NCBI GenBank assembly: GCA_963704725.1 | Contig: OY969934.1 | Span: 980,711-1,044,710 of the forward strand | Source: an uncultured Actinomycetes bacterium | GTDB taxonomy: Bacteria; Actinomycetota; UBA4738; HRBIN12 | Direction of reading: 5' to 3' | Length of the DNA stretch: 64,000 nt | Shown: positions 1-64,000 of the stretch, in pieces | How positions within the stretch are numbered: position 1 is the stretch's first letter | How the letters are laid out: the number at the start of each line of letters is the position of its first letter | The notes under the pieces: generated by a model | Told to the model about the DNA's origin: nothing | What the model saw: only the letters and a program-made list of their open reading frames with translations | The model's database searches: none | Program-made: the position numbers and the translations under genes

Positions 1-2
1 AC

Positions 3-320
3 TCGCGGAGCTCGGCGGGCGCCCAGGGTCCCATGCAGTTCCTCCCGTCGACGTGGGAGGCGTACGGGATGGGGGGCGACGTCCACGACGCGCACGATGC
101 GGTCCTCGGCGCCGCGAACTACCTGCACGCGAGCGGCGCGCCCGCCGACGACCACGCCGCCCTGTACGCCTACAACCCGGTGCACGCCTACGTGACCGCG
201 GTGTCCCGGTACGCCGCGGTGATGTCCCGCTCGCCCGACGCCTACTACGCGTACTACGACTGGCAGGTGTTCGTGCGGACGGTCGACGGCGACATCCGCC
301 TCTCCGGGCCCGGCCTGTAG
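3..320 (+). CDS. SLT-domain (lytic transglycosylase-like) protein, C-terminal fragment; 5' end lies outside the window
   Basis: Frame open from the window edge. The peptide ...QFLPSTWEAYG... matches the SLT-domain Q-x-MP-S/T-T-W signature. Stop at 318-320. Confidence 0.5.
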   Translation, partial: SRSSAGAQGPMQFLPSTWEAYGMGGDVHDAHDAVLGAANYLHASGAPADDHAALYAYNPVHAYVTAVSRYAAVMSRSPDAYYAYYDWQVFVRTVDGDIRLSGPGL

Positions 321-348
321 CGGACCCGAGCGGTACAGTCGCGGCACG

Positions 349-1860
349 GTGACGTCGGCCACCAGGACCCGCGCCCTCGCGCTCGGCGCGTCCATCGCCT
401 CCTTCCTGTTCGTCGCGGTGGTTGCCGCCTCGCCCGGATCCCCCTTCACGCCGGTCCTGCCGGAGGGCGGTCGCGCCGGGGGACCGTTCCGATGGCTGGC
501 CGGGGTCGTCGGGTTCGACGCCGTCCACGGCAACGCGCTCGCCGCCGTGGGCGTCCTGGCCGTCGCGCTGGCGGCGGCCTCGTTCCTCCTCGTCCTGCGG
601 GCGGCGTGGCACGGAGCGGTCTCGCCGCGAACCGTGGTGGTGCTCGCGGTCGCGTACCACGCCGCGCTGCTCCTTCTGCCCCTGCTGTTCTCGCGGGACG
701 TCTACTCGTACGCCGCGTACGGCCGGATCGCCGCACACCACTCGGCCAACCCGTACGTCGCGACGCCGGCCGACTATCCCGGCGACGCGATCGCGCGGTT
801 CGTGGGCCCGAAGTGGTTCGACACGCCGGCCGTGTACGGACCGCTGTGGACGCAGATCTCGGCGCTCGTCGTCCGCGTCGCGAGCGGCGTGGCCTCCTCC
901 GTCGTGGTCTTCCGCGCGATCGCCGTCGCGGCGAGCCTCGGGACGATCGCCGTCGTGTCCCGGCTCGTCCGGCGGGAGCGGCCCGCCCGCGAGGCGTTCG
1001 CGATCGCGATCATCGGGCTGAATCCGCTCGTGCTGTTCCAGAGCGTGGCCAGCGGCCACAACGACCTGCTGGTGGCGCTGGCGGTCGCGGCGGCCCTGGC
1101 GCTGGTCTTCGCCCGGCGTCACCTGCTGGCCACCGCGGCGCTGACGCTCGGCGCGTTGATCAAGGTCACCGCGGCCGTCCCGCTGGCGCTCCTGGTGGTG
1201 GCGGTGGTCGCCTCCCGGCCGAGGGGGACGCGTGGGCGCGAACTCGCCAAGCACGTCGGTGTCGCCGGCGGTCTCGGGCTGCTCGCCGCGGGCCCGTTCC
1301 TGAACACGCGGGATCCCTCGCTCGGCATGTTCGAGCTCGCCGGCCACGAGGGATGGCTCGCGCCGTCGCGGTTCTTCCGCCGGGCGTTCGACGCGCTCTC
1401 GGGGGGAGCGCTCGGCTTCGTCCCGCGGATCGTGCTCCCGGCCCTCCTGCTCGGCGCGCTCCTGCTCGTCGCCCGGGACCTCGTCCGGCGCGCGCCGGCC
1501 GGGCCGGCCGAGATCGGGGCCGCGTGGGGCTGGGGCCTGTCGTGCCTGATGCTGCTCGGGCCGGTGCTGCTGCCCTGGTACGTGACGTGGACGCTGCCCG
1601 TGGCCTGGCTGCTGCCGCGAACGCCGCGCGCCGTCCTGCTCGGATCCGGCCTCGCCCTCACGGTCTCCCAGTGGACGACCGAGCCGGGGGGGTTCGCGAG
1701 CGCGTACGACGCGAACCTGTTCCTCGGCCACTACGTCCTGACGCCGGTGGTGATCGCGCTGCTGGGCTGGCTACTCGTCGACCTGTGGCGACGGTCTCGC
1801 GACGGCGCGTCGCTCCAGGATGCGCCACACGAGGTAGCCGCCACCGCCGGCGAGGCCTGA
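349..1860 (+). CDS. polytopic integral membrane protein, GT-C / DUF2029-like glycosyltransferase candidate
   Basis: 503-aa ORF with about 10 hydrophobic helices separated by short Arg-rich loops (e.g. SRDVYSYAAYGRI). This is unlike the Arg/Pro low-complexity of spurious GC ORFs. Family assignment is tentative. Confidence 0.5.
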   Translation: MTSATRTRALALGASIASFLFVAVVAASPGSPFTPVLPEGGRAGGPFRWLAGVVGFDAVHGNALAAVGVLAVALAAASFLLVLRAAWHGAVSPRTVVVLAVAYHAALLLLPLLFSRDVYSYAAYGRIAAHHSANPYVATPADYPGDAIARFVGPKWFDTPAVYGPLWTQISALVVRVASGVASSVVVFRAIAVAASLGTIAVVSRLVRRERPAREAFAIAIIGLNPLVLFQSVASGHNDLLVALAVAAALALVFARRHLLATAALTLGALIKVTAAVPLALLVVAVVASRPRGTRGRELAKHVGVAGGLGLLAAGPFLNTRDPSLGMFELAGHEGWLAPSRFFRRAFDALSGGALGFVPRIVLPALLLGALLLVARDLVRRAPAGPAEIGAAWGWGLSCLMLLGPVLLPWYVTWTLPVAWLLPRTPRAVLLGSGLALTVSQWTTEPGGFASAYDANLFLGHYVLTPVVIALLGWLLVDLWRRSRDGASLQDAPHEVAATAGEA

Positions 1861-3423
1861 GACCGCCCACGCGCCGGCTCCGGAGTCGATCCGGATCCCC
1901 ACCCGGTCGAGCGCCACCGCCCCGAGCACCAAGGCGGCCGCTCCGACCGCGGGGGCGAGCGCCCCGGCGGTGAGGGAGTCGGGCGTCGCGGTCCTGGCCC
2001 AGCCGAACCCCACCGCGAACAGCCACGCCAGCGCCAGGACGCTCGACAGGGCGATGCCGGCCGGCGAGGCAGGCTCGAGGGGGTCCACGGGCCGCGACGC
2101 CGGGACGTCGGAGGCACCGATCGCGTCGGCGCCGCCGACGGCCTCGTCGACCGGATCGAACGGCGCCAGGATGAACACCTGCGCGGGGCGGCCGGAGGTG
2201 CGCTCGGCCGCCGCCACGTCCCTCGCCGTGAGCCGGCCGAGGGCGCGGCGCTCCGGCTTGGCGCCGTCGGTCGCCGGCGGGACGAGGACGATCACGTCGC
2301 GGATCCGATCGGGGGGAACGCTCGCGCGGATCACGTTGCCTGCCCGGGTGGCCAGGAACCCCAGCGGGTCGTCTCGGTCGTTGACGAGGAACGCGAGCGG
2401 CACGCCGTGGTCGAGGCGCGCCGCCGCGGCGTTCGCGACCGTCGCGGCTCGGACCTCGGCGACGGACAGGAACGGTTCCTGGCGGTTCCAGGCGATGAAG
2501 GCGCCGGCGAGCATGGCCGCCGTGACGGCGCCGACCGCGGCGACGGCCACCGCCCGCCGCGCGGACCGGCCGGCCGTCACCCGGACGAGCCCCACCCCGG
2601 CCAGGATCGGGACGACGAAGCCGAACGTCACAAACCGGTCGGCGGGGAACCACCCCGTGGCCAGGCCGACCGCCACCCCGCCCGCGGTCGCGAGCGCCCA
2701 CACGCCGAGGAAGCGACCGAGGAACCCCTCGAGGCGGCCGACCCCGAACGCGGCGAGCGGCACCGAGGCCCACTGCACATAGCGTGCCCAGCGGTGCACG
2801 AACCGGTCGGCGTACAGGGCGCGGAGGTCGCCGCCGAGACCCGCCCGGCGCAGGAACGCGTCGCGCGAGGTGTCGGCCCGGGCGGGCGGGGGCCCGGCCA
2901 GCAGCCACAGGAACCCCACGCCGGCGATCGCCGCCCCGCCGAGCACCGCGCCGCCGACCCGGACCGCCTCACGGCGATCGCGCCGCCAGGCGGTCGCGGC
3001 GGTGAGCCCAAGGACGGCAAGCCCGAGCAGGAAGAACAGGGGGTGGGCGAGCCCGCCCGCCGCCAGGCAGCCCGCGGCGATCCAGGCGCCCCGCCGCCGC
3101 CCCTCGGCCAGCGCCGCCGCGGCTGCGAGGAAGGCCGCCGCGTCGATCAGGTTGGCCACGTAGCCGGCCGCGAGGTGCACGGCGAAGGTCCCGGCGAGCC
3201 CACCGGCCAGGAGCCACTCGGCCCGGTTCCTCCGCCCCCGCACCAGCGCGGCCGAGGCGAGCCCGATCGCGACGCCGAGCGCGACCTCCAACGCCGCCAC
3301 CGCCTGGACAACGCTCCGGCCGAGCGCCCCCTGCACCACGAGCGCCAGGGCCGGCGCCCCCGCGCGGCGCCCCACCGCCGACAGGCCCTCCTCACCGGCC
3401 AGGCGCGTCCACCACAGGTACAC
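1771..3423 (-). CDS. polytopic integral membrane protein (unknown function)
   Basis: 550-aa ORF dominated by hydrophobic segments. Convergent with the previous gene and overlaps it by about 90 nt. The overlapping giant ORFs on other frames are Arg/Gly/Pro low-complexity and rejected. Confidence 0.45.
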   Translation of the reverse strand: MYLWWTRLAGEEGLSAVGRRAGAPALALVVQGALGRSVVQAVAALEVALGVAIGLASAALVRGRRNRAEWLLAGGLAGTFAVHLAAGYVANLIDAAAFLAAAAALAEGRRRGAWIAAGCLAAGGLAHPLFFLLGLAVLGLTAATAWRRDRREAVRVGGAVLGGAAIAGVGFLWLLAGPPPARADTSRDAFLRRAGLGGDLRALYADRFVHRWARYVQWASVPLAAFGVGRLEGFLGRFLGVWALATAGGVAVGLATGWFPADRFVTFGFVVPILAGVGLVRVTAGRSARRAVAVAAVGAVTAAMLAGAFIAWNRQEPFLSVAEVRAATVANAAAARLDHGVPLAFLVNDRDDPLGFLATRAGNVIRASVPPDRIRDVIVLVPPATDGAKPERRALGRLTARDVAAAERTSGRPAQVFILAPFDPVDEAVGGADAIGASDVPASRPVDPLEPASPAGIALSSVLALAWLFAVGFGWARTATPDSLTAGALAPAVGAAALVLGAVALDRVGIRIDSGAGAWAVSGLAGGGGYLVWRILERRAVARPSPQVDE

Positions 3424-3555
3424 CGGCGCGTCGGGCCCGAGCGGGAAGCGGAGCCCGTGCGCGAGGAACGGCCACAGGAACCAGGCGAGCAGGACCGCGG
3501 CGAGCGCGAGGAGGAGGGCTCCCTCGATCCGCGACCGGGGCGCGTCGATCGCCGG

Positions 3556-4137
3556 CTACCCCGCGGCCTCGAACGACACGGTGGCGGCGACGGCGACGCC
3601 CTGATCGCTCGTCAGCTCGTCGCACCGCACGGACCCGGCGAGTTCGCCCGGCCGCGCGACGTCGATCGTGACGGCGCACTCCCCGTCCATCGACAGGAAG
3701 GTCAGGATCCGGCCGCCGGCCTGCGCCGTCAGCGAGATCGTCAGCGTCGGCGACGTCGTCCGCGTGCCGGTGAAGCTCTGGCCGCCGATCCCGAGCGTGC
3801 TCGCGTCCGCGCCGCCGGCCGTCCAGACCATGGCGAGCCCGCCGGGGGGCGGCGTGTACACGGCCGTGACGAGCACCGGCAGCGTCTTGCGCGTCTGGAT
3901 CCCGCCCGAGAGCTCGAACTCGGCCAGGCCACCGGACAGGTCGCCCGTGCCCGCCCCCGGCGAGGACGTCGGGAGGGGACTCGCGGAGCCCGTCGTGCCG
4001 GTCGGCCCGGTGAGCGGCGACGTCGTTCCCGACGGGAACGCCGAGGTCGGGCCGCGCGGCGGCGCCTCGTCCGAGCTCGCACACGCGGAGAGCAGGACGA
4101 TCGCGACGAGGGAGAGCGGAAGGCGACGCGTCTTCAC
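3556..4137 (-). CDS. lipoprotein, Ser/Thr/Pro/Gly-rich, unknown function
   Basis: GTG start at 4137 is preceded by GGAGGA. N-terminus VKTRRLPLSLVAIVLLSAC has a lipobox L-S-A-C. The longer upstream extension of the ORF is low-complexity. Confidence 0.55.
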   Translation of the reverse strand: MKTRRLPLSLVAIVLLSACASSDEAPPRGPTSAFPSGTTSPLTGPTGTTGSASPLPTSSPGAGTGDLSGGLAEFELSGGIQTRKTLPVLVTAVYTPPPGGLAMVWTAGGADASTLGIGGQSFTGTRTTSPTLTISLTAQAGGRILTFLSMDGECAVTIDVARPGELAGSVRCDELTSDQGVAVAATVSFEAAG

Positions 4138-4237
4138 CAAGGGTCCTCCGGGCGCGGCGAACGTATCACGGGCTCGCGGCGTCACCGGGCACAAGGCGGA
4201 TCGGTCGCATCGGCACGCACTGCTAGCATCGGCGCGC

Positions 4238-5623
4238 ATGCTCGACCGCGATCTCGCCACGGAGGTCCTGCGCGCCGCCCGGAAGCGAGGCGGAGCGTTC
4301 GCGGAGCTGTACGTCGAGGAGCGCGTGGGCTTCTCCGTCCGGCTGGACGACGGGAAGGTCGAGGAGCTCACCAGCGGCATCGACCGGGGCGCCGGCGTCC
4401 GCGTCGGTCACGGGACGTCCTTCGGATACGCGTACTCCAACCGGCTGGACCGCGACTCGCTGCTGCAGGCGGCCGAGGCGGCCGCCGCATCGGTCATCGA
4501 GGACGGAACGGGCTCCGTCACCGATCTGCGCTCGCTCGAGCCGCCCGTCGTCCACGAGGCCGTCCGGGAGGCCGCGTCGGCCGGGCCCGGCGACAAGGTG
4601 GCGTGGGTGCGGGAGGCCGACGCCGCCGCGCGCGCCATCAGCCCCGAGGTTCGCCAGGTCACGGCCGTCTACGCGGATTCGTTGCAGCGCATGGTGGTGG
4701 CGACGTCGGACGGGCGGTGGGTGGAGGAGGTGCGCCCCAGGATCCGGCTCGTGGTGAACGTGGTCGCGGCGCGCGACGGCGCCATTCAGACGGGGTTCCA
4801 CGGACCGGCCGGTCTGGCCGGCCTCGAGTTCCTCGACGCCAACCCGCCGGCGGCCACCGCCGAGGTCGCGGCGCGGCGAGCCGTCACCATGCTCGACGCG
4901 CAGCCCGCGCCGGCCGGCCAGATGGCGGCGGTCCTCGCGCCCGGCATGGGCGGCGTGTTGTTCCACGAGGCGGTGGGTCATCCGCTCGAGGCCGACATCG
5001 TGGACAAGGAGGCCAGCGTGTACCGGGGGCGGATCGGGGAGCGGCTCGCCTCGGACATCCTGAGCGGCGTGGACGACGCGACGGTCCCCAACGCGTGGGG
5101 CTCCTTCTCCTTCGACGACGAGGGCGCGCCCGCGCAGCGGACGGTGCTGTTCGAGGACGGCGTGCTCCGAGGCTGGCTCTACGATCGCCTGCGCGCCGAG
5201 AAGGATGCCGTGGCGTCGAGCGGCAACGGCCGGCGACAGTCGTACGCGCATCCGCCGATCCCTCGGATGACCAACACGTACATCCTGAACGGCGCGTCCC
5301 GGCCCGACGAGCTGCTCTCGTCCACGGAGCGAGGCATCTACGTGACCTCCCTGGCGGGCGGCCAGACCAACCCCGCCACCGGCGACTTCGTGTTCGGGTG
5401 CTCCGAGGCCTTCCTGATCGAGGCCGGCAGGGTCACGACCCCGCTGCGGGGGGCCAACCTCATCGGGCGGGCCATCGAGGTGATGTCGAGCGTCGACGGG
5501 ATCGCCGACGACTTCGACATCTGGCCGGGCGTCTGCGGCAAGGAGGGCCAGAGCGTGCCCGTCGGGAGCGGCTCGCCCACCTTGCGGATCTCGAAGATCA
5601 CGATCGGAGGGACGAGTGCCTGA
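4238..5623 (+). CDS. tldD: metalloprotease TldD
   Basis: ATG at 4238. Translation contains HEAVGHPLEAD (HExxxH) and overall TldD/PmbA-family sense. It overlaps the downstream pmbA start. Confidence 0.85.
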   Translation: MLDRDLATEVLRAARKRGGAFAELYVEERVGFSVRLDDGKVEELTSGIDRGAGVRVGHGTSFGYAYSNRLDRDSLLQAAEAAAASVIEDGTGSVTDLRSLEPPVVHEAVREAASAGPGDKVAWVREADAAARAISPEVRQVTAVYADSLQRMVVATSDGRWVEEVRPRIRLVVNVVAARDGAIQTGFHGPAGLAGLEFLDANPPAATAEVAARRAVTMLDAQPAPAGQMAAVLAPGMGGVLFHEAVGHPLEADIVDKEASVYRGRIGERLASDILSGVDDATVPNAWGSFSFDDEGAPAQRTVLFEDGVLRGWLYDRLRAEKDAVASSGNGRRQSYAHPPIPRMTNTYILNGASRPDELLSSTERGIYVTSLAGGQTNPATGDFVFGCSEAFLIEAGRVTTPLRGANLIGRAIEVMSSVDGIADDFDIWPGVCGKEGQSVPVGSGSPTLRISKITIGGTSA

Positions 5624-6953
5624 CCTGCAGGCCCTCGTCGACGCCGCGATCGGCGCGGCGGGCGAGGGGGAGGAGGTGGAGGCCTACGCGGAGGAGTCGC
5701 GGCGCACCGAGGTCGAGGCGCGACGGGGCGAGATCGAGGGGCTCACGTCCGCCGAGAGCCGGGGGCTCGGCGTTCGGGTGATCTCCGGCGGCCGGCTCGG
5801 CTTCGCGTACGCGGCCGACCCGTCGCCCGACGAGGTCCGCCAGACCGTCCTTCGCGCCCGCGAGAACGCGGCGCTCGCCTCGGCGGACGAGCACAACGTG
5901 CTCCCCGCGGCCGAGCCCTTCGAGCCGATCGAGGGCGTGTACTTCGAGGAGCAGGCATCCATGGCGCCGGAGGCGAAGGTCGATCTGGCACTCGGCCTGG
6001 AGCGCGTGGCGACGTCCACCGATCCGCGCGTCACGAAGATCGAGGCCTGCTCCTTCGGCGACGCCGTGGGCCGCGTCTGGGTGGCCTCGACGTCCGGCGT
6101 CTCGGCCGGGTTCGAGCGGACGGGCTGCTGGTGCGTCGCCGTCACGCTCGCCGAGCAGGACGGCGACACGCAGACGGGGTTCTCGTTCCAGGTGGCGCAC
6201 CGGGTCGCCGACCTCGATCCCGACGGCGTGGCTCGCGAGGCGGCCGAGCGTGCGGCCAGGATGCTCGGCGCGACGAAACCGCCCACACAACGCGTCCCGG
6301 TCCTTCTCGACCCGTTCGCCGCCTCGTCGTTCCTCGGCGTGCTCGCCGGCGCGCTCTCGGCGGAGGCGGTCCAGAAGGGCCGGTCGTTGTTCGCGGACCT
6401 GGTGGGGGAGCGCGTCGGCGCGGAGGCGTTCACGCTCGTCGACGACGGCCGGCTCCTGCAGGGCCCGTCGGCCTCTCCCTTCGACGACGAGGGCTTCCCG
6501 ACGGGTCGGACCGAGCTGATCACCGGCGGCGTGCTGAACGGGTTCCTCCACAACACGTACACGGCCCGGCGCGGAGCCACGCGCTCGACGGGCAACGCCA
6601 GCCGCGCGGGTTACCGATCGACGCCGGGCGTGGGAACGTCGAACTTCTACGTCGAGCCGGGCGAACGCCCCGTGCCCGACCTGCTCCGTGCCGCCGAGGG
6701 CGGGATCCTGATCCAGGACGTCTCCGGCGTGCACTCGGGCGCGAACCCCATCAGCGGCGAGTTCTCCGTGGGCGCGACGGGGTTGCGGATCTCGGGCGGC
6801 GCGGTGAGCGAGCCCGTGCGCGAGATGACGGTCGCCAGCACCGTCCCCGAGATGCTCCGCGGGATCACGGCCGTGGGCGACGACCTACGCTTCTTCTCCT
6901 CCGTCGGCACCCCGAGCATCCTCATCGGCGAGATGACCGTCGCCGGCGTCTGA
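5616..6953 (+). CDS. pmbA: metalloprotease PmbA/TldE
   Basis: 445 aa, TldD/PmbA-family paralog immediately downstream of tldD with an 8-nt overlap. Classic tldD-pmbA pairing. Confidence 0.8.
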   Translation: MPDLQALVDAAIGAAGEGEEVEAYAEESRRTEVEARRGEIEGLTSAESRGLGVRVISGGRLGFAYAADPSPDEVRQTVLRARENAALASADEHNVLPAAEPFEPIEGVYFEEQASMAPEAKVDLALGLERVATSTDPRVTKIEACSFGDAVGRVWVASTSGVSAGFERTGCWCVAVTLAEQDGDTQTGFSFQVAHRVADLDPDGVAREAAERAARMLGATKPPTQRVPVLLDPFAASSFLGVLAGALSAEAVQKGRSLFADLVGERVGAEAFTLVDDGRLLQGPSASPFDDEGFPTGRTELITGGVLNGFLHNTYTARRGATRSTGNASRAGYRSTPGVGTSNFYVEPGERPVPDLLRAAEGGILIQDVSGVHSGANPISGEFSVGATGLRISGGAVSEPVREMTVASTVPEMLRGITAVGDDLRFFSSVGTPSILIGEMTVAGV

Positions 6954-7615
6954 TGCCCGGCCGAGCCGATCGGGTCGAGGTCTACCTCGAAGCCGGAACC
7001 AAGCGCACGTTCGCCGGATCGATCGATTGGCCGGGGTGGTGTCGGGGCGGCCGGGACGAGGAGGCCGCCCTCGACGCGCTGATCGGCGCCGCCAAGAGGT
7101 ACGCGCGTGCCCTCCGGGGCACGCGGCTCGGATTCGTGTCGCCGGCCGATCCGTCCCGGCTCGAGGTCGTCGAGCGGCTGACCGGCGACGCCTCGACGGA
7201 CTTCGGTGTGCCGGGCGCCGTACCGTCCGCCGACTCGCGTCCCGTGGACGAGACCGAGCTGCGCCGGCTCGGGTCCGTCCTGCGAGCATCGTGGCGAGCC
7301 CTGGACGCCGCGGCCGAGGCGGCCGTGGGAAGGACGCTCGCGACGGGACCGCGGGGGGGCGGCAGGAGCCTGCCGAGGATCCTGGAGCACGTCTCGAGCT
7401 CCGAGCCCGGCTACGTCGCGATGCTCGGCCGCAAGCTCGACGCGGGGGACGATCCCCGCCGGGCCGTGCTGGACGCGCTCGAGACGGCCGTTCGCGACGG
7501 GGTTCCGCCGGCCGGACCGCGCGGGGGAAAGCGATGGACCCCGCGCTCCTTCGTCCGCCGAGAGGCCTGGCACGTGCTCGATCACGCCTGGGAGATCGAG
7601 GACCGCTCGGCCTGA
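6953..7615 (+). CDS. hypothetical protein, possibly DinB/YfiT-like
   Basis: ATG overlaps the pmbA stop (TGATG). The C-terminal ...WHVLDHAWEIEDR resembles the DinB-superfamily His-rich motif. Weak call. Confidence 0.4.
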   Translation: MPGRADRVEVYLEAGTKRTFAGSIDWPGWCRGGRDEEAALDALIGAAKRYARALRGTRLGFVSPADPSRLEVVERLTGDASTDFGVPGAVPSADSRPVDETELRRLGSVLRASWRALDAAAEAAVGRTLATGPRGGGRSLPRILEHVSSSEPGYVAMLGRKLDAGDDPRRAVLDALETAVRDGVPPAGPRGGKRWTPRSFVRREAWHVLDHAWEIEDRSA

Positions 7616-7621
7616 TCCGGC

Positions 7622-8443
7622 TCAGATCGTGCCGGGGCGCGTCCCCGTCGCGATCACGACGAAGCACACCGCCGCGGCCGCGAGCCGATACCACAGGAAC
7701 ATCGAGAAGTCCCGGCGCCGCAGGTACGAGAGCAGGAACGCGATCACCGCGAAACCCGAGACGGCCGAGGCGACGACGCCGGCGGCGAACGCCCCGCCCA
7801 TGCCGGCGGGGATCCCGTCCCGGGCCAGGCTGATGCCCTTGTAGAGCCCGGCCCCGGCGATGATGGGCAGGGCCAGGAGGAAGGAGAAGCGGGCGGCGGC
7901 CGGCCGGTCGAACCCCATGGCGCGCGCCGCCGTGATCGTGACGCCCGAACGCGACACGCCGGGCTGGAGCGCGACCGCCTGGGCCACACCGAGCCACCAT
8001 CCGTTGCGGACCGAGAGATCCTCCAGATGCCGCCGGGTCGACGCGGCGCGGTCGACGAGGTACAGGACCACGCCGAACGCGGCGAGCATCGTCGCGATGA
8101 GCCAGGGCTGCCCCAGCTTGTCCTCGATCACGCTCTGGAAGGCCGCGCCGAGCACGACGCCCGGGACCGTGCCGAGGACGATGGCCCAGGCCAGGCGCTC
8201 GTCCACGTCGCGGACGGCCCGCGCGCGGATCGAGCGAACCCACGCCGCCAAGTATCGGGCCACGTCGCTGCGGAAGTAGACGAGCGCGCCGGCCAGCGTT
8301 CCGATGTGCAGGGCGACATCGAAGGTCTTGTTCAGGGCAGGGTCGTTCAGGATCGACCAGTGGAACAGCCACGGCACGAGGATCAGATGGCCGGAGCTCG
8401 ACACCGGGGCGAACTCGGTCACGCCCTGCGTGATGCCGAGCAC
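7622..8443 (-). CDS. uppP: undecaprenyl-diphosphate phosphatase
   Basis: 273 aa, multi-TM, with the BacA/UppP motifs (SSGHL.., GVSRSG). Confidence 0.85.
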   Translation of the reverse strand: MLGITQGVTEFAPVSSSGHLILVPWLFHWSILNDPALNKTFDVALHIGTLAGALVYFRSDVARYLAAWVRSIRARAVRDVDERLAWAIVLGTVPGVVLGAAFQSVIEDKLGQPWLIATMLAAFGVVLYLVDRAASTRRHLEDLSVRNGWWLGVAQAVALQPGVSRSGVTITAARAMGFDRPAAARFSFLLALPIIAGAGLYKGISLARDGIPAGMGGAFAAGVVASAVSGFAVIAFLLSYLRRRDFSMFLWYRLAAAAVCFVVIATGTRPGTI

Positions 8444-8532
8444 GATCGCCTGGAAGATGCTCAGGGGGAGGCTCCCTTCGGTCGGGAAACGGCGGCAATC
8501 CTAGCGGGCGTTCCTGGGAGCAGCCTGGGGAG

Positions 8533-9201
8533 TCATCCCTCCGACGAAGGGACGATGGAGACGGCGAGGTCCGCGAAGGCCGCGGCGTAGGCGAGCTCCT
8601 CCGCGATCTGCGGTCCGACGAGGAGCACGAGCGACGGCCCGGCGGCCCCCGACGCCGAGAGCGCCCCCTCCTGCGCCCGGACCACGGTCAGCACCTCGAG
8701 GTCGCTCGCGACGGTGTCCGTGTACGGGCGCGGCCCGCCGAACGTGGCCAGCACGTCGACGCGGTCCCCGGGCCTGACCGTTCCCGCGGCGGAGGCGACG
8801 CGGATGGCGAAGGCCCGAAGGCCCGCCGGGACGAGCGAGGCCACGGGTCCGCCCGAGGTCCCGACGCGCGTCCGGGTGACCGTCTCTCCCTCCGCAAGGT
8901 CGGAGACGAGGGTCCGGCCGGCGAGCGCGTGGGGCGAGGCGATCCGGCCCGGCGGGGCGAACGCGGCCGGGACGAGCCGGACGCGGAGGTCGTCCTCGGC
9001 GAGGGCGTCGCCCCGTTCCAGCGTGCGCGCCGCGACCACGACGGGAACGGGGTCGCCGGCGACCGGTCGAAGAGCGTCCAGCCGCGCCGCGTATCCGTCG
9101 ACGAGCAGGAAGGCCGCCGCGCCGCTCAGGACGGCCAGGACCGCGAACGCCTTCGACCGATGAGCCCATCTCCGGGCGAACGGACCTCGCGCGAGCAGCA
9201 C
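8533..9201 (-). CDS. cpaB: Flp pilus assembly protein CpaB/RcpC-like (SAF domain), orphan
   Basis: N-terminal TM helix followed by a SAF-like domain (PVVVAARTLERGDALAEDDLRV...). No other tad/cpa genes are nearby. Confidence 0.55.
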   Translation of the reverse strand: MLLARGPFARRWAHRSKAFAVLAVLSGAAAFLLVDGYAARLDALRPVAGDPVPVVVAARTLERGDALAEDDLRVRLVPAAFAPPGRIASPHALAGRTLVSDLAEGETVTRTRVGTSGGPVASLVPAGLRAFAIRVASAAGTVRPGDRVDVLATFGGPRPYTDTVASDLEVLTVVRAQEGALSASGAAGPSLVLLVGPQIAEELAYAAAFADLAVSIVPSSEG

Positions 9202-9427
9202 GGCCGGGACGTTACCGGCGAGCGGCTCTCCGCGCTGTGAACGGGATCACAGCGCGCGCGGCTTCTTCGGCGGGGTCAGCGGCAGCTCGCGCACGCGGAA
9301 GTCCTCGAGGTTGTCGCGCCCCACGATCATCGCCACGGACTCCCGCACCCGGTCGGCGAGCTGCCCGGTGTCGTCCTCCGCGCGGAACCGGATCTCGATC
9401 GTCACGAGGACGGGTTCGCGCGCCACG

Positions 9428-10222
9428 TCAGGCCTCGAACGTGGCGCCCTGCAACGCGGTGGCGCACACGCAGTCGCGCGCTTCGGGGAGCTCGGGGATC
9501 GTCGCGAACAGCAGCTCTCGAAGCTTGGAGTTGTTCTCGTTGAACACGCGGATCACCTCGTCGTTGGTCACGGGGGGGATACCCTCGACCCCGACGTCGT
9601 AGTCGGTGATCAGCGAGATGTTGGCGTAGCAGAGCTCGAGCTCCCGTGCCAGCACCGCCTCGGGGTACTGGGTCATGTTGATGACCTCCCACCCGGCCGC
9701 CTTGAACCAGGCCGACTCGGCGCGAGTGGAGAACCTGGGGCCCTCGATCACGACCACCGTCCCCCGGTCGTGCACGGGGATGCCGAGGGCTCGGGCCCGC
9801 TCGATCGCCACCCCGCGCATCGTCGGGCAGTACGGGTCCGCGAACGCGATGTGCGTGGTCACCGGCCCGTCGTAGAAGGTGTTGGGCCGGGCTCGCGTCC
9901 GGTCGACGAGCTGGTCGCAGATCACGAACTCGCCCGGCTTCACGTGCTCCTGGAGTGAGCCGCACGCGTTCGGGCCGATCACGCGGCTCACGCCGAGCTC
10001 CTTCATGGCCCACAGGTTCGCGAGGTAGGGGATCTTGTGCGGCGGGTACTCGTGTTTGGGCCCGTGCCGGGGGATGAAGGCCACGCGCCGCCCGCCGACC
10101 TCGCCGACGACCGGCGGCGCGGCGGGCGGGCCGTAGGGCGTCTCGACCTCGACGACCTCGGTCTCGTCCAGGAACGAGGAGAAGCCGGAGCCTCCGAACA
10201 CCCCGATCTCCGCCGTCGTCAC
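9428..10222 (-). CDS. mtnP: S-methyl-5'-thioadenosine phosphorylase
   Basis: Purine nucleoside phosphorylase fold with N-terminal IGVFGGSGF and MTAP-like sense throughout. Candidate GTG start at 10222. There is no stop codon between this and the upstream FmdB-like segment. Confidence 0.75.
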   Translation of the reverse strand: MTTAEIGVFGGSGFSSFLDETEVVEVETPYGPPAAPPVVGEVGGRRVAFIPRHGPKHEYPPHKIPYLANLWAMKELGVSRVIGPNACGSLQEHVKPGEFVICDQLVDRTRARPNTFYDGPVTTHIAFADPYCPTMRGVAIERARALGIPVHDRGTVVVIEGPRFSTRAESAWFKAAGWEVINMTQYPEAVLARELELCYANISLITDYDVGVEGIPPVTNDEVIRVFNENNSKLRELLFATIPELPEARDCVCATALQGATFEA

Positions 10223-10549
10223 GACGGCGACGCCTCCTTGGGCGCGGCCTTCGCGGGGCCCGATCCCGAGGACGTGGTCCGAGTCCGGCCCGGACGAGGA
10301 CGGTCCCGAGTCCGACGGGGGTTTGCCCTCGCCCCGGCGGTCCTTCTTCGTCGCGGCCGATGGTTTGGAGCCCGAGCGGCTGTCGGTGGCGTAGAAGCCC
10401 GAGCCCTTGAACACGATCCCGGCCGGGTGGAACACCTTGCGGAGCGGGCCGCCGCACACGCCGCACGTGGTGAGCGCGTCCTCCGTGAAGCGCTGGAAGA
10501 CCTCGATGTGCTGTCCGCAGGACGTGCACTCGTACTCGTACGTCGGCAC
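10223..10549 (-). CDS. FmdB-family zinc-ribbon protein segment, in frame with mtnP with no intervening stop
   Basis: GTG at 10549. VPTYEYECTSCGQHIEVFQRFTEDALTTCGVCGG...KGSGFYATDSR is the canonical FmdB zinc ribbon, followed by a low-complexity tail. The frame reads straight through into mtnP. Confidence 0.5.
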
Positions 10550-10657
10550 GCCTGGGAGTGTAGCCGAGCGGATGTCGGCCACCGGAGGGATGCATGCCGT
10601 GGGGACGCCGAGGGTATGCTCCGGGCCCCGACGGCCCCGACCCGGAGGAGAGGGGAC

Positions 10658-11551
<894 letters not shown>

Positions 11552-11607
11552 CCACGCCGTTCGCCGGACCCGGCCGAGCGGGCCGCCGCCGATAGACTGG
11601 ACCGGCC

Positions 11608-12870
11608 ATGGCGCAAGCCCATCACGTCCACGATCACGACAGCGGCGAGGGCCTGCGCACGGTCGAGGAGGCGCGCGCCGGCGTCCTCGAGAAGGTCTCG
11701 CCGCTCCAGCCGCTCGAGCTGCCGCTGACCGAGGCGTACGGATGCGTGCTCGCGCGCGACGTCGTCGCCGACACCGACATCCCCGCGTTCGCGAGCTCGG
11801 CGATGGACGGGTTCGCCGTGCGGTCCTCGGAGGTGGTCGGCGCGACGCCGACCGCGCCGGTCGAGCTCCGGGTCGCCGGGCGCGCGCTGATCGGCCGCCG
11901 CCCCGAGGGCACGGTCGGAGGGGGCGAGGCGATCCGGATCGCCACTGGCGCGCCGGTGCCGGCGGGCGCCGACACGATCGTGCCGATCGAGGACTGCGAG
12001 CTCGTCGGAGAGAACGTCCGCATCCTGGCCGGGCCGCCCGAGGGCCGCCACATCCGGCCGGCCGGGGAGGACGCCAAGGCGAACGAGCCGCTCGTCGCCG
12101 CGGGCCGGCGACTGCAGGCTCCCGAGCTCGGCCTGCTCGCGACGGCCGGCGTCTCCCATCCCCTCGTCCGGCCTCGGCCCCGCGTCGTCGTCCTGTCGAC
12201 GGGTGACGAGCTGATCCCGCCGACGCAGACGCCGGAGTTCGGGCAGATCCGCGACTCCAACGCGTACACGCTGTTCGCCGCGCTACGTGAGGCCGGCGCC
12301 GTGCCCATGCTGGCCGGCATCATCCGGGACGACGTGGACGCGCTGAAGGAGACCGTGCTCTCGCACCTGGTCCAGGCCGACGCGTTCGTCTCCTCCGGCG
12401 GCGTGTCGGTGGGGGAGCGCGACGTGGTCAAGGCGGCCTTCTTCCGGCGCGGCGAGCTCGACTTCTACAAGGTCGCGATGCAGCCGGGCATGCCGCAGGG
12501 GTTCGGGACGATCGAGGGGAAGCCGTACTTCGGCCTGCCCGGCAACCCGGTCAGCGTGTTCGTGAGCTTCGAGGTCTTCATCCGGCCGGCGCTCATGAAG
12601 ATGATGGGTCGGCGGAACCTCCTGCGCCCCGAGGTCACCGCACGGCTGGAGGAGCCGGTGACGGGTCCCCGGGGCAAGACCCAGTTCGCGCGCGTCCGGG
12701 TGAAGCGAACGCGCGACGGTTGGGTGGCCCATCCCACGGGCGGGCGCGGCTCGAACCTGATCGCCACCGTGGCGCGAGCCAACGGGCTCGCCGTGGTCCC
12801 CGCCGGCGTCGAGACCGCCGAGGCGGGTTCCGAGGTCCGCGTGATGCTGTTCCGCTCGATGGAGGACTGA
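11608..12870 (+). CDS. moeA: molybdopterin molybdenumtransferase
   Basis: 420 aa with MoeA sense (GGVSVGERDVVK, GLPGNPVSVF). Confidence 0.85.
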   Translation: MAQAHHVHDHDSGEGLRTVEEARAGVLEKVSPLQPLELPLTEAYGCVLARDVVADTDIPAFASSAMDGFAVRSSEVVGATPTAPVELRVAGRALIGRRPEGTVGGGEAIRIATGAPVPAGADTIVPIEDCELVGENVRILAGPPEGRHIRPAGEDAKANEPLVAAGRRLQAPELGLLATAGVSHPLVRPRPRVVVLSTGDELIPPTQTPEFGQIRDSNAYTLFAALREAGAVPMLAGIIRDDVDALKETVLSHLVQADAFVSSGGVSVGERDVVKAAFFRRGELDFYKVAMQPGMPQGFGTIEGKPYFGLPGNPVSVFVSFEVFIRPALMKMMGRRNLLRPEVTARLEEPVTGPRGKTQFARVRVKRTRDGWVAHPTGGRGSNLIATVARANGLAVVPAGVETAEAGSEVRVMLFRSMED

Positions 12871-12875
12871 GCGGG

Positions 12876-13370
12876 ATGGACGCCGCCGCACCCGGCTCGC
12901 CCACGTCCGGACGACCGGAGGACGCCGCCCGGATCGTCGAGGTCGGCGCGAAGGAGGTCACGGAGCGCGAAGCGGTGGCGGAGTGCGTCGTCACGATGAC
13001 GGCGGAGGCGTGCGCCCACCTGGTCGCCGGCACGCCGAAGGGCAACCCGCTGGAGGCCGCGCGGATCGCCGGCGTGATGGGCGTGAAGCGGACGCCGGAC
13101 CTGCTCCCCTTCTGCCATCCGATCGCGATCACGGGCGCCGAGGTGATCGTCACGCCGGAGCTCGAGACCGGCCGCATCCACGTGCGCTCGACGGTCCGCG
13201 CGATGGACCGCACCGGCGCCGAGATGGAGGCGCTCACGGCGTCCGCGGTGGCCGCGCTCTCGCTGTACGACACGGCGAAGGCGTACGACCGCGCCGCGCG
13301 CATCGACGGCCTGCGCCTGCTCGAGAAGCGCGGCGGCAAGTCCGGTCACTACGTCGCCGACGCGGGCTGA
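12876..13370 (+). CDS. moaC: cyclic pyranopterin monophosphate synthase
   Basis: ATG 5 nt after the moeA stop. MoaC sense (GAKEVTEREAVA..., TGVEMEALTA-like). Confidence 0.85.
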   Translation: MDAAAPGSPTSGRPEDAARIVEVGAKEVTEREAVAECVVTMTAEACAHLVAGTPKGNPLEAARIAGVMGVKRTPDLLPFCHPIAITGAEVIVTPELETGRIHVRSTVRAMDRTGAEMEALTASAVAALSLYDTAKAYDRAARIDGLRLLEKRGGKSGHYVADAG

Positions 13371-13540
13371 TCGCTCGATCGCGCAACGGCGACGCGCGAG
13401 GTGACGCGCGGAACCTCGATCCGGGGTTGCGCGGAAATGATCGTTGGTGTTTGTGGTCGCACAGGTGAGCTGCTAGGTTCCAGACCCAGCCCAACATTGC
13501 AGTGGCGGACCGGGGCTCCGATCACCGGGGGGCTGGGCGC

Positions 13541-14113
13541 ATGGGTTGGATGTTGTTCGCGGCTCTGTGCACGATGTGGACCGCGTTCCTCCTCCCAGGT
13601 CGGAGGAGCTCCCCCGGCCGGAGCATGGAGGATTTCGAGCGACACATGGACCTCTTGGCGGACCAGAACGGGCACGGACGCTGGATCGTCACCCCGCGCA
13701 AGGGGATGGCGTTCGTCGGACGGAAGGAACGCGCGGCGCAACGCGCTCGCGAGCGCCGACGGCGGGTCTTCGTGTTCCTGCTCGAGAGCATCAGCCTGAG
13801 CTTCCTGATCGGCCTCGTCCCTCCGTTGCGCGCGATGTGGTACGCATCCGGCGCGCTGTTCCTGCTCCTCGGCGCGTACGCGTGGCTCCTCGTCTCGATG
13901 AAGGCTCGCAGCTCGCAGGCGCGAGCGTTCGTTCGCGAGCGGCAGGCGGCACCGGCGGAGCGTCCGCGTCCCGCTCGGCACCGCTACGCGACGGACGCCG
14001 CGGGACGCACGCCGAGAGCCGCGTTCAACGGCCTCCCCGCGCTCGGCGCGGACGACCTCGCGAACATCGTGGTCAAGCGCGCGGGACGCCAGGTCGGCGT
14101 CGTGCGCGTCTAG
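13541..14113 (+). CDS. hypothetical membrane protein
   Basis: Two to three hydrophobic helices and coherent non-low-complexity sequence. Confidence 0.4.
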   Translation: MGWMLFAALCTMWTAFLLPGRRSSPGRSMEDFERHMDLLADQNGHGRWIVTPRKGMAFVGRKERAAQRARERRRRVFVFLLESISLSFLIGLVPPLRAMWYASGALFLLLGAYAWLLVSMKARSSQARAFVRERQAAPAERPRPARHRYATDAAGRTPRAAFNGLPALGADDLANIVVKRAGRQVGVVRV

Positions 14114-14122
14114 GCTTCGCGC

Positions 14123-14761
14123 GTGGATCTCGACGAACCCGCCGAGCGCATCCGGCATCGCTTCGACGCCCGCATGGAGGCCCGAGAACGGGCGCTACCC
14201 GCCTCGCGCGCCGCGATCCGCTCGTGCGCGAACGCGATCCGGGCCATCCATCGGGGCGAGCTCGAGCTCGCGCATCGCTTGATGGACGAGGCGCGGGCCT
14301 CGCTCGACGCCGGCCTGGAGGCCGTCGCCGGCCATCCCGAGATCCGGTTCGCCGGGTACCTGCAGGACGCGCAGAAGGAGTACGCCGAGGCGCGCGTCAC
14401 GGAGGCCGTCGTGACCCGCGCCGACCACGTCCCCACCCCGGAGGAGCTCGCCGTCGAGGACGGCCCCTACCTCAACGGTCTGGCCGAGGCGGTGGGGGAG
14501 GCCCGTCGCCACGCCCTCGACCTGCTGCGGCACCGGCGGGTGGTGGAGGCGGAGGACGTGCTGCTCGCGATGGACGACCTGTACGCGGTGCTCGTCACGA
14601 TGGACTACCCCGACGCGATCACCGGCAACCTGCGCCGGAGCACGGACGTGGCCAGGAGCCTGATCGAGAAGACCAGGGGCGACCTCTCGGTGGCCAGGGT
14701 CTCGCAGGATCTGCACGACGCGCTCGAGCGCCACGCCCGCCAGGTGCTGAAGGAGGAGTGA
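14123..14761 (+). CDS. hypothetical protein, translin-family-like
   Basis: About 210-aa all-helical protein. PYLNGLAEAVGEARRHALD resembles the translin YLxGLxDxxGE motif. Tentative. Confidence 0.4.
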   Translation: MDLDEPAERIRHRFDARMEARERALPASRAAIRSCANAIRAIHRGELELAHRLMDEARASLDAGLEAVAGHPEIRFAGYLQDAQKEYAEARVTEAVVTRADHVPTPEELAVEDGPYLNGLAEAVGEARRHALDLLRHRRVVEAEDVLLAMDDLYAVLVTMDYPDAITGNLRRSTDVARSLIEKTRGDLSVARVSQDLHDALERHARQVLKEE

Positions 14762-14764
14762 GCG

Positions 14765-15214
14765 ATGGCCGTTCGCAAGGACAAGGTTCGTGAGCAGTAC
14801 CTGGCCGCCGTGCAGCAGCATCTGGAGCCGGGCGAGCAGCTCGTGACGGGTGCGTACGCCATCCAGGGGCCGAGCCCGCTGTGGGTGTCCGGCCTATTCG
14901 GGCTCATCGGCATGGTGGTGGCCAACGTCCGCTACTACTTCGTGTGGGTGACGGATCGCCGCGTGCTGTTCCTCAAGGGCTCGTTCTGGACGGCACGTCC
15001 CACGGGGTTCGCGTGGTCCGATCTGCGATCGGCCGTCCAGATCAACGAGGTCTCGCCGGCGATGACCTGGAGCTGGTTGCGCTACCACCGGCCCGCAGGC
15101 GGGAAGCCGATCCGGCTGAACTTCGCCCGACCCTGGCGCGACGAGTTCGGTCAGATCACCGCAGCGCTATCAGGGAGCGGCGCGTCCACGCCGCCCGCTC
15201 CGCCGCCGACCTGA
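14765..15214 (+). CDS. hypothetical protein (bacterial PH-domain-like?)
   Basis: 149 aa with a central hydrophobic hairpin. The ATG follows the upstream stop by 3 nt. Confidence 0.4.
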   Translation: MAVRKDKVREQYLAAVQQHLEPGEQLVTGAYAIQGPSPLWVSGLFGLIGMVVANVRYYFVWVTDRRVLFLKGSFWTARPTGFAWSDLRSAVQINEVSPAMTWSWLRYHRPAGGKPIRLNFARPWRDEFGQITAALSGSGASTPPAPPPT

Positions 15215-16830
15215 GCCCACGGACCGCTGGTACGCTTGCTCCTCGTCCCGGGGGTGTAGCTCAGTCCGGTAGAGCACTGCCTTCGCACGGCAGGGGTCGG
15301 CGGTTCGAGTCCGCTCACCTCCACTTTCAACGTCTTATTCGAACTCGGGCGAGAGAAGAGAGGCGCGAAGACCTCCGAGAACTCGGCCCGACCGATCTTC
15401 CGGTCCTTGATGTAGACGGCCTGGAGCACGGCGTCATTGAAGCGTCGTCGCACCAACGGTCGCGCCTTCAGATACGCGGCGTGGCAGTTCCCGGCGAGCC
15501 GGATGGCCGCTCGGAGCACCTCCTGCCAGCCCTCGAGGTCGCCCTCCGTCGCCTGGAGCTCGGCCTTGGCCGCATGCTCGGCGACGCCGATGCGATCCTG
15601 CTCCGACTTCAGGAGATCGAGCGGGATCGCGTTCGCGTAGAAGGCCTGCAGGAGCTTGCCGCGCTCGTCGGCCGCCTTGGCGAGCGTCCTGGTGAGGAGC
15701 ACCCGGCGCTCGGAGGCCTCGGCCTGCCGCTCGACGATCTCGGCCTCCAGCTCCTCGGTGAGCCGGCGTACCCATGAGGGTGGCAGCTGGATCCTCCCGT
15801 ACAGGTCCTCGATGAGCGCCTCGGCGTCCCCGGCCAGGATGTACGGCTGGCGGCACCCGGTCCGGGCTGAACCGCGCTGCCCGAGACAGTAGAAGTAGAG
15901 GTACTTGCCCTTGGCGAGCGTGAGCGACAGGCGCCTGCCGCACTCCCCGCAGTGCAGCAGCCCCTTCAGGTAGTGCTCGTGGCGGCGTTGGCGGACCCCG
16001 GCGACGTCGCGGGCCCGCAGAGTCTCCTGGACCCGGTCGAACAGGCTCTGGGGAATGAGCGCCTTGTGCTGGCCCGGATAGCGGGCGCCTCCCCACTGCA
16101 CGACCCCGAGGTAGAACGGGTTCGCCAGCATCTCGGCGAGCTTGGAGATCGAGACCGGAGCGCCCGGCCTTCTCGCGTACGGTGACGTCAGCCCCTTGGC
16201 GTGCATCGTGGCCTGGAGCTCGGGGAGCGAGCAGTCGCCGGTGGCGTACAGCCGGAACGTCTCTCGGACCAGCAGCGCCCGTTCGGGATCGAGGACCACC
16301 TTGGCGATGTCCTTGCCGGCCGTCTTCTCCCTGACGTTCAGGTAGCCGATGGGGGCCTTGGTCGGCCAGCCGCCCATCTTGGCCTTCTGGGTCATGCCCT
16401 TTCGGATCTCGCCGGCCAGGTTGGCCGAGTAGAACTCCGCCATAAGCGCGTGGATGCCCTCCACGAGGCGTCCGGAGGCCGTCTCCTCGATGTTCTCGGT
16501 CACCGAGACGAGCTGGACCCCCGCGTGGCGAAGTGCCGCCCTGATGGCCACGTGGTCCTCCATGGAGCGGGCCAACCGGTCGATCTTGTGGACGACGACG
16601 GCTCCGATCCCGCCCTCGGCCACCCGGCGGAGCATGGCCTTCAGCATGGGGCGGTCGGCCGTGCGGGCGGACTCGCCGGCATCGGTGAACTCGTCTGCGA
16701 GGTCCCATCCGCGCTCGGCGATGTGGCGAAGGCACGCCTCCCGCTGGGCGGGGATCGAGTAGCCCTCGCCGGCCTCGTCGTTGGAGGCCTGCTCCTTGGT
16801 GGAGACCCTGAGGTAGATCACCGCGTCCAT
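15151..16830 (-). mobile_element. large serine recombinase (integrase) of the tRNA-Ala-adjacent island
   Basis: N-terminal resolvase catalytic domain (MDAVIYLRVSTKEQ, active Ser in VYLRVS), then recombinase and zinc-ribbon domains (CGECGRRL). The ORF reads on through the antisense of the tRNA because there is no stop until 15151. Confidence 0.8.
15250..15323 (+). tRNA. tRNA-Ala (anticodon CGC)
   Basis: GGGGGTGTAGCTCAG...CTGCC-TTCGCAC-GGCAG...GGTTCGAGTCC...CACCTCCA folds as a cloverleaf. G3:U70 Ala identity pair is present, discriminator is A, and CCA is not encoded. Confidence 0.85.
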
Positions 16831-17065
16831 CGCTCGTCCTCCTCTTGGTCCTCCAGTGCCAGCGCCAGGTCGACCAGAGCCCGGGCCATCGGGCGCAGCG
16901 CACCCGGCTCGGGAGCATCCGGCCGGTCCACCCCCGGACGCGCAAGCGTAGTCCGGGCAGGTGTCGCTCCCAGGGCGTCGTGCTCGTCGGCCGAAGCCGT
17001 GTTGATCCGGTCGCGACGGCGATCGTGTTCACCCTCGAGTCCGCGCGCATTCGCGCGGCGCGGGG

Positions 17066-18052
17066 TCAAGGAGCATGTCGGGGCGGTAGGGCGCGGAATC
17101 GGGGTGTCGCTGCTACGGGAGAGATCCGACGACGGTGGCCGGCATCGGCATCAGTGAAGTACCGGCCGAGGCATCGTGCAGCCGGGTAGAGGTCACGAGG
17201 TCGGGCCGGCAGGTCGATTAGCGACAGGCGATCTCCGTCGGTGGCAAGGTGCTTCCAGGCGACTCCGAGCGCGCCGAGCTCGGTCAGTTGTTCCTCGCTC
17301 GCCACGTACAGCGGGAACGACGTTGCGAGCGAGCCCGAGATGTGCAGGCTTCCGACCGCGGCACGAAGTGCGGAGCCGACCTCCCCCTCGCGCACCCCCT
17401 CCGGGACGATGATGAGGAGATCCGGAAAGCCCGGAAGCTCCTGCTCCTTCGTCCACCCCGCCGCGAGGCGGAGGTAGCCCTCGAGCTTGCGCGAGAGCGC
17501 GCCGAACGCCTCGGTGCCGCGGTCGTACTCCAGGTAGAACTCGCACGTCCCGGCCGGGTGCAGGTACCGGCCGAACCCGTCGGGCTTGACCTCGGCGGCC
17601 CTCGTGCGGACCCAGTGCTCGGGCCGCCAGGTCACCAGACAGTGGCCCTGGAGGCCTCTGGAGGCCTCGGCGAGCGCGCAGAAGAACGCGTTGACCCCGA
17701 GGCGGTGGGCAAGCAGCAGGTTCGTCCGGTAGCTGTGATCGGGGACCCAGGGCAGTTCGGAGGCGCGGACGCCCTTCGCGTCGGCGACCTCGGCGAGGCC
17801 TGGCTTCGTGAGGTACCAGCAGGCGGGCGGCCTCCCCTCCCCGAAACCCCTCCCCACCGAGAAGGATGAGATGAGATCAAGATCTCTCAGTTCCTTGAGC
17901 CGGTGCTGGGCTCTCCTGAGCGATGCGAAGAAGAGGCTCTTGATCTGGTGGGTGGTGAGGACCTTGTGCTCGAGCAGGCTGAGGAAGATGGCGTGGTCTC
18001 GTTCATCGAGCGAGACCAGGCGGTGAAGGTCGTTTCGTTCTGCTCGAACCAT
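17066..18052 (-). CDS. replication-relaxation family protein (plasmid/ICE-type)
   Basis: ATG at 18052. N-terminal HTH (DHAIFLSLLEHKVLTTHQIKSLFF...) and overall Replic_Relax-like sense. The upstream part of the ORF is low-complexity. Confidence 0.55.
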   Translation of the reverse strand: MVRAERNDLHRLVSLDERDHAIFLSLLEHKVLTTHQIKSLFFASLRRAQHRLKELRDLDLISSFSVGRGFGEGRPPACWYLTKPGLAEVADAKGVRASELPWVPDHSYRTNLLLAHRLGVNAFFCALAEASRGLQGHCLVTWRPEHWVRTRAAEVKPDGFGRYLHPAGTCEFYLEYDRGTEAFGALSRKLEGYLRLAAGWTKEQELPGFPDLLIIVPEGVREGEVGSALRAAVGSLHISGSLATSFPLYVASEEQLTELGALGVAWKHLATDGDRLSLIDLPARPRDLYPAARCLGRYFTDADAGHRRRISPVAATPRFRALPPRHAP

Positions 18053-19004
18053 GTTCTGGGCACAGCTCCCCCCTCCTTCGGTGGGTGGCCTTCGGCCAAA
18101 CAACCCCGTGACCTGCGGTTTCGCGATCTGACGCCCTGTGCTCTCACGCCGCCCACGCGCCGTCGGTGCTCGCAGCACCCGGCTCCCAGGGACGGTCGCG
18201 AGCTCGCGCCAGGGCGCGCGGCCGCAACCTGCCGCCTTTCCGAGGATGTTCAGTTCGTGCCGATCCTCACCTCCTCTGCTCGCGCTCAGGCATGCTTCGG
18301 CAAGCGTCGGCCGGGATCGAATGCCGCCGAGCCGTCCGCGCTTTCGCCGCCTCACCCTCGCGCTGCGTCTGCCGGCACTCGGTCCTCGTCCGCCTCGAGC
18401 CTCCGGTCGTGCGCCTTGCCTCCTTCATCTCCGAGCTCGCCTCCCATGAGGTGCCCGGGTTCGGGGCTGCAGCGCTCCCGTCGGCTCTTGGCCTCGAAGC
18501 CCTTGCGTCCGCCTTGGCGTTCGCGAGGGATGACGGCGTCTTCGCATCCGGCCGGTGGTGACGATTCCTGCCTCCGCCGCCACGGCAACCCTGCTGGCGA
18601 ATCAAGTGCCAAGACGTGGCCATCTCCACCCCTACAAAGGCACCAGAGGGGCTCGGATCGTGTCGGCGAGGAGGGGCGAGTTCATGAGGAGCTTTCGGGG
18701 AGTGCAGGTCAGGAGGGGGTTGAGACTCAAAGAGGACCGGAGGGCTTGGGAGCAATAGGCCTCGACCTGTGCCCCGAGCGATAGCAGGTGCGGGATGGCG
18801 TCTCTGTCGATGGTGTCAGGTGGTCCATAGGCGCACCACCTGGTTCGACGCGCGACCAGGCGTTACGCGGCAAACGCCGGACCCTGTCCCCGATTGGGTC
18901 CCCTCAACGAGGGACCTTCGGACATGGGATCCGGCCCCAGGTTCGTGTTCCTTTACCGGACGCGGAGGGGGGCTCGCCGCAGCAGGCGGACGAAAGGAAT
19001 CGCC

Positions 19005-22000
19005 ATGCTGAAGCTGCGCCGTGCCTCTCACCACCTGGACGAGTCACGCTCCTGGCGCGCTCATCTACGTCAGGCGGCGTGCATTGCCAGCCTTGCCCTC
19101 ATCGCCGGAACGTTCCCTGCCGTGACCGCAACCGCCGACCCACAGGTGACGCCGGCGGACCAGCAGGTCCTCCTCGCCGAGCCCGGTCCTCCTCCCAAGG
19201 CCCTCACCGATGCCGACCGCATTCCTCCACTTGCCGCCCTGGACGAGGACGGTCAACGCAACCCGGAATCGGTTGCGCTCGTCCTGCCAGACGAGCTGGC
19301 GACGGCCTCGCCCGGTGACGAGACGGCCGATGCGAGCGCCCAGGGCATCGTCCCCGTGCCTGAGCAAAGCGCTCCCACCGTCGACGTGTTCGCGTTCGGC
19401 GATCCGGACGCCGCACACGCCGCCGTGGTCTCCACCGTCCCGGTGAACACACAGGCCGCGGACGGAACCTGGCAGGATGTCCAGCTCGCGCCGGAGCCCG
19501 GTCAGGGCTGGACGGCGACGATCCCCAACGGTTCGCTGCTGTTCCCGGAGAAGCTCACATCCGAGACCCCGGTTCAGGCCACGTTTGGGCCCTTCACGAT
19601 CGGCACGTCGCCCATCGAGTCCGACGCGAGCGCCGTCGGGGGCATCGTCGCAGATGATCGGCCCGGCTCGATCACCTATCCGGAGGTCCTGGTCGCGACG
19701 GACTTCGTCTACTCGGCCACGGCTGCGGGATACGAGGAATTCGTCGTCTTGAAGGACAAGAGCGCATCGTCGACCGTGTCGTGGACGATCGAGGCGCCGG
19801 GACTGGCGCTCGCGCTCGGCGAGGGCGGCGACATCGTGGTCCTTGACGGGAAGGACGCCGTCAGCGTCATCCCGCCGGCCGTGTCGTGGGACTCCTCCTT
19901 GCCGCCGCGGATCGACAAGGCGCCGTACACGTTGACGCAGACCGGCGAGGGGCGCTTCGAGATGGGCGTCGCTCTCGACCCCGCCTTCCTCGCCGCGGCC
20001 ACCTATCCGATCACGATCGACCCCGGATACCAGTACCAGTTCGCCCAGGACAACGACGACACCTACGTGGACTCGAGCACCCCCGATACCGACTACCGAG
20101 ATGCCTGGCTTCAGGTCGCAAACGGCGGCCCCGAGCGGCGGGCGTTCGTGCGCTTCGACACGGCCGACCTCCGGCGCGACGACCGCATCGTCTACGAGGC
20201 ACGGCTCGACCTGTACGTGTGGGAGGCGACGGAGAACGCCCCCGCCGTGGACGTGCGTCGCGCGACCCAGGCCTGGCCCGACCCGCTCACGTGGAACACG
20301 CAGCCGTCGGTGGATCCAGACGTCCTTGACTCGGCGAGCTGCGCGTTCTGCCTCGGGTGGATGAGCTTCGACGTCTCGGCCGCCTACCAGCACTTCCTGC
20401 AGAGCGACATCGCCGAGCCCTGGTCCGATGATGGACTTCGGGCCTCGACCGACGGGGCGACCTCGTACCTGTTCCGCTCCGCCGAGAGCGTCGGCGGGCC
20501 GACGCTCTCGCTTTCGTGGAACGACCTGCCGCACGCCCCCTTGCTCGACACCCCGGCGGACGAGTACGTCTTCGAGGACGACACGCCCACGCTGAAGGTT
20601 CAGGGCGGGCAGGACTGGCCGAGCGATCCGAACAGCGACGTCGTCCTCGTGCAGTTCCAGATCTCCGACGACGGGCAGGACTTCACCGGAAACCATATCG
20701 TCTGGGAGAGCCCGTGGCTCGACTCGCGTTCCTACGTCGTGCCCTCGGGGATCCTCACGGACGGCCAGACCTACTACTGGCGGGCCCGCTCGTGGGACGC
20801 CTGCTACTCGAGCCCCGCCTACCAGATGTGTTCGTACACGGACGCCCTCGGCGCCGAGCACGAGCGCAAAGCGACCGGCGTCCGCTCGTTCACCGTGGTG
20901 ATGAAGCACCTCGGCAAGGACGAGCGGTGGGCCATGTGGTCCCACGACCTCGGCAACGGCATGGACCTGAACGTGAACGAGTCAAACGGCAACCTGTTCC
21001 TGGACGTCCCCCTCGACTCCCTCGCCACCCCAGTGGGCGACCTCAGCATCGGCCTGTCGTACAACTCCCAGCAGGAGGCGGACTACGGCCTGTCGCCGGG
21101 CTGGGACGTCGCGATCGGGGCCGCCGGGTCGCTGCGGGATCTGCCGATCGATCTCGTCAAGCTGGACGACTTCCCCGACAACGGCGTGAAGGTCCGGTTC
21201 CGGGGTGGCCGGACCTCCTACTTCCCCCACCGCGATCACCACGTCTTCGCCACGGTCACCGCCGGGGCGGGCACCATCCGGCAGAACGCCGATGGTGGAT
21301 TCACGTTCGTGTCGCCGGGCGGCGACCGGTACGAGTTTTCACAAGCCGGCCGGCTCCTTTCGGCCAACCCGGTGGCCACGAACCTGGCCTCCGGCGCGAA
21401 TGCGATCAGCTACGTCTACAAGGAACCGAGCTCGACCACGTGACCGACCCTCTCGGCAGGCGGCTGGACCTGACGTGGGCGGGTGGCCAGCTCACCTCGA
21501 TCCAGACCTGGGCCGGTCAGGCCTGGACCATCGACTACAACCCGAACAACGGCCGGCTCCAGGACGTCTCGGTCCAGGTCACGAACCCGAGCACCACCCA
21601 GACGCGGACGGAGACGGTCGGCTTCTCCTACTTCATCGGGGCCCAACGCCCAGGAGGACTCCTTGCCGAGATCGACGACGGCGAGACGTTCACCGGCGGC
21701 CGTGACGGCTGGACGGTGGAGTACTCGGAGGACTCCGAAGAGAACTGGCGGGTCTCGACGCTCACCCCGCCGCCGGGCGGCGGGCCTGAGCCGCTCTCCT
21801 CCTGGGTCTTCCAGTACCTCGGCGACGTCATGGGCTCCACCGCGGCGACGGCGTGCGTGACCGACCCGCTGGGGACCGCGGACACGCAGGGTGAGATCAC
21901 CTGCGACCAGGCGCATCAGACGATCGTCGACTTCAACTGGGCGGGCTTTCCCGTCCGCATCGCGGGCCCCGCAGACCAGACGGGGTACTGGCCCGTCCGG

Positions 22001-25000
22001 ACCTTCGTGTGGGACTCGAACAACAACCTCCTCTGCCGGCGCGAGCCGGCCGCCAACGCCGTGAACGAGATCTCCGGCGCGAACCTGTGTCAAAGCGACA
22101 AGCTCTCGACCGTCTACGCCTACGAGTCGGAGGCGCCGTTCCGGCTCCTTGTGACGACGCATCCCTCCGCCAAGCCCGACGGGAGCTCGGAGCGGCTGAA
22201 GGACGCCTACCAGTACGACTCCGACACCAACGGCGCGAACTTCAACGGCCTGTGGGTGGAGAAGTACGAGAACGCCAACCTGTCCGGGATCCCGGCGGAT
22301 GAGTCCGTGTGGACCAACTTCGACGCGAACTGGGGGAGCGGCTCGCCGCCCGGACTCACCAGCACCGACGGGTTCAGCCTGAGGTGGACGGGGCTCATCG
22401 ACACGCGGTCGAGCTGGTACAACCTGGAGAAGGTCTTCTTCCGGATCACCACCGCGGATGAGGGCGTCACGCTCATCGTCGACAACAAGGTGCTCCTGGA
22501 CTGCTTCGGCACGACTCAGCCCGCCGGGACGTTCAACTGCGGCACGAACCAGGACGTGTTCAAGATGCTCGACGCCGGCCAGCATCCCATCACCATCGAG
22601 TACTCCGATCCCTCCGGTCTGGCCTCGTTCAATCTGCAGTGGATGGTGACGCAGGGGAGCTTCGGCCCGATCCCCACCTCCCGGCTCCAGACGAACCTCG
22701 GCCTGCTCACGCTGCAGCAGACCAGGCGCGTGTACTCAAGTGGCTCGGACGCCGCGTTCTTCCTGAAGACCGCCTACACCTTCCCCGACGACAACGCCAA
22801 GGCCCGGCACATCCCGGACTCGGTCGCCGTGACCGACCTGGACCCCAACCCTGACGTCGTCCGCAAGACCGCCTACACCTACAACGCCTTCGGCCAGGTC
22901 CGCACGACGACGACCGCCGCGGCGACCTCGCTGGCCGCGACGACCACGTACGACTACACGAACGAGGACCCGGTCTCGTGCCTGAGCTCCGTGGAGGAGC
23001 CGGACGGCGCCACGACGGAGTACGAGTGCGACGCGGCGGGCGATGTCACCCTAACCACCCAGATCGTGCGGACCGTTGCGGGAACGAACCAGACCGAGCA
23101 GGAGCGGTCGACATCGACCGAGTACGACACGCTCGGCCGCGTCACCTCGGTCACCTCGCCGTGGGGCGGATCCACGACCACGAGCTACGACCTCGCAGGC
23201 CGGGTCGCCACGGTCGATCAGTACCTGGGCCCCGGTGCCGGCCACGACGCCGATGCCATCACCGGGTACGAATACGACGACGCCGGGCATCTGCTCACCG
23301 AGACCCTGCCGGAGGTCGCGGACCCGGAGAACCCGGGCTCCGAGGTGGCCCCAGTGATCCAGCACGCCTACGACTGGCTCGACGACGAGGTCGGCACGAC
23401 CGACGTCCGCGGGCAGGAGTGGAGCTACGCCTACGACGCGTTCCGGCGCGTGATCGAGACCGAGAGCCCGTCCGGGCTCATCGCCGAGAGCGAGTACCGG
23501 CTGGCGAGCGCGCCGTCCGGTGGCACCGAGCAGCACCAGGTCACGACGTGGTCGCCTCCCGGCCACACTGGCGGCGTTCCGACCGTGACCGTCCTCAACC
23601 TGTTCGACCGACCCAGAACCGAGCAGACCGGCACCCTGGCGGCCCGCAGCTTCCTCTACGACGTGCAGAACAACGTCACGAGGGTCACCGAGCCCTCCGG
23701 CGTCTACACGACCTACTCCTACAATCGCTTCGGCGATGAGACGTCGATGTCGGAGTACCAGCTGCTGGCCACGACGACGTACGCGTACGACGCGGCGGGG
23801 CGTTTGCAGCGGGTCGACGGGCCGCGGGTCTCGACCGACGCCGACGATTCGGTCAACTACGCCTACGATGAGCAGGGCCGACTGGAGACGGTGACGCAGA
23901 ACGGGATCACGCTGCCCGGCGCCTCCTCACCCGGCGTGAGCACGACGTATGTGTGGAACGACGCCGACGAGCGGATCCAGGTCGTCCAGCCCATGAGCAC
24001 GACGCAGACGATGGTCCGCGACTGGATGAGCGATCCGGCCTCGGGCACCTCCACGTACGAGGACGCCCGGGGAACGACGACCTCGACCCACGACCTCTCG
24101 GGGCGGGTCACGAGCGTGGACGACCCTCGCGGCATCACCCTGCACTTCGAGTTCGACAACCAGGGCAGGCTGATCCGGCGCTACGGCGAGGACGGCCAGA
24201 CCACCGTCGACGACCAGAGCCTCGGATACGACCTGGCGGGCAACCAGATCTCGGCGACGGTGGTCGCCGCGAACACGACGATCGCGACGGACTTCGACGA
24301 CGACGGACGGGCGTGGCACGTCTACCAGGACAGCTACCCGAGCCCCACGACCACCTACGCATACGATCCCTCCACCGGCCGACCCTCCTCGATCACCGAT
24401 GCGGCGGGGACCACGTCCTACGCGTTCAACGCCAACGGCCTGCTGGCCGAGGTCACCGATCCGTTCGCCTCGACCCACGTCGTCTACGGGTACGACGCCT
24501 ACGGCCGCGTGACCAAGCGAACCGACGGGAGCGGGCTGTGCTGGACCCAGACGTATGACTCAAGGAGCGGCCTGCCCGACATCCGGCGCATCCGCCAGGG
24601 CGGCACCGGCTGCGGCGGTACGGTGCTCGCCACGTTCGACCTCGGCTTCGACAAGGCGGCGAACGTGCTGAGCCGTTCCGAGACGATCACCGGCAACTCC
24701 TTCGGCGGCAACTACACGTACACGTACGACGGGGCGAACCGGCTGATGAGCGTGACCGGCCCCGCCGCCTTCGGCTCGCGGACGTACGCCTTCGACGGGG
24801 CGTCCAACCGAACGAGCGTCCAGGTCGGCACCGGCACGCCCACCACGACCAGCTACGACGACGCCGGCCTGCCCACCACGTCCTCCGACGGCACCACGTA
24901 CACCCACGACGCCTCGGGCGACCTCACGGGCATCGACCGGCCGGGCACGGCGAATGACTGGCTGTACGGCTACAGCTCCTGGAACCAGCTCGAGGTGGCC

Positions 25001-26221
25001 GAGCACACCCAGGGTGCCGCCGAGGTGACCTACACCCTGGACGCCCTGGGCCGGGTGCTGTCTCGGACCTCGGGCGGGACCACGGCCTCCTACACCTACC
25101 AGGGCACCGGCGAGAGACTTGCTAGCGCGAGCGTGGGTGGGACGACGACAATGTACGCGTACGTGCCGTCCGGCCCGCTCGCCGAGCGAACGGGGACGAC
25201 CACCCGCTACTACCTGCGTGATCAGCACGGGGACACCGTAGGGTTGGCCAACACCTCGGCCGCCCTTGCCGGGACGAGGCTGTATGACCCGTGGGGGGAG
25301 GCGCTGCAAGGGACTGGAGAGATGGCGACGGCGCCGGCACAGGGCTCGCTCGGGTTCCAGTCCCAGCTCACCGACGCCTCGACCGGGCAGGTCGACATGC
25401 TCACGCGGATGTATGAGCCGGGGCTCGGACGGTTTAGCTCCAGGGATGCGCTGTTTGGTGACGCATCAAACCCCGTTTCCCTGAACCAGTTCGGCTACGG
25501 ATCCGCAAGCCCCGTGACCCTGTCCGATCCGACCGGACTATATCCAGTTGGGTACGACGGGTCCGGAGGGGACTGCGGAGATGCGTGCGCCAACCCTCAG
25601 CAGTACGGCTACAACAGGGGTGATCCGCCATCCGTGAACGCTCCCGATCCCCTCCCTCCAGCATCGACACAGATGCCGACAGTTACGGTGGACTGGACGC
25701 AGACCCGAACAGCCGAGGGCTGGTCGCCGTACATTGTTGGGGAAGATTTCTTGACTGCGTTTGCCCGCTTTATCACTGGGTGGAGTTGCGAACTCGAGGG
25801 ATGCGCGCCAATCAACCCCGGTTCAATCGGTGTTGGTGTCGTGGCACAACTTACTTACCGGAGCTTCATGCGAAGCAGACCCAATGGTTGGCAACTCTCG
25901 ATTCTCGTTGTCGCCGACACACGTCGCCTGAACCCCGAATCAGGTTTTGAGCTTCAGTCCCTAGAACTGCACATCCGGGGCAAGGGGGGCGCCCAGCTTC
26001 TGGGGAGCTATTCGAAGGAGTATGTCACGACAGCCGATGGCCCTGGCTACCTGTACCACGTCCATGTCGCAACTGGCTCTCCTCAACCCGCGACGATCGT
26101 CGCCTCGGTTACGGCAGGGCCAAGTGAAGGAGCGGCAGGTCCCATCGAGGCCGTGACGCAGGTCTACTTCGACCCAATGCCGACTGGGCCCTTGCCGCCG
26201 CAAGAGATTCCACCATGGTAA
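19005..26221 (+). CDS. RHS/YD-repeat polymorphic toxin with signal peptide, PA14-like insert and variable C-terminal toxin domain; interrupted by a frameshift near 21420-21443
   Basis: ATG at 19005 with AAAGGAAT upstream, and a signal-peptide-like N-terminus. There are dozens of YD repeats (YxYDxxGRL, VTDPLG...). PA14-like segment GLWVEKYENANLSGIP...ITIEYSD. RHS core end MYEPGLGRFSSRD...DPTGL sits at about 25526-25540, followed by a roughly 225-aa low-GC tip. Confidence 0.85.
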
Positions 26222-26241
26222 CGACTAAGGGGAGCAGACCT

Positions 26242-27051
26242 ATGGGAGTCCGGACAGTGGGGATCTTGCTCATGACGGGTGCAGCATTGATGACAGCTTG
26301 TGCGAGGGACGGTCGTGTCATCGCGCCCGCGGCTGCCTTGCGGTCGAGCGTGCTTTCGTGTACGGCGGGATCAGCTGGATCCAAAACGGTTGCCATCGAG
26401 TTGGAACCGACTCCCCAGACCCCGCCGGCTGTGGCCGCGCTCATCCCCCACCTCCGGCTCTCCAGCTATAACTACAGATCGTCCTCCGCACCAGCCGCCG
26501 ATGCGACATCGGTACTGCCGGTTCCACTCCCGTCGGGGGCTGGCAACGTCCTCGATCTGTCGACAACGGATGCATCGGTTCAAGATGCGCCGCCGCCAGT
26601 TGCGCTGATTCCGACCGAGGGGAACCGATACGCGGATCTGATCCTCGCGGGCTTGCTAATGGTTCACGAAGCCGAGATTGCATTGAGGGGCGACTCACTC
26701 GAAAGGCTCCTTGGGGTGTCGGTGGACATGCCGATCGGAACCGCAACCGTAAATGACGTCCACATTGCGGGAGAGCAAGTGACCGTGACCGTCAGTTTGG
26801 ATTGGGTCGACGGTCTCGGCGGCAGTTCTGCATTTCAGCCGAGAGTGAGCATCGTGCCTGCCTTTGGACCTGGAGGCGCACCTCTCGGGGATATCGGCGT
26901 CGATTTCAATGGCGCGTCGAGTCAATCACTGCGCTTTCGCTTGCCAGTTGGGCGTCAAGATGATCCAGTCGCTCTGCGCTTGAGCGATTTCGGCGTCGAG
27001 TACGCGGCGTCCGTGCGCGTCACAGGCATCGGGCAAGCATGCGGGGGATGA
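26242..27051 (+). CDS. lipoprotein encoded immediately downstream of the RHS toxin tip (candidate cognate immunity/partner protein)
   Basis: ATG with AAGGGGAG RBS 20 nt after the rhs stop. Signal peptide plus lipobox (LLMTGAALMTAC). Same low GC as the toxin tip. Confidence 0.5.
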   Translation: MGVRTVGILLMTGAALMTACARDGRVIAPAAALRSSVLSCTAGSAGSKTVAIELEPTPQTPPAVAALIPHLRLSSYNYRSSSAPAADATSVLPVPLPSGAGNVLDLSTTDASVQDAPPPVALIPTEGNRYADLILAGLLMVHEAEIALRGDSLERLLGVSVDMPIGTATVNDVHIAGEQVTVTVSLDWVDGLGGSSAFQPRVSIVPAFGPGGAPLGDIGVDFNGASSQSLRFRLPVGRQDDPVALRLSDFGVEYAASVRVTGIGQACGG

Positions 27052-27084
27052 GTCCCCGAGTCCGGGGTGGCCGAGCGCACCCAG

Positions 27085-27260
27085 GACGACTTGACCTGCG
27101 CCCTGGACGCGCTGGGTTGGAAGCTCACGCGGACCTCGGGGTGACCTTACGGGTACACACGCCAGGGGACGAGAAGACTTGGCCGGCGCGGGGGTTGGGT
27201 GGGACGACGCCCAACTATCCGCACATGCCGGCGGGCGGACTCGCCAAGCAGTCCTAGGCT
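27085..27260 (+). pseudogene. vestigial RHS core fragment (orphan rhs remnant)
   Basis: Nucleotide similarity to 25010-25200 of the main rhs gene (...ccctggacgc.ctggg...cggacctcggg...gggtgggacgac...). Broken by stops and frameshifts. Confidence 0.5.
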
Positions 27261-27491
27261 GTCGGTCAAGATCACATCGCTAACTCGCCCGCGCTAAGGA
27301 CGGAGTTGAGGAGTCGGCCCACCGCACCGTCGCACTCATGCATCGAGGTCCACGTCCGTGATCAGCCTTCGGACCTGGGCCACCAGAATGCGCCAGGAGT
27401 TCGAGTAGCGTCCCTTCAGGTCCACGCGACCTTCCGGTGCCGGTCTTCGTGTCTGCGAGCGGAAGGGCACCGGCCGAACATCGCGGGGTCG

Positions 27492-28783
27492 CTAGGGACC
27501 CAGGAGCGCGGCGGGGACGACCCCTATCCCGTCACGTCGGCGGTACGCGGCATCGCCAGTGCTTACGACGACAGCGTCGAGCAGATCTTCGCCTATCCGA
27601 TCACGCAACCACAGAAGGTCCCGAACGTCGTCGTCGCGAATGGTCTGCGCCAGCTTCACCTCGATGCCGACGACCCGCCCATCAGCGCGCTCGATGATGA
27701 GATCGACTTCATGCTCCCCTGAGGCGGTGCGAAGGTGTCTCGTCGTGGCTTCGGCCGCCTGCGCAAAGACACGAACGTTGAGCGTCACGAGGGACTCGAA
27801 CAGCGAGCCGAGGAACGTCCCGTCACGCGGGATCGGTGGACCAACGGGTTCGGCCTCGAGGAGGGCCTGTCGATCGATGCCGAGCAGCCGTGCCGCTAGG
27901 GCGGGGTCGAGGAGCTGGTGCTTCGGGGGGACGAGAGGCGTCGCAGATGGCTGCGAGTCGGGAGCCATGCCGGCACCGGATCGACGATCCATAGCCTCTC
28001 GAGCACGGTGCGGTAGGGAAGCGTCGCCTTTCGGGTCGGCTTCTCGGTCTCTCCACTTGTCGCCGCATCTCGGATCTTCTCGAACGAGGTCGTCGTCGAG
28101 GAGGCGGCTGCGTATGCGGTCATCCAGCTTCGGAGCGTCTCCGGTCTGCGCACCCGATGACCCATCTCATCGAAGTCGTGGTCGACGATGCGCTGCAGAT
28201 AGCCATCGAGTTGAGACCGAAGCGCACGGCCGGAGAGACCGCGCAGCCCCGGGAAGCCTGAGGCGAGTATCTCGTCTACGTAGTCTTCGAGTCGAAGCCT
28301 GGTGCTGCCCTCCAGGTCAGGACGCCTTCCTCCGAGGATCTCGCTCAGGCTGACCGTTGGCGTCGCGATCTCGCGCTCCGGGAGGGTCATCGTTCGCAGC
28401 CGGACCGTGACGATCCGCGCCGCACCCGAGTGAGTTGATGGCTTCTCGGGAGAGGCAGATCCGGTCAGCAGGTATGAGGCGGGGCGCTCGGTTCCGTGTT
28501 CGTCGACCGCACGGCGAACGAGATCCCACGATTCCGGCAGTCGTTGCCACTCGTCGATGAGCACCGGAGGAGGGCCGTCCAGCAACCGATGTGGGTCCGC
28601 CACCGCAACGCTGTACTGCGACGGATCGTCGAGGCGGTGGATGGTCGCCGCCCGCCGAGAGGCCGTGGCCGTCTTCCCGACGGCCTTGGCTCCTTCCACG
28701 GCGATGGCAGGGAGCTCACGCAGCAGTTCGTCGAGCTCATCGTCCACGATGCGCCGGATGTACCGGTCGACGGTGTCTGTCAT
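27492..28783 (-). pseudogene. AAA_14 / DUF4143 ATPase gene split by a -1 frameshift in a homopolymer run
   Basis: N-terminal ORF 27896-28783 carries a P-loop (GAKAVGKT, Walker A). C-terminal ORF 27492-27992 is the DUF4143 part (PKHQLLDPALAARLLG...EVDLIIERADGRVVGIEVK). The frames can be joined at the run G6 (27925-27930, plus strand). Confidence 0.6.
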
Positions 28784-28990
28784 GTGCGAAGGATACTACT
28801 AGGACGCCTAGAAGGCTACAGAAATGACGAGCACTGGGGAACAGAACGGTCGACCTCTGGTTCCGCGCACCGATCGATCAAACGACGACGGCCACCTGGG
28901 AGAACACGAGGGCGTTGCCTCAGACCAGCGATGGCCCGTAGACAAGCCGCGGCATCCGGTCCGAGCTGCCCGGGGCAGTCGCGAAACAGG

Positions 28991-30163
28991 TCACCTGTTG
29001 AGTTGTCGAGCCAGGTCCTCGAACATGTCGGCGATTTCGATGCGGGAAAGCCCTTCAGGCATCCCCATGGCAGGTCCGTACGCCAGGTTCAAGAAGCAGC
29101 CGAGCACCACGTCGACCTCCGATGCGTCCGCGTCAAGGGAATGCCACGAAGCGTAGTCGCCAGCCGGCTTCGGCTCCCGACGAAGACGCGGAGAGAAGGC
29201 CCGCGCCGTATCCACCTTGCCGACCAGGACATCGAACTCGTCTTCGCCCAGATCATCGATGGTGTGGTCAGTGACTCTCGCCCACGTTTCGAAGAGCTCC
29301 GGGCTGCCTCGCAACTCGAAGGCCTTGGGCGCGAGCTCCATGGTGGTACGTGCGACTTGGAGCGCTTCCCGTAGCACGTCTCGGGCGCCGAGACGTGATT
29401 GCATCCGGCTCCGATGGAGACCCTGGGCAATGAGAAGCGCCGTGGCGCCATCGCGCGCTTGCAAGTCCGGATCGGCGCCGTTCGCCAGGAGGATGCAGAC
29501 GACCGAATCATGACCCCGCTCCACAGCGTGCATCAAGGCTGTCCGACCTGCCTCATCCATTGCGTTTGCGTCGGCGCCCGCTTGGAGCAGCGTATCGATC
29601 CCTGCCGGGTCGTTGAGTCGAGCAGCGAGGACAACGATCGGCGTGCCGTCTCCTCGTCTCTCGTTGGGATCTTCCCTACCTGAGAGGAGGACTCTGAGGA
29701 CCGCTGGCACGGCCGTGTGCTCGACCGCGCCGACGATCAGCGGTTCCTCTCGAGGCAGAGCCGCCGCGCCAGCGCCCAAGAGTGCTTCGAGGATCTTGAC
29801 CTTCGACCTCGAATCGGGCGGGGGACGGAGGATCTCGTGAGCGATGCTTCCGCGCTTGTCTCCGAAGTTGGGGTCAGCGCCATGCTCGAGGAGAAGGGAC
29901 ACCACTTCGGCGTGACCGTGGATCGCTGCCGCTCGAAGAGGCGTCCACTCGCGGCCGCTGACCGAGTCTGGAGATGCCCCAGCATTGAGAAGCAGCCGAA
30001 CGATCTCGACCGCTCCGTCCTGAGCCGCTATGGCGAGTGCTGTATTGCCTCGCGGCGGCGCGGGAAGATTGGGATCGGATCCAGAGCGGAGAGCGCGACC
30101 GACCCCCTCCAGGTCGTTGGCTCGAACAGCGTCCACGAGTTCGTCGCTTTCCACAAGAACCAT
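28991..30163 (-). CDS. ankyrin-repeat protein
   Basis: At least 5 ANK repeats (GNTALAIAAQDGAVEIVRLLLNAGASPD; WTPLRAAAIHGHAEVVSLLLEHGADPN; GRTALMHAVERGHDSVVCILLANGADPD ...). Lower GC than the chromosome background. Confidence 0.7.
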   Translation of the reverse strand: MVLVESDELVDAVRANDLEGVGRALRSGSDPNLPAPPRGNTALAIAAQDGAVEIVRLLLNAGASPDSVSGREWTPLRAAAIHGHAEVVSLLLEHGADPNFGDKRGSIAHEILRPPPDSRSKVKILEALLGAGAAALPREEPLIVGAVEHTAVPAVLRVLLSGREDPNERRGDGTPIVVLAARLNDPAGIDTLLQAGADANAMDEAGRTALMHAVERGHDSVVCILLANGADPDLQARDGATALLIAQGLHRSRMQSRLGARDVLREALQVARTTMELAPKAFELRGSPELFETWARVTDHTIDDLGEDEFDVLVGKVDTARAFSPRLRREPKPAGDYASWHSLDADASEVDVVLGCFLNLAYGPAMGMPEGLSRIEIADMFEDLARQLNR

Positions 30164-30257
30164 CCTAGCGTCGCGTCTCGGGGGTTTGATTACCGTCCGC
30201 TAAACCCCCCTTTCAGCGTGGCAGGCGCGGCCGTCGGGTCGGCCTCCGCCGGGGCAA

Positions 30258-30635
30258 TCAGTACGGAGCCCGCAGCCCCTCGATCATGGGGAAGTGCCGC
30301 ACATTCGTGGTGAGCAGATCTGCCTCGAAGACGATCGCGGTTGCGGCGATCAAGTAGTCGGCGTCGTCGATGCCACTGTGGCTGCGCCTGAGGCGGTGGG
30401 CGAGGGTGCCGGCAGTCCTGCCGATCTCCTCATCGATCGGCGCCCACTCGAGCGAGGAGAAGAATGCCTCCAAGGCCTTCATCTCGGCCTTCCGAACGCC
30501 GGCCAGCAGCTCGAACCGCGTGATCTCGCTTGCGACGAGGGTCTCACCTTCGGAGATCAGGCCGGTGAGCAACTGCGTGGCGGTCGACGCGCCTCGGAGG
30601 TGATCCACGGCGATCGTCGTGTCGATGAGCTTCAC
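30258..30635 (-). CDS. vapC: PIN-domain toxin VapC
   Basis: 125 aa, [15 protein letters not shown]... with acidic PIN residues. Overlaps the vapB stop by 4 nt. Confidence 0.8.
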
Positions 30636-30892
30636 TCGAGGCCGACGCGCCGAAGCCGCTCGTTCAGGTCACCGCGCAAAGCATCCACGTACTCCTCCCC
30701 GGTGAAGCGCCTTCGCTTCCAGCTTGCCGCGCTTCGACGGAGACCCTCCAGGCGGGCCTCCTGCGATGGCTCGCCGAACGTCCTCTGGATCGCGCGACGA
30801 ATCAACTCGGATCGTGAAGCACCGGTCTCCGTGGCCACCTGATCGAGCAGCTCCAGCTCATCCTGACCCAGGTAGACCTGTGTCCGTCCCAT
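30632..30892 (-). CDS. vapB: VapB antitoxin (ribbon-helix-helix/CopG-like)
   Basis: [35 protein letters not shown] has an RHH fold sense. Operon-coupled to vapC. Confidence 0.65.
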
Positions 30893-30968
30893 GCCGCCAC
30901 TATACACCACATGGTGTACCGGTCTGAATGCGTCGGGTTCGGGCTACGGATGGACGACGGCGGCGCGA

Positions 30969-33032
30969 TCACGGTTGATCGACGGGCGGTTCCTGCTCGC
31001 TCGGCGGCTCCGGGAGACTCGAGGACGGCGGCTCCGGTGCCGGCCTGCGCCTGCGGCGCCGTGGCTCGACCTGCTCCGGCAGATGCTTGCCGTCCGCGCC
31101 GGAGGCGGCGAGCGTGCGCATGAGCACGGCGGCGAGACCGTCCAGGCTGCCGCCTCCGCCCGTTACGAGGACATCCGGCATGACGTCGACCTGACCCTCC
31201 GCGATCGCGTTGATCGCGTTGACGATGGCCGTGGCCGGCCCGCCGAGGGCCTTGCGCTGCTCGTCGAAGCCCCTGGCCCGGGCCAGGCCCAGGGCCTCGG
31301 TGGCGCTGGCGTTGGCTCCTCCGATCGCCTGGATCTTGGAGGCCTCGGCCTGGCCGGTGAGCTTCACGTAGGCGGCCTCGCCCTCGCCCTCGGCCTCGCG
31401 CGCCTGAGCCTCGTTGCGGCGGATCTCGACCCCGACCTGGGCCTGCGCCAGCCGCGCCTGCATCTCAGCCGTCCCCTTGGCCTTCTCCATCTGGACCCGC
31501 TCGGTCTGCGCGCGCTCCTGCTCCTGGAACGTCGCCTTCTCTTGGTTGGCGATCTCCCGCTGGGTCAGGACCCGAACCAGCTCCTCCGGGAACGCGACGT
31601 CCTGGATGTACACACCCTTCGTCTCGACCTCGTACGTGGCGAGGTAGGTCCGGATCGAGGCCAGCGCCTGCTCCTGCACCGACTGGCGGGTCTCGATGAA
31701 CGTGACCGCCGGCAGCCCCTGCAGCTTGTCGCGGAAGTGGTTGCCGACCGCCGACTGCAGGACCTCGTTGACGAGGTTGAGCATGGTGCCGACCATCGAG
31801 ATGACCTTGGGCGCCCGCGTGTCCGGCACGTGGATCTGGACCTGCAGGTCGATCGTGAAGACGAACCCCTCCCGGCTCTTCGCCTCGATCGGCTTGAGGT
31901 TCGCGTCCAGGTTGTGGGCGAGAGAGCTCGCCTCCGCCCAGTTCAGCGTGAGGATCGCGGTCGGGACGATCTCGGCCGCGTAGATCCGGCGGTTGATCGC
32001 GTACTTCCCGGTGCGCAGCGGCTCCTGCCAGATGCCGCGGTGCCCGGGTCGCACGAGCGAGCCGAACTTGAACTCGTCACCGGAGGTGTCGAGCGTCGAG
32101 AGCCCGACGTACGCCTTGATCACGGCGACCTCGCCCTGGTTCACGACGAGCATGGGGGTCATCTCGACCCGGACCAGGAACGGGTTCAGGAGGTAGGCGC
32201 CGTACAGGAGCGGGTCGTGCTGCAGGCCGATCTTGCCGCCGCCGTCCAGGAAGGCCTGGAAGTCCTGGTAGTTGTTGTGGAGGTTGTTCTTGCTGCCGAG
32301 CAGCGCCTCGATGACCTCGCCGTCGGTCGGGTTGCCCGCCTCCATCTCGAGGATGTCGGCGAAGCCGCCCAGCCGGTTGGCGATGTCGCCGGAGTCGAGC
32401 GGATCGCCCTCCAGCGTCGTGACGATCCCGATCTGGTCGACGTCCCCGTACGGCGCGATCACGACCACCCGGAGCTGATCCGGTTGCAGGCCGAACGACT
32501 CGGCGGCGAGCCCCTCATGAGAGGCGACCGCGGCGAGATCCGGGGAGACCGGCAGTCCGTAGACCGCGCCCCGCGTGATGACGAGGAAGCCCACCGGGTG
32601 GATCGGCACCAGCGTGCCCGGGGGCAGGACCGGCCTCTGCACGCCCTTCTGCCCGGCGTTGCCCACGAAGCTCTTCAGGTCGGAGAAGTTCGCGAAGATC
32701 GTCTTGTACGCCCCGCTTTTGGCCCCGATGGGAAGGGGCGCTCCGACCTGGGCGATCACGACGCCGATCTCGCCCGCGGGGACCTGGACCCACGGGAACT
32801 TGCTCACGCTGTACACCGGCCACGGCTTGATCCGGATCCCCGGCATGAGGAGGTCGGCCTGGTATCCGGCCTCGCCGGCGAAGGCGATGGGGTTGTCCTC
32901 GGCGAGCTTGCGCCGCGCGAAGTTCTTCTTCACCAGGCCCACCTGCGTGGCGCCGATCAGGTGGAACGACTTCATGAACACGATGAGCACGAGCAAACCG
33001 ACGACCCCGATCGCGATCCAGGTGGCGACCAC
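30969..33032 (-). CDS. SPFH/Band-7 flotillin-like protein
   Basis: N-terminal TM helix, SPFH domain, then a long EA-rich coiled coil (EQERAQTERVQMEKAKGTAEMQARLAQAQVGVEIRRNEAQAREAEGEGEAAY). Flotillin/YqiK-like. Confidence 0.8.
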   Translation of the reverse strand: MVATWIAIGVVGLLVLIVFMKSFHLIGATQVGLVKKNFARRKLAEDNPIAFAGEAGYQADLLMPGIRIKPWPVYSVSKFPWVQVPAGEIGVVIAQVGAPLPIGAKSGAYKTIFANFSDLKSFVGNAGQKGVQRPVLPPGTLVPIHPVGFLVITRGAVYGLPVSPDLAAVASHEGLAAESFGLQPDQLRVVVIAPYGDVDQIGIVTTLEGDPLDSGDIANRLGGFADILEMEAGNPTDGEVIEALLGSKNNLHNNYQDFQAFLDGGGKIGLQHDPLLYGAYLLNPFLVRVEMTPMLVVNQGEVAVIKAYVGLSTLDTSGDEFKFGSLVRPGHRGIWQEPLRTGKYAINRRIYAAEIVPTAILTLNWAEASSLAHNLDANLKPIEAKSREGFVFTIDLQVQIHVPDTRAPKVISMVGTMLNLVNEVLQSAVGNHFRDKLQGLPAVTFIETRQSVQEQALASIRTYLATYEVETKGVYIQDVAFPEELVRVLTQREIANQEKATFQEQERAQTERVQMEKAKGTAEMQARLAQAQVGVEIRRNEAQAREAEGEGEAAYVKLTGQAEASKIQAIGGANASATEALGLARARGFDEQRKALGGPATAIVNAINAIAEGQVDVMPDVLVTGGGGSLDGLAAVLMRTLAASGADGKHLPEQVEPRRRRRRPAPEPPSSSLPEPPSEQEPPVDQP

Positions 33033-33157
33033 GAAGACCCCTTTCGACCGACCTCACCGCTCGCGACGCGCGCCGAGCCGCACGCATGCCTTTCGATGCA
33101 ACAACGTACTCCGTCCGGCGGGTGGCCGCCGAGGTGCGAACCCGATCGTCGATCAGC

Positions 33158-33757
33158 TCACCGGCCGCCGAACCGCCAGTCGTGGATCTCGACGCTCGTG
33201 TAGAGCTCGGCCCGCACATAGGGATCGTCCGTCAGCATCGCGTCGAGCGCGGCACGATCGGGCCTCTCGACGAGCGCCGCCGTGCCGAGCCACGTCTCGC
33301 CGTCGTCGGCCAGCAGCGGCCCGCGCGCGATGAACGCATCGCGGTGACGGTCGAGGTGGCGACGGCGCTCGTCGCGGAACGGATCACGCCTCTCGGCGCC
33401 GTCCGATGCGCCGTGGCCGATGATCAGGAACCGTCGGTTGCGGACGGGATCGCCCTCGAACTCCCACATCGTGCGTCCCAGGACGTTGCGCCACCGCCGG
33501 ATGAGCACGTCGTCGTACACGCCGGCTCGGTAGTTGGGCTCCTCGAAGGCGAAGACCCTCGCCGCCTCGGCGTCGGGGAGATCGACCATGTGCATGCTGC
33601 CGGTCGCCGACTCGCCGTCCGGGGCCAGCGTGGGGCCTCGCGCGATCATCGCGTCGGCGTACGCATCCATGAACGATTGGTGCGCCTCGGATAGCTCGGG
33701 ATCCTCGCGCATGGGCGCGCTGCCGGGGCGGTCGCGGCAGTAGAAGAAGTACTCCAT
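33158..33757 (-). CDS. tandem YciI-like domain protein
   Basis: MEYFFYCRDRPGS... and a second RRFLIIGHGASDG... half, each YciI-like. Confidence 0.6.
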   Translation of the reverse strand: MEYFFYCRDRPGSAPMREDPELSEAHQSFMDAYADAMIARGPTLAPDGESATGSMHMVDLPDAEAARVFAFEEPNYRAGVYDDVLIRRWRNVLGRTMWEFEGDPVRNRRFLIIGHGASDGAERRDPFRDERRRHLDRHRDAFIARGPLLADDGETWLGTAALVERPDRAALDAMLTDDPYVRAELYTSVEIHDWRFGGR

Positions 33758-36700
33758 GGCGGGATCCTCCCATCGGCGGCGACCGCGCGCGGGGTGGAGC
33801 CGTCGTCGTCCTCGATCGTCACCGTGCCGCTCCCGTCGCCGATCGTGCCGCCCGACGGGTTGGAGAGCACGACGGAGAAGGTCTCGTCGGGCTCGACGAT
33901 CGTGTCGCCGATGATCGTCACCGGGATCGTCTCCGACGTATCTCCCGGCGCGAAGGTCACGTTCCCCGAGGCCGGGGCGAAGTCCTGGCGCGGCACCGCC
34001 GTGTCGGCGACCGCGACGTAGTCCGCGCGCACCGTTGCCGCGCTCGGGTTCGACAGCCGGACGGTCAGGACGAGGGTGCGCGCCCCGCCCGTGCCCTCCA
34101 CGGTCGAGCCGTCCCCGATCGAGATCGCGGGCGCCTGGTCGTCGTCTCGGATCGTGACGATCGCCCGGCCGTCGTCGATCGACGCCCGGTTCGGGTCCGA
34201 CAGCTCGACGACGAGGGTCTCGTCCGGCTCGTCGACGGGGTCTTGGACGATCGGCACGGGGATCTCCGCTGCCGTCTCTCCGGGGTCGAACGCGAGCTGA
34301 CCCGAGACGGGCGTGAAGTCCGAGCCCGCGGACGCGGTGTCCGGTGTGGTCGCGTAGTGGACGGTGACCCGTTCGGAGCTGGCGGTGGTCAGGGTGACGG
34401 TGAGCGTCGCGCTTCCCGAGCCCTCGGCGGCAGAGGCGTCGTCGATCGAGGCCGCCGGCGGGGCGTCGTCGTCCCGGATCGTGCCCGTCGCCCGAGCGTC
34501 CGCGATCTCCGCGTGCTCGGCGTGGGACAGGTTCACGAAGAAGCGCTCGTCCGGCTCGTCGATCGTGTCGCCGACGATCCGGACCGAGATCTGCCGGCTC
34601 GTCTGGCCCGGGGAGAAGCGAACGGTCCCGGAGGCCGCCTGGACGTCCTGGCCGACCGCGGCGGTGCCGGATACGACCTCGTAGCGCACGCTCACGGAGT
34701 CACCGGGCGGCTCGGAGAGGGTCAGCGTGAACGCGAGCGCCGACGTGCCCGAGTCCCCCTCGGCGGTGGCCCGGTCCGCGATCGCGAGCGCCGGAACCGG
34801 GACGTCCGACGGTTCGTCGTCGTCCCGGATCGTCACGATCCCCTGGGCGTCGAGGATGCGGGCGCCGCCGGTCCCCTCGGACAGCCGGACGGCGAACGTC
34901 TCGTCCGGCTCCTCGACCGTGTCGCCGAGGATGGGCACCCGGATCGCGGCGTCGGTGTCGCCGGGGTCGAACGAGACGGTGCCCGAGCCGTCCGTGTAGT
35001 CGAGGCCGGCCGTCGCCGTCCCGTCCCGCGTCTCCCAGCGCACGGCGATCCGATCGGGAGCGGGCGCCGAGAGCGACACGGTCACCACAGCAACGCCGTC
35101 GCCCTCCGCGACCGAGGGGCTCGAGATCGTCACGTCGGGCGCGACCGTTCGCGCCACGATCGTGGCCCGGCCCCGCCGGTCGCCGAGCGTCGCGTTCGTG
35201 GGGTCGGCCAGCTCGACGAAGAGGGTCTCGTCCGGCTCGACCTCGTCGTCCGCCAGGATCCTCACCTCGATCACCGCCTCGGTCTCGCCCGGCGCGAGCG
35301 TCAACCGGCCGCGAACCGGGCGGTAGTCCCGGTCCCGCCGCGCCGTCCCGTCGCTCGTGGCGAACCCGACCTCGACCGGCTCCTGGCTGGGGGCCGAGAG
35401 CTCGACGAGGAGCGAGGCCGACGCGTTCCCGGACCTCGGCTCCTGGACGACGTCGTCACCGATCGCGAGCACCGGTAGTGGCCCGCCCGGCTCGACCGTC
35501 TCGCCGGGGTCCTGGATCACGAACGGCCCCACGTGGACCGTGCTGGTCCACTCGCCGTCCTCGCCCTCGGTGCGGAGATGGAAGAACCACGGGCCGTCCT
35601 CGAGCGGGGGGCTCGACGTCGACGTCGTGTCACCGGGGAGATCGGCCTCGGCGTCGGGGAGGTCCTCGGCGCCGAGCGTCCACTCCACCGAGTACGACAC
35701 GGCGTCCCCGACCCGCGACCACACCACGACGACGACGCGCTCGCCCGACGGGACGCCGATCTCGTGCGTCGTGCTCCGCACGTCGAAGGGATCCGAGACG
35801 GGGGCCGGCCCCCCGGCGAGCGCCAGTACCCCGGCGGTGCCGCCGATCACCGCGACGGCGAGCGCCGCGGCCAGGAGGGTCTTCGTCCGCCGGGCGGCGC
35901 TCGTCAGCCGCCTTCGGAGCCCGCGCCCTCCGAGATCGTGCCGGGGAGCGTCCATCCCGGAGGCGACGTTGCGCCATAGGTCGTCGATGAGCCCGGCCGC
36001 CGCCGGCACCGGCGCCAGGCCGGCCAGGATCTCGATGGGCGAGACGAAACGCCGCTTGCTCTCGCCGCACGTCTCGCACTCGCGAAGGTGCGTCCGGATC
36101 TCGGCGTGGACCCGGCGCGTGAGCTCGGTCGCTCCCAGACTCGTGAGGATCGCGTCGAGCTCGGGACACTCGCGCCGCCCTCGCCGCATCAGCAGCATCG
36201 ACGTCACCGTCTCCTCGACCGAGTCCCGGAGACGCGACAGCCGCGTGTACACCGCTCCCTTCTTCAGGCCGAGGGCGTCGGCGATCTCGTCGGCGCTCAG
36301 GTCCCGACGCACGTGCAGGTCGAGCAGGGCGTACTCCTGCGGGCTGAGGGCGGCCGCGGCGGCCCAGACGAGCGCCGCGACCTCTCGGTCCTGCGCCGTC
36401 GCCTCCGGATCGGACCGGCGTCCCGCCGGCACCGTGGCGAAGACGTCCTCCGTCTCGTCACCGGTGTCGCGCGCCGTGACCTCGCGGCCCCGCCGCCGCA
36501 CCTCGTCGATCGCGGCGTTGCGGGCGACGGCGTAGAGCCACGCCTTCACGTTCCTCACGTCCGTCGAGCGCTGGAGCTGCGTCCAGGCCTTGAGGAACGC
36601 GCCCTGCACGACGTCGGCGGCGGCGTCGCGGTCGCGCGTGATGCGGGCGGCGAAGTCGTACAACCCGTCCACGTGGCGCCGGTACAGGAGCGAGAACGCC

Positions 36701-36846
36701 TCGCGGTCGCCCCGCGCGGCGGCCGCGGCGAGCGTCTCGTCGGGCGGGATCTCGTGTGGAGGTGTCGGCCGCATCGTCGCGCCTTCGGATCGGGGCGTCG
36801 CCGATCGTGGCGGGGAGACGGCAGCGGGGTCAAGGTCGTGCTCCAC
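33646..36846 (-). CDS. fused ECF sigma factor / zinc-finger anti-sigma / single TM / six Calx-beta repeats in one ORF
   Basis: Sigma-70 region 2 (DAAADVVQGAFLKAW) and region 4 HTH (LSADEIADALGLKKGAVYTRLSRLR). Anti-sigma-type zinc finger HLRECETCGE. TM helix TLLAAALAVAVIGGTAGVLALAGG. Then 6 repeats of the D-Y-x-x-x-x-G-x-[LV]-x-F-x-P-G-[ED]-T-x-x-x-[IV]-x-V-x-I-x-x-D-x-x-x-E-x-D-E-x-F Calx-beta signature. Start is GTG at 36846 or ATG at 36774. Confidence 0.7.
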   Translation of the reverse strand: MEHDLDPAAVSPPRSATPRSEGATMRPTPPHEIPPDETLAAAAARGDREAFSLLYRRHVDGLYDFAARITRDRDAAADVVQGAFLKAWTQLQRSTDVRNVKAWLYAVARNAAIDEVRRRGREVTARDTGDETEDVFATVPAGRRSDPEATAQDREVAALVWAAAAALSPQEYALLDLHVRRDLSADEIADALGLKKGAVYTRLSRLRDSVEETVTSMLLMRRGRRECPELDAILTSLGATELTRRVHAEIRTHLRECETCGESKRRFVSPIEILAGLAPVPAAAGLIDDLWRNVASGMDAPRHDLGGRGLRRRLTSAARRTKTLLAAALAVAVIGGTAGVLALAGGPAPVSDPFDVRSTTHEIGVPSGERVVVVVWSRVGDAVSYSVEWTLGAEDLPDAEADLPGDTTSTSSPPLEDGPWFFHLRTEGEDGEWTSTVHVGPFVIQDPGETVEPGGPLPVLAIGDDVVQEPRSGNASASLLVELSAPSQEPVEVGFATSDGTARRDRDYRPVRGRLTLAPGETEAVIEVRILADDEVEPDETLFVELADPTNATLGDRRGRATIVARTVAPDVTISSPSVAEGDGVAVVTVSLSAPAPDRIAVRWETRDGTATAGLDYTDGSGTVSFDPGDTDAAIRVPILGDTVEEPDETFAVRLSEGTGGARILDAQGIVTIRDDDEPSDVPVPALAIADRATAEGDSGTSALAFTLTLSEPPGDSVSVRYEVVSGTAAVGQDVQAASGTVRFSPGQTSRQISVRIVGDTIDEPDERFFVNLSHAEHAEIADARATGTIRDDDAPPAASIDDASAAEGSGSATLTVTLTTASSERVTVHYATTPDTASAGSDFTPVSGQLAFDPGETAAEIPVPIVQDPVDEPDETLVVELSDPNRASIDDGRAIVTIRDDDQAPAISIGDGSTVEGTGGARTLVLTVRLSNPSAATVRADYVAVADTAVPRQDFAPASGNVTFAPGDTSETIPVTIIGDTIVEPDETFSVVLSNPSGGTIGDGSGTVTIEDDDGSTPRAVAADGRIPPWSTSSTAATAPAARPCARIPSYPRRTNRSWMRTPTR

Positions 36847-37164
36847 TCAGCCGGCCGGTCCCCCGGCCGAGGCCCGTACCAGGTCCCAGAACCGGCGGTC
36901 CTGCAGGAGCTGGTGCTCGAGCTCGTGGACGGCCCAGGGCTCCGGGGCCGCGAACCGCTCTCCGCACCACCGGCACTCCATGTCCTCACCGCCTCCCGGT
37001 CCCGAGCCGCCGTCGGCGGCTCTGCAGAAGAAGACGGACGGGAGCGCCGGACCTTACGGAAGGGGCCGTGTAAGGTTCCCGGCCCTCGTCCGTCGTACCC
37101 CCGAGCCGCCCGACCGGGCGGGAGAGAGCGGGCCCCGGAGGGGGCCCGGGAAGGGAGGTACGAG

Positions 37165-37734
37165 ATGGGCGAGGGGCGGAGGAAGCCTCGGTCGGGCAAG
37201 GCGCGGGTCGCGATGCTGCTGCTGACCGGCGCGGTGGTGGGGTCCATGCTGGCCGGTCCCGTCGCGAGCGCGGCGGGTGGGTTCGGTCCGGTCTGGAAGT
37301 TCGTCAAGTCCCGGCTCTCGGCGCCGGGCACGATCAACGCCGACCGCAACCCGGTCGACTGGTCGAGGCTGAAGAACGTCCCCGACGGGTTCGCCGACGG
37401 CGTCGACGAGCTCGGCGGCGTGGGTACCATCGCGATCCGCGAGGACAGCGTCCAGATCCCCGGAGGCGTCGCGCAGAACGGCGCGTACGCCGTCGCGAGC
37501 GTCACCCGGTACTGCGGCGACGGCGAGCGGGCCCTGTTCGCGAACGCCTACTACGACGGCGATCTGAACGGCGCCAGCGTGGGGGGCGACAACGACCAGG
37601 AGCTCACGATCGCCTCGCTGAGGTTCGTCACCCAGGGAAACGGGGACGAGGGATACACCGTGTGGGGCGGCAACGACTCGGGCACTGACCACACGCTGAC
37701 GCTGCAGGTGCACTGCTTGCTGGCCGAAGTGTAG
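37165..37734 (+). CDS. small secreted protein (signal peptide), unknown function
   Basis: ATG with GGGAAGGGAGG RBS. N-terminal signal peptide (MLLLTGAVVGSMLAGPVASAAGG). Divergent from the sigma-fusion gene. Confidence 0.5.
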   Translation: MGEGRRKPRSGKARVAMLLLTGAVVGSMLAGPVASAAGGFGPVWKFVKSRLSAPGTINADRNPVDWSRLKNVPDGFADGVDELGGVGTIAIREDSVQIPGGVAQNGAYAVASVTRYCGDGERALFANAYYDGDLNGASVGGDNDQELTIASLRFVTQGNGDEGYTVWGGNDSGTDHTLTLQVHCLLAEV

Positions 37735-37808
37735 CCCGTCGGATTGCGGAACGAGGGGCGGATCCCCAGGGGATCCGCCCCTCGTTCGCGTTCAGCTGCT
37801 GGCCGGTG

Positions 37809-39290
37809 TCACAGCGCGGCCGGCGGAGGGTCGAGGACGGGGAGGCCTTCTCGGGCGACGGCCGACCAGAACCTGCCGCTGTCGCGCACCCGGCGCTCCA
37901 ACGTGGCGTAGTCGACATGCACGATGCCGAACCGGGGCCGGTACCCCCGTGCCCACTCGAAGTTGTCGAGCAGCGACCACACGAAGTACCCCCGCAGCGG
38001 GACACCGCGTTCGAGGGCGTCGAGCGCGGCGCCAAGGTGCCGGTGGAGGAAGCGGACGCGCTGCGGATCCCGGGTGGGCTCGAGTTCGTCGACCGGGTAC
38101 GCCGCGCCGTTCTCCGTGACGTAGATCGGGAGGTCCCCGGTCCGCGAGGCGGCGAACTCGAGCACCTCCGTGAGCCCCGGCGGGTACACCTCCCATCCCA
38201 TGTCCGTGCGCTCCTCCTCGGCGGCCGTGGTCTCGAGCGGCGGCAGCAGCGGCGAGCGGACGATCGATCGCGAGTAGTAGTTCACGCCCAGGAAGTCGAT
38301 CGGGGACGCGATGAGCTCGAGGTCGCCGTCCCGGATCTCCTCGCGGCGCCACCCCCACGCCCGGGCCCCGTCCTCCGGATAGCCCCGGCCGGTGACGGGG
38401 TCGAGGAACCACCGGTTCATCTGGTCGTGCGCGACGAGCGCCGCCTCGACGTCGAGCGGATGGCCCGTCGCGGGATGCTGCGGCTCCAGGTTGACGACGA
38501 TGCCGACCGAGGCGTTCGGGGCGGCGGCGCGGACGGCCCGCACGCCGAGCCCGTGGGCCACGAGCACGTGGTGGGCGGCCGCGAGTGCCGCCGCCGGCTC
38601 CGTCCGCCCCGGCGCGTGCGAGCCGACCCGGTACCCGTGGTCGGCGACGATGAAGGGCTCGTTGAACGTCGAGATGTGCCGGACGCGGTCCCCGAGCCGG
38701 CCCGCCACGACCGAGGCGTAGCCGGCGAAGGCGTCGGCGGTCTCCCGGGCGGGCCACCCGCCGGCGTCCTCGAGCGCCTGGGGCAGGTCCCAGTGGTAGA
38801 GCGTGAGGTGCGGGGCGATCCCGTTGGCGAGCAGCTCGTCGACGAGCCGCTCGTAGAAGTCGAGCCCCGCCTCGTTCACCTCGCCGACGCCGGCCGGTAT
38901 GACACGCGGCCACGAGACCGAGAAGCGGTACGCGTCCAGGCCCAGCTCGGCGATGATCGCGACGTCCTCGCGGTACCGGTGGTAGTGGTCGCAGGCGACG
39001 TCTCCGGTGTCGCCGCCTCGAACCCGTCCCGGCGTGTGCGAGAAGCGATCCCAGATGCTCTCGCCCCGGCCGTCGGCGTCCGCCGCGCCCTCGATCTGGT
39101 ACGAGGAGGTGGCGGCCCCGAACACGAACCCGTCGGGGAATCGTTGACCGGTCAGGATGCCTCCATCCGTGAGGTTGCCGAGGTCGCCGAGAGGGTACCC
39201 GGGGAGCGCGGTCCGACGCGCCGAGCCCGGCCTCCTCGGCCCGATAGGATCGCGGCATCCGGACGCCGACCGAATCGCACCGACCTCCAT
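37809..39290 (-). CDS. GH1 beta-glucosidase
   Basis: FPDGFVFGAATSSYQIEG, catalytic acid NEP at TFNEPF, and nucleophile YVTENG. The true start is probably internal to the listed ORF (start uncertain). Confidence 0.75.
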   Translation of the reverse strand: MEVGAIRSASGCRDPIGPRRPGSARRTALPGYPLGDLGNLTDGGILTGQRFPDGFVFGAATSSYQIEGAADADGRGESIWDRFSHTPGRVRGGDTGDVACDHYHRYREDVAIIAELGLDAYRFSVSWPRVIPAGVGEVNEAGLDFYERLVDELLANGIAPHLTLYHWDLPQALEDAGGWPARETADAFAGYASVVAGRLGDRVRHISTFNEPFIVADHGYRVGSHAPGRTEPAAALAAAHHVLVAHGLGVRAVRAAAPNASVGIVVNLEPQHPATGHPLDVEAALVAHDQMNRWFLDPVTGRGYPEDGARAWGWRREEIRDGDLELIASPIDFLGVNYYSRSIVRSPLLPPLETTAAEEERTDMGWEVYPPGLTEVLEFAASRTGDLPIYVTENGAAYPVDELEPTRDPQRVRFLHRHLGAALDALERGVPLRGYFVWSLLDNFEWARGYRPRFGIVHVDYATLERRVRDSGRFWSAVAREGLPVLDPPPAAL

Positions 39291-40224
39291 GAACCCGGCA
39301 CGCGGCGCCATCCTGTGGGCCGCCGACAACCCATGGCTCCGCGAGCACCTGCCGAACTTTCGGTTCGTCCGTCGGAGCGTTGCACGATTCATGCCCGGCG
39401 AGCGCCTCGAGGACGCCCTCGCCGCGGCCGAGAGGCTCGCCGCCGACGGCGTCCCCACCACGTTCACGGCGCTCGGTGAGAACGTCACGACGGAGGGGGA
39501 GGCTCGGCGGGTATTCGATCACTACGTGGAGGCGCTCGCCACGATCGCCGAGCGAGGGTTCGACACCGAGGTCTCGGTGAAGCCGACCCATCTCGGGCTT
39601 GACGTCGGTCCGGATCTGGCCGCGCGGAACCTCGCCAGGCTGGCGGAGGTGGCGGGGGAGCGGGGGAACTGGTTGTGGCTGGACATCGAGTCGAGCCCGT
39701 ACGTCGACCCGACGATCGAGCTCTATCGCGGCGTTCGCCGGTCCCATCCCAACACCGGCATCTGCCTGCAGGCCTACCTGCGGCGGACTCCTCGGGACGT
39801 CGAGTCCCTCCTGCCCGAGGAGCCCTCGATCCGGCTGGTGAAGGGCGCCTACCGAGAGAGCCCGGAGCTCCTCGTCGGCGGTAGGTCCCTGGTCTCCGAG
39901 GCCTACCGCGTGCTCGCGCTCCGGCTGCTCGAGGCCCGGGGTCCGAAGTCGCGGGTGGTGCTCGGCACCCACGACGTCGGCCTGATCGAGCGCGTCGAGG
40001 CCGACGCCACGGTCCGAGGGATCCGGCGCGAGGCCCTGGAGATCGCGATGCTGTTCGGCATCCGCGCGGCCGACCAGCTCCGCCTGGCGCGCGAGGGGTA
40101 CGCGATCCGAACGCTGATCGCCTACGGCGAGTACTGGTACCCGTGGTTCATGCGACGGATCGCCGAGAAACCGGTCGAGAACACGCTGCTGGCGCTGCGC
40201 AACGTCGTGGCCGGTCCCGCCTAA
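39289..40224 (+). CDS. proline dehydrogenase
   Basis: About 310 aa monofunctional ProDH sense (LWLDIESSPYVDPTIELY, RLVKGAY). Confidence 0.75.
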   Translation: MNPARGAILWAADNPWLREHLPNFRFVRRSVARFMPGERLEDALAAAERLAADGVPTTFTALGENVTTEGEARRVFDHYVEALATIAERGFDTEVSVKPTHLGLDVGPDLAARNLARLAEVAGERGNWLWLDIESSPYVDPTIELYRGVRRSHPNTGICLQAYLRRTPRDVESLLPEEPSIRLVKGAYRESPELLVGGRSLVSEAYRVLALRLLEARGPKSRVVLGTHDVGLIERVEADATVRGIRREALEIAMLFGIRAADQLRLAREGYAIRTLIAYGEYWYPWFMRRIAEKPVENTLLALRNVVAGPA

Positions 40225-40272
40225 CGGGCGCGGCGGAGCTCACGGCAGCGGAAGCAGTCGACGGTGTGGTCG

Positions 40273-40300
40273 TTCACGAGACCGCACGCCATGGTAAGAT
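40273..40300 (+). promoter_or_regulatory. candidate sigma-70-like promoter for the serine integrase (TTCACG-16-TAAGAT)
   Basis: AT-richer patch between the proDH stop and the integrase ATG. RBS TAGGGAGG precedes the ATG at 40330. Confidence 0.25.
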
Positions 40301-40329
40301 AGCGCGTAGCTTTCGTAGGGAGGACCGCC

Positions 40330-41616
40330 ATGACCGAGACCAAGCGCGTCGCCGGCTACGTGCGGCTGTCCAAGGAGACCGAGGAGACGACCTCCCCCGA
40401 GCGGCAGCGCCGGGCGATCCGGCGTCTGTGCTCTGATCGCGGCTGGACGCTCTCGGAGACCTTCGAGGACATCGACGTGTCCGCCTACAACGGGCGGCAC
40501 CGGCCGAGCCTGGAGCGGCTCATGTCGCGGCTGGGGGACTTCGACGCGGTCGTCTTCTGGAAGCTCGACCGGCTCTCGCGGTCCTCCGTCGAGGCCGGGC
40601 AGATCGCCGAGCGCTGCAAGGCCGAGGGCGTGGACCTGGTCGCCACGGACATGAACCTGGACACGACGTCGGCCGGGGGGAAGTTCATCTACACCGTGCT
40701 CGCGGCGGCCGGGGAGATGGAGTCGGCCCGCATCTCGGAGCGGTCCCGCTCGATGATGGAGTACAAGCGCGACCGGGGGGAGTGGGTCGGCAAGCCTCCG
40801 TTCGGCTGGCGCGTCAAGGACAAGCGCCTTGTGCCCAACCGCTCGCAGCAGGCGGCGCTCCGCAAGGCCGCACGGGCCTTCGTCGGGGGCGCGACGCTGG
40901 CCGAGTGCGCCCGGATCCTCGGGTTTGACCAGGCGACCGTCGCGCAGCGCATCCTCCGGTCTCCGCGGGTCCAGGTGGCGCTCGGCGCCCTGGGGGACGA
41001 GCTGGCTGCCGCGCTGCGCGCTCGGGCGATGCAGCGCGTACCCGCGTCTCGCCGCTCGCTCCTCGGCGGCATCGCCCGGTGCGCCATCTGCGAGGGGCCG
41101 ATGCGGCTATCGTCCACGCGGGCCGGCCGGCAGGGCCGCTGGACGACGTACCGGTGCACCCAGACCGGGCACGCAGGCATCGCCGGCGTGTGGCTCGAGG
41201 AGTTCGTCTCCGGGGCCGTGCTGGACGCGATCGACCCAAAGGCGCTCGGCCGACGGATGCGCGAGCGCCAGCGGAACCCGAAGGCTGCGGAGATCGCCGC
41301 CATCGAGGCCCGCATCGTCGAGCTGGAGGACATGGTGGGCGACGGCACGCTGACCCGGTCGGCGTTCGTTCGCCAGCGGGACCGCCAGCTGGGCCGGGTC
41401 GCGGAGCTGCGCGGAGTCGACTTGGACTCAGACGCCCCGGATCTGCCGCTGGAGATCGCCCGCAACCTCGGGTCCTACTGGCCGAAGATGACGACCAGCG
41501 AGCGGCGGGACGTGGTGCGTGCCCTCATCCGGCGGATCGTGGTGACCAAGGCGCCGCCAGGATCGAACGGCCACCCCCCGACGGCCGATCGCGTCTCTGT
41601 CGAGTGGCGTGCCTGA
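40330..41616 (+). mobile_element. large serine recombinase (phage-type integrase) of second integrative element
   Basis: VAGYVRLSKE... catalytic serine domain, then recombinase domain, zinc ribbon (CAICEGPMRL...YRCTQ) and a C-terminal coiled coil. Confidence 0.85.
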
Positions 41617-41649
41617 ATTACCGTGTGCGGGGGGCTGGTCTGGCCGGGC

Positions 41650-42195
41650 CTAGGTCGGCAGCGCGACGGCCGTTCGCGACTCCCGCACGGCTTCATCGGC
41701 GAGGGCGTACAGCTGACCCGTGGCGATGCGTTTCCGGAACCCGCACCGGCGGCACCGCAGTTCCTCCCCACGCCGAGCCCGCTGCTTGAGTGTCTCTGAG
41801 TCACGGTAGGAGTAGCCCTTGGGCGCCTCGATCATCGGCACTATCCAACGACGGGTGCGGGGAGCGGTGTTGTCACCGCGGCGCGACAGATCGAGGTGCC
41901 ATCGTGGCCGGTCTCCCGTTACCGCCTCGCCGAGCAGCTGTAGGCGGCCAATCGTTGCGCCGCAACGCGGGCAAGGGACACGAATGACAGGCTTGTTCTT
42001 CACCCTGCCCGCAAGGTACCATGGGCGCCAACCGCACACCTGGGCGAACAGCCCCCGATCGAGTCGCACCGGCAGGCCCAAGTAGGAGGGCCCCCCGGAC
42101 GGGCTCTGGGAGGGGTTGCCCAGATGCTGCCGTTGCTTCTGCGGGTGCCCGAGGCTTGCGAGGCGCTGGGCCTCAGCCGCGAGACCATCCGACAA
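41650..42195 (-). CDS. hypothetical zinc-ribbon protein (weak)
   Basis: Two CxxC pairs (CPRCG...CRRCG). May be a GC artefact, and it overlaps the xis candidate. Confidence 0.2.
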   Translation of the reverse strand: MSDGLAAEAQRLASLGHPQKQRQHLGNPSQSPSGGPSYLGLPVRLDRGLFAQVCGWRPWYLAGRVKNKPVIRVPCPRCGATIGRLQLLGEAVTGDRPRWHLDLSRRGDNTAPRTRRWIVPMIEAPKGYSYRDSETLKQRARRGEELRCRRCGFRKRIATGQLYALADEAVRESRTAVALPT

Positions 42196-42321
42196 CTGCT
42201 GGTGCGGGGGGAGCTAGAGGCCGTCCGTTTCGGTTCGGCCGTGCGGATCACCCGCAGCTCCATCGAGGCCCTCATCAAGCGGCGCACCGGCGCCTCCGCC
42301 AAGGCGGTCGGGGCCTCGTGA
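42124..42321 (+). CDS. xis: excisionase / AlpA-like HTH DNA-binding protein
   Basis: 65 aa. LPEACEALGLSRETIRQLLVRGELEAVRFGSAVRITRSSIEALI matches the excisionase-family HTH. Confidence 0.5.
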   Translation: MLPLLLRVPEACEALGLSRETIRQLLVRGELEAVRFGSAVRITRSSIEALIKRRTGASAKAVGAS

Positions 42322-42576
42322 GCCGCCGCCTCTCGCAGGGAGTGCTCGACGAGGTCGCCGGGGTGCTCGAGCGCGCCGCCGAGCGGCTCGTCCAGAAAAG
42401 CGAGCGGCCGGGATCACGCCCGGGCCTTAACGCAGAGGAGGCCCGGCGGCACACCGGGCCTCGCTCGCAGAACTCGCACCTTGGGCAGGAGCGTCGGCCG
42501 AAGCGTACACCCCGGCGCCCACACGGAGCAGCTGCTTCGGTGGGTGGTGCAGGTGCCCAATGAGCCCCGGGCGTCC

Positions 42577-43149
42577 ATGCGAACGGTCTGGCAGCGGGCG
42601 ATCCGCGAGTCCGCGCTCACGCGGACCACGAAGCTCGTCGCGTTCACGTTGGGCACGTTCATGAACGACATCGCCACCTGCTATCCCTCGCTCCCCAGGC
42701 TTGCCGCCGGCGCGAGCGTCGACGTTGCGACCGTGAAGCGCCACCTGGCGACCCTGGAACGCGCCGAGTGGGTCGCCCGGGCGCGGGGTGGAGGCCGGCA
42801 GAAGACCACCGTGTACACGGGCCGGATACCGGCGCGCGCGTGCGCCGGTTTCGACACCGAGGAACAGGCGCGCTGGTGCGCCCGTTCCGAGGAAACCGGC
42901 GCAGGATCGGCCGGAAACCGGCGCAGGAATCGACCGAAACCGGCGCAGGATCGGCCGGAAACCGGCGCGCCAGTGCGCCTCGAAGTTGAAAGAGAAGTTG
43001 AAAGAGAAGGTGCTGAAGGGGGCAGAACCAAGAGGCGCGCCAGTGGAGAAGGCAGAAGCCAACAGCAAGTCAACGGCTACAGCCACAGGCTCGGCCGTGC
43101 CGCCGAGATCGCGGACTGGGCGCGACAGCTCGAGGAGGCGGGTCAGTGA
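42577..43149 (+). CDS. HTH-domain replication-initiator-like protein with in-gene iteron-like repeats
   Basis: N-terminal LTRTTKLVAFTLGTFMNDIATCYPSLPRLAAGASVDVATVKRHLATLERAEWV is a winged-HTH of the phage/plasmid Rep type. The C-terminal half is encoded by tandem DNA repeats. Confidence 0.45.
   Translation: MRTVWQRAIRESALTRTTKLVAFTLGTFMNDIATCYPSLPRLAAGASVDVATVKRHLATLERAEWVARARGGGRQKTTVYTGRIPARACAGFDTEEQARWCARSEETGAGSAGNRRRNRPKPAQDRPETGAPVRLEVEREVEREGAEGGRTKRRASGEGRSQQQVNGYSHRLGRAAEIADWARQLEEAGQ
42892..42979. repeat. 3.5 tandem copies of a 21-23 bp unit GAAACCGGCGCAGGATCGGCCG (iteron-like), with an inverted partial copy at 42843-42855
   Basis: Directly visible in sequence. The copies are contiguous with no spacers. 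Confidence 0.7.
42985..43008. repeat. 2 x 12 bp AT-rich tandem repeat GTTGAAAGAGAA
   Basis: Directly visible. Lies adjacent to the iteron-like block. Confidence 0.6.
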
Positions 43150-43350
43150 TGGGCGCCGACAGCTCTACGGATCGCACGCCGTGGGACCAGGCCTTCGACG
43201 ACCTGGAAGCCATCCTGCCCGAAGGCCCCGATCCCCGGGACCGGGCGGGCGATGCCTTCCTCAGGCTGGCCCGCAGCTGGGTGCAGGACCCCGACCCCCG
43301 CCGCTACCCGCTCCGCATCGTGACCCAGGCCCGCAGGGAGGTGCGCCGGG

Positions 43351-43590
43351 GTGCCGCGTGAGGACGCGAGGACCCGGGGCGTGCGCCTCCTCGGAGAGGG
43401 GCGGCTCGTCGTGTCGCTCGTGGACGAGGCGACCGTCGTGGCCCGCGTACGCGGCGATCACGGCGTGATCCACGAGGCCGGCTTCCTCCGCGGGCGCTGG
43501 CACTGCTCGTGCCCGGCCAAGACGACGTGCGCACACCTGGCGGCGCTCCAGCTGGTCACCCTCGAACCCGGCAGTCGGATCCTCGGGTGA
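43351..43590 (+). CDS. SWIM-type zinc-finger protein
   Basis: CSCPAKTTCAHLAALQL is a CxC...CxH SWIM signature. Confidence 0.45.
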   Translation: MPREDARTRGVRLLGEGRLVVSLVDEATVVARVRGDHGVIHEAGFLRGRWHCSCPAKTTCAHLAALQLVTLEPGSRILG

Positions 43591-43919
43591 ACGCCGAGCA
43601 GGCGAGCCTTGAGGAGTACGGCGCCGCGATGATCGAGGCCGTACGCGATGCCGGCGAGCGCCGAGCCCTCGAGGCGTCCGGCGACTGGGCCGCTGCCGCC
43701 TGGCGAGCGATCGTACGGCTCGCCCACCATGGCGCGGAGTTCACCGCCGACGACGTGACCGCTGAAGTCGGGCCCGCTCCCAGCAACGGCGCGGCCGGCG
43801 CGCTCTTCCGGGCGGCCAGGAGTGCGGGGTTGATCGTGCGCGTCGGCTACCGCACGTCGCGCCGGGTGTCGCGGCACGGCGGCGTCCAGGCCGTGTGGCG
43901 CGGCCGGGGGGCGACATGA
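43587..43919 (+). CDS. hypothetical protein (phage-like, translationally coupled)
   Basis: GTG overlaps the previous stop (GTGA). Coherent sequence. Confidence 0.35.
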   Translation: MNAEQASLEEYGAAMIEAVRDAGERRALEASGDWAAAAWRAIVRLAHHGAEFTADDVTAEVGPAPSNGAAGALFRAARSAGLIVRVGYRTSRRVSRHGGVQAVWRGRGAT

Positions 43920-44212
43920 GCGCCGCCGCAAGGCCAGGCGACCAGGGCACGGGGGACGGCGCTCCGGTCGAGCTGGACTGGGCCACCTGCGCGGGCTGCG
44001 GCGGCGCGCACCGGGCCGTCAAGATGCCCGACGGGCGCATCGTGTTCACCGAGGAGTGCCCGGGCCGCGACGACCGGCGCAGCGACCTGGCGAACCTTGT
44101 GCACCATGCCGGCGCGGCGATGGTGCTCGCCCTCGACTCCGGCGACTGGGAGCGGGCCGACTACGCCGCGGGCCTTGTGCTGCGTCTCCGCGATCCCAAG
44201 GACCCGGCGTGA
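43916..44212 (+). CDS. hypothetical protein with CxxC..C cluster
   Basis: ATGA overlap with the upstream stop. Confidence 0.35.
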   Translation: MSAAARPGDQGTGDGAPVELDWATCAGCGGAHRAVKMPDGRIVFTEECPGRDDRRSDLANLVHHAGAAMVLALDSGDWERADYAAGLVLRLRDPKDPA

Positions 44213-44384
44213 TGGGCCAGCCCGCACCTGGACGGGCGCCGTCGGCCACGACGTTGGCGACGTCGGGCCGTGGCGCGGGGGAGGGCGGGTGCAGATCACG
44301 ACGGCCCAGGTGCACTGGCGCCAAGCTGGTGGGCAGCCGTGCGGTCGGCGCGCCCCGGTTCAACGAAAACTCCGGCGGCCCCCG

Positions 44385-44708
44385 GTGAAGGACTCCAGCC
44401 GGCCCCCGGCCCCCCGCGGTCTGTCCCCGGCCTCGCGGCAGGTCTGGCGCGACGTGGTGAACGCGTATGCCCTCGACCTGCCGGCGCTCCGGTTGCTGCG
44501 ACTGTTCTGCGAGGCGCTGGACCGCGCCGCCGCGGCCCAGCTGGTGCTCGACGCCGACGGCCTTGTGGTGCGCGATCGGTTCGGCCAGGTGAAGGCGCAC
44601 CCGATGGTCGCGGTGAAGCGCGACGCCGAGGTCGTGTCGGCCCGGCTGCTCCGCGAGCTGGACATCGCCGACGAGCCGCCGCCCGATCCGCGGCCGCCGA
44701 GGCGGTAG
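44385..44708 (+). CDS. phage terminase small subunit, P27 family
   Basis: LSPASRQVWRDVVNAYALDLPALRLLRLFCEALDRAAAAQLVLDADGLVVRDRFGQVKAHPMVAVKRDAEVVSARLLRELDI matches the P27-family pattern (W..v, yC.a, g.vk..P.v.i...a....r.l.eL). Confidence 0.55.
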   Translation: MKDSSRPPAPRGLSPASRQVWRDVVNAYALDLPALRLLRLFCEALDRAAAAQLVLDADGLVVRDRFGQVKAHPMVAVKRDAEVVSARLLRELDIADEPPPDPRPPRR

Positions 44709-44712
44709 CGCG

Positions 44713-45252
44713 ATGCCACGCCGCCCGCGCCCCGATCGCCGACGCGACCTGACCGACGACCAACGCGAGGAGTTGCTGTGGGGGCCGGAGCCCTGCCGGG
44801 CGGCTCGCTGCGGGCCTGCCCACCGCGGCGCCGATGTGCTGCCGCGGATCGGCGCCGCCCCGGACGACGACCCCGAACAGCCGTGGGCCCTGTTCTCCGT
44901 CGCCGCCGGGGGCACGCCGGCCGAACACCGCCCAGTGCGGCGGCCGTGCTGCTCATGCTTCGCCAGCGTGGAGGCCCGCCGGGCCGCGTGGTGGGCCCAC
45001 CGCGAGGAGCTGATGGCCCTGTTGGAGCCGGGGCACGCCGGCCGGCGCCCGTGGGCGTACTGGGCGATCGAACGCCACGAGCGCCCCGCCGACCCGCTGC
45101 GGCGCCTGGCCGAACTGGGCCTGCTCTCGGCCGAGGAGCAGGGGTACATCCTGGCCCAGCACGAGGCCGCGATCCCGCCCAGCCCCTACGCCGATGCCGC
45201 CGCGGCGATCCGCGCCGCCAGGGAGGTCAAGCAGGTTGATCTACCTACCTGA
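44713..45252 (+). CDS. hypothetical protein
   Basis: 179 aa, sits between the terS and capsid genes. No recognisable motif. Confidence 0.3.
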   Translation: MPRRPRPDRRRDLTDDQREELLWGPEPCRAARCGPAHRGADVLPRIGAAPDDDPEQPWALFSVAAGGTPAEHRPVRRPCCSCFASVEARRAAWWAHREELMALLEPGHAGRRPWAYWAIERHERPADPLRRLAELGLLSAEEQGYILAQHEAAIPPSPYADAAAAIRAAREVKQVDLPT

Positions 45253-45468
45253 CGTGTACGTGGGCGGGTGTACGCTGCCCATCGCACGGGCCGACCGGCG
45301 GCCCCTCGACGACGTATCCACCGACCTCCGGGCGGGACAAGCGGACCGCCCCCGACCCCGACCCAGCCCGCCGCGTATCGGGCGCGGCCCGGACCTCAAC
45401 CACTCACATCCCCGCGCCGCCGCGGTCGAAGCACCCCTCCCGCCGGCGCATCCAGAAGGAGGCCTCCA

Positions 45469-46557
45469 GTGACGCGCACAGAGCGTCTTGCCCGCTGCCA
45501 GGAGATCGTGAACCAGAGCCGAGGCCGGACACGCACGCCGGCGGAAGAGGGCGAGTTGCAGGGCCACCTCGACGTGCTCGAACGGGACCAGCAGCTGGAC
45601 CGCGAAACCCAGCGACTCGGCGCGCTGTTCGAGGGCGCCAGCATCGGCCAGGGGGCCCGTCGTGGCCGCAGCTTGCACGGCGCATTGCTGGCGGCAGGCT
45701 GGCAGTTGGGCGGCCCGCCGGTGCGGCTGCCGATCGGCGCCGTCCTGATCGATGACCCCGGGGACGCGGCGCCGCTGCGCGACGAGTCGAGCATCATCCG
45801 GCAAGGCGCGGATTCGAGGCGACTCTTCCCTGTGTTGGAGCGCAGGCCGCTCAACGGTGCCACGCGAATCGACGTGCTCGTGAGCACCGGACGAGTGCTC
45901 GCGAACCCCGAGGAGATGCAGCTGCCCATCGCGGGCAGCGGGGAGAAGCCGATCACCAGCTCCGGCGCAGAGCTCCAGAGCTTCGACGTGGGCATGGTGG
46001 CCACGGTGAGCGACCCGTACCCCAACAGCATCGTCGAGCTTGAGGCGTTCCGCGATCTCGTGGACGACGACATGACGGTGGCGTTCGAGGACTCTCTGGA
46101 CAACCTCGTGGTTGCCACCATCACCCTCGGGGCGGGCACCACGGACGATCCCGGTGGCGACCTGCTCGAGCAGCTCCGCCGGGCCGTGACGGCCATCCAG
46201 GGCGCGGGCTTCGCTCCCAGTCTCGCCGCGGTGAGCCCGGAGCAGGCCGAGCAGCTGGACCTCACCAGGGCCGGCTCGGGGGGCGACCCGGACGAAGGAC
46301 CGTTCCTGCTCACACCATCGCCGAGGGGGTCGGCCTTCTCGCCGCTGTGGGACCTCCAGCTGCGGGTGGTAAAGGGCCTGGAGGCAGCCGTGGTGCTGGA
46401 CCCGGGCGCGGTGAGGCTCTACGTCGACGACGCGGCGTTCGACTCGGACCCGTACTCGCAGTTCAGCACCAACCGGACGCGGTTCCGCGTCGAAGCGCCC
46501 GCCGTGCTCGTGGTCCGCCGGCCCATGGGCATCTACGTGATCGCGTCGGTCTCGTGA
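45469..46557 (+). CDS. phage major capsid protein candidate (HK97-like)
   Basis: GTG with GAAGGAGG RBS. N-terminal coiled coil followed by a roughly 300-aa body ending ...AVLVVRRPMGIYVIASVS. HK97-fold-like pattern, tentative. Confidence 0.5.
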   Translation: MTRTERLARCQEIVNQSRGRTRTPAEEGELQGHLDVLERDQQLDRETQRLGALFEGASIGQGARRGRSLHGALLAAGWQLGGPPVRLPIGAVLIDDPGDAAPLRDESSIIRQGADSRRLFPVLERRPLNGATRIDVLVSTGRVLANPEEMQLPIAGSGEKPITSSGAELQSFDVGMVATVSDPYPNSIVELEAFRDLVDDDMTVAFEDSLDNLVVATITLGAGTTDDPGGDLLEQLRRAVTAIQGAGFAPSLAAVSPEQAEQLDLTRAGSGGDPDEGPFLLTPSPRGSAFSPLWDLQLRVVKGLEAAVVLDPGAVRLYVDDAAFDSDPYSQFSTNRTRFRVEAPAVLVVRRPMGIYVIASVS

Positions 46558-47023
46558 CGACCGCCGCCGGCCCGGCCACGGATCGGGCCCAGGAGCCGCG
46601 GGGCGTACAGGTGCGCGAACGCGGCTGGTACCAGGAGCGCCTCGACGAGATCCAGGACGAGCGCGGGGTGCCGGATGCGGAGATGGTCTGGTGGCCGGTG
46701 TCGCGCACCGCGTGAGAAACAGTCCCCCTGCCCGTCATGCGCCGGTAGGGGGCCGGCGTGGGGGAGGCCCTCTGGCCGGTGGCTTCCCCCGCGCACTACT
46801 TGGCCGGGGCCCATGGTTACTCCGCGCTCGGGCGGCGGCGAGCGAACGATGCGGCGCTCCCGGTGCCCCGGCCAGGTGTCTTCTGACGGGCGAAGCGCCG
46901 CACCGCCGCAGGTGGTGGGGGGATCGGCCGCAAGGGCCGACCTCCCCACCGCAACCGTCAAGTTGCTTGACCGTCGGCGTACCATGCCGCCGTGGGCGGA
47001 CACGACCTCGCGGGCCCGGCCCC

Positions 47024-47785
47024 TCACACCAGCGGGCTCGTGTCCGGGGCGCCTGGGCCCGCGTAGGCCACCACTCTGGCCACAGGTGCAACAGCGGCAA
47101 GCTCGGGCTCGTCCCAGGCCCCGGCGGGCAGCGGCTTCGCGGTCTGGGCGGGCGTCGGGGCAGCCCTGGGCGCCGGGCCCCGCAGGCGGGCCGTCCGCCA
47201 CGTCTCCCATGCCGGGTCCGCGTCCGTGGGGCGCACGCCATCGGCGGCGCGCACCATCAGGGCGCCCAAGGTCCGCAAGGCCCGGCTCGCCGCGTCGTAC
47301 GCGGGGTCGTCGCGATCGTGGGTCACCAGATAGTCGATCGCCCGGGCGGCCTCCGCGATCGCCTCTGCCGCGACGGAGCGGGCCGCGGCCACCGCCGGCA
47401 CCTTGGCCCGCCCGCCCGTGCCCCGGCTGCGTGTGGGGGACCGGATCTTCTTCGCCTCGGCGTAGCACCGGCCGAAGGGCGGCCTGCCAACCTGGTTGGC
47501 ACCTCCATACCGCCACCAGACGGCCGCCTTCCTGGCGATGTGCGTGTCGCTCTGCCCGATCTCGTTTTCCAGCTGCCGGGCGGACTTGCCGTCGTCAAGC
47601 TCGGCGGCGATCAGCCTCGCCTCCTCCCAGCGGTGGGGTTCGGCCAGGCGGTCGTGGTCGGCCACGGCGGCTTCGTGGTCGGCGATGGCGGCTTCGTGGT
47701 CGGCGATGGCGGCTTGATGGCGCCGGATCTCCGCCACCCGGTCGGCGGCAACGTCCACGGCCCGCAGTGCAGTCACGGCGCACAT
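47024..47785 (-). CDS. hypothetical protein with internal HEAAIAD tandem repeats
   Basis: Non-low-complexity 253-aa ORF. Contains 21-bp DNA tandem repeats (47659-47721). Confidence 0.3.
   Translation of the reverse strand: MCAVTALRAVDVAADRVAEIRRHQAAIADHEAAIADHEAAVADHDRLAEPHRWEEARLIAAELDDGKSARQLENEIGQSDTHIARKAAVWWRYGGANQVGRPPFGRCYAEAKKIRSPTRSRGTGGRAKVPAVAAARSVAAEAIAEAARAIDYLVTHDRDDPAYDAASRALRTLGALMVRAADGVRPTDADPAWETWRTARLRGPAPRAAPTPAQTAKPLPAGAWDEPELAAVAPVARVVAYAGPGAPDTSPLV
47659..47721. repeat. about 3 x 21 bp tandem repeat GCGGCTTCGTGGTCGGCGATG
   Basis: Directly visible. Encodes (A)DHEAAIA repeats on the minus strand. Confidence 0.6.
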
Positions 47786-48138
47786 CCTTCATCGCCCCGG
47801 CGCTGCCTGGCAAGCCCGAAAGGGATGGGTCCGCAGCCCTTGCACCGCAACGATTCCGAGGGGCCGGTACACCGGGTGTACCGGGCCAGGGCGTCAGCGG
47901 ATGAGTGAAGCCGTTGCACCGCAGTTGTCTTGGAGCCAGCCGGCCGCTCGACACAAACGAGTCGCCCGCACCGTGAGCGCGGGGCACGCCGCCAGGGGGG
48001 TCGGGGGGGGGCCGGCGTCGCAAGACAGCAGCTGATTCGTACCCACACCAGGGCCCCTCACGAACTACACGAACAGGGATAACTCAGCCCTGACCAGTGC
48101 CATTGACACAGGGCCCACACCTCTGTCATCCTCTAAGG

Positions 48139-48600
48139 GTGGTTGACTTGAAGCAGGCCTTGTCCGATGCCAGGCTCCGGCTGGAGCAGGCTGAGTCCGA
48201 ACACGCAGAACTCGAGGCTCGTATCGCTCGACTCCACGATGAGGTGCGCGGGCTAGAGCTGGCCCTGGCGCATCACGGCGGCGGCGAAATCGAGGTCCTG
48301 ACCCGGAAGACCGGCTGGGGGCGGATCTCCAGGACCAAGGCGATCCTGAACCTGCTCCAAGAGGTCGGCCGCCCTATGGGCCCTTCCGAGATCGCCGCTC
48401 AGCTGAGGGAGCGCGGCCGGGTCAAGGAGAACCCCAGATACATCTCGGCTTCCTTGGCCTACCTCAAGAACAACCACGTCGTTCGGTCGGTGGGCAACGG
48501 GAAGTGGCAGCTCATGGAGGTCCCGAAGAACCAGTCCTCGGGCGTCGGGCCGCTCGGCCCGGCCTTCGAAACCGCCCGGGCGCGGCCGGAGGGAGGCTAG
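48139..48600 (+). CDS. hypothetical coiled-coil / winged-helix regulator-like protein
   Basis: GTG start lies downstream of a lower-GC patch with a perfect TTGACA at 48103-48108. The C-terminal part is wHTH-like. Confidence 0.4.
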   Translation: MVDLKQALSDARLRLEQAESEHAELEARIARLHDEVRGLELALAHHGGGEIEVLTRKTGWGRISRTKAILNLLQEVGRPMGPSEIAAQLRERGRVKENPRYISASLAYLKNNHVVRSVGNGKWQLMEVPKNQSSGVGPLGPAFETARARPEGG

Positions 48601-48964
48601 GGGGAACACCTTCCGGGGCGCCGGGGAAACTGGGCCCTCCGGATGGGAGCTGGGAGCAACGGGCCATCGAGGCCGCTTGGGATTCCAAGCCCGAAGCGGA
48701 GGCGCCCGGGTCGTGCGGTCGGGGGTCCAAACCCCGAGCACCCGCCCGACCACGCTCCCAGCTCCTACTCTACCCCGGGGATCGGGCCCGGCTCTGTAGC
48801 GGGCTGAGGAGCATCCGGCAGTGGGTGCCGGAACCGATGAGTATCCTGGTGATAGGTCCCGGGATGGCCGAATGGCCTTCCGGGGCGAAGGGCCCTAGAG
48901 GTCCGGACGACCACCAGGCCCTAACGAAGCCGGGCAGCCGGGTTCGACTCCCGGGCTAGGCGTT

Positions 48965-48995
48965 GCCGGAGGCCACCTCGGCGGTGGCCTCCGGC
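48965..48995. terminator. perfect 13-bp stem / 5-nt loop hairpin (GCCGGAGGCCACC tcggc GGTGGCCTCCGGC), with no U-tract
   Basis: Directly visible. It sits 3 nt after a tRNA-like T-arm fragment (48938-48962). Confidence 0.35.
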
Positions 48996-49111
48996 GTATC
49001 TGAGAAGCCGAGGAGGTGACGGGGAGCGCTCAGGATCGGCCGAGGCTCCGGGGGGCCTGACACCGGGCAGAGCGACTTAGGAAGACCGCCGGGCGAGCCG
49101 ATGAAACAGGC

Positions 49112-49417
49112 ATGAACGTCGCTCTGCCACCGCCGCCCGTCCCCGGACCTGCGCTCGGATCGGTTCCCCGGCAGACCCCTCGAGTCGTGCAGCAGGCCCC
49201 CAAGGCCGCACAGCGGAAGAAGCAGTCCTCGGCGGAAGCGGTCGTCATCGTCGTGCTCGTGCTCCTCTTCGCCCTCTCCGCCTGGGCCTTCGTCAACCCC
49301 CACGCGAACGTGCCCGTGGTCTCGAAGGTCGTCTGCTCGATTAAGGGCGCCTCGTGGACCGACGGGAGCGCCGCCTGGGGCATCCCCGCCGGGTGCTACC
49401 GGATGGACTCGCCCTAG
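49112..49417 (+). CDS. small membrane protein (hypothetical)
   Basis: One clear TM helix (VVIVVLVLLFALSAWAF). Confidence 0.3.
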   Translation: MNVALPPPPVPGPALGSVPRQTPRVVQQAPKAAQRKKQSSAEAVVIVVLVLLFALSAWAFVNPHANVPVVSKVVCSIKGASWTDGSAAWGIPAGCYRMDSP

Positions 49418-50019
49418 CTGCTCGGATCGGGGACTGTCAGGCCGCCTCCGAGTTCCGCGTATCGGAAGCAGGATGCTATGTGCCCATTGACTAAGCCGCA
49501 CGCCTGCAGGAACGCGTAGCAGATCGTGGGGCCGACGAAGCGGAAGCCGCGACGCTTGAGGTCCTTGCTCATCGCTTTGGCCTCGGGGCTCTCCGAGGGG
49601 ATCTCGGCGCCGGCCTTCCACGCGCCCACGATCGGACGGCCCCCGACGAACGACCACAGATACGCGTCAAGCGATCCGAGCTCCTTCCGCACGCCGAGCA
49701 CCGCGCGGGCGTTGGCGACGGCGGCATCGACCTTCAGGCGGTTCCGCACGATGCCGGGGTCGAGGAGGAGACGGTCGACCTTGGCCGGGGTGAACCGCGC
49801 CACCTTCGCCGCGTCGAACCCGGCGAACGCCTTCCGGTAGCCCTCGCGCTTGTTGAGGATCGTCCACCAGGACAGGCCGGCCTGCGCGCCCTCCAGCACG
49901 AGCATCTCGAACAGGTGCGTATCGTCGTGGGACGGCACGCCCCACTCCTCGTCGTGGTACGCAACGTAGCGGGGCTCGCTCTGACGAGCCCACGCGCAGC
50001 GAACGACGGCCTTGGACAC
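49414..50019 (-). CDS. tag: DNA-3-methyladenine glycosylase I
   Basis: YHDEEWGVP..., with the Tag Cys/His zinc-binding pattern. Confidence 0.8.
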   Translation of the reverse strand: MSKAVVRCAWARQSEPRYVAYHDEEWGVPSHDDTHLFEMLVLEGAQAGLSWWTILNKREGYRKAFAGFDAAKVARFTPAKVDRLLLDPGIVRNRLKVDAAVANARAVLGVRKELGSLDAYLWSFVGGRPIVGAWKAGAEIPSESPEAKAMSKDLKRRGFRFVGPTICYAFLQACGLVNGHIASCFRYAELGGGLTVPDPSS

Positions 50020-50071
50020 GGCGCGATGCTACCGGCCGGTGCCGACACTCCGAAGAGCCGCCGAGCGGGAC

Positions 50072-51559
50072 TCAGCGGGCGCCGGGGAAGCCGAGGTCGA
50101 CGCGGCTGGTGGCCGGGTCGGGCCAGCGGCTCGTGACGGCCTTCTCGCGGGTCCAGAAGTGCATCCCCTCCGGGCCGTACATCTTGCTGTCCCCGAACAG
50201 CGACTCCTTCCACCCGCCGAACGAGTAGAAGGCGAGCGGCACGGGGATCGGCACGTTGACGCCCACCATCCCGACCTCCGCGTCGAACACGAACTGCCGG
50301 GCCGCCCCGCCGTCGCGCGTGAAGATCGCCGCCCCGTTGCCCCACCGGCTCCGCCGGATCAGGTCGACGCCCTCCTCGTACGTGGCCACCCGGACGACCG
50401 TGCCCACGGGTCCGAAGATCTCGTCCCGGTAGCAGTCCATCTCGGTCGACACGTGGTCGATCACCGAGGGGCCGACGAAGAACCCGGCGCCCCACAGCGG
50501 GTGGTCGCGGCCGTCGACGAGGACCTCGGCGCCCTGCTCGCGGGCGCCGTCGAGGTACGAGACGACCTTGTCGCGGTGCTCTCGCGTCACCAGCGGGCCC
50601 ATCTCGCTCTCCGGGTCCATGCCGTCGCCGACCCGGAGCTTCGCCGTGCGCTCGAGGATCGCTTCCATGAGTGGCTCGGCGGCGTCGCCGACCGGGACCA
50701 CGGTGGCGATCGCCATGCACCGCTCGCCGGCCGAGCCGTTCACCGCGGACACCGCGGCGTCGGCGGCCATCCCGATGTCCGCATCGGGCAGCACGATCAT
50801 GTGGTTCTTCGCTCCGGCCAGAGCCTGCACCCGCTTGCCGTTGGCCGAGGCGGTGGCGTAGACGTGGCGCGCGATGGGCGTAGACCCGACGAAGCTCACC
50901 GCCTTGATGTCGGGGTGCTCCAGGATCCGGTCGACGATCACCTTGTCGCCCTGGACGACCTGGAACACGCCGTCGGGAAGCCCGGCGTCGCGGAAGGCCT
51001 CGGCCAGCAGGAGCGAGGCCCCCGGGTCCTTCTCCGACGGCTTGAGGATGAAGCAGTTCCCCGCGGCCATGGCGGCGGCGCACATCCACATCGGGACCAT
51101 GGCCGGGAAGTTGAAGGGTGTGATGCCGGCCACGACGCCGAGCGGCTGGCGCACCGAGTACAGGTCGATGCCCGTCGTGACCTGCTCGCTGAAGCTCCCC
51201 TTGAGCAGATGGGGGAGCCCCGCGGCGAACTCCGTGAGCTCGACGCCGCGCTCGACCTCGGAGGCGGCGTCGAACAGGCACTTGCCGTGCTGCGAGGTGA
51301 CGACCTTGGCGATCTCGGTCTTGCGGGCGTCGAGGACCTCGCGGATCCGGAAGAACAGAGCGGCGCGCTTGGAGAGCGAGAGGGATCGCCACTCGCCGAA
51401 GGCGTCCTTCGCGATGTCCGCGGCGCGGTCGAACTCCTGCACGGTCGCGAAGTCGACCTCGTGCGTCTGCTGCCCCGTCGCGGGGTTGAAGACCGGCCCA
51501 GAGCGCCCGGACTCCCCGACGACGACCTTCCCGCCGATCCAGTGGCTGATCCGTTCCAT
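50072..51559 (-). CDS. mmsA: CoA-acylating methylmalonate-semialdehyde dehydrogenase
   Basis: ALDH superfamily with catalytic Cys in GERCMA and an MmsA-like N-terminus HWIGGK. Confidence 0.8.
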   Translation of the reverse strand: MERISHWIGGKVVVGESGRSGPVFNPATGQQTHEVDFATVQEFDRAADIAKDAFGEWRSLSLSKRAALFFRIREVLDARKTEIAKVVTSQHGKCLFDAASEVERGVELTEFAAGLPHLLKGSFSEQVTTGIDLYSVRQPLGVVAGITPFNFPAMVPMWMCAAAMAAGNCFILKPSEKDPGASLLLAEAFRDAGLPDGVFQVVQGDKVIVDRILEHPDIKAVSFVGSTPIARHVYATASANGKRVQALAGAKNHMIVLPDADIGMAADAAVSAVNGSAGERCMAIATVVPVGDAAEPLMEAILERTAKLRVGDGMDPESEMGPLVTREHRDKVVSYLDGAREQGAEVLVDGRDHPLWGAGFFVGPSVIDHVSTEMDCYRDEIFGPVGTVVRVATYEEGVDLIRRSRWGNGAAIFTRDGGAARQFVFDAEVGMVGVNVPIPVPLAFYSFGGWKESLFGDSKMYGPEGMHFWTREKAVTSRWPDPATSRVDLGFPGAR

Positions 51560-51733
51560 CGAAGATCCCTCCCACGACGTCGGAACCGGGCCGGCCGGCG
51601 GCCGGGTTCGGTTGGGAAGGAGCCTACCGGGGGGCCGCCGGGGCCGCCGATGGTCAAGGTCCCGCCATGATCGGGACCTGCTCGGCGAGGCCCTCGGGAG
51701 GGTGCGGTTCGGGCTCTGCTAGCTTGGGGTCCC

Positions 51734-52243
51734 GTGAGCGGATCCCTGTTGGAGGACGCGTTCGCCCACCACACGTGGGCGTCCCTGCGGCTGCTCGATG
51801 CCTGCCTCGAGCTCACGCCGGAGCAGCTCGAGACCGCGGTGCCGGGAACCTACGGCTCGATCCTGGACACGGCGCGCCACGTCGTCGGTTCCGACGCCTG
51901 GTACCTGTTCCGCATCACCGGCGACCGAGCGCACGTCATCGACGAGGACCACATGAGCCTCGCCGAGCTCCGCGCCGCCATGCAGGGCCACGGCGCGCTG
52001 TGGTCGGGGGTCCTGGCGCAGGATCGCGATGCGGACGCCGTCCTGGTGGGGGACAACGACGACGGATCCGTCACCCACGCGGCCACAGGGATCCGCATCG
52101 CCCAGGTCCTGCACCACGGGACCGATCATCGGAGCCAGATCTGCACCGCCCTCACCACACTCGGCATCGAACCACCGCTCATCGACGTCTGGGCCTTCGG
52201 CGAGCAGAACGGTCGCGTCGTGGAGATCGCACCCCCCTCCTGA
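51734..52243 (+). CDS. DinB-family / damage-inducible-like protein
   Basis: HTWASLRLLDA..., ARHVVGSDAWYL.. and a His triad pattern. Confidence 0.5.
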   Translation: MSGSLLEDAFAHHTWASLRLLDACLELTPEQLETAVPGTYGSILDTARHVVGSDAWYLFRITGDRAHVIDEDHMSLAELRAAMQGHGALWSGVLAQDRDADAVLVGDNDDGSVTHAATGIRIAQVLHHGTDHRSQICTALTTLGIEPPLIDVWAFGEQNGRVVEIAPPS

Positions 52244-52295
52244 CCAGGCCCCGGCGGGCCCCGATACACTGCCCGCGGCACGAGGAGGGATCCCC

Positions 52296-53612
52296 ATGAG
52301 CGAGCTCACCGCCGACGAGATCGTCGACCTCTGTCTCAAGCACACGCTGTACGACTGGCAGCAGCAGGGCACGACCCGCCCCATCCCCGTGGCCTCGGCG
52401 CGGGGCGCCGAGTTCTTCACGGTGGACGGCAAGCGCTACCTGGACTTCAACAGCCAGCTCATGGGGGTGAACATCGGGCACGCCGACCCCCGCGTGGCCG
52501 AGGCCATCGCCGAGCAGGCCCGGGTGCTGCCGTACATCACGCCGTTCGCGGCCACCGCGGTGCGCGCCGAGCTCGGTCGCAAGCTCGCCGAGCTCCTTCC
52601 CGGGGACATGGACAAGGTCTTCTTCACGCTCGGCGGCGCCGAGGCGAACGAGAACGCCATCCGGATCGCGAAGGCCGTCACCGGTCGGCACAAGATCCTG
52701 GCCCGGTACCGCAGCTATCACGGCGCCACCTACGCCACGGTCACGCTGACCGGTGACCCTCGCCGGTGGGGCAACGAGCCCGGCATGCCGGGCGTGGTGC
52801 ACGTCCTCGACCCGTACCACGGGGTCCAGCGGGGGACCGACGACGCGCAGACGGCGCTGGCGTACCTCGAGGAGACGATCATGCTCGAGGGCCCGAGCAC
52901 GATCGCCGCCTTCATCCTCGAGCCGGTGACGGGGACGAACGGCATCCTGATCCCGCCGGACGGCTACCTCCAGGGCGTCCGCGAGCTCTGCGACCGCCAC
53001 GGCATCCTGTTGATCGCCGACGAGGTCATGACGGGGTTCGGGCGCACCGGTGAGTGGTTCGCGGTGAACCACTGGGGGGTCGTGCCCGACATCATCACGA
53101 TGGCCAAGGGCCTGACCTCGAGCGCCGTGCCGCTCGGCGCCGTCGGGCTCCGGCCGAGCGTCCACCGCTACTTCGACGAGCACGTCTACTGGGGCGGCCT
53201 CACCTACAACTCGCACCCCCTCGGCCTGGCCGCGGCGCTGGCCACGATCCGGGTGTACGAGGAGGACGGCCTGATCGAGCGCTCGCGGAAGCTGGGAGAC
53301 GTGATGGCCCGGCACCACCACGACCTCATGGACCGCCATCGGAGCGTCGGAGCCGTGCGCAACCTCGGGTTGTTCGGGATCCTCGAGCTGGTGCGGAGCC
53401 GCGAGACGATGGAGCCGATGGCCCCGTTCAACGGCACCAGTGACGAGATGAAGGCGATCGGGAAGTTCCTCGACGAGCGGGGCCTGTTCACGATGATGCG
53501 GTTCAACGGCATCATGACGAACCCGCCGCTCTGCATCACCGAGGAGCAGCTTGCCGAGGGGTTCGGCATCATCGACGAGGCCCTCGCGCTCGCCGACGCC
53601 GCCGTCGCCTGA
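52296..53612 (+). CDS. class-III aminotransferase (omega-amino acid/beta-alanine--pyruvate type)
   Basis: ATG with GAGGAGGG RBS. ILLIADEVMTGFGRTG and a Lys in MAKGLTS. Adjacent to mmsA. Confidence 0.85.
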   Translation: MSELTADEIVDLCLKHTLYDWQQQGTTRPIPVASARGAEFFTVDGKRYLDFNSQLMGVNIGHADPRVAEAIAEQARVLPYITPFAATAVRAELGRKLAELLPGDMDKVFFTLGGAEANENAIRIAKAVTGRHKILARYRSYHGATYATVTLTGDPRRWGNEPGMPGVVHVLDPYHGVQRGTDDAQTALAYLEETIMLEGPSTIAAFILEPVTGTNGILIPPDGYLQGVRELCDRHGILLIADEVMTGFGRTGEWFAVNHWGVVPDIITMAKGLTSSAVPLGAVGLRPSVHRYFDEHVYWGGLTYNSHPLGLAAALATIRVYEEDGLIERSRKLGDVMARHHHDLMDRHRSVGAVRNLGLFGILELVRSRETMEPMAPFNGTSDEMKAIGKFLDERGLFTMMRFNGIMTNPPLCITEEQLAEGFGIIDEALALADAAVA

Positions 53613-53695
53613 CCGGACCCGCCGCGGGCTGAGGCCGGGCAGGGGGCATCCCGTGGCGTGGCGGAATAGACCTCGCTCTTGATTCGGTTGTCGCT

Positions 53696-54331
53696 ATGGA
53701 ATCGAGAGTCCTTCCGGGGCCCAACCGAGGGCCCGCCCGAGAGGAGGTCGAGGTGGCACAGACGGAGACGTCGCGGTCGATCGAGGGGGTGGCGCTGCCG
53801 CCCGCGGGGACCTGGGTGTTCGATCCCGCGCACACGACGATCGAGTTCGTGGCCCGGCACATGCTGACGAAGGTGCGGGGCCGCTTCAACGCGTACGACG
53901 GGACGATCGTGATCGCGGATCGGCCGGAGGAGTCCACGGCCTTCGTCGAGATCGACGCCGCGAGCCTCGAGACGAAGACGGACATGCGCGACGACCATCT
54001 GCGCAGCGCCGACTTCCTGGACGTCGAGCGGTTCCCGAAGCTCACCTTCCGCAGCACGGAGCTCCGGCCCACGGGGGGCAGCACCTTCCGGCTCGTGGGG
54101 GACCTGACGATCAAGGACATCACGCACCCGGTCGTCCTCGACGCCGAGTTCCTCGGCTGGGGGCCGGGGCCGATGGCCGAGTCTCCGACGAAGGCCTTCT
54201 TCTCGGCCCGCACCGAGATCGACCGCGAGGCGTGGGACATGACGTGGAACATGGCCGTCGAGACCGGCGGCCTCCTCGTCGGCAAGCGCGTGCAGATCGA
54301 GATCGAGACGGAGCTCAACCGCCAGGCCTGA
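53696..54331 (+). CDS. yceI: YceI-family protein
   Basis: GTWVFDPAHTTIEFVARHMLTKVRGRF... matches the YceI consensus. Confidence 0.7.
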   Translation: MESRVLPGPNRGPAREEVEVAQTETSRSIEGVALPPAGTWVFDPAHTTIEFVARHMLTKVRGRFNAYDGTIVIADRPEESTAFVEIDAASLETKTDMRDDHLRSADFLDVERFPKLTFRSTELRPTGGSTFRLVGDLTIKDITHPVVLDAEFLGWGPGPMAESPTKAFFSARTEIDREAWDMTWNMAVETGGLLVGKRVQIEIETELNRQA

Positions 54332-54358
54332 TCCCCCCAGGGCGGCCCGCGTCCCGCC

Positions 54359-54964
54359 TCAGTCGCTGGGGCGCGGGCCGCTCGCCCCCGGCTCGTACCA
54401 CTCGAGCTCGAAGAGGCGGTCGTAGGCGACGACCACGTCCCCGGCCACCCACAGGTCGCTCGTCCAGCCGGAGGAGAGCGCGGTGTACCGCCATCGGACG
54501 GCCGCGAACGTGCCGACCGGCGTCTCGACCTCCTCCTCGCCGAGGAGCTCATAGCGCTGGCGCTCGTCCCGCGGAACGCACGTCACCGGTTCGAGGAAGA
54601 CGACGTCGATTTCGGTGGTCTCGGTCAGGCGCCGCACGGTCACGGTGTTGTAGGCCGGCGACAGGTAGTCGAGATGCCGCTCCGGCCCCCACGCCCACGA
54701 CATCGGCTCGCCGTCGAGCGCGCCGCGGAGCCGGTCGCCCTCGACCTCGAGCAGGAGGTCGTGCGTCTGGGTGTCGATCCGGGTCCGCACCGGACGCCAG
54801 TCCTCGCCCACGACGAGATCCACGACCTCGTCGTGAGGCACCGGGTCGCTCGTGGCGATCTCCGAGAAGTAGCGCCAGCCCACCGGGCCGGGTGCGCACC
54901 GGAAGTGCTCGGTCCCTACGGCGGTCCCGTCGCCGTCCATCACGCGGTAGCGCCCCTCCGGCAT
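54359..54964 (-). CDS. hypothetical protein
   Basis: 201 aa, non-low-complexity, Trp-rich. Confidence 0.35.
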   Translation of the reverse strand: MPEGRYRVMDGDGTAVGTEHFRCAPGPVGWRYFSEIATSDPVPHDEVVDLVVGEDWRPVRTRIDTQTHDLLLEVEGDRLRGALDGEPMSWAWGPERHLDYLSPAYNTVTVRRLTETTEIDVVFLEPVTCVPRDERQRYELLGEEEVETPVGTFAAVRWRYTALSSGWTSDLWVAGDVVVAYDRLFELEWYEPGASGPRPSD

Positions 54965-55029
54965 CGCTCGATGCTAGCCGCTGGGTGGGGGTCGTCGGCC
55001 GGGAGCCCGGCCGACGTACCATCGGCGCC

Positions 55030-55842
55030 GTGAAGGTCGCGCTGTGTCAGGCCAACTGCCGTGAGGACGTCGACGGCAACGAGCGGCAGGTCTTCGGCCT
55101 CCTCGAGGAGGCGGCCGCGGCCGGGGCCGACCTCGCGGCGCTGCCCGAGGTGTGGCCGTGCCAGGGATCGGCCCCCGAGATGCGCGCCGCGGCGGAGCCG
55201 CTCGACGGTCCGCGGGTGGCCAGGCTCGCCGAGACGGCCCGCCGCCACCGCATGTGGGTGCACGGCGGCAGCGTCCTGGAGCTCGCCGGCGACCACGTCT
55301 TCAACACGAGCGTGCTGTTCGATCGCGAGGGCGAGCTCGCGGCCACGTACCGCAAGATCCACCTGTTCGACGCCGATCCCCCCGGCGCCGTCCCCAGCCG
55401 GGAGTCCTTCCTGTTCTCGGCGGGGGACCAGGTCGTCACCGCGCCCACGGAGTTCGGGCGCGCGGGTCTGTCCATCTGCTACGACCTGCGGTTCCCCGAG
55501 CTCTACCGCCAGCTCGCGGTGCAGGGCGCGACGATCCTGTTCGTCCCGGCGTCGTTCCGGCTGGAGACGGGCCGGGACCACTGGGACGTCCTGGTGCGAG
55601 CCCGGGCCATCGAGGATCAGGCCTTCGTGATCGCCGCGGCCCAGTGGGGGACCTGGGGCCCACCCGGCCGAGAGCGGCGCACCTTCGGCAACAGCCTGGT
55701 GGCCGATCCGTGGGGCCGCGTGCTCGTCCGGGCTCCCGACGGCGTCGGCGTCACGCTCGCCGAGCTGGACCTGGCCGAGGTGGGCCGGGTGCGCGAGGTC
55801 CTGCCGGCCCTCGGCCACCGCCGCCTGGGCCCCGTCTGCTAG
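55030..55842 (+). CDS. carbon-nitrogen hydrolase (nitrilase superfamily)
   Basis: GTG start. E-K-C triad context (VKVALCQ..., RKIHLFD, LSICYD). Confidence 0.75.
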   Translation: MKVALCQANCREDVDGNERQVFGLLEEAAAAGADLAALPEVWPCQGSAPEMRAAAEPLDGPRVARLAETARRHRMWVHGGSVLELAGDHVFNTSVLFDREGELAATYRKIHLFDADPPGAVPSRESFLFSAGDQVVTAPTEFGRAGLSICYDLRFPELYRQLAVQGATILFVPASFRLETGRDHWDVLVRARAIEDQAFVIAAAQWGTWGPPGRERRTFGNSLVADPWGRVLVRAPDGVGVTLAELDLAEVGRVREVLPALGHRRLGPVC

Positions 55843-56085
55843 CCAGCCCGGGCGTAGTCCCGGCGGGTCATCCGCCTCGGGTATTTCGGGGCGTTCGATT
55901 CAGGTTCGGGGGTCCCCCTGCCGATATCAAGTCCGCAGGTTGGTCCCGAAACGGCAAACCGCCGGGAACGGCGGGGCGCAAAGCTACGGGCCCTAACGCT
56001 CTTGGAGCGCGGGCGGCCGAGCTGCCGAAGGACGGGCCTCCACCCGGAGCCCGGCCTGCCGGGACCCTGAATACGGGAGTCAGGG

Positions 56086-56553
56086 ATGGCGCGAGTGAGC
56101 TGGCGGAGCGGGTCGCGGATCGCGGCGGTGCTCCTGCTGAGCGTCTCCCTCCTGCTGACGGGGTTCGCGACCGACCACGCCCGAGCCGGCCAGGCCGCGC
56201 ATGACCGTTCGGTGATGCTCCAGCTCACGAACGAGGCGCGTGCGATGAAGCATCGCGACGCTCTCGAGCTGGATCGGCAGCTCTCGAAGTACGCCCTCAG
56301 GCACTCGCGTGCCATGGCGGCGAACCAGGAGCTGTTCCACTCGACGGACCTCGCGGGTGTGCTGGGGGGCCGCGACTGGTCGATCGGGGGCGAGAACGTG
56401 GGCTACGCCTCGTCCCTCGACGACCTGCAGGCCTCCTTCATGGGGTCGAGGCTCCACCGCCGGAACATCCTGCGGTCGGAGTTCGACCACACGGCGATCG
56501 GGGTCGTCGCGTCAGACGGGAAACTCTGGGTGACCGTCATCTTCTACGGCTAG
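56086..56553 (+). CDS. secreted CAP/SCP (PR-1-like) domain protein
   Basis: Signal peptide plus HTNEARA..., HSRAMAANQELFHS and GENVGY motifs. Confidence 0.65.
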   Translation: MARVSWRSGSRIAAVLLLSVSLLLTGFATDHARAGQAAHDRSVMLQLTNEARAMKHRDALELDRQLSKYALRHSRAMAANQELFHSTDLAGVLGGRDWSIGGENVGYASSLDDLQASFMGSRLHRRNILRSEFDHTAIGVVASDGKLWVTVIFYG

Positions 56554-56626
56554 CCCCTCCCGACCTAGCTGTAGATCAGGAGCGCCCCGGTCGAAGGACC
56601 GGGGCGCTTCGCCGTCCGGGGAGGGC

Positions 56627-57193
56627 TCAGGCCCGCTCGAGGTCCTCGGGCGCGTCGACGTCGACCGGCGCGTCGCCGCCCACGTCCACGCTCTCGACGA
56701 GCTCGGCCCGCCGTTCGATCAGCTCCCGGGCACCGACGTCACCCTCCAGGCGGGCCATGTCCCCCCACAGCTCCCGGGCGATCAGGGCGGGGCCGGGTCC
56801 CGATCGGAACGCGAGGCGAACGATCGGGGACCGTCGCGCGGCGAACGCCTCGAGGAGGGCCCGGACGTGCTGTGCCCGGATGCCGGGCTGGTCGGCCAAG
56901 AGCACGACCGCCGCCTCGCTCCCGGGATCCGCGTGCGCGAGGCCGGCGGCGAGCGACGAGGCCATCCCCGAGGCGTACCCGTGGTTCACGACCCACCGCG
57001 CCCCACCGAGGCGGAGTCCCTCGCGGACGCGCACCGCGTCGTGTCCCAGCACGACCACGACCTCGTCGACTCCGGCCTCGGTCGCTGCATCGATGGCGTG
57101 CTGCGCGAGCGGCTTGCCTCGCAAGGGGGCGAGCTGCTTGGTCCCCCCGAACCGGGTTCCCTCACCCGCCGCCAGGACGATCGCGCTGATCAC
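56627..57193 (-). CDS. MobA/MocA-like molybdenum cofactor nucleotidyltransferase
   Basis: VISAIVLAAGEGTRFGGTKQLAPLRGKPL... GTG overlaps the coxG stop (GTGA). Confidence 0.6.
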   Translation of the reverse strand: MISAIVLAAGEGTRFGGTKQLAPLRGKPLAQHAIDAATEAGVDEVVVVLGHDAVRVREGLRLGGARWVVNHGYASGMASSLAAGLAHADPGSEAAVVLLADQPGIRAQHVRALLEAFAARRSPIVRLAFRSGPGPALIARELWGDMARLEGDVGARELIERRAELVESVDVGGDAPVDVDAPEDLERA

Positions 57194-57810
57194 GTGCGGC
57201 GCCCGAACAGCCGGCGGAACAGGCGGACGATGACCGACCACGTCGCCGAGATCCCCAGCCGGATCCCGGAGATCGGCTTGGCCCGCACCGGGGCCGCGCC
57301 TCGTGCCGGCGCCCCCGGTGTCCCCTCGGCTCCGGCCGGTCCCGCCGGCGCCGGGGACTCCTCGCCCGCCACCATGCTGGCGTGCAGGCACTCGGCGAAC
57401 TGGGCGGTCAGCTTCCGGCTGACCTCGGGGAGCAGGCCGCGTGAGAGCTGGGCCACCGCGCCGGTGAGCTGGATGTCCGCGATCATCTTCACGTTCGTCT
57501 CGCCGTCGCCCGGCTCGAGCCAACTGGTGACGAGCGCGTTCGCCGCGCCCTTGCCCTTCTGCTCCATGCCCTTGGCGTGCAGGACGACCCGATGCTCGTC
57601 GTCGTGGCGCTCCTCCATCGTGACGGTCCCGGCGAACGCCAGGGAGACCGGCCCGAGCCTCATGTTCACCCTGCCCTTCCAGGTGCGCTCGTCCACGGTC
57701 TCGGTGAGCTCGGCGCCCGGCATGCACGGCGCCACGCGCTCGACGTCCAGGAGGTACGCCCACAGGTGGTCGAGCGGCGCCGGCACGGTGAACTCGTTCT
57801 CGATCTTCAC
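57190..57810 (-). CDS. coxG: CoxG-like SRPBCC protein (CO dehydrogenase subunit G family)
   Basis: VKIENEFTVPAPLDHLWAYLLDVERVAPCMPGAEL... matches the CoxG consensus. Confidence 0.65.
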   Translation of the reverse strand: MKIENEFTVPAPLDHLWAYLLDVERVAPCMPGAELTETVDERTWKGRVNMRLGPVSLAFAGTVTMEERHDDEHRVVLHAKGMEQKGKGAANALVTSWLEPGDGETNVKMIADIQLTGAVAQLSRGLLPEVSRKLTAQFAECLHASMVAGEESPAPAGPAGAEGTPGAPARGAAPVRAKPISGIRLGISATWSVIVRLFRRLFGRRT

Positions 57811-57878
57811 GCCACGTGCCCCCTCGGTGCGGTCGGCACCGCGGAGCCTATCGTGTCCCGCCCCGCCGGCGGCCCAGG

Positions 57879-58910
57879 TCAGACGCCCGCCGTGTGCCCG
57901 GCCGCCTCCCTCGACACCCGCTTGCGGAAGACCCAGTAGGTCCACGCCTGGTAGCCGAGCACGAGGGGGGTGAAGACCGCGGCCACGATGGTCATGACCT
58001 TCAGGGTGTAGTGCGTCGAGGACGCGTTCCAGATCGTGAGGTCGTTGGCCGGTCCGAGCGTCGACGGCATCACGCGCGGATACAGGTTGAGGAAGATCGT
58101 GGCGGTCAGGGCGACGATCGCCACCCCCGTGGCGACGAACGCCCACCCGTCGAGCCTGTCCCGCAGGAGCCACTCGACGGCGGCCACCGCGACGAGCGCG
58201 GTCACCGGGACCACCCCGGGGACGATGCCGTCGTTGTTCCGCGCGTTCACGAAGGTCCAGGTCAGGAACGCGAACACGGCCGCCGTCGACGGAACGGCCA
58301 GCCACCTCGCGGCCCGGCGGGCCCGGTCGCGCAGGTCGCCGTCGGTCTTGAGCGCGAGGAAGACCCCACCGTGGAGCGTGAACAGCAGGAGCGAGGTCAC
58401 GCCGCCCACCAGCGCGTAGGGGTTCAGGAGATCGAAGAAGGACCCCGCCCACTCGTGGTCCGGTCCGATCGCCACTCCTCGCAGCACGTTCGCGAACGCC
58501 ACACCCCACAGGAGCGCGGGAAGCGCGCTCCCCCAGAAGATCGCGTGGTCCCACCATGCCTTCCACTCGGGTCGCCGGCCCTTGCCCCGGAACTCGAAGG
58601 CCACGCCTCGGAAGATCAGCGCCGCCAGGATCAGGAACAGGGCGAGGTAGAAGCCGCTGAAGAGCGTGGCGTACCACTCGGGGAAGGCGGCGAACGTGGC
58701 GCCGCCGGCGACGAGCAGCCACACCTCGTTGCCGTCCCACAACGGGCCGATCGCGTTCACCATCAGCCGCCGGTCGAGGTCGTCGCGCCCGAGGAACGGC
58801 AGGAGCACGCCGACGCCGAAGTCGAACCCCTCGAGGAAGAAGTAGCCCGTCCACAGGACGGCGATCAGCGCGAACCACAGGGTCGGGAGGTTGAGATATC
58901 CCTCGTTCAC
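57879..58910 (-). CDS. cydB: cytochrome bd ubiquinol oxidase subunit II
   Basis: 343 aa, about 8 TM, CydB sense. Confidence 0.85.
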   Translation of the reverse strand: MNEGYLNLPTLWFALIAVLWTGYFFLEGFDFGVGVLLPFLGRDDLDRRLMVNAIGPLWDGNEVWLLVAGGATFAAFPEWYATLFSGFYLALFLILAALIFRGVAFEFRGKGRRPEWKAWWDHAIFWGSALPALLWGVAFANVLRGVAIGPDHEWAGSFFDLLNPYALVGGVTSLLLFTLHGGVFLALKTDGDLRDRARRAARWLAVPSTAAVFAFLTWTFVNARNNDGIVPGVVPVTALVAVAAVEWLLRDRLDGWAFVATGVAIVALTATIFLNLYPRVMPSTLGPANDLTIWNASSTHYTLKVMTIVAAVFTPLVLGYQAWTYWVFRKRVSREAAGHTAGV

Positions 58911-58923
58911 CGTCGTCCCCCCA

Positions 58924-60318
58924 TCAGTAGACGAGCTCAGGGCCGGGCTTCGAGCCGTTCATCCGCTTGGGCGGGTCGGCCGGCGGCGGCTCGGACCGGG
59001 CGAACCTCGTGAGCAGGATCACGTCGACCACGCTGAGCAGCCCGTAGATCACGGTGAACCCGATCAGCGTGGTCGCGACGAACCCCACGCCCACGCTCGT
59101 CGAGACCGCGTCGGACGTCTTCATGAGCCCGAACACCACCCACGGCTGCCGCCCCATCTCGGTGAAGGTCCACCCCGTCGTGTTCGCCACGTACGGCAGC
59201 GCGATGCCGAAGGGCGCCAGCAGGAGGAACCACCTCGCCGTGTCGAGACGCCGTCGCCGCACGTGCCACAGGCCGACGAGGCAGAGCAGGATCATCAACA
59301 GCCCCGACCCGACCATGACCCGGAAGGTCCAGTAGGTGACCCCCACGACCGGCACGTAGCTCCCCGGGCCGTACGTGCGCTCGTACTCGGCCTGGAGGTC
59401 GTTGATCCCGAGCACCTCCCCGTTCCACGTGTTGGTCGAGAGCACCGAGAGCAGGTGCGGGAGCTGCACGTTGATGTGGTTGCGCCCGTTCTCCACGTCG
59501 CCCACGGCGAACAGGGAGAAGCCGGCCCCGCGCTCCGTCTCCCACAGCGCCTCCGCGGCCGCCATCTTCATGGGCTGCTGCTTCGTCATGAGCTGCGCCT
59601 GGAGGTGCCCGCTGAACGCCACGCCCACCGCCGCGAACAGGGAGACGGCAAGCGCGATCGTCATCGAGCGGCGGAAGACGACCCGCTCGTGCTCGCGCCG
59701 CAGGTGCCAGGCGGACACGCCCACGATGAACAGGCCGCCGGTGAGCAGCGCCGCCAGGATCGTGTGCGGGAAGTGCGCCCACAGCGTCGAGTTGGTCAGC
59801 ATCGCCATGATGTCCTTGAGCTCGGCGCGCCCCGTGTCGGGGTTCACGGCGTAGCCGACGGGATGCTGCATCCAGGCGTTGGCGGCCAGGATGAAGAACG
59901 CGCTGATCCACGTGCCAAACGCGACCAGCCAGATCGAGGCGAGGTGGGTGCGCTCGGAGAGCCGGTCCCACCCGAAGATCCACAGGCCGAGGAACGTGGA
60001 CTCGAGGAAGAAGGCCGCGAGGCCCTCGATCGCCAGCGGCGCCCCGAACACGTCGCCCACGAACCGGCTGTACGCCGACCAGTTCATCCCGAACTGGAAC
60101 TCCTGCACGATGCCGGTGACGACGCCGAGCGCGAAGTTGATCAGGAAGAGCTTGCCCCAGAACCTCGTCATCCGCAGGTACTCGGGCTTGCGCGTCTGGT
60201 ACCAGGCCGTCTGGAACACGGCGGTGAAGAAGGCCAGCCCGATCGACAGCGGCACGAAGAGGAAGTGGAAGGAGGTGGTGATACCGAACTGCCATCGGGC
60301 GAGGTCGAACGCATCCAT
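58924..60318 (-). CDS. cydA: cytochrome bd ubiquinol oxidase subunit I
   Basis: 464 aa with a Q-loop and heme-ligand context (MDAFDLARWQFGITTSFHFLFVP). Confidence 0.85.
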   Translation of the reverse strand: MDAFDLARWQFGITTSFHFLFVPLSIGLAFFTAVFQTAWYQTRKPEYLRMTRFWGKLFLINFALGVVTGIVQEFQFGMNWSAYSRFVGDVFGAPLAIEGLAAFFLESTFLGLWIFGWDRLSERTHLASIWLVAFGTWISAFFILAANAWMQHPVGYAVNPDTGRAELKDIMAMLTNSTLWAHFPHTILAALLTGGLFIVGVSAWHLRREHERVVFRRSMTIALAVSLFAAVGVAFSGHLQAQLMTKQQPMKMAAAEALWETERGAGFSLFAVGDVENGRNHINVQLPHLLSVLSTNTWNGEVLGINDLQAEYERTYGPGSYVPVVGVTYWTFRVMVGSGLLMILLCLVGLWHVRRRRLDTARWFLLLAPFGIALPYVANTTGWTFTEMGRQPWVVFGLMKTSDAVSTSVGVGFVATTLIGFTVIYGLLSVVDVILLTRFARSEPPPADPPKRMNGSKPGPELVY

Positions 60319-60425
60319 CGGAAGACCTCCTCTCGCCGGCGAAAGGGTGACGCCTCGAGGGGGGTCGTTTCGCGGACACTCGACCTGCCCCGGGCGGGAC
60401 GAACGCCATCCGGGTGGGCGAGCGG

Positions 60426-61547
60426 CTACCGGGCCGGGGCGTGGCGCTCGTGGATCGGACCGGGTCGGTCCTTCAGGAACCCGGCGTCGCGGCGTCGCTT
60501 GACGGCCACGATCTCGGCGCAGATCGCCGCCGCGATCTCCTCGGGTCCCTCGGCGCCGAGGTCCAGGCCAGCGGGGCCGCGGAACCGCTCGTCGTCCTCG
60601 GCGATCTCGACCCCTTCCTCGCGGAGCTCTTCCAGGAGCCGCCCGGTCCGCACCGCCGGCCCGAGCATCGCGACGAACCGGACCGGCGACGAGACGAGCG
60701 ACCGCACGTAGTCCTTGTCGCGAAGGAAATTGTGCGTCATCACGACCACGAAGGTCCGCTGGTCCGCGGGCGCGACCTCCGCCATCTTGTCCGGGCGCTC
60801 GACCAGGACGAAATCGGCGGCCTCGGGGAACCGCTCGCGGTTCAGGAACTCGCGACGGTCGTCCACCACGATCGGGCTCCAGCCGAGCGCAGCCGCCTGC
60901 TTCACGAGCGGGGCCGCGTCGTGGCCCGCGCCGCAGACGAGCAGCCGCAGCGGCGGCTCGAGGACCTCGACGAACGCCCGGACACCGTCGGCGAGCTCCC
61001 GGATCTCGCTCCGCTCGCTGGCGAGGAGCTCCACCGCCGCTTCACGAGCGGCCGCGTCGAGCTCGGGGTCGCCGAAGGATCGCTCCACGGTGCCGGCGGC
61101 GTGGACGAGGATCCGATCACCCTGCGCCACGCCCGGCCGGCTCGAGTCGAGGACCGTGACGACGCAGATGGGTCGCTCCTCCTCGAGCGCCATGCGCAGC
61201 GCGCCGGCCACCTCGGCGGCCTTGTCCGCGGGCTCGACGAACAGCTCGAACGCGCCGTTGCACCCGAGGCCCCAGCCCCACACGGCGTCGTCGTCCGCGG
61301 TGAGGTCGAACGAGACGATCCGGGCCATGCCCTCGCGCATGACGATCTTCGCCACGTCGGCCACGTCGTTCTCCAGGCAGCCGCCGGAGATGTTGCCGAC
61401 CAGCTCGCCCTCCTCGGGCACCAGAAGCCGCGCGCCCGGCCGCCGGTAGGTCGACCCCCGGACGGCCACGATCGTGGCGAGCGCCAGCTTCTCGCCGCGC
61501 GCCGAGAGCGACTCGATCGCCGACAGGACGTCGGTGAGCTCGCTCAT
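60426..61547 (-). CDS. XdhC/CoxI-family Mo-cofactor insertion chaperone
   Basis: Two-domain XdhC sense (ATIVAVRGSTYRRPGARLLV.., LVCGAGHDAAPLV). Confidence 0.7.
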   Translation of the reverse strand: MSELTDVLSAIESLSARGEKLALATIVAVRGSTYRRPGARLLVPEEGELVGNISGGCLENDVADVAKIVMREGMARIVSFDLTADDDAVWGWGLGCNGAFELFVEPADKAAEVAGALRMALEEERPICVVTVLDSSRPGVAQGDRILVHAAGTVERSFGDPELDAAAREAAVELLASERSEIRELADGVRAFVEVLEPPLRLLVCGAGHDAAPLVKQAAALGWSPIVVDDRREFLNRERFPEAADFVLVERPDKMAEVAPADQRTFVVVMTHNFLRDKDYVRSLVSSPVRFVAMLGPAVRTGRLLEELREEGVEIAEDDERFRGPAGLDLGAEGPEEIAAAICAEIVAVKRRRDAGFLKDRPGPIHERHAPAR

Positions 61548-61567
61548 GGCTCGATGGTACGCCGCCC

Positions 61568-62539
61568 TCAGGCGTTCGCGGTGGCGTAGCGGGCGGGCTC
61601 GTCCTCGAAGCGCTTGAGGCAGCCCGCCGAGCAGAAGTAGTAGGTCGTGCCCTCGTGGACCGACCGGTACCGGGCCGAGGCGACGTCGACCGTCATGCCG
61701 CAGACGGGGTCGAGCTCCTCGTGCCGCGGGATCTCGGCGGGCGGTGCCGCCTCGAGGCGGCCGGCGGCCCGCTCCTTCACCAGCTCGGCCAGGATGGCCA
61801 CCGCGATCTCCTCGTGCGCGACGCGGCCGAGGTCGAGCCCGGCGGGCGCGTGCACCCGCGCGACGGCGTCCTCCGGCACGCCCCGGTCCCGCAGGTAGCC
61901 GAGGACGGCGTCGGCGCGCCTGCGCGACGCGACGAGCCCCACGTAGCCGGCCGGTGTGGCCAGCGCCCGTTCCAAGGCGTCCTCGTCGTAGTGCCCCTGC
62001 GTCGCCACCACGACGAACGAGCCGTCGCTCACCCCGGCCTCTTCGAGATCGAGCGCCGTCACGACGCGGCCGGCGTCCGGGTAGTCCCCGGGCGACCCGC
62101 CCTCGTCGACGACGACCGTTCGCCATCCCAGAGCGCCGGCCAGCCGGGCCAGGGTGGCCACGGCCGGCGAGCGGCCGATCACGACGAGCTGCGGCTGCGG
62201 CAGGACGGGCTCCACATAGACCTCCAGTGCTCCCTCGCTCTGGCACGCGATGGGGACGGTGACGACGCCCTCCCGGCCCCGGGCCGCGAGCTCCTCCGGC
62301 GGGCCGAGGAAGAGCAGGCGCGGCGTCGCCTCCTCGAGCGCCTTCAGCGCCTCGCGGATCACGGTCGGCTCCGCGCAGGCCCCGCCGAGCCACCCCCGGA
62401 CGCGCCGGTCCGGCGTGATGAGCGCCGTCGAGCCCTCCTTGCCCGAGGAGGGCGAGCGCCGCCACACGACCGTGGCGAGCACGAACGGCTCGCCGCGCTC
62501 GGCCAGGTCCGCCGCGAGCGCCAGGACCTCGGGCCTCAT
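61568..62539 (-). CDS. XdhC-family protein with C-terminal YHS/TRASH metal-binding domain
   Basis: XdhC core plus CGMTVDVASARYRSVHEGTTYYFCSAGC. ATGA overlap with the coxL stop. Confidence 0.7.
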   Translation of the reverse strand: MRPEVLALAADLAERGEPFVLATVVWRRSPSSGKEGSTALITPDRRVRGWLGGACAEPTVIREALKALEEATPRLLFLGPPEELAARGREGVVTVPIACQSEGALEVYVEPVLPQPQLVVIGRSPAVATLARLAGALGWRTVVVDEGGSPGDYPDAGRVVTALDLEEAGVSDGSFVVVATQGHYDEDALERALATPAGYVGLVASRRRADAVLGYLRDRGVPEDAVARVHAPAGLDLGRVAHEEIAVAILAELVKERAAGRLEAAPPAEIPRHEELDPVCGMTVDVASARYRSVHEGTTYYFCSAGCLKRFEDEPARYATANA

Positions 62540-64000
62540 GAAGTCGCCTGCGCCGCCTGGATCGCCTCCCACACCTTGCCCGACGTCAGCGGCATGTCGA
62601 TGTTGCGCACCCCGAGGTGCCACAGCGCGTCGATCACGGCGTTGACGTAGGCGGCCGGTGAGCCGACCGTGGCCGACTCGCCGACGCCCTTGGCCCCGAT
62701 GGGGTGGTGCGGCGACGGCGTGACGGTCATGCCGAGCTCGAACTTGGGCGTCTCCCACGCGGTCGGCAGGAGGTAGTCGGTGAAGTTCGAGCCGATGCAG
62801 TTGCCGTCCTCGTCGAACGTGATCTGCTCCATCGACGCGATGCCGAATCCCTCGGTCAGCCCGCCGTGGATCTGGCCCTCGACGATCATCGGGTTGATCC
62901 GGACGCCGCAGTCGTCCACGGCGACCACGCGATCCACCTTCCACACCCCCGTGTCCGCGTCGACCTCGACCACGACGGCGTACGTGCCGAACGGGAACGT
63001 CAGGTTCGGCGGGTCGTAGTAGGTCACGCCCTCCAGCCCCGACTCCATGCCGTCGGGGAAGTCGGTGTACGCGGCGAACGCGCACTCCTGGATCGTCTTG
63101 ACCCGGTCGGGCGCGCCCCGGACGAAGAACCTCCCCTTGGAGTACTCGATGTCCTCCTCGGACACCTCGAGCAGGTGGGCGGCGAGCTTACGGGCCTTGT
63201 CGCGGAGCTTGCGCGCCACGATCGCGGTGGCCGCCCCGACCGTCGGCGTGGAGCGCGACGCGTACGTCCCGAGCCCGTACGGCGTGTTGTCGGTGTCGCC
63301 GTGCACCACCTTGATGTCCTCGGGCTGGATCCCGATCTCCTCGGCGACGATCTGCGCGAACGTCGTCTCGTGTCCCTGGCCCTGGGTCTTCGAGCTGATC
63401 TTCAGGATCCCCTTGCCGGTGGGGTGGATCCGCAGCTCGGCGCCGTCGTTCATCTTGAGCCCGAGGATGTCGTAGTCCTTGTGCGGACCGGCGCCCACCA
63501 CCTCGGTGAAGCTCGCCAGCCCGATCCCCAGAAGCCGACCCTGAGCCCGGGCCTCGGCCTGCTCGCGCCGCAGCTCCTCGTAGCCGACGGTCTCGAGCGC
63601 GAGGTCCATCGCACCGTGGTAGTCACCGGAGTCGTACTCGAAGCCGGTCACGGATCGGTAAGGGAACTGATCCTTGCGGATGAAGTTCTTCCTCCGCAGC
63701 TCGGCCGGGTCCATGCCGAGCTCGTACGCCGCGTTCTGCACCAGGCGCTCGATCATGTACGAGGCCTCGGTGACGCGGAACGAGCACCGGTACGCGACGC
63801 CGCCCGGGGCCTTGTTCGTGTACGCCCCGTCGGCCGAGACGTGTGCCGCCGGCATGTCGTACGAGCCGGTCACGATGTGGAACAACCCGACCTTGAACTT
63901 GGACGGCTGGGCGTCGGCGTGGAAGGCCCCCTCGTCCGCGAGGAGCGAGACGCGGAGCCCCTTCATCGTCCCGTCCCGGTCGAGCGCCAGCTCGCCGTGC
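62536..64000 (-). CDS. coxL: form-I carbon monoxide dehydrogenase large subunit, C-terminal about 490 aa (5' end outside window)
   Basis: Molybdopterin hydroxylase large-subunit sense, with the form-I active-site loop GVAYRCSFR. Confidence 0.8.
   Translation of the reverse strand, partial: HGELALDRDGTMKGLRVSLLADEGAFHADAQPSKFKVGLFHIVTGSYDMPAAHVSADGAYTNKAPGGVAYRCSFRVTEASYMIERLVQNAAYELGMDPAELRRKNFIRKDQFPYRSVTGFEYDSGDYHGAMDLALETVGYEELRREQAEARAQGRLLGIGLASFTEVVGAGPHKDYDILGLKMNDGAELRIHPTGKGILKISSKTQGQGHETTFAQIVAEEIGIQPEDIKVVHGDTDNTPYGLGTYASRSTPTVGAATAIVARKLRDKARKLAAHLLEVSEEDIEYSKGRFFVRGAPDRVKTIQECAFAAYTDFPDGMESGLEGVTYYDPPNLTFPFGTYAVVVEVDADTGVWKVDRVVAVDDCGVRINPMIVEGQIHGGLTEGFGIASMEQITFDEDGNCIGSNFTDYLLPTAWETPKFELGMTVTPSPHHPIGAKGVGESATVGSPAAYVNAVIDALWHLGVRNIDMPLTSGKVWEAIQAAQATS

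Follow-up and report, generated by a model that had tools for sequence, protein, structure and literature searches.

SCCmec cassettes, with their CcrAB/CcrC serine recombinases, are found at the 3' end of rlmH/orfX, where they pile up in tandem; they often carry two recombinases and have no relaxase. To our knowledge, serine recombinases are not known for tRNA targets. TIGER recovered no more than 14 of 297 such cases, and these were flagged as needing proof (PMC7192596). Among mobilizable elements, the streptococcal IMEs of Class_IME_8 combine a serine integrase with a PF13814 protein, a family classed as MobC relaxase (Coluzzi et al., 2017; PMC5357655). For large serine integrases in general, a 5-bp shift of the ZD motif between attB and attP has been described (Rutherford et al., 2013; PMC3783163).

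Here we describe a locus from an uncultured Actinomycetes bacterium that shares features with each of these systems (Table 1). The window is the whole 64,000-nt stretch analysed (GCA_963704725.1, contig OY969934.1, positions 980,711-1,044,710 of the forward strand), and all coordinates are counted within it. Its tRNA-Ala gene has a matching syntenic place in about 30 relatives. In one of them, L013, the proDH ATG lies 3 nt past the tRNA end (...CTCACCTCCACCCATG), which is the empty-site allele that the original prediction had suggested looking for. Given that proDH starts this close to the tRNA in L013, all 24 kb between 15325 and 39288 are inserted DNA and proDH is a core gene; the gene order tRNA-Ala, proDH, tag in L001-L013 also supports its core status. 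In other relatives the same interval is filled by 0.9-7 kb of unrelated genes, and traces of repeated insertion at this tRNA are a 17-nt tRNA remnant in L009 and a duplicated tRNA in L011. The closest relatives are only ~87% identical in MoeA, and neither a same-species empty attB nor an excised circle was found. Most likely, tRNA-Ala and proDH enclose a hotspot for insertion, with two layers of inserted DNA in this genome. The 24 kb thus did not arrive as one island but through two or more insertions.

Table 1. Features of the tRNA-Ala locus (window coordinates).
Feature	Position	Strand	Evidence
Large serine recombinase ORF, integrated form, 559 aa	15151-16830	-	Pfam
tRNA-Ala(CGC)	15250-15324	+	ARAGORN; Rfam RF00005, 66 bits
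attL (B arm, core, P' arm)	15298-15352		Comparison of ten homologous elements
Replic_Relax (PF13814) protein	17066-18043	-	Pfam, E=3e-34
ORF of the conserved backbone, partial or a remnant; upstream of Replic_Relax	18265-18716	-	tblastn
RHS/YD polymorphic toxin gene, main cargo	18894-26221	+	Pfam; NCBIfam TIGR03696, TIGR01643
278-aa ORF directly after RHS gene, overlapping its stop codon	26215-27051	+	ORF list
Orphan fragment of rhs core end	27087-27250	+	Repeat search, families D15 and D18
Detached native 3' end of recombinase gene	27336-27425	-	Rebuilt attP ORF
attR	27394-27450		Pattern search; sequence
DUF4143/AAA_14 ATPase, frameshifted (DUF4143 27492-27992; AAA_14 27896-28783)	27492-28783	-	Pfam
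Ankyrin	28991-30163	-	Pfam
PIN/VapC, PF01850	30258-30635	-	Pfam
RHH/VapB, PF01402	30632-30910	-	Pfam
SPFH/flotillin	30969-33032	-	Pfam
YCII	33158-33757	-	Pfam
ECF sigma-Calx-beta fusion	33646-36846	-	Pfam
Hypothetical ORF, 189 aa	37165-37734	+	ORF
GH1 beta-glucosidase	37809 to ~39290	-	Pfam
ACCTCCA, 7-nt copy of tRNA-Ala 3' end	39283-39289	+	Sequence; L013 empty-site comparison
proDH (proline dehydrogenase)	39289-40224	+	Pfam Pro_dh; core gene next to tRNA-Ala in empty site

The limits of the younger layer were read from its attachment sites. Ten homologous elements, whose recombinases are 77-92% identical, were compared, and attL resolves into a B arm with the T-loop motif GTTCGAG (15303-15309), the core TCCAC (15320-15324) and the P' arm TTTCAACGTCTTATTCGAACTCGGGCG (15325-15352). 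This P' arm is common to all ten elements up to ...GAAAGTGG on the recombinase strand, ending in GTGG; beyond it the elements diverge into host-specific sequence, each into its own host's tRNA. The targets are Ala-CGC (in two T-arm variants), Ala-GGC, Glu-CTC and a tmRNA-like 3' fragment. In this genome the integration target is the tRNA-Ala, which supplies the B half-site with its T-arm and acceptor 3' strand. At the far end, attR comprises the P arm CAGGAGTTCGAGTAGCGTCCCTTCAGG (27394-27420), the core TCCAC (27421-27425) and, from 27426, B', the former tRNA trailer. The P arm stands in the correct orientation, is an inverted repeat of P' and has the same core as attL. It recurs at the attR of L148 (a 7.65-kb element at tRNA-Glu with its own shared core GTAG, from which attP can likewise be rebuilt) and in L081, and it is fused directly to P', giving an uninterrupted attP, in the metagenome contig L152 and in L151. 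The site thus has the ~50 bp, the inverted-repeat arms and the short core shared with attB expected of an attP. Moreover, the distance between TCGAAC and the core is 11 nt in each of the six tRNA-like target arms but 16 nt in each of the five P arms, a difference equal to the 5-bp attB/attP shift of PMC3783163. The arms are asymmetric by 1 nt whichever dinucleotide is chosen, and comparison of the cores (TCCAC versus CTAC in L148) narrows the crossover, within TCCAC, to CC or a neighbouring dinucleotide. The B' half-site shows no recognisable recombinase motif from 27426 on and differs between hosts.

On this evidence the serine-recombinase element proper most probably spans 15320-27425 (12.1 kb). 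The original prediction had held that the far boundary could not be fixed from sequence and lay between vapB (30892) and a second integrase (40330); instead, attR can be read at 27394-27425, and the two attP arms are inverted repeats of each other with the common TCCAC between them. An improbable alternative is a single island of 24 kb (15325-39288), moved whole by the recombinase of 15151-16830 and with ACCTCCA as its attR. The entire 24 kb are indeed missing from the L013 empty site, and the 7 nt copied from the tRNA end are located precisely at its right-hand junction, the point at which inserted DNA stops and the proDH start codon follows at once. However, the 28 nt to the left of 39289 are unlike the P arm and absent from the other elements, whereas 27394-27425 offers a full-length P arm in the expected orientation, together with the expected core and an in-frame recombinase tail. 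ACCTCCA draws its meaning from its position: on its own it scores at the background median, a match that is not significant genome-wide. Allowing up to three mismatches, the 25-nt tRNA 3' end has no second copy in the window, and in place of the displaced tRNA fragment that Islander looks for there are only TCCAC at 27421 and ACCTCCA at 39283. The P arm at 27.4 kb could also be a relic of an earlier tandem copy; tandem or decayed arrays are present in L081 and L089.

Base composition had suggested other limits. As originally predicted, accessory DNA follows directly on the tRNA-Ala and is lower in G+C: 0.673 for 15325-27420 against 0.732 for the left core, and as low as ~0.61 at 26-27 kb (core average in 2-kb windows, 0.722 ± 0.022). 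Treating 15250 to ~30910 as one compositional island, with vapBC as the last cargo and the far end undefined, fits the G+C of 0.61-0.69 up to ~30.9 kb and the return to 0.70-0.75 with core-like GC3 thereafter. Such a unit matches neither the 15320-27425 element nor the 15325-39288 insertion and is highly improbable, with attR at 27425 and the genes of 31-39.3 kb likewise missing behind the tRNA in every relative. Base composition speaks to how old DNA is or where it came from rather than to where a mobile unit begins and ends.

What lies beyond the 12.1-kb element, from 27426 to 39288, is accessory DNA of an older segment that encodes no integrase. The first part of this segment (27.4-30.9 kb) has a G+C of 0.651, the remainder (31-39.3 kb) one of 0.718. 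Homologues of its genes after the tRNA were found in none of 80 relatives, and nucleotide matches in none of 147 loci. It includes a VapBC pair, in which the RHH antitoxin gene is followed by the PIN toxin gene with a 4-nt overlap, and the ATPase gene, whose frameshift is located in a C6 run. All the genes named in the original prediction (recombinase, Replic_Relax, RHS, AAA_14/DUF4143, ankyrin, vapBC) were recovered by Pfam, and the assignment of the large serine recombinase as the integrase stands for 15320-27425. It does not extend to the ATPase, ankyrin and vapBC genes: the element ends at 27425, before them, and they are not its cargo. The original prediction had also left flotillin, YciI, sigma-Calx, bglB and proDH as core or cargo; since the insertion extends to 39288, the first four are accessory, and only proDH, by comparison with L013, is core. 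To the right of proDH, a second, satellite-like serine-recombinase element occupies 40.2-49.4 kb; the second integrase (40330-41616) is a large serine recombinase too by Pfam.

The recombinase of the 12.1-kb element has a catalytic domain (PF00239, E=1.4e-35, residues 3-155) with the serine-nucleophile motif YLRVSTKEQ at residues 6-14, followed by PF07508 Recombinase (residues 182-274) and PF13408 Zn_ribbon_recom (residues 288-342). The catalytic domain matches the TP901-1 integrase (3bvp, E=2.5e-13), and on both domain counts the predicted enzyme fits a large serine recombinase (serine integrase). Its best partial NCBIfam matches are CcrB and CcrC, far under the cut-offs, and membership of the SCCmec Ccr family was rejected (118 bits against a cut-off of 900). 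Residues 1 to ~502 (15325-16830) are encoded by the element, and residues ~503-559 are read antisense through the tRNA-Ala and the host flank; the match to homologues of 85-92% identity ends at ~aa 510. When attP is rebuilt, the ORF is lengthened in frame by 29 codons to a stop, the added codons being those of 27336-27425, which encode VDLKGRYSNSWRILVAQVRRLITDVDLDA plus the stop. Tail length and stop position are identical in L148 and L081, with 58-72% identity in the tail, ~30% beyond the stop and differences enriched at codon position 3. Among the best 120 homologue clusters, at least 75 have the tRNA-antisense tail (G[FIL]EP motif) and another 8-10 an attP-type tail. Since attP lies inside the recombinase gene, integration swaps the last 29 residues for a tRNA-antisense tail, and this C-terminal swap is well supported.

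The element is integrative and probably mobilizable, and contains a recombinase and Replic_Relax (MobC-type) backbone with an RHS toxin cassette as cargo. The Replic_Relax gene always stands beside the recombinase in L081-L090, L148, L150 and L151; its product, for which a structure search found no solved homologue, is a candidate MobC-type relaxase or replication protein of the backbone. Pfam found no VirB4, VirD4 or FtsK-like genes in the 12 kb, nor was an oriT identified. The conserved backbone is only ~3.2-3.5 kb: nucleotide homology to other elements extends to 18487-18717, and a 282-aa protein of L081 matches 18265-18716 in two pieces (54-79% identity, tblastn). Cargo varies among the elements. 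Here, the RHS gene combines CBM96, PA14, RHS repeats (PF05593) and Rhs_assc_core, and its C-terminal tip (~225 aa) has no family match in Pfam or NCBIfam. The ORF that follows likewise matches no Pfam or NCBIfam family, and its position after the RHS gene makes it a candidate immunity protein. The fragment at 27087-27250 is 74-78% identical to 25021-25187 and looks like the remnant of a displaced rhs 3' module. The RHS gene is split at ~21.41 kb (18894-21443 and 21401-26221) by a 1-nt frameshift at ~21412-21416, a single-base slip in AAGGAACC; this frameshift and that of the ATPase may be assembly errors.

Whether the module still moves is a separate matter. It could be a fixed, vertically inherited and now immobile relic with att-like arms as decaying scars, which would agree with the frameshifts in the RHS cargo and the neighbouring ATPase, the loss of the native tail, the lack of an identified recombination directionality factor (RDF) for the element and the decayed and tandem copies in L081 and L089. 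We consider this unlikely, although it deserves to be kept in mind. The recombinase gene has an uninterrupted ORF and retains the catalytic motif, the two att arms are very similar to those of related elements, and close homologues occupy different tRNAs and have different cargo. Additionally, the module was found in only 2 of 80 syntenic relatives. Its nucleotide identity to L018 and L082 is 84-86%, against 70-74% for the adjoining core genes, some 12 points higher, although stronger constraint on the recombinase gene could account for part of this. Past mobility is in any case not in doubt.

We propose that the older layer (27426-39288) sat directly after the tRNA before the 12.1-kb element arrived. 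The recombinase would have bound an attP of ~51 bp, the imperfect inverted repeat GAGTTCGAGTAG...TCCAC...CTTATTCGAACTC overlapping the 3' end of its own gene, together with an attB whose left half comes from tRNA-Ala (T-arm plus acceptor 3' strand). In this attB the T-loop TCGAAC would serve as the zinc-ribbon-domain motif, 5 bp nearer the crossover than in attP. Strand exchange would occur within TCCAC, the most likely dinucleotide being CC (tRNA positions 71-72), leaving the tRNA intact and attL and attR with only 5 bp in common. Integration would detach the last 29 codons of the recombinase gene, and the tRNA-antisense tail would take over.

These features might, tentatively, define a large clade of serine integrases in soil Actinomycetota that is dedicated to the terminal base pairs of tRNA and tmRNA-like genes, with the T-loop as zinc-ribbon-domain motif, a gene that spans attP and a tail swap that marks the integration state; we know of no earlier description of such a tRNA-specialised clade. 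If so, the swap would be a built-in marker of integration that could tune stability or directionality, a regulatory role that is speculation.

The phage serine integrases (A118/LI, phiC31, Bxb1, TP901-1) have the same order of Resolvase, Recombinase and Zn-ribbon domains, an attP of ~50 bp forming an imperfect inverted repeat with a non-palindromic centre, an attB motif 5 bp nearer the centre than that of attP, and few base pairs common to attL and attR. However, they insert into a protein-coding gene or an intergenic site, whereas here tRNA or tmRNA-like genes are targeted at their 3' ends, just one attB half-site (the tRNA) is conserved, and attP lies inside the integrase ORF, the C-terminus of which is altered by integration. 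The carrier is also a small non-phage element, and no close relatives were found in IMG/VR. Like the locus described here, Class_IME_8 elements have an outward-facing serine integrase at one end, a Replic_Relax/MobC-family protein as the sole transfer-type gene, and a small size with variable cargo. They are inserted within protein-coding genes, often those of ICEs, and have a VirD4 coupling protein; the present element has a tRNA target in a high-G+C soil actinomycete, no coupling protein and a putative relaxase. Tyrosine-integrase islands of the Islander type also insert on the 3' side of a tRNA gene without loss of its function, and they too reuse one tRNA as a hotspot with older islands displaced outward, but differ in enzyme family and chemistry. 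Given that only 5 bp are shared and no tRNA fragment is displaced here, methods that search for tDNA fragments would miss this element. Finally, SCCmec offers the parallel of serine-recombinase islands that accumulate in tandem at the 3' end of a conserved housekeeping gene.

The AT-richer stretch of the window, whose overall G+C is about 72%, starts directly behind tRNA-Ala(CGC), and mean G+C falls from 0.732 in the left core to 0.673 at 15325-27420, reaching its lowest value (about 0.61) at 26-27 kb (2-kb core windows: 0.722 +/- 0.022). The original prediction had described this AT-richer DNA as part of an accessory island at 15250-30910 next to the tRNA gene, and every gene that it named was recovered by Pfam (see table). 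The RHS gene and the ATPase gene are each split over two frames, the former through a single-base slip in AAGGAACC (about 21412) and the latter within a run of six C (near 27940). Since either frameshift could be an assembly error, we do not take these genes as proven pseudogenes.

Features of the tRNA-Ala region and of the second insertion (window positions)
Feature	Position	Strand	Description
tRNA-Ala(CGC)	15250-15324		sole tRNA gene of the window
Large serine recombinase	15151-16830	-	element; Pfam Resolvase, Recombinase, Zn_ribbon_recom
Replic_Relax	17066-18043	-	element; Pfam
Backbone remnant	18265-18716		element
RHS gene, two frames	18894-21443 and 21401-26221		element; Pfam
Candidate immunity ORF	26215-27051		element
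Orphan rhs fragment	27087-27250		element
DUF4143 and AAA_14 (ATPase), two frames	27492-27992 and 27896-28783		Pfam
Ankyrin protein	28991-30163		Pfam
PIN/RHH (VapC/VapB) pair	30258-30910		Pfam
Second integrase	40330-41616		large serine recombinase, at head of second insertion; Pfam
HTH_17, excisionase-like	42124-42321		second insertion
Replication initiator, O-like	42481-43149		second insertion
Small terminase subunit	44097-44708		second insertion

With MoeA (11608-12870) as anchor, 80 syntenic loci were fetched from soil Actinomycetota MAGs (MoeA identity at most 87%). In these relatives tRNA-Ala(CGC) is conserved behind the same flanking genes, in the core order g09 (14123-14761), g10, tRNA-Ala, proDH, tag, aldehyde dehydrogenase, aminotransferase, YceI. 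The check for an empty site among relatives, which had been proposed beforehand, led to the syntenic locus L013, where the tRNA ends in ...CTCACCTCCA and the proDH ATG follows 3 nt further on. Homology of the window to the relatives ends at 15324 and restarts at about 39290; the right junction reads ...CACCGACCTCCATGAAC, with the proDH ATG at 39289-39291. Set against the empty site of L013, this break marks 15325-39288 (24 kb) as inserted DNA and proDH as core. No homologues of flotillin, YCII, sigma-Calx or GH1 were found at the tRNA-Ala/proDH site of the 80 relatives, and 27.4-39.3 kb had no nucleotide matches in 147 loci. The genes from flotillin to proDH had been left as "core or cargo": in this genome flotillin to GH1 are accessory, the RHS toxin is mobile cargo and proDH is core. 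The accessory region behind tRNA-Ala is real, but it is composite rather than a single island.

In other relatives the tRNA-proDH interval holds 0.9-7 kb of unrelated genes, among them an ABC transporter, DUF2807, DUF6328 and an S24-like protein. In L009 proDH is immediately preceded by a 17-nt remnant from the 3' end of the tRNA (about 8645-8667), and in L011 the complete tRNA-Ala(CGC) gene is present twice, at a distance of 2.6 kb (13702-13778 and 16367-16443); the island types at tRNA-Ala in these two loci differ from that of the window. Given the varied unrelated genes, the remnant and the duplicated tRNA, the interval is a hotspot.

Homologues of the recombinase are numerous at 85-92% identity, with similarity ending near residue 510, and ten of their genomic contexts were fetched. 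Conservation is limited to a module of about 3.2-3.5 kb, made up of the recombinase, Replic_Relax and a few hundred further bases (15320 to about 18487-18717 in the window). Outside this module the cargo varies from one element to the next, with a PAS kinase and ParA in L083, K+ transport genes in L089, and Abi_C, MUG113 and PIN in L148. A sister element (L150, recombinase 87% identical to that of the window) also bears an RHS toxin gene (2430-8152); as this is only about 25% identical to the window RHS, the element family has gained RHS cassettes repeatedly. Every element carries ...GAGTTCGAATAAGnnnnTGAAAGTGG on the recombinase strand, followed by host-specific sequence. Their targets are tRNA-Ala(CGC), with its own T-arm variant per host, in the window, L018 and L082-84; tRNA-Ala(GGC) in L150; tRNA-Glu(CTC) in L148; and a 22-nt tmRNA-like 3' fragment in L085 and L086. 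A shared end followed by host divergence places the crossover at the last acceptor-stem base pairs (15320-15324, TCCAC). The tRNA-Ala at the insertion is host-derived and intact.

The right arm was reached from window 27335-27426, where 92 nt match the L081 element on its far side. An IS256 transposase end was considered as the source of this match and rejected, given that the transposase domain stops earlier and in another frame. Window 27394-27430 reads CAGGAGTTCGAGTAGCGTCCCTTCAGG-TCCAC-GCGACC. Within it, GAGTTCGAGTAG is an inverted repeat of GAGTTCGAATAAG, the arm beside the recombinase; the TCCAC core is identical to the tRNA core and the orientation is correct. On these three grounds the arm at 27.4 kb reads as the P arm of attP, and this is confirmed independently in three ways. 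The far end of the 7.65-kb element of L148 (recombinase 77% identical, at tRNA-Glu) bears this P arm as GTAG-ACCTGAGGGGACGGTATTCGAACTCCTGGC, and its core agrees with that of its own attL. In the metagenome contigs L151 and L152 the recombinase 3' end is joined straight to the P arm, forming an uninterrupted attP, and in L081 the P arm lies beside a recombinase 3'-end copy that has decayed. With attR identified at 27394-27425, the element spans 15320-27425 (12.1 kb). The rebuilt window attP is GAGTTCGAGTAGCGTCCCTTCAGG-TCCAC-TTTCAACGTCTTATTCGAACTC (51 bp in total); the attP junction of the rebuilt 12.1-kb unit would run from ...GAGTTCGAGTAGCGTCCCTTCAGGTCCAC into TTTCAACGTCTTATTCGAACTC..., and the restored attB junction is predicted to run from ...GAGTCCGCTCACCTCCAC into GCGACCTTCCGGTGCC... 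The original prediction had picked the right kind of integrase in the large serine recombinase. Its view that the far boundary could not be fixed from sequence did not hold: the far end of the element is readable at 27425, and the full insertion ends at 39288.

The TCGAAC motif starts 11 nt from the 5-nt core in all six tRNA-like target arms, 16 nt from it in all five P arms and 14 nt from it in P' arms. Given the spacings of 16 vs 11 nt, the P arm resembles a tRNA T-arm with five additional bases (GGGA-CGCTA-CTCGAAC vs GGGA-TTCGAAC). In a Listeria integrase the motif of the zinc-ribbon domain is shifted by 5 bp between attB and attP (PMC3783163), and the window arms show a matching shift. As a structural rationale, the tRNA T-loop could provide the zinc-ribbon domain with its binding motif, at attB-type spacing. 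The symmetry centre and the cores TCCAC (window) and CTAC (L148) point to CC at 15321-15322 (tRNA positions 71-72) as the crossover; since a 1-nt asymmetry of the arms remains, we infer the exact dinucleotide.

The ORF of the integrated recombinase reads through the tRNA on the antisense strand until it meets a stop at 15151, with the tail ...KVEVSGLEPPTPAVRRQCSTGLSYTPG..., and in the rebuilt attP it stays in frame as KVDLKGRYSNSWRILVAQVRRLITDVDLDA before its stop. The attP-type tails of L148 and L081 are exactly equal in length to that of the window and their residues are conserved. Nucleotide identity is 58-72% within the tail vs about 30% just past the stop, and differences are concentrated at codon position 3. 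Among the best 120 homologue clusters, at least 75 bear the tRNA-antisense tail (marker G[FIL]EP, from the T-arm) and 8-10 the attP-type tail. Given that the ORF spans attP and that tails differ by state, the sequences show that integration replaces the native 29 C-terminal residues. In some mycobacteriophages attP also lies inside a gene and integration truncates the gene product, a parallel that we draw as an analogy only.

The older segment, 27426-39288, directly followed the tRNA before the recombinase element arrived, and no integrase gene lies in it. G+C is 0.651 in the leading 3.5 kb (ATPase, ankyrin, VapBC) and a core-like 0.718, with a GC3 of 0.93-0.95, in the remainder (flotillin, YCII, an ECF sigma-Calx-beta fusion, a 189-aa hypothetical ORF and GH1). 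The segment ends in the 7-nt ACCTCCA (39283-39289) abutting proDH, which alone is without statistical significance and adjoins no P arm; an insertion that entered the end of the tRNA earlier could have left it behind. Even when up to 3 mismatches are allowed, the window holds no repeat of the tRNA 3' end, and a local-alignment scan for that end returned only ACCTCCA at 39283, with a background-level score. The stretch 39262-39289 was rejected as P arm or recombinase attR, being present in no other element and not symmetric with P'. The fusion (33646-36846, minus strand) is one 1066-aa ORF of unusual architecture, with an N-terminal ECF sigma-70 (regions 2 and 4) and five Calx-beta domains, and may be a sigma/anti-sigma-like fusion of which one part is extracytoplasmic. 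At 39288-39291 the proDH ATG (39289-39291, plus strand) overlaps the in-frame GH1 ATG (39290-39288, minus strand) in the palindrome CATG, which falls precisely on the right-hand limit of the insertion.

Between proDH and tag the window carries a second insertion (40225-49413), with an interval of 9.2 kb vs 0.8-2.1 kb in L001, L004 and L013; it resembles a phage satellite or a PICI-like element. Its ends may correspond to a 14/15-nt direct repeat (40225-40238 and 48577-48591); the search for ends yielded nothing beyond this tentative repeat. Three 22-bp tandem repeats (GAAACCGGCGCAGGATCGGCCG) followed by two copies of GAAGTTGAAAGA (42892-43005), within the 3' part of the replication-initiator-like gene, are iteron-like and may be the origin of this element. 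The top match of the first scan for an inverted P', at 42.98 kb, was the low-complexity GAAGTTGAAAGA repeat beside these iterons and was rejected as an att site. At 48595-49075 (plus strand), about 480 nt fold with an MFE of -281 vs -249 +/- 6.6 kcal/mol for shuffled sequences (z = -4.9) and hold a T-arm-like hairpin and a perfect 14-bp terminal hairpin. This stretch had no ARAGORN match and no homology in related loci, and 48.4-49.5 kb had no Rfam match at E<=1; it may be an undescribed structured RNA. Further on, a c-di-GMP-I-GGC riboswitch aptamer (RF03167, 64.6 bits, above the gathering score) lies at 55944-56030 (plus strand), upstream of an ORF at 56086-56553.

Elsewhere, recombinase elements adjoin attP-like junctions (L081 4590-4680 and 11506; L089 11510 and 14095-14197) and a 103-nt piece of a recombinase 3' end close to the tmRNA gene, a layout pointing to arrays at the tmRNA locus that are tandem or decayed. 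The arm GGTGCGCGAACC in these arrays matches that of the L020 recombinase, a distant homologue (28% identical) at tRNA-Ala. Scanning metagenomes with ProDH brought up no relatives that were closer (identity at most 71%) and no case adjacent to a tRNA. Neither recombinase had a close relative in IMG/VR, and a plasmid search with Replic_Relax gave only two weak matches of chromosomal size.

At the level of sequence, tRNA-end specificity and the attP-inside-gene design are documented across independent elements. The window locus adds a target definition at base-pair level for a tRNA-directed serine integrase, and the design recurs in dozens of homologue clusters and at several tRNAs. These elements leave no tRNA fragment, and island finders built on such fragments will miss them; their share in actinobacterial accessory DNA is therefore probably under-counted. 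Integrases with a conserved attB at a tRNA end could be integration tools for uncultured or hard-to-engineer Actinomycetota.

At the sequence level the recombinase qualifies as a large serine integrase, and its sites appear to follow the published attP/attB logic. Genes for tRNAs are not among the known targets of serine integrases (PMC4383910), and the tRNA end as target sets the window recombinase apart from the known enzymes. Among 297 islands with serine integrases, Mageeney et al. identified 14 at t(m)RNA genes, for which they called for experimental proof (PMC7192596); no later description of serine integrases at tRNA genes was found in the literature searched. PF13814 counts as a MobC relaxase in the class 8 mobilizable elements of streptococci (PMC5357655). 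The window recombinase is likewise paired with a PF13814 protein, a putative relaxase. Finally, the serine-recombinase cassettes of SCCmec stack at the 3' end of one conserved gene, and the stacking at tRNA-Ala resembles this arrangement by analogy only.

Follow-up and report, generated by a model that had tools for sequence, protein, structure and literature searches.

The window that we analysed, a 64,000-nucleotide stretch of DNA from an Actinomycetota genome, harbors an rhs locus lying within a probable mobile element inserted at a tRNA gene. The tRNA-Ala(CGC) gene (15250-15324, + strand; ARAGORN and Rfam) ends with the TCCAC pentanucleotide (15320-15324), the left junction of the probable element, and is adjoined by a gene encoding a large serine recombinase (15325-16830, - strand), which comprises the Resolvase, Recombinase and Zn_ribbon_recom domains (Pfam) and matches a PHROG integrase (E 1.6e-83). 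In the integrated state the open reading frame of the recombinase extends to 15151, antisense to the tRNA. The following gene specifies a Replic_Relax (replication-relaxation) protein (17066-18355, - strand; Pfam E 5e-34; PHROG 'replication initiation by nicking'), and beyond it lie the rhs gene, a lipoprotein gene, a small rhs remnant and a second TCCAC (27421-27425, + strand), the probable right junction. The boundaries were defined by contig ends combined with this 5-bp repeat: the ENA contig_79534 corresponds to window positions 15320-27422, a Logan contig ends at 27425, and TCCAC occurs at both junctions, with no duplication of the tRNA 3' end in addition to these five base pairs. The rhs locus is thus probably carried as cargo by a 12.1-kb serine-recombinase element integrated at tRNA-Ala.

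The rhs gene, which starts with the ATG at 19005, occurs as two overlapping reading frames. The 5' frame (19005-21443, + strand) encodes a Sec-like signal peptide (aa 1-44, 19005-19136; h-region AACIASLALIAGTFPAVTATA, identified by inspection), a CBM96/DNRLRE domain (aa 348-502, 20046-20510; E 1e-12 and 5e-17, Pfam and NCBIfam) and the first YD repeats, and it is closed by a premature stop resulting from a frameshift. The 3' frame, which continues to 26221, encodes up to the presumed cleavage motif (21425-25540, + strand) a PA14 domain (22244-22648; 42 bits for a cutoff of 24, E 1e-10, Pfam), the YD-repeat shell and the Rhs_assc_core (25283-25540; TIGR03696, 58 bits for a cutoff of 32.5), the C-terminal end of which reads PVTLSDPTGL (DPTGL at 25526-25540). 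The RHS/YD repeats are matched by PF05593 (E 1e-42, six stretches) and TIGR01643 (E 8e-31). Hence, the signal peptide, N-terminal region, YD repeats, PA14-like segment and DPTGL-ended core listed by the first-pass annotation were all found by domain searches or inspection. The combination of a signal peptide with RHS repeats and core, together with the absence of Pfam matches to PAAR, VgrG, LXG and WXG in the rhs protein, i.e. of a T6SS or T7SS targeting domain, upholds the assignment of the locus to the Sec-type RHS polymorphic toxins.

The rhs gene is not the single 7.2-kb gene initially described. A base-by-base comparison with a metagenome contig 99.4% identical to the window (L001) showed that one C is missing at the frameshift site (21420-21424, + strand), where the window reads TACAA-GGAACC and L001 reads TACAACGGAACC, translated as YVYNGTELDHVTDPLGR. 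This 1-nt deletion at 21421 falls within a YD repeat; L001, with its extra C, is open through this point, and the rhs protein counts 2405 aa once the missing base is put back. We regard as a lesser, though real, possibility that the deletion is a sequencing or assembly error and that rhs is intact and active in the organism. L001 itself bears another 1-nt indel, at 25134, as random indel errors would produce, and a second nearby gene (AAA_14/DUF4143) is also split; however, both split genes are located inside the island, where decay is plausible, and position 21421 is not in a homopolymer. Furthermore, the Logan assembly of the run ERR11718635 (contig L009), made with a different assembler, yields the identical truncated 812-aa product with 100% identity over 5.8 kb, and the NCBI record annotates the 3' part of rhs separately (P0005). 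We conclude that the toxin gene is inactivated in this strain by a 1-nt deletion and that the lipoprotein gene is still intact. Being frameshifted in rhs, the system may therefore be dead in this strain.

Downstream of DPTGL, the C-terminal tip (226 aa, 25541-26221, + strand) has a CxxAC motif within a Gly-rich stretch, as well as a linker rich in Pro, and its aa 47-214 (25679-26182) are predicted to form a beta-sandwich core. In agreement with the first-pass annotation, which saw there an undescribed domain of about 225 aa with no recognisable motif, the tip has no match in Pfam (E<=10), NCBIfam (E<=1), PHROGs or a PDB profile search (E<=10), and neither profile nor fold searches assigned it to a known toxin family. 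An exhaustive HMMER search over 1.84 billion representative proteins returned only two relatives, a protein 45% identical to the tip and situated after an Rhs core ending with DPTGM (P0003), and a fragment (P0004). Hence, judging from these searches, the tip appears to belong to an undescribed, very rare family.

The tip is followed by a gene encoding a 269-aa lipoprotein (26242-27051, + strand), with the ribosome-binding site AAGGGGAG at 26227-26234 and a signal peptide ending with LMTA|C. The lipoprotein has no match in Pfam (E<=10), NCBIfam (E<=1) or PHROGs, Imm65 and the other immunity families being included, and its best PDB match has an E of 0.87. Only one other full-length locus carries this tip (L004), and there a lipoprotein homolog lies directly after it (46% identity over aa 3-267, E 3e-72), with conservation of the signal peptide, Cys20, Cys40 and Cys267. 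From this succession of homologs, we regard the tip and the lipoprotein as one cassette, a linkage defined by this one independent locus; a further locus (L005) has a tip fragment and no lipoprotein, but it is decayed.

From these sequence comparisons, the lipoprotein is the best candidate for the immunity protein of the tip. The opposite view of the first-pass annotation, that a lipoprotein is probably not the immunity gene, is unsupported, and we consider it unlikely that the lipoprotein instead serves the tip or the RHS protein as an accessory or anchoring partner, or as a receptor, with the true immunity gene being absent or located elsewhere. First, the lipoprotein gene shares the foreign codon usage of the tip. 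Second, the two proteins diverged in step in L004 (46% versus 45% identity). Third, lipoproteins with non-immunity roles are known, such as MafA with MafB (PMC3482391), but MafA-type partners are encoded upstream and are not polymorphic, whereas the present gene is immediately downstream of the tip. Fourth, lipobox immunity proteins are rare among polymorphic toxin systems, but for surface-acting toxins there are precedents of immunity proteins that are secreted, transmembrane or lipobox-bearing (PMC3482391). The size of the lipoprotein, which exceeds that of most immunity proteins, speaks for the accessory role. As for the ankyrin gene, previously put forward as another immunity candidate, it lies at a distance of 1.9 kb on the other DNA strand, beyond the element end at 27425, i.e. 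outside the 12.1-kb unit delimited by two independent assemblies. Ankyrin-repeat proteins can nevertheless act as immunity proteins. If the lipoprotein is the cognate immunity protein, the tip would most likely target the envelope (membrane or wall) rather than the cytoplasm, because the outer face of the membrane is where the lipoprotein would be anchored.

The AF2 model of the tip, built from three sequences, is a generic beta-sandwich of moderate confidence (pLDDT 63), and fold searches with this model retrieved generic sandwiches only; none of the matches resembled an enzyme, and the tip shows no clear catalytic motif. Such a fold could also suit a binding or adhesion module that is not a toxin, in which case the protein would mediate cell-cell interactions in a teneurin-like manner and the lipoprotein would be its ligand. 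This is quite improbable, as the tip follows DPxGL, which is the position of the encapsulated toxins in RHS proteins, and the model that would recommend a binding role has only modest confidence. In addition, searches of both halves of the rhs protein at E<=0.01 detected no NHL or FN-plug family, the two features defining teneurin-like proteins (PMC13018210). Finally, homologous scaffolds bear unrelated tips at the same position, as polymorphic toxins would show. The comparison of rhs loci of relatives suggested by the first-pass annotation indeed retrieved different tips after the core end of the same scaffold: one of 256 aa in an intact one-ORF homolog (L006; 2427 aa, 52% identity over aa 52-2227, own signal peptide) and one of 152 aa in a more distant scaffold (L007; 34% identity). 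The Gly-rich CxxAC stretch following DPTG[LM] is common to the window, L004 and L006.

The tip and the downstream lipoprotein gene form a compositionally foreign cassette (25433-27051, + strand; GC3 about 0.63-0.65), which starts with the last 36 codons of the core and is spanned by a Logan contig (L003; 25372-27425). The GC content is 60.3% in the tip and 61.7% in the lipoprotein gene, versus 68.1% in the rest of rhs and 70.7% in the window. The GC3 value falls from 0.92 in the core to 0.63 in the tip and 0.65 in the lipoprotein gene, with maximum-likelihood breakpoints at 25433 and about 26991. The GC drop reported earlier is thus real and sharp, but it goes from about 69-71% to 57-62%, and not from 72%. 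That it is ordinary local variation around a native tip and lipoprotein gene, as the 16.5-32.5 kb region being as a whole somewhat below the window mean might suggest, is ruled out by the GC3 shift, completed within about 100 nt inside one reading frame, and by the tip/lipoprotein stretch having the lowest GC of any 1.5 kb in the 64-kb window (so low a value is reached by only 0.2% of equal-sized windows). We propose that this two-gene cassette was taken as one piece from a lower-GC source, through a crossover in the conserved core end (around 25433).

Downstream of the lipoprotein gene lies a decayed and frameshifted rhs core fragment (27063-27249, + strand), which equals 24991-25187 (core aa 1998-2063; repeat families D6 and D8), with 71% identity over 201 nt in blastn (E 1e-18) and tblastn pieces in two frames. 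The first-pass annotation took it for a duplicate of the core end; a decayed core fragment is indeed present, but its counterpart sits about 110 aa upstream of DPTGL. By blastn and tblastn the homology does not extend past 27249, and it includes neither DPxGL nor a tip or an immunity gene. Being frameshifted and devoid of these elements, the remnant is therefore a vestige rather than a duplicated core end. Such a fragment downstream of the lipoprotein gene is what a tip replacement would leave, and it may be the vestige of an older 3' piece of the core that was pushed downstream. The displacement of a former tip and immunity gene, as initially suggested, is supported by the foreign cassette, the core fragment and the other tips of relatives, but it stands as a proposal, as a remnant without core end, tip and immunity gene cannot prove it.

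Together, these data make it reasonably probable that the locus as a whole is a WapA-like, Sec-type RHS polymorphic toxin system, with a foreign tip/lipoprotein cassette in which the lipoprotein confers immunity, a frameshifted toxin gene and a position as cargo of a mobile element. We propose that the intact rhs protein would be exported by Sec and held at, or targeted to, cell surfaces by its carbohydrate-binding modules (CBM96/DNRLRE and PA14). The YD-repeat shell would enclose the 226-aa tip, which would be freed by the aspartyl protease site of the Rhs core cutting after DPTGL.

Similarly to the present locus, the WapA systems of Bacillus subtilis and Streptococcus suis combine a Sec signal peptide, surface- or carbohydrate-binding N-terminal modules, a YD-repeat shell and a polymorphic C-terminal tip that follows the core, and downstream they have both an adjacent partner gene and truncated 'orphan' fragments of the core. 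The WapA class and the rhs orphans are thus precedents, and some S. suis WapA tips exert their toxicity outside the cytoplasm only, on being directed to the periplasm (PMC12704120). The present system differs from WapA by its Actinomycetota host, its N-terminal CBM96/DNRLRE and PA14 domains in place of the WapA wall-binding repeats, its undescribed tip family, its 269-aa lipoprotein partner and its frameshifted gene. The main and orphan rhs loci of enterobacteria (E. coli, Salmonella), as Koskiniemi et al. 2014 are reported in PMC12704120, also have a conserved core ending with PxxxxDPxGL, displaced core fragments downstream, and lower-GC tip and immunity modules exchanged by recombination at the core end. 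In that account they are T6SS-linked (PAAR/VgrG) and their orphans retain the core end together with a tip and an immunity gene, whereas here we found only a 187-nt internal core vestige and export is presumably of the Sec type. DNRLRE-domain RHS proteins of Streptomyces plasmids and chromosomes (e.g. WP_331745235.1, NZ_CP108645.1) share the N-terminal DNRLRE/CBM96 domain, the RHS core and a length of about 2000 aa, but their N-terminal identity is only 26-28% and their tips are different; no homolog of the tip or lipoprotein was found among 72,556 plasmids. Bacterial teneurin-like proteins enclose a polymorphic C-terminal toxin in a YD shell and are followed by an immunity gene, and those of Gram-positives bear Sec signal peptides (PMC13018210). 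As for the lipoprotein, Imm65 with Tox-JAB-1, and the L,D-peptidase immunity proteins (PMC3482391), provide cases of a lipid-anchored or secreted immunity protein, placed outside the cytoplasm to match an envelope-acting toxin, as may apply here, although the lipoprotein matches neither Imm65 nor any other Pfam immunity family at E<=10.

In Streptococcus intermedius, the TelC/TipC pair likewise associates an envelope-acting toxin with an immunity protein located outside the cytoplasm. A secreted RHS shell with a swappable toxic tip is an ordinary, known type of weapon in competition between bacteria, and in this respect the locus is an expected variation on a well-known theme, with a gene that is broken in this strain; the new part is the undescribed tip/lipoprotein pair. 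If this pair is a real toxin and immunity system, its tip family would be extremely rare (three loci among about 1.8 billion representative proteins) and its lipoprotein would join the few immunity proteins of polymorphic toxin systems that are lipid-anchored. It would also indicate an envelope target in Actinomycetota, whose RHS toxins are almost unstudied, and the probable 12-kb element, in which the rhs system is accompanied only by a recombinase and a replication-relaxation protein, would illustrate the way in which these weapons are disseminated.

The protein encoded by rhs, the RHS toxin gene of the window (19005-26221, plus strand), comprises 2405 amino acids once a missing base is restored. 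Its N-terminus displays, by inspection, a Sec-like signal peptide (a positively charged n-region, the h-region AACIASLALIAGTFPAVTATA, then ATA↓D), followed by a CBM96/DNRLRE domain (amino acids 348-502; Pfam, E 1.4e-12; NCBIfam, E 4.9e-17), a PA14 domain (22244-22648; E 1.1e-10), RHS/YD repeats (E 1e-42) and the Rhs-associated core TIGR03696, the C-terminal end of which is PVTLSDPTGL (25526-25540). The domain search detected no PAAR, VgrG, LXG, NHL or FN-plug domain in this protein, the last two of which led us to reject a teneurin-like membership. The 226 residues after DPTGL (25541-26221), hereafter the tip, consist of a Gly-rich stretch with CxxAC, a linker rich in Pro and a conserved domain that comprises about 170 amino acids.

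Using the C-terminal 400 residues of the rhs core as the query, we recovered two Actinomycetota MAG loci, L006 and L007. L006 holds an uninterrupted ORF of 2427 amino acids, 52% identical to rhs over residues 52-2227, the product of which possesses a signal peptide, a CBM96 domain and a 256-aa tip unrelated to that of the window. The L007 protein (34% identical to rhs) harbors CBM96, a weak PA14 and yet another tip of 152 amino acids, so that the comparison of related rhs loci proposed in the first-pass annotation did reveal alternative tips. In addition, DNRLRE-RHS proteins of Streptomyces plasmids are 26-28% identical to rhs in the N-terminal region. Because the L006 and L007 tips differ, and in view of these Streptomyces proteins, the scaffold is a known and annotated actinobacterial type with polymorphic tips.

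The tip itself had been thought to be undescribed, and it is: it matched nothing in Pfam (E<=10), NCBIfam (E<=1), PHROGs or a profile search of PDB sequences (E<=10). Neither the tip nor the lipoprotein encoded downstream (26242-27051) matched any of 72,556 plasmids in DNA and protein searches; pattern scans of genome and metagenome contigs found none, word-indexed homologue searches returned self-hits only, and the word-indexed search with the concatenated tip and lipoprotein alignment gave only itself among the matches listed, missing the known relatives. An exhaustive phmmer search of 1.84 billion cluster representatives with the tip retrieved three proteins. P0001 is the copy of the window's own tip in L001 (ENA metagenome contig ERZ25039533:contig_79534). 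P0003 (JGI 3300036863, locus L004) is 45% identical across the whole tip, which is preceded by an Rhs core ending in DPTGM. P0004 is a 91-aa fragment, part of a frameshifted orphan tip piece located 37 nt 3' of a tRNA-Arg in a second ENA metagenome contig, L005. In this contig (9743-10267, 12457-12993), that frameshifted C-terminal fragment of the tip family is accompanied by an inverted rhs core-end fragment 2 kb from it, and a lipoprotein homologue is absent; what is found there next to the tRNA is an assortment of rhs debris. The AlphaFold2 model of the tip was unusable from the single sequence (pLDDT 44). With the three-sequence alignment (pLDDT 63; pTM 0.57; residues 47-61 and 91-214 mostly at 70-89), a nine-strand beta-sandwich was predicted. 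As to the Gly-rich stretch with CxxAC, it directly follows DPTG(L/M) in the window (25541-25600), L004 (335-400) and L006 (11390-11450), and is thus common to three RHS proteins, even those whose tips proper are unrelated. It might serve as a conserved linker, or provide a disulfide or metal site that is part of the scaffold rather than of the tip.

The 269-aa ORF at 26242-27051 begins 20 nt after the rhs stop, with AAGGGGAG just upstream, and its signal peptide ends in LMTA↓C, hence its designation as a lipoprotein. The first-pass annotation doubted that it is the immunity gene. This doubt lost its force when we found a lipoprotein homologue directly 3' of the tip homologue in L004 (tblastn, 46% identity over residues 3-267, E 3e-72), in which the hydrophobic signal sequence, its terminal Cys and another two Cys residues are retained. 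From the similar divergence of the tip and lipoprotein genes from their L004 counterparts (45% and 46%) and their common foreign codon usage, we propose that they form one cassette, which seems to behave as expected of a toxin-immunity pair. In a study of Streptococcus suis, some WapA tips were toxic only if directed to the periplasm (PMC12704120). We infer the toxicity, immunity and site of action of the present pair, the most economical reading being that the tip would act outside the cytoplasm and that the lipoprotein would block it there.

The composition of this stretch sets it apart. The GC content is 70.7% for the window, 68.1% for rhs up to DPTGL, 60.3% for the tip and 61.7% for the lipoprotein gene, with GC3 values of 0.89 (rhs N-terminal region), 0.92 (rhs core), 0.63 (tip) and 0.65 (lipoprotein). 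No other 1.5-kb stretch of the window has a lower GC content than the tip and lipoprotein genes together (a mere 0.2% of segments of equal size are as low), and maximum likelihood places the breakpoints at 25433 (31 codons 5' of the DPTGL motif) and about 26991. The GC drop noticed at first reading is therefore real and sharp, and it coincides with the tip-lipoprotein pair; its left edge lies where recombination is to be expected, within the conserved end of the core.

Downstream, the segment 27063-27249 is 71% identical over 201 nt to 24991-25187 (E 1e-18) (repeat families D6 and D8); at the protein level, it matches rhs residues 1998-2024 in one frame and 2044-2063 in another. It is core-derived and decayed, as first described, but it is an internal piece that ends about 110 residues before DPTGL, and not a duplicate of the core end. 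The sequence 3' of it lacks a core end, a tip and an immunity gene, which rules out a complete orphan module. The remnant fits an older 3' rhs segment that was displaced downstream and later truncated.

The following lines of evidence suggest that the region 15320-27425 is a discrete integrative element of 12.1 kb. First, contig ends coincide: the ENA contig L001 spans exactly 15320-27422, and Logan contigs reach from 18620 to about 25379 and from 25372 to 27425. Second, the sequence TCCAC is present at 15320-15324 and again at 27421-27425. Third, a large serine recombinase gene and a Replic_Relax gene, on the minus strand, adjoin tRNA-Ala(CGC) (15250-15324). The element would contain these two genes, rhs, the lipoprotein gene and the rhs vestige, the rhs system being its sole cargo. 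We regard it as probable but unproven, because there is no att repeat beyond TCCAC: these 5 bp are all that the two ends share, and a search of the right junction for a second copy of the tRNA 3' end gave scores no better than chance. The circular junction would read ...CAGG-TCCAC-TTTCAACG..., and the empty site would be the tRNA-Ala 3' end joined to GCGACCTTCCGG. In the integrated form, the recombinase ORF (15151-16830, minus strand) reads through tRNA-Ala antisense to 15151; after circularisation of the element, it would run on in the same frame through the right end (27340-27425, minus strand) and stop after 29 codons, so that integration would change the recombinase C-terminus. The Logan contig break at 25372-25379 lies just 5' of the composition breakpoint, as would occur in a sample that contains alternative tips side by side. 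Between the window and L001 (99.4% identity over 15327-27422), 65 of the 73 differences fall within 15961-17553 (recombinase and 3' part of the Replic_Relax gene) and only seven positions differ in rhs, which suggests recombination between element variants.

Beyond this boundary, the ankyrin gene (28991-30163), once a candidate for the cognate immunity gene, was discarded: it is encoded on the opposite strand at a distance of 1.9 kb, outside the probable element and past the position at which two independent assemblies stop. Other features were recorded in the window. An AAA_14 and DUF4143 ATPase gene (27492-28783, minus strand) is split into overlapping frames (27896-28783 and 27492-27992), making it a second frameshifted gene less than 8 kb from the rhs frameshift. 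A PIN-domain (VapC-like) gene (30258-30635, minus strand) with a small upstream ORF (30632-30910) marks the right edge of the lower-GC island, and is followed by a Band_7/SPFH gene with core-genome GC. A 1066-aa ORF (33646-36846, minus strand) unusually fuses N-terminal ECF sigma-70 regions 2 and 4 to five Calx-beta domains. A small ORF (56071-56553) is preceded by a c-di-GMP-I-GGC riboswitch aptamer (55944-56030, plus strand), which matches Rfam RF03167 at 64.6 bits and exceeds the gathering score.

The rhs gene had been taken for a single 7.2-kb frame. It occupies two frames instead, the first from the ATG at 19005 to a stop at 21443 and the second continuing to the stop at 26221, and the switch occurs within a YD repeat (...NAISYVYK versus GTELDHVTDPLGRRLDLTW in the other frame). 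L001 has one extra C at position 21421, which yields YVYNGTELD in frame; L001 is itself frameshifted by a surplus C at 25134. We consider a read-level error unlikely and the 1-nt deletion probably real in this strain, because L009, a Logan contig (run ERR11718635) produced by a different assembler and 100% identical to the window over 18620-24443, encodes the same truncated 812-aa product, the 3' part of rhs is called as a separate 1593-aa protein (P0005) in a public 3.45-Mb record with the window's proteins, and the site has no homopolymer. The rhs gene is thus probably inactivated by the frameshift in this strain.

Together, these data define a WapA-like RHS polymorphic toxin locus whose tip-lipoprotein cassette was acquired horizontally, is very rare and had not been described; the rhs gene probably rides on a small serine-recombinase element. 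This kind of system is well known; what is new is the tip family and its lipid-anchored partner.

Follow-up and report, generated by a model that had tools for sequence, protein, structure and literature searches.

A mobile element in the 3' end of tag

A mobile element of approximately 9.2 kb sits in the 3' end of tag, the gene for the DNA repair enzyme 3-methyladenine glycosylase, in a high-GC actinobacterium (uncultured Actinomycetes bacterium, assembly GCA_963704725.1, contig OY969934.1). All coordinates refer to the analysed window, a 64-kb stretch of this contig (980,711-1,044,710). The flanks are housekeeping genes, GH1/proDH on one side and tag/aldehyde dehydrogenase on the other, and at both ends of the element the last ~24 tag codons are repeated, imperfectly but in register. 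According to the repeat comparison, the right copy (attR region, 49435..49506) is the functional 3' end of tag on the minus strand; the left one (attL region, 40221..40292) is a pseudo-copy, which read on the minus strand gives MACGLVNDHTVDCFRCRELRRAR followed by a stop codon that overlaps the proDH stop. The junctions lie within 40249-40268 and 49463-49482, and homology to the relative L005 stops at ~40260-40266. In L005, which lacks the element, the gap between proDH and tag is 590 bp in contrast to 9.2 kb here; the earlier note had proposed such a search of relatives for the unoccupied site. The earlier note had given the element a size of 8.5 kb and placed its right end at a T-arm and hairpin. 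Because of the pair of tag-end repeats and the relative without the element, we revise this to a unit of ~9.2 kb, which ends at tag, ~470 bp further to the right.

Reconstruction of attB restored an intact tag ORF. The tag product ends here with the residues GLTVPDPSS before the stop, while in relatives the stop is preceded by K or T. As part of the satellite reading presented below, attP likely imitates the C-terminus of tag and thereby leaves the gene intact. Neither junction showed the inverted-repeat symmetry that is typical of att sites used by serine integrases.

Integration and replication genes

A large serine recombinase (integrase) of 428 aa is encoded at 40330..41616 on the plus strand (Pfam Resolvase, 4.7e-34; GC3 0.94), with GGGAGG 7 nt upstream of its ATG; its match to Zn_ribbon_recom is weak (22.6 bits, below the cut-off). 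At 42124..42321 (plus strand) follows an Xis/AlpA-like HTH_17 protein (Pfam, 7.1e-13), a candidate for the recombination directionality factor and/or a regulator. The same family is found after the integrase in L002, L008, L009, L011, L013 and L026, which belong to the loci used for comparison. Between these genes, an ORF with two CxxC pairs (41650..42195; 117-143 aa from internal starts) is probably a real minus-strand gene, the GC3 frame pattern favouring this strand; its product had no match in any profile library searched. It occupies the usual place of a satellite repressor.

The replication initiator, a lambda-O-like winged-helix protein (~42577..43149, plus strand), was recognised by Pfam HTH_36 (1.8e-7) and by phrog_391, 'replication initiation O-like' (1.5e-10); its reading frame is open from 42481. 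A repeat search revealed an iteron cluster inside this ORF (42825..42968, plus strand), in which GAAACCGGCGC is present in four exact copies with 22-nt spacing, one copy with one mismatch and one inverted copy. This cluster is the putative replication origin.

The initiator gene is followed by small plus-strand ORFs, and GTGA/ATGA start-stop overlaps at 43146, 43587, 43916 and 46554 are indicative of translational coupling. A 71-aa ORF (43146..43361; GC3 0.90) is GTGA-coupled to the initiator gene. The next product (79 aa, 43351..43590) had been called a SWIM protein. Indeed, it contains the SWIM-type motif CxCx6CxH and has a homologue with 46% identity in the L001 element, but it gave no match to Pfam SWIM at E<=0.01. 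A 110-aa protein with a GTGA overlap (43587..43919) matches PHROG families (phrog_27658 / phrog_21939; 5.8e-12) and also has a homologue in L001; an ATGA-coupled, Cys-containing ORF of 98 aa follows (43916..44212; GC3 0.92).

Terminase and capsid genes

The small terminase subunit (TerS; 107 aa, 44385..44708, plus strand) belongs to the P27 family. Its Pfam Terminase_4 (PF05119) score of 25.3 bits exceeds the gathering score of 24.7, phrog_83 matches with 4.3e-9, and its 38 homologues, mostly of 106-111 aa, contain PF05119 and bear the source name 'P27 family'. One homologue adjoins genes for the large subunit (TerL) and the portal protein in L040, a contig of a true phage. Beside TerS, a 179-aa protein is encoded (44713..45252, plus strand), for which no profile or PDB match was found. 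Homologues immediately downstream of TerS were found in L021 (8e-10) and L033 (4e-9), and weaker matches in L013 and L018; by this sequence evidence the protein is a partner conserved in this TerS clade. In L018, an IMG/VR contig of 9.6 kb that was assembled as a circle, genes for a Ser-integrase, a primase, TerS, an orf179-like protein and a major capsid protein (MCP) stand in the same order.

The MCP of the element (362 aa, 45469..46557, plus strand) is preceded by GAAGGAGG 6 nt upstream of its GTG start. It had no direct Pfam, PHROG or NCBIfam match. However, a profile of its family (97 sequences) matches solved HK97-fold capsids, namely D3 (3.5e-24) and HK97 (4e-10), and its AlphaFold (AF2) model (pLDDT 87.7) has the D3 and HK97 heads as top Foldseek matches. 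By family profile and predicted structure only, it is confirmed as a real HK97-fold capsid protein. K160, N335 and E342 are invariant across the 97 relatives; K160 aligns with K169 of HK97, and N335/E342 with the N and E of the NMVTIxAEE motif, so that the three residues match, at the sequence level, the HK97 cross-link triad. The N-terminus is predicted to be a helical delta/scaffold-like domain. A gene for a protease that could remove this domain was not found in the element. The MCP stop shows a GTGA overlap with a 53-aa ORF (46554..46715, plus strand), which has 60% identity over 25 aa to its L001 counterpart; ORFs of 40-55 aa are conserved in the same position in L001, L002, L007, L009 and the P0006 locus.

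The features that the earlier note described were all found at or close to its coordinates, among them the serine integrase with its RBS, the excisionase-like gene, the HTH Rep-like gene with iterons, the translationally coupled small ORFs, the P27-family TerS, for which it had proposed a profile check, and the HK97-like MCP with a strong RBS.

A capsid gene could also be kept for a purpose other than transfer, as a head-assembly decoy of a defence island or as an encapsulin-like compartment, in an element whose spread, if it spreads at all, would be independent of helpers. Encapsulins have the same fold and appear at rank 37 in the Foldseek list, but phage heads score better. Satellites commonly disturb helper capsid assembly (PMC10085698), and in the absence of a portal gene the MCP must engage foreign parts anyway; however, interference and transfer can coexist, PADLOC found no defence genes, and a cargo-type gene is absent from the element. 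Since the MCP gene is accompanied by those of TerS and its partner, both here and in L018, we favour a role in DNA packaging over interference alone, and regard a capsid without a function in transfer as unlikely.

Absent virion genes and related elements

As stated in the earlier note, genes for TerL, portal, protease, tail and lysis are absent from the element, and no TerL, portal or tail genes are adjacent to it. The largest unassigned ORF has 253 aa, and no ORF is big enough for TerL or portal. No prophage is present in the 64-kb window, and a tblastn search of 50,697 phage genomes for helper candidates matched neither MCP nor TerS.

Such a partial virion gene set would also be expected of an immobile, non-functional remnant of a full prophage, decaying after loss of TerL, portal, tail and lysis genes. 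Elements of the phiRv1 type were first called 'prophage-like' and are without evidence for particles (PMC12268328), and the excised form of our element was not found in JGI metagenomes or IMG/VR. Against decay, the same minimal set in the same order is present in at least 10 independent small elements of 8.6-10.4 kb, none of which contains TerL or portal. They differ in integrase (Tyr or Ser) and att site, have exact tRNA-end repeats (tRNA 3'-end repeats of 43 nt and 47 nt in L001, 10.35 kb, and L008, 9.86 kb, respectively), and four were assembled as circles; the succession of integrase, HTH_17, replication genes, MCP and small ORF is found in L001, L002, L007-L010 and the P0006 locus. Furthermore, our element has intact genes with translational coupling, none of the 97 MCP relatives departs from the cross-link triad, and pseudogene fragments of larger virion genes were not seen. 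A prophage remnant is therefore very improbable.

The right-hand region

Downstream of the 53-aa ORF, a minus-strand gene (47024..47785; GC3 0.89) encodes an accessory protein of 253 aa, which contains tandem HEAAIAD repeats and had no matches in profile searches. It is followed on the plus strand by a gene for a coiled-coil and winged-helix protein of 150-167 aa (48148..48600; 2.6e-4 for Pfam HTH_12, which narrowly misses the cut-off), the lower GC of which was pointed out earlier and is evident from the value of 0.64 at 48000-48499. The adjoining non-coding stretch (48601..49000, plus strand) is structured (fold z = -4.3) and had no tRNA or Rfam match. It contains the previously noted T-arm, part of a tRNA 3'-end mimic (T arm and acceptor, 48938-48962) that is unique in the window, and the perfect hairpin (13 bp, 48964-48995). 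A predicted membrane protein of 101 aa (49112..49417, plus strand; GC3 0.89) is encoded within the repeat-bounded unit, and its ORF is absent from L005 and L006.

This region may be composite: the satellite would end at ~46.7-47.0 kb or at the T-arm/hairpin (~48.96 kb), and the other 0.5-2.7 kb (orf253, the winged-helix gene, the non-coding stretch and orf101) would have been left behind by former occupants of the tag hot spot. Indeed, insertions at the tag end have recurred, with an orthologous relic plus the 590 bp of unrelated DNA in L005 and ~6 kb of other genes in L006. The lower GC of the winged-helix gene, the likeness of the tRNA 3'-end mimic to the remains of an att site once used by a relative that targets tRNA genes, and the lack of homologues of the right-hand genes in related elements point in the same direction. 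However, the sole repeat pairing with the left junction is that at 49435-49506, and in relatives whose att repeats are exact, 3-4 kb of unrelated accessory genes, some of them on the minus strand, likewise follow the MCP, at a total of ~10 kb. We consider a composite origin possible but not probable.

A proposed helper-dependent life cycle

Taken together, the ~9.2-kb insertion at the 3' end of tag is probably a phage satellite, an integrative element of the PICI / phiRv1 type. This is in line with the earlier proposal of a satellite-like integrative element instead of an autonomous phage, as the capsid and TerS calls hold and the insertion is discrete in comparison to a related genome. Since the element has its own integrase, putative origin, TerS and MCP but no other virion genes, we infer that it is most likely dependent on a helper.

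From the anatomy alone we infer every step of the following life cycle. A helper siphovirus with an HK97-like packaging module (P27-TerS, TerL and portal) would infect the cell or be induced. The satellite would be derepressed, and the serine integrase together with the HTH_17 directionality factor would excise it as a circle. The O-like initiator could then bind the six iterons in its own gene and recruit the host or helper replisome. Satellite TerS, possibly with the 179-aa partner, would divert helper TerL to satellite DNA, while the MCP with its fused delta/scaffold domain would use the helper portal to build shells with room for ~9 kb. After maturation by the helper protease, these shells would be locked by K160-N335 isopeptide bonds formed under catalysis by E342. 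Portal, protease, TerL, connectors, tail and lysis functions would all be provided by the helper.

Comparison with known systems

With the cf-PICIs (Alqurainy et al. 2023, 10.1101/2022.09.08.507074) the element shares an own HK97-fold MCP and TerS, and it presumably makes satellite-specific capsids. However, cf-PICIs also encode portal, maturation protease, head-tail adaptor, connector, TerL and HNH, so that the helper gives tails only (10.1101/2022.09.08.507074), and nothing of this head and packaging set beyond MCP and TerS is present here. Lacking portal, protease, connectors and TerL alike, the element is not a strict cf-PICI, the type to which the earlier note had likened it; it does agree with the broader PICI definition. 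The Streptomyces satellites MulchRoom and MiniFlayer are likewise actinobacterial and have own capsid and TerS genes, but they are larger and encode TerL, portal, scaffold and head-tail adapter; MiniFlayer, in contrast to the element, has no integrase (PMC10690885).

All five PICI core components (integrase, AlpA/MerR-type regulator, replication, capsid-related gene and TerS) are present in canonical order, the PICI-forbidden parts (tail, holin, portal, connectors) are absent, and the size is near the median of 9.5 kb for PICIs detected by SatelliteFinder (de Sousa et al. 2023, PMC10085698). The element differs from PICIs in having a serine instead of a tyrosine integrase, a Rep initiator instead of a primase-replicase, and a full-length cross-linking MCP instead of a capsid-size-redirecting protein, and its host is an uncultured Actinomycetota lineage. 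Mycobacterium 'candidate PICIs' are defined by integrase plus capsid gene (PMC10654092), and some of them likewise have serine integrases and non-tRNA targets. Thus, the statement that such satellites are poorly documented in Actinobacteria is only partly true, integrase-plus-capsid elements being already known in Mycobacterium (PMC10085698, PMC10654092).

Similar to the element are phiRv1 and phiRv2 of Mycobacterium tuberculosis, ~10-kb integrative actinobacterial elements now classed as PICI-like (PMC10085698, PMC10654092). In 10 kb, phiRv1 encodes integrase, excisionase, primase, terminase, prohead protease and capsid (PMC12268328). Neither phiRv1 nor any other element of its class was shown to form particles (PMC12268328, PMC10654092), and both phiRv1 and our element are without portal, TerL, tail and lysis genes and without a demonstrated helper. 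In both, a large serine integrase is encoded at one end, together with a small HTH protein of the excisionase type, and a replication gene, TerS, one further gene and an HK97-family capsid gene follow in equal order and orientation, as judged for phiRv1 from the published gene list. They differ in replication (a lambda-O-like initiator whose gene contains the iterons vs a primase) and in the gene between TerS and MCP, which is a protease gene in phiRv1 and not recognisable as one here; the MCP clade of the element is too diverged for a direct Pfam/PHROG match. The target differs as well: Bibb and Hatfull reportedly described in 2002 that phiRv1 uses the REP13E12 repeat, whereas the element uses the tag 3' end with a gene-end mimic. 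In summary, the element is a solid find, yet with precedents, and the tag-end repeats as its bounds, and hence the ~9.2-kb unit, are newly established.

Boundaries and insertion site of the element

According to the earlier note, an element of about 8.5 kb lies between proDH (39157-40224; Pfam Pro_dh; left flank) and tag (49414-50019, minus strand; Pfam Adenine_glyco, 2e-79; right flank) and ends on the right at a tRNA-like T arm and a hairpin. The unoccupied site that it recommended searching for was found in L005, the proDH-tag locus of a relative (proDH 80% identical), in which the gap between the two genes is only about 590 bp. Homology of L005 to the window is lost near 40260 and picks up again at 49444. 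The proDH stop codon is followed by 70 nt that form a pseudo-copy of the final 24 tag codons, which in the minus-strand reading gives MACGLVNDHTVDCFRCRELRRAR and a stop; the true tag C-termini, also followed by the stop, are ...ACGLVNDHVASCFRYAELGGK in L005 and ...ACGLVNGHIASCFRYAELGGGLTVPDPSS in the window. These two tag-end copies are in register, 9,214 bp apart, and have the exact blocks CGGAAGCAG, TGTG and CCGCACGCC in common. From the L005 homology break and the in-register copies we therefore define the unit as 40249-49471, about 9.2 kb. The right end at the T arm and hairpin and the size of 8.5 kb were not borne out by this repeat-bounded unit, which takes in the genes right of the capsid gene as well as orf101 and has T arm and hairpin in its interior.

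Joining of the outer halves of the two copies restores an intact tag ORF with its stop overlapping the proDH stop (reconstructed attB), and joining of the inner halves results in a reconstructed attP encoding a mimic of the tag C-terminus. The predicted attP junction is ...GAGTTCCGCGTATCGGAAGCAG[TCGACGG/GATGCTA]TGTGGTCGTTCACGAGACC... and the predicted attB junction is ...GGCAGCGGAAGCAG[TCGACGG/GATGCTA]TGTGCCCATTGACTAAGCC.... At the in-register junction candidates we did not detect the inverted P/P' symmetry expected of a serine-integrase site, and the attP junction pattern was absent from JGI metagenomes and IMG/VR. An attR at 46568, the best inverted-repeat match, was discarded since it would cut off the conserved orf53. 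A 15/16-nt inverted repeat is present in the element, with GGTCGTTCACGAGACC at 40268-40283 (integrase promoter / P' arm) and GGTCTCGTGACGACC at 46549-46563 (MCP stop / orf53 start); it is not compatible with a role as attR.

In L005 (10937-11575), a remnant of the tag C-terminus, reading TDCFRFRELGGRR before its stop, adjoins proDH and is accompanied by a 56-aa coiled-coil ORF, and in L006 (10931-16760), another relative's proDH-tag locus, about 6 kb of unrelated genes are found. The tag end is thus a recurrent insertion hot spot, and therefore it is possible that the right-hand 0.5-2.7 kb of the unit are of composite origin, although the in-register repeats delimit a single unit; the L005 spacer shows no detectable homology to the right end of the window. 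Within the unit 40249-49471, the stretch 48601-49000 is non-coding and structured (fold z = -4.3). It harbors a tRNA 3'-end mimic at 48938-48962, consisting of the T arm CCGGG-TTCGACT-CCCGG and a 7-nt acceptor strand, and then a 13-bp perfect hairpin at 48964-48995. Rfam and ARAGORN gave no match for the T-arm region. The structure may be what is left of an att site from an ancestor that targeted tRNA genes; it may also be a terminator or related to pac/cos.

Gene content

Spurious frames dominate the ORF lists at the GC content of the window (about 72%), and genes were therefore chosen by third-position GC and frame plot. The genes of the element form a mostly plus-strand string between proDH and tag. 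The first one, adjoining attL, encodes a serine recombinase of 428 aa (40330-41616, plus strand) with a strong and full Resolvase catalytic domain (Pfam, 4.7e-34) and a weak zinc ribbon (22.6 bits, Pfam cut-off 25.3), in agreement with its annotation as the integrase in the earlier note; PF07508 (recombinase domain) was not among its Pfam matches. It is followed by a probable Cys-rich ORF on the minus strand (41650-42195; frame chosen by GC3 and frame plot), possibly a repressor gene, and by a gene for a 65-aa HTH_17 protein (42124-42321, plus strand; Pfam, 7e-13), consistent with the proposed excisionase.

The gene at about 42577-43149 (plus strand) matches Pfam HTH_36 and the PHROG 'replication initiation O-like' (1.5e-10). 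Inside this ORF, at 42825-42968, the iteron GAAACCGGCGC occurs in four exact copies with 22-nt spacing, plus one copy with a single mismatch and one inverted copy, as expected for the Rep-like gene with iterons suggested before. The location of iterons inside the initiator gene resembles lambda O and its ori. The replication protein of the element is thus an O-like initiator with iterons, and no primase is encoded; related elements carry AAA_25, DUF927 or primase proteins. Four small coupled ORFs follow (43146-44212, plus strand). Their translational coupling was recognized correctly from the sequence: GTGA/ATGA start/stop overlaps are present at 43146, 43587, 43916 and, further downstream, 46554. 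One product, SWIM79 (79 aa, 43351-43590), contains the CxCx6CxH motif, in line with its description as a SWIM protein, but has no significant Pfam match.

To the right of the capsid gene we found orf53 (46554-46715, plus strand; 53 aa), overlapping the capsid gene stop, orf253 (47024-47785, minus strand; 253 aa, an ORF call), a winged-helix gene of lower GC content (48148-48600, plus strand), about 500 nt without coding signal, and orf101, encoding a predicted membrane protein of 101 aa (49112-49417, plus strand). PDB sequence searches with orf253 gave nothing useful. No sigma-70 site turned up in a scan for promoter consensus sequences, so that the promoters named in the earlier note are putative. 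PADLOC found no defence genes in the element.

Small terminase and its partner

The product of 44385-44708 (plus strand) was proposed to be a P27-family small terminase (TerS). The assignment as TerS holds, and membership of the P27 family is probable. Its score with PF05119 (Terminase_4) is just above the gathering score (25.3 vs 24.7 bits), the match to phrog_83 is 4e-9, and a database search yielded 38 homologues, mostly of 106-111 aa, which carry PF05119 and are often named 'P27 family' in their source. With TIGR01558 the score of 27.4 is below the cut-off of 45.6, and PDB sequence searches with TerS as single sequence and as profile gave nothing useful. An alternative start at 44289 (139 aa, better RBS) was discarded because of the length of the homologues, which fixes 44385 as the start. 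In IMG/VR, 29 contigs carry TerS homologues.

Directly downstream is orf179 (44713-45252, plus strand; 179 aa), which has clear homologues directly 3' of TerS in the contigs L021 and L033; TerS and its partner are therefore a conserved pair. The partner may be a packaging-interference protein or a TerS-partner protein. Proteins adjacent to TerS with the motif W..(H/N)R..LM.L...G.RP..WW are encoded at 44713-45252 in the window, 5508-5696 in L021, 6008-6364 in L033, and also at 879-1421 in L018 and 10344-10742 in L013, two loci with related elements. Although orf179 is in the position of a prohead protease, no protease signature was found with Pfam, PHROG, NCBIfam and PDB sequence search, the last of which gave nothing useful at all.

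Capsid protein

The capsid protein (MCP; 45469-46557, plus strand) was the weakest assignment of the earlier note, since it has no match in Pfam (including Phage_capsid PF05065), PHROG or NCBIfam and only four near homologues. An exhaustive profile search starting from the MCP revealed 563 relatives, and Phage_capsid is matched by 46 of 97 full-length ones. The profile of these 97 sequences matches the solved capsids of D3 (3.5e-24), phiXacJX1 (4e-16) and HK97 (4e-10); a PDB search with the profile of four sequences gave nothing useful. Similarly, the AF2 model reached a pLDDT of 87.7 with the 97-sequence alignment, compared to 36 (unusable) with four sequences. Foldseek retrieved HK97-fold heads throughout, with D3 at 5.9e-14 and HK97 Head II at 1e-11 (TM 0.76 on target), actinophage capsids at lower ranks, and HK97-family MCPs as top BFVD matches. 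The predicted structure thus shows the HK97 fold with A and P domains, E-loop and spine helix, and the proposal of an HK97-like capsid protein is upheld by profile and model alike. Residues 1-75, modelled as long helices, are aligned to the delta domain of D3.

Only four columns are invariant among the 97 sequences, K160, G247, N335 and E342. In the alignment, K160 falls on HK97 K169 (residue 66 in chain 1ohg_A). At a distance of seven residues from each other, N335 and E342 match N and the first E of NMVTIxAEE in D3 and phiXacJX1, which we take to correspond to HK97 N356 and E363. Since K160, N335 and E342 are invariant, the MCP family keeps the Lys/Asn/Glu triad of the chainmail cross-link, which speaks for capsid proteins that are functional, able to assemble and under selection.

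Related small elements

The elements of the MCP relatives have a common layout: integrase, HTH_17, replication gene, small ORFs, MCP and an overlapping ORF of 40-55 aa. Their integrases are tyrosine recombinases, except for the serine recombinases of L002 and L004, and their replication genes encode an AAA_25 helicase, an HTH_36 Rep or a DUF927 primase. One of them, L001 (10.35 kb), carries homologues of SWIM79, of the element's phrog_27658 protein and of orf53 and is bordered at both ends by exact 43-nt repeats of a tRNA 3'-end; in L008 (9.86 kb) the repeats are 47 nt long. Four of the 29 TerS-bearing IMG/VR contigs (L017, L018, L019 and L026; 8.7-10.4 kb) have direct terminal overlaps of 119-127 nt and were therefore assembled as circles. 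L018 harbors a serine integrase, a primase, TerS, a gene of the orf179 type (180 aa) and MCP, whose circular order is that of the element. TerL and portal genes are absent from all small relative elements.

Several sister elements without portal and TerL share tape-measure-like proteins (PhageMin_Tail / TMP PHROGs). These are encoded at 11326-13764 in L001, 5961-8297 in L009 (adjoining SDH_protease), 13732-15747 in L013 (with a lysozyme-like part), 9740-12562 in L031 and 11419-13374 in L020 (adjoining a tail-tube gene).

A scan of genome contigs with MCP patterns returned one locus only, and scans of metagenomes and IMG/VR returned none; for such a scan, the alignment of 15 MCP sequences proved too diverse. 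Alignment of the MCP profile to candidate ORFs of L019 and L026 with hhalign was negative or without clear match.

Other features of the window

A second island of about 15 kb, unrelated to the element and absent from L005, is located at 15151-30257, directly 3' of tRNA-Ala(cgc) (15250-15324). It has a lower GC content (0.61-0.69) and encodes a large serine recombinase of 559 aa, a Replic_Relax protein, a giant CBM96/PA14/RHS protein (18894-26221) and an AAA_14 protein. We found in it neither a direct repeat of the tRNA end nor phage structural genes. A PIN-domain toxin gene (30258-30910, minus strand) with a small upstream partner, likely a toxin-antitoxin pair, is kept beside the tRNA-Ala locus in L005. 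Further, a c-di-GMP-I-GGC riboswitch (55944-56030, plus strand; 64.6 bits, gathering score 59) lies just upstream of the ORF 56086-56553.

Missing virion genes and a model for helper dependence

Searches with Pfam, PHROG and NCBIfam revealed no TerL, portal, protease, tail, holin, connector or lysis genes in the element, and no ORF reaches the length of a portal or TerL protein, since the largest unassigned one has 253 aa. The absence noted from the sequence is thereby borne out. Adjacent tail, portal or TerL genes, which would have pointed to a degraded prophage instead, were not found either: the flanking genes are housekeeping genes, and the 64-kb window contains no prophage, the second island not being a phage. 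With the capsid and TerS assignments upheld and these genes absent, the data support a satellite rather than an autonomous phage, and the anatomy fits a helper-dependent one. In a tblastn search against 50,697 phage genomes, MCP and TerS had zero matches. In L040, TerL and portal genes come after a TerS homologue; by analogy, this locus could illustrate the kind of phage able to act as a helper.

What the data show is the inventory of genes, their insertion and the conservation of the family; the following course of events is inferred. The serine integrase and the HTH_17 protein as directionality factor would excise a circle of 9.2 kb, and Rep would fire the iteron origin. TerS, perhaps together with the orf179 product, would redirect the TerL of the helper, while a self-scaffolding MCP would build small shells on the helper portal. 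Protease, connectors, tail and lysis would be supplied by the helper. If this model is right, a satellite with its own capsid needs only a self-scaffolding, cross-linking MCP and TerS, and uncultured Actinomycetota, well outside Mycobacterium, also have the phiRv1-type design.

Practical work is limited by the uncultured host and the lack of a known helper. Since the capsid clade is missed by the standard profiles of Pfam, PHROG and NCBIfam, such elements would escape the present tools for finding satellites and viruses; the MCP family alignment could be used as a new marker. Last, with the tag-end hot spot and the attP mimicking the gene end, a new serine integrase comes with a precise candidate pair of attB and attP.

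Comparison with known satellites

By the PICI definition of SatelliteFinder (PMC10085698), integrase, capsid-like component and TerS are present, and tail, holin, portal and connector genes are absent. In function, the element would cover all five components of this definition if the O-like initiator, not a primase, is taken as the replication module and the HTH_17 protein as the candidate regulator. It differs from a typical PICI in its integrase, a serine instead of a tyrosine recombinase. The likeness to capsid-forming PICIs (cf-PICIs), suggested in the earlier note, extends to the possession of its own MCP and TerS, but the expected portal, head maturation protease, head-tail adaptor/connector and TerL (plus HNH) are all lacking, which places the element outside the cf-PICI definition. 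The full head module of the Streptomyces satellites MulchRoom and MiniFlayer (PMC10690885) is also absent. Pfam detected no FtsK/SpoIIIE-type Tra translocase and no RepSA/RepAM domain in any ORF, so that the element does not classify as an AICE.

It is tempting to speculate that the element stands for a distinct, previously unrecognised 'minimal capsid' satellite clade in uncultured Actinomycetota, with only three virion-related genes (a self-scaffolding and self-cross-linking MCP, a P27 TerS and the TerS-adjacent partner), which would use a stolen portal to form small shells of its own and be intermediate between capsid-remodelling PICIs and cf-PICIs. In this case, the attP mimicking the end of the target gene and the tape-measure-like proteins of sister elements would be further unusual traits. 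We consider such a clade less likely than not. By gene list, the element and phiRv1 (PMC12268328) are alike in their size of about 10 kb and in the order of serine integrase, Xis, replication gene, small terminase, one further gene and capsid; phiRv1 has a primase and an HK97-type prohead protease, whereas our element has an O-like Rep and no detectable protease. Elements like phiRv1 and phiRv2 were called PICIs by SatelliteFinder (PMC10085698), and the Hatfull laboratory defined mycobacterial 'candidate PICIs' by the presence of an integrase and a capsid gene, some of which have serine integrases and lie outside tRNA genes, and for which induction by phage was not demonstrated (PMC10654092). 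In summary, the element of this uncultured actinobacterium is most likely a PICI of the phiRv1 type, and corresponds to a concept which has already been published.
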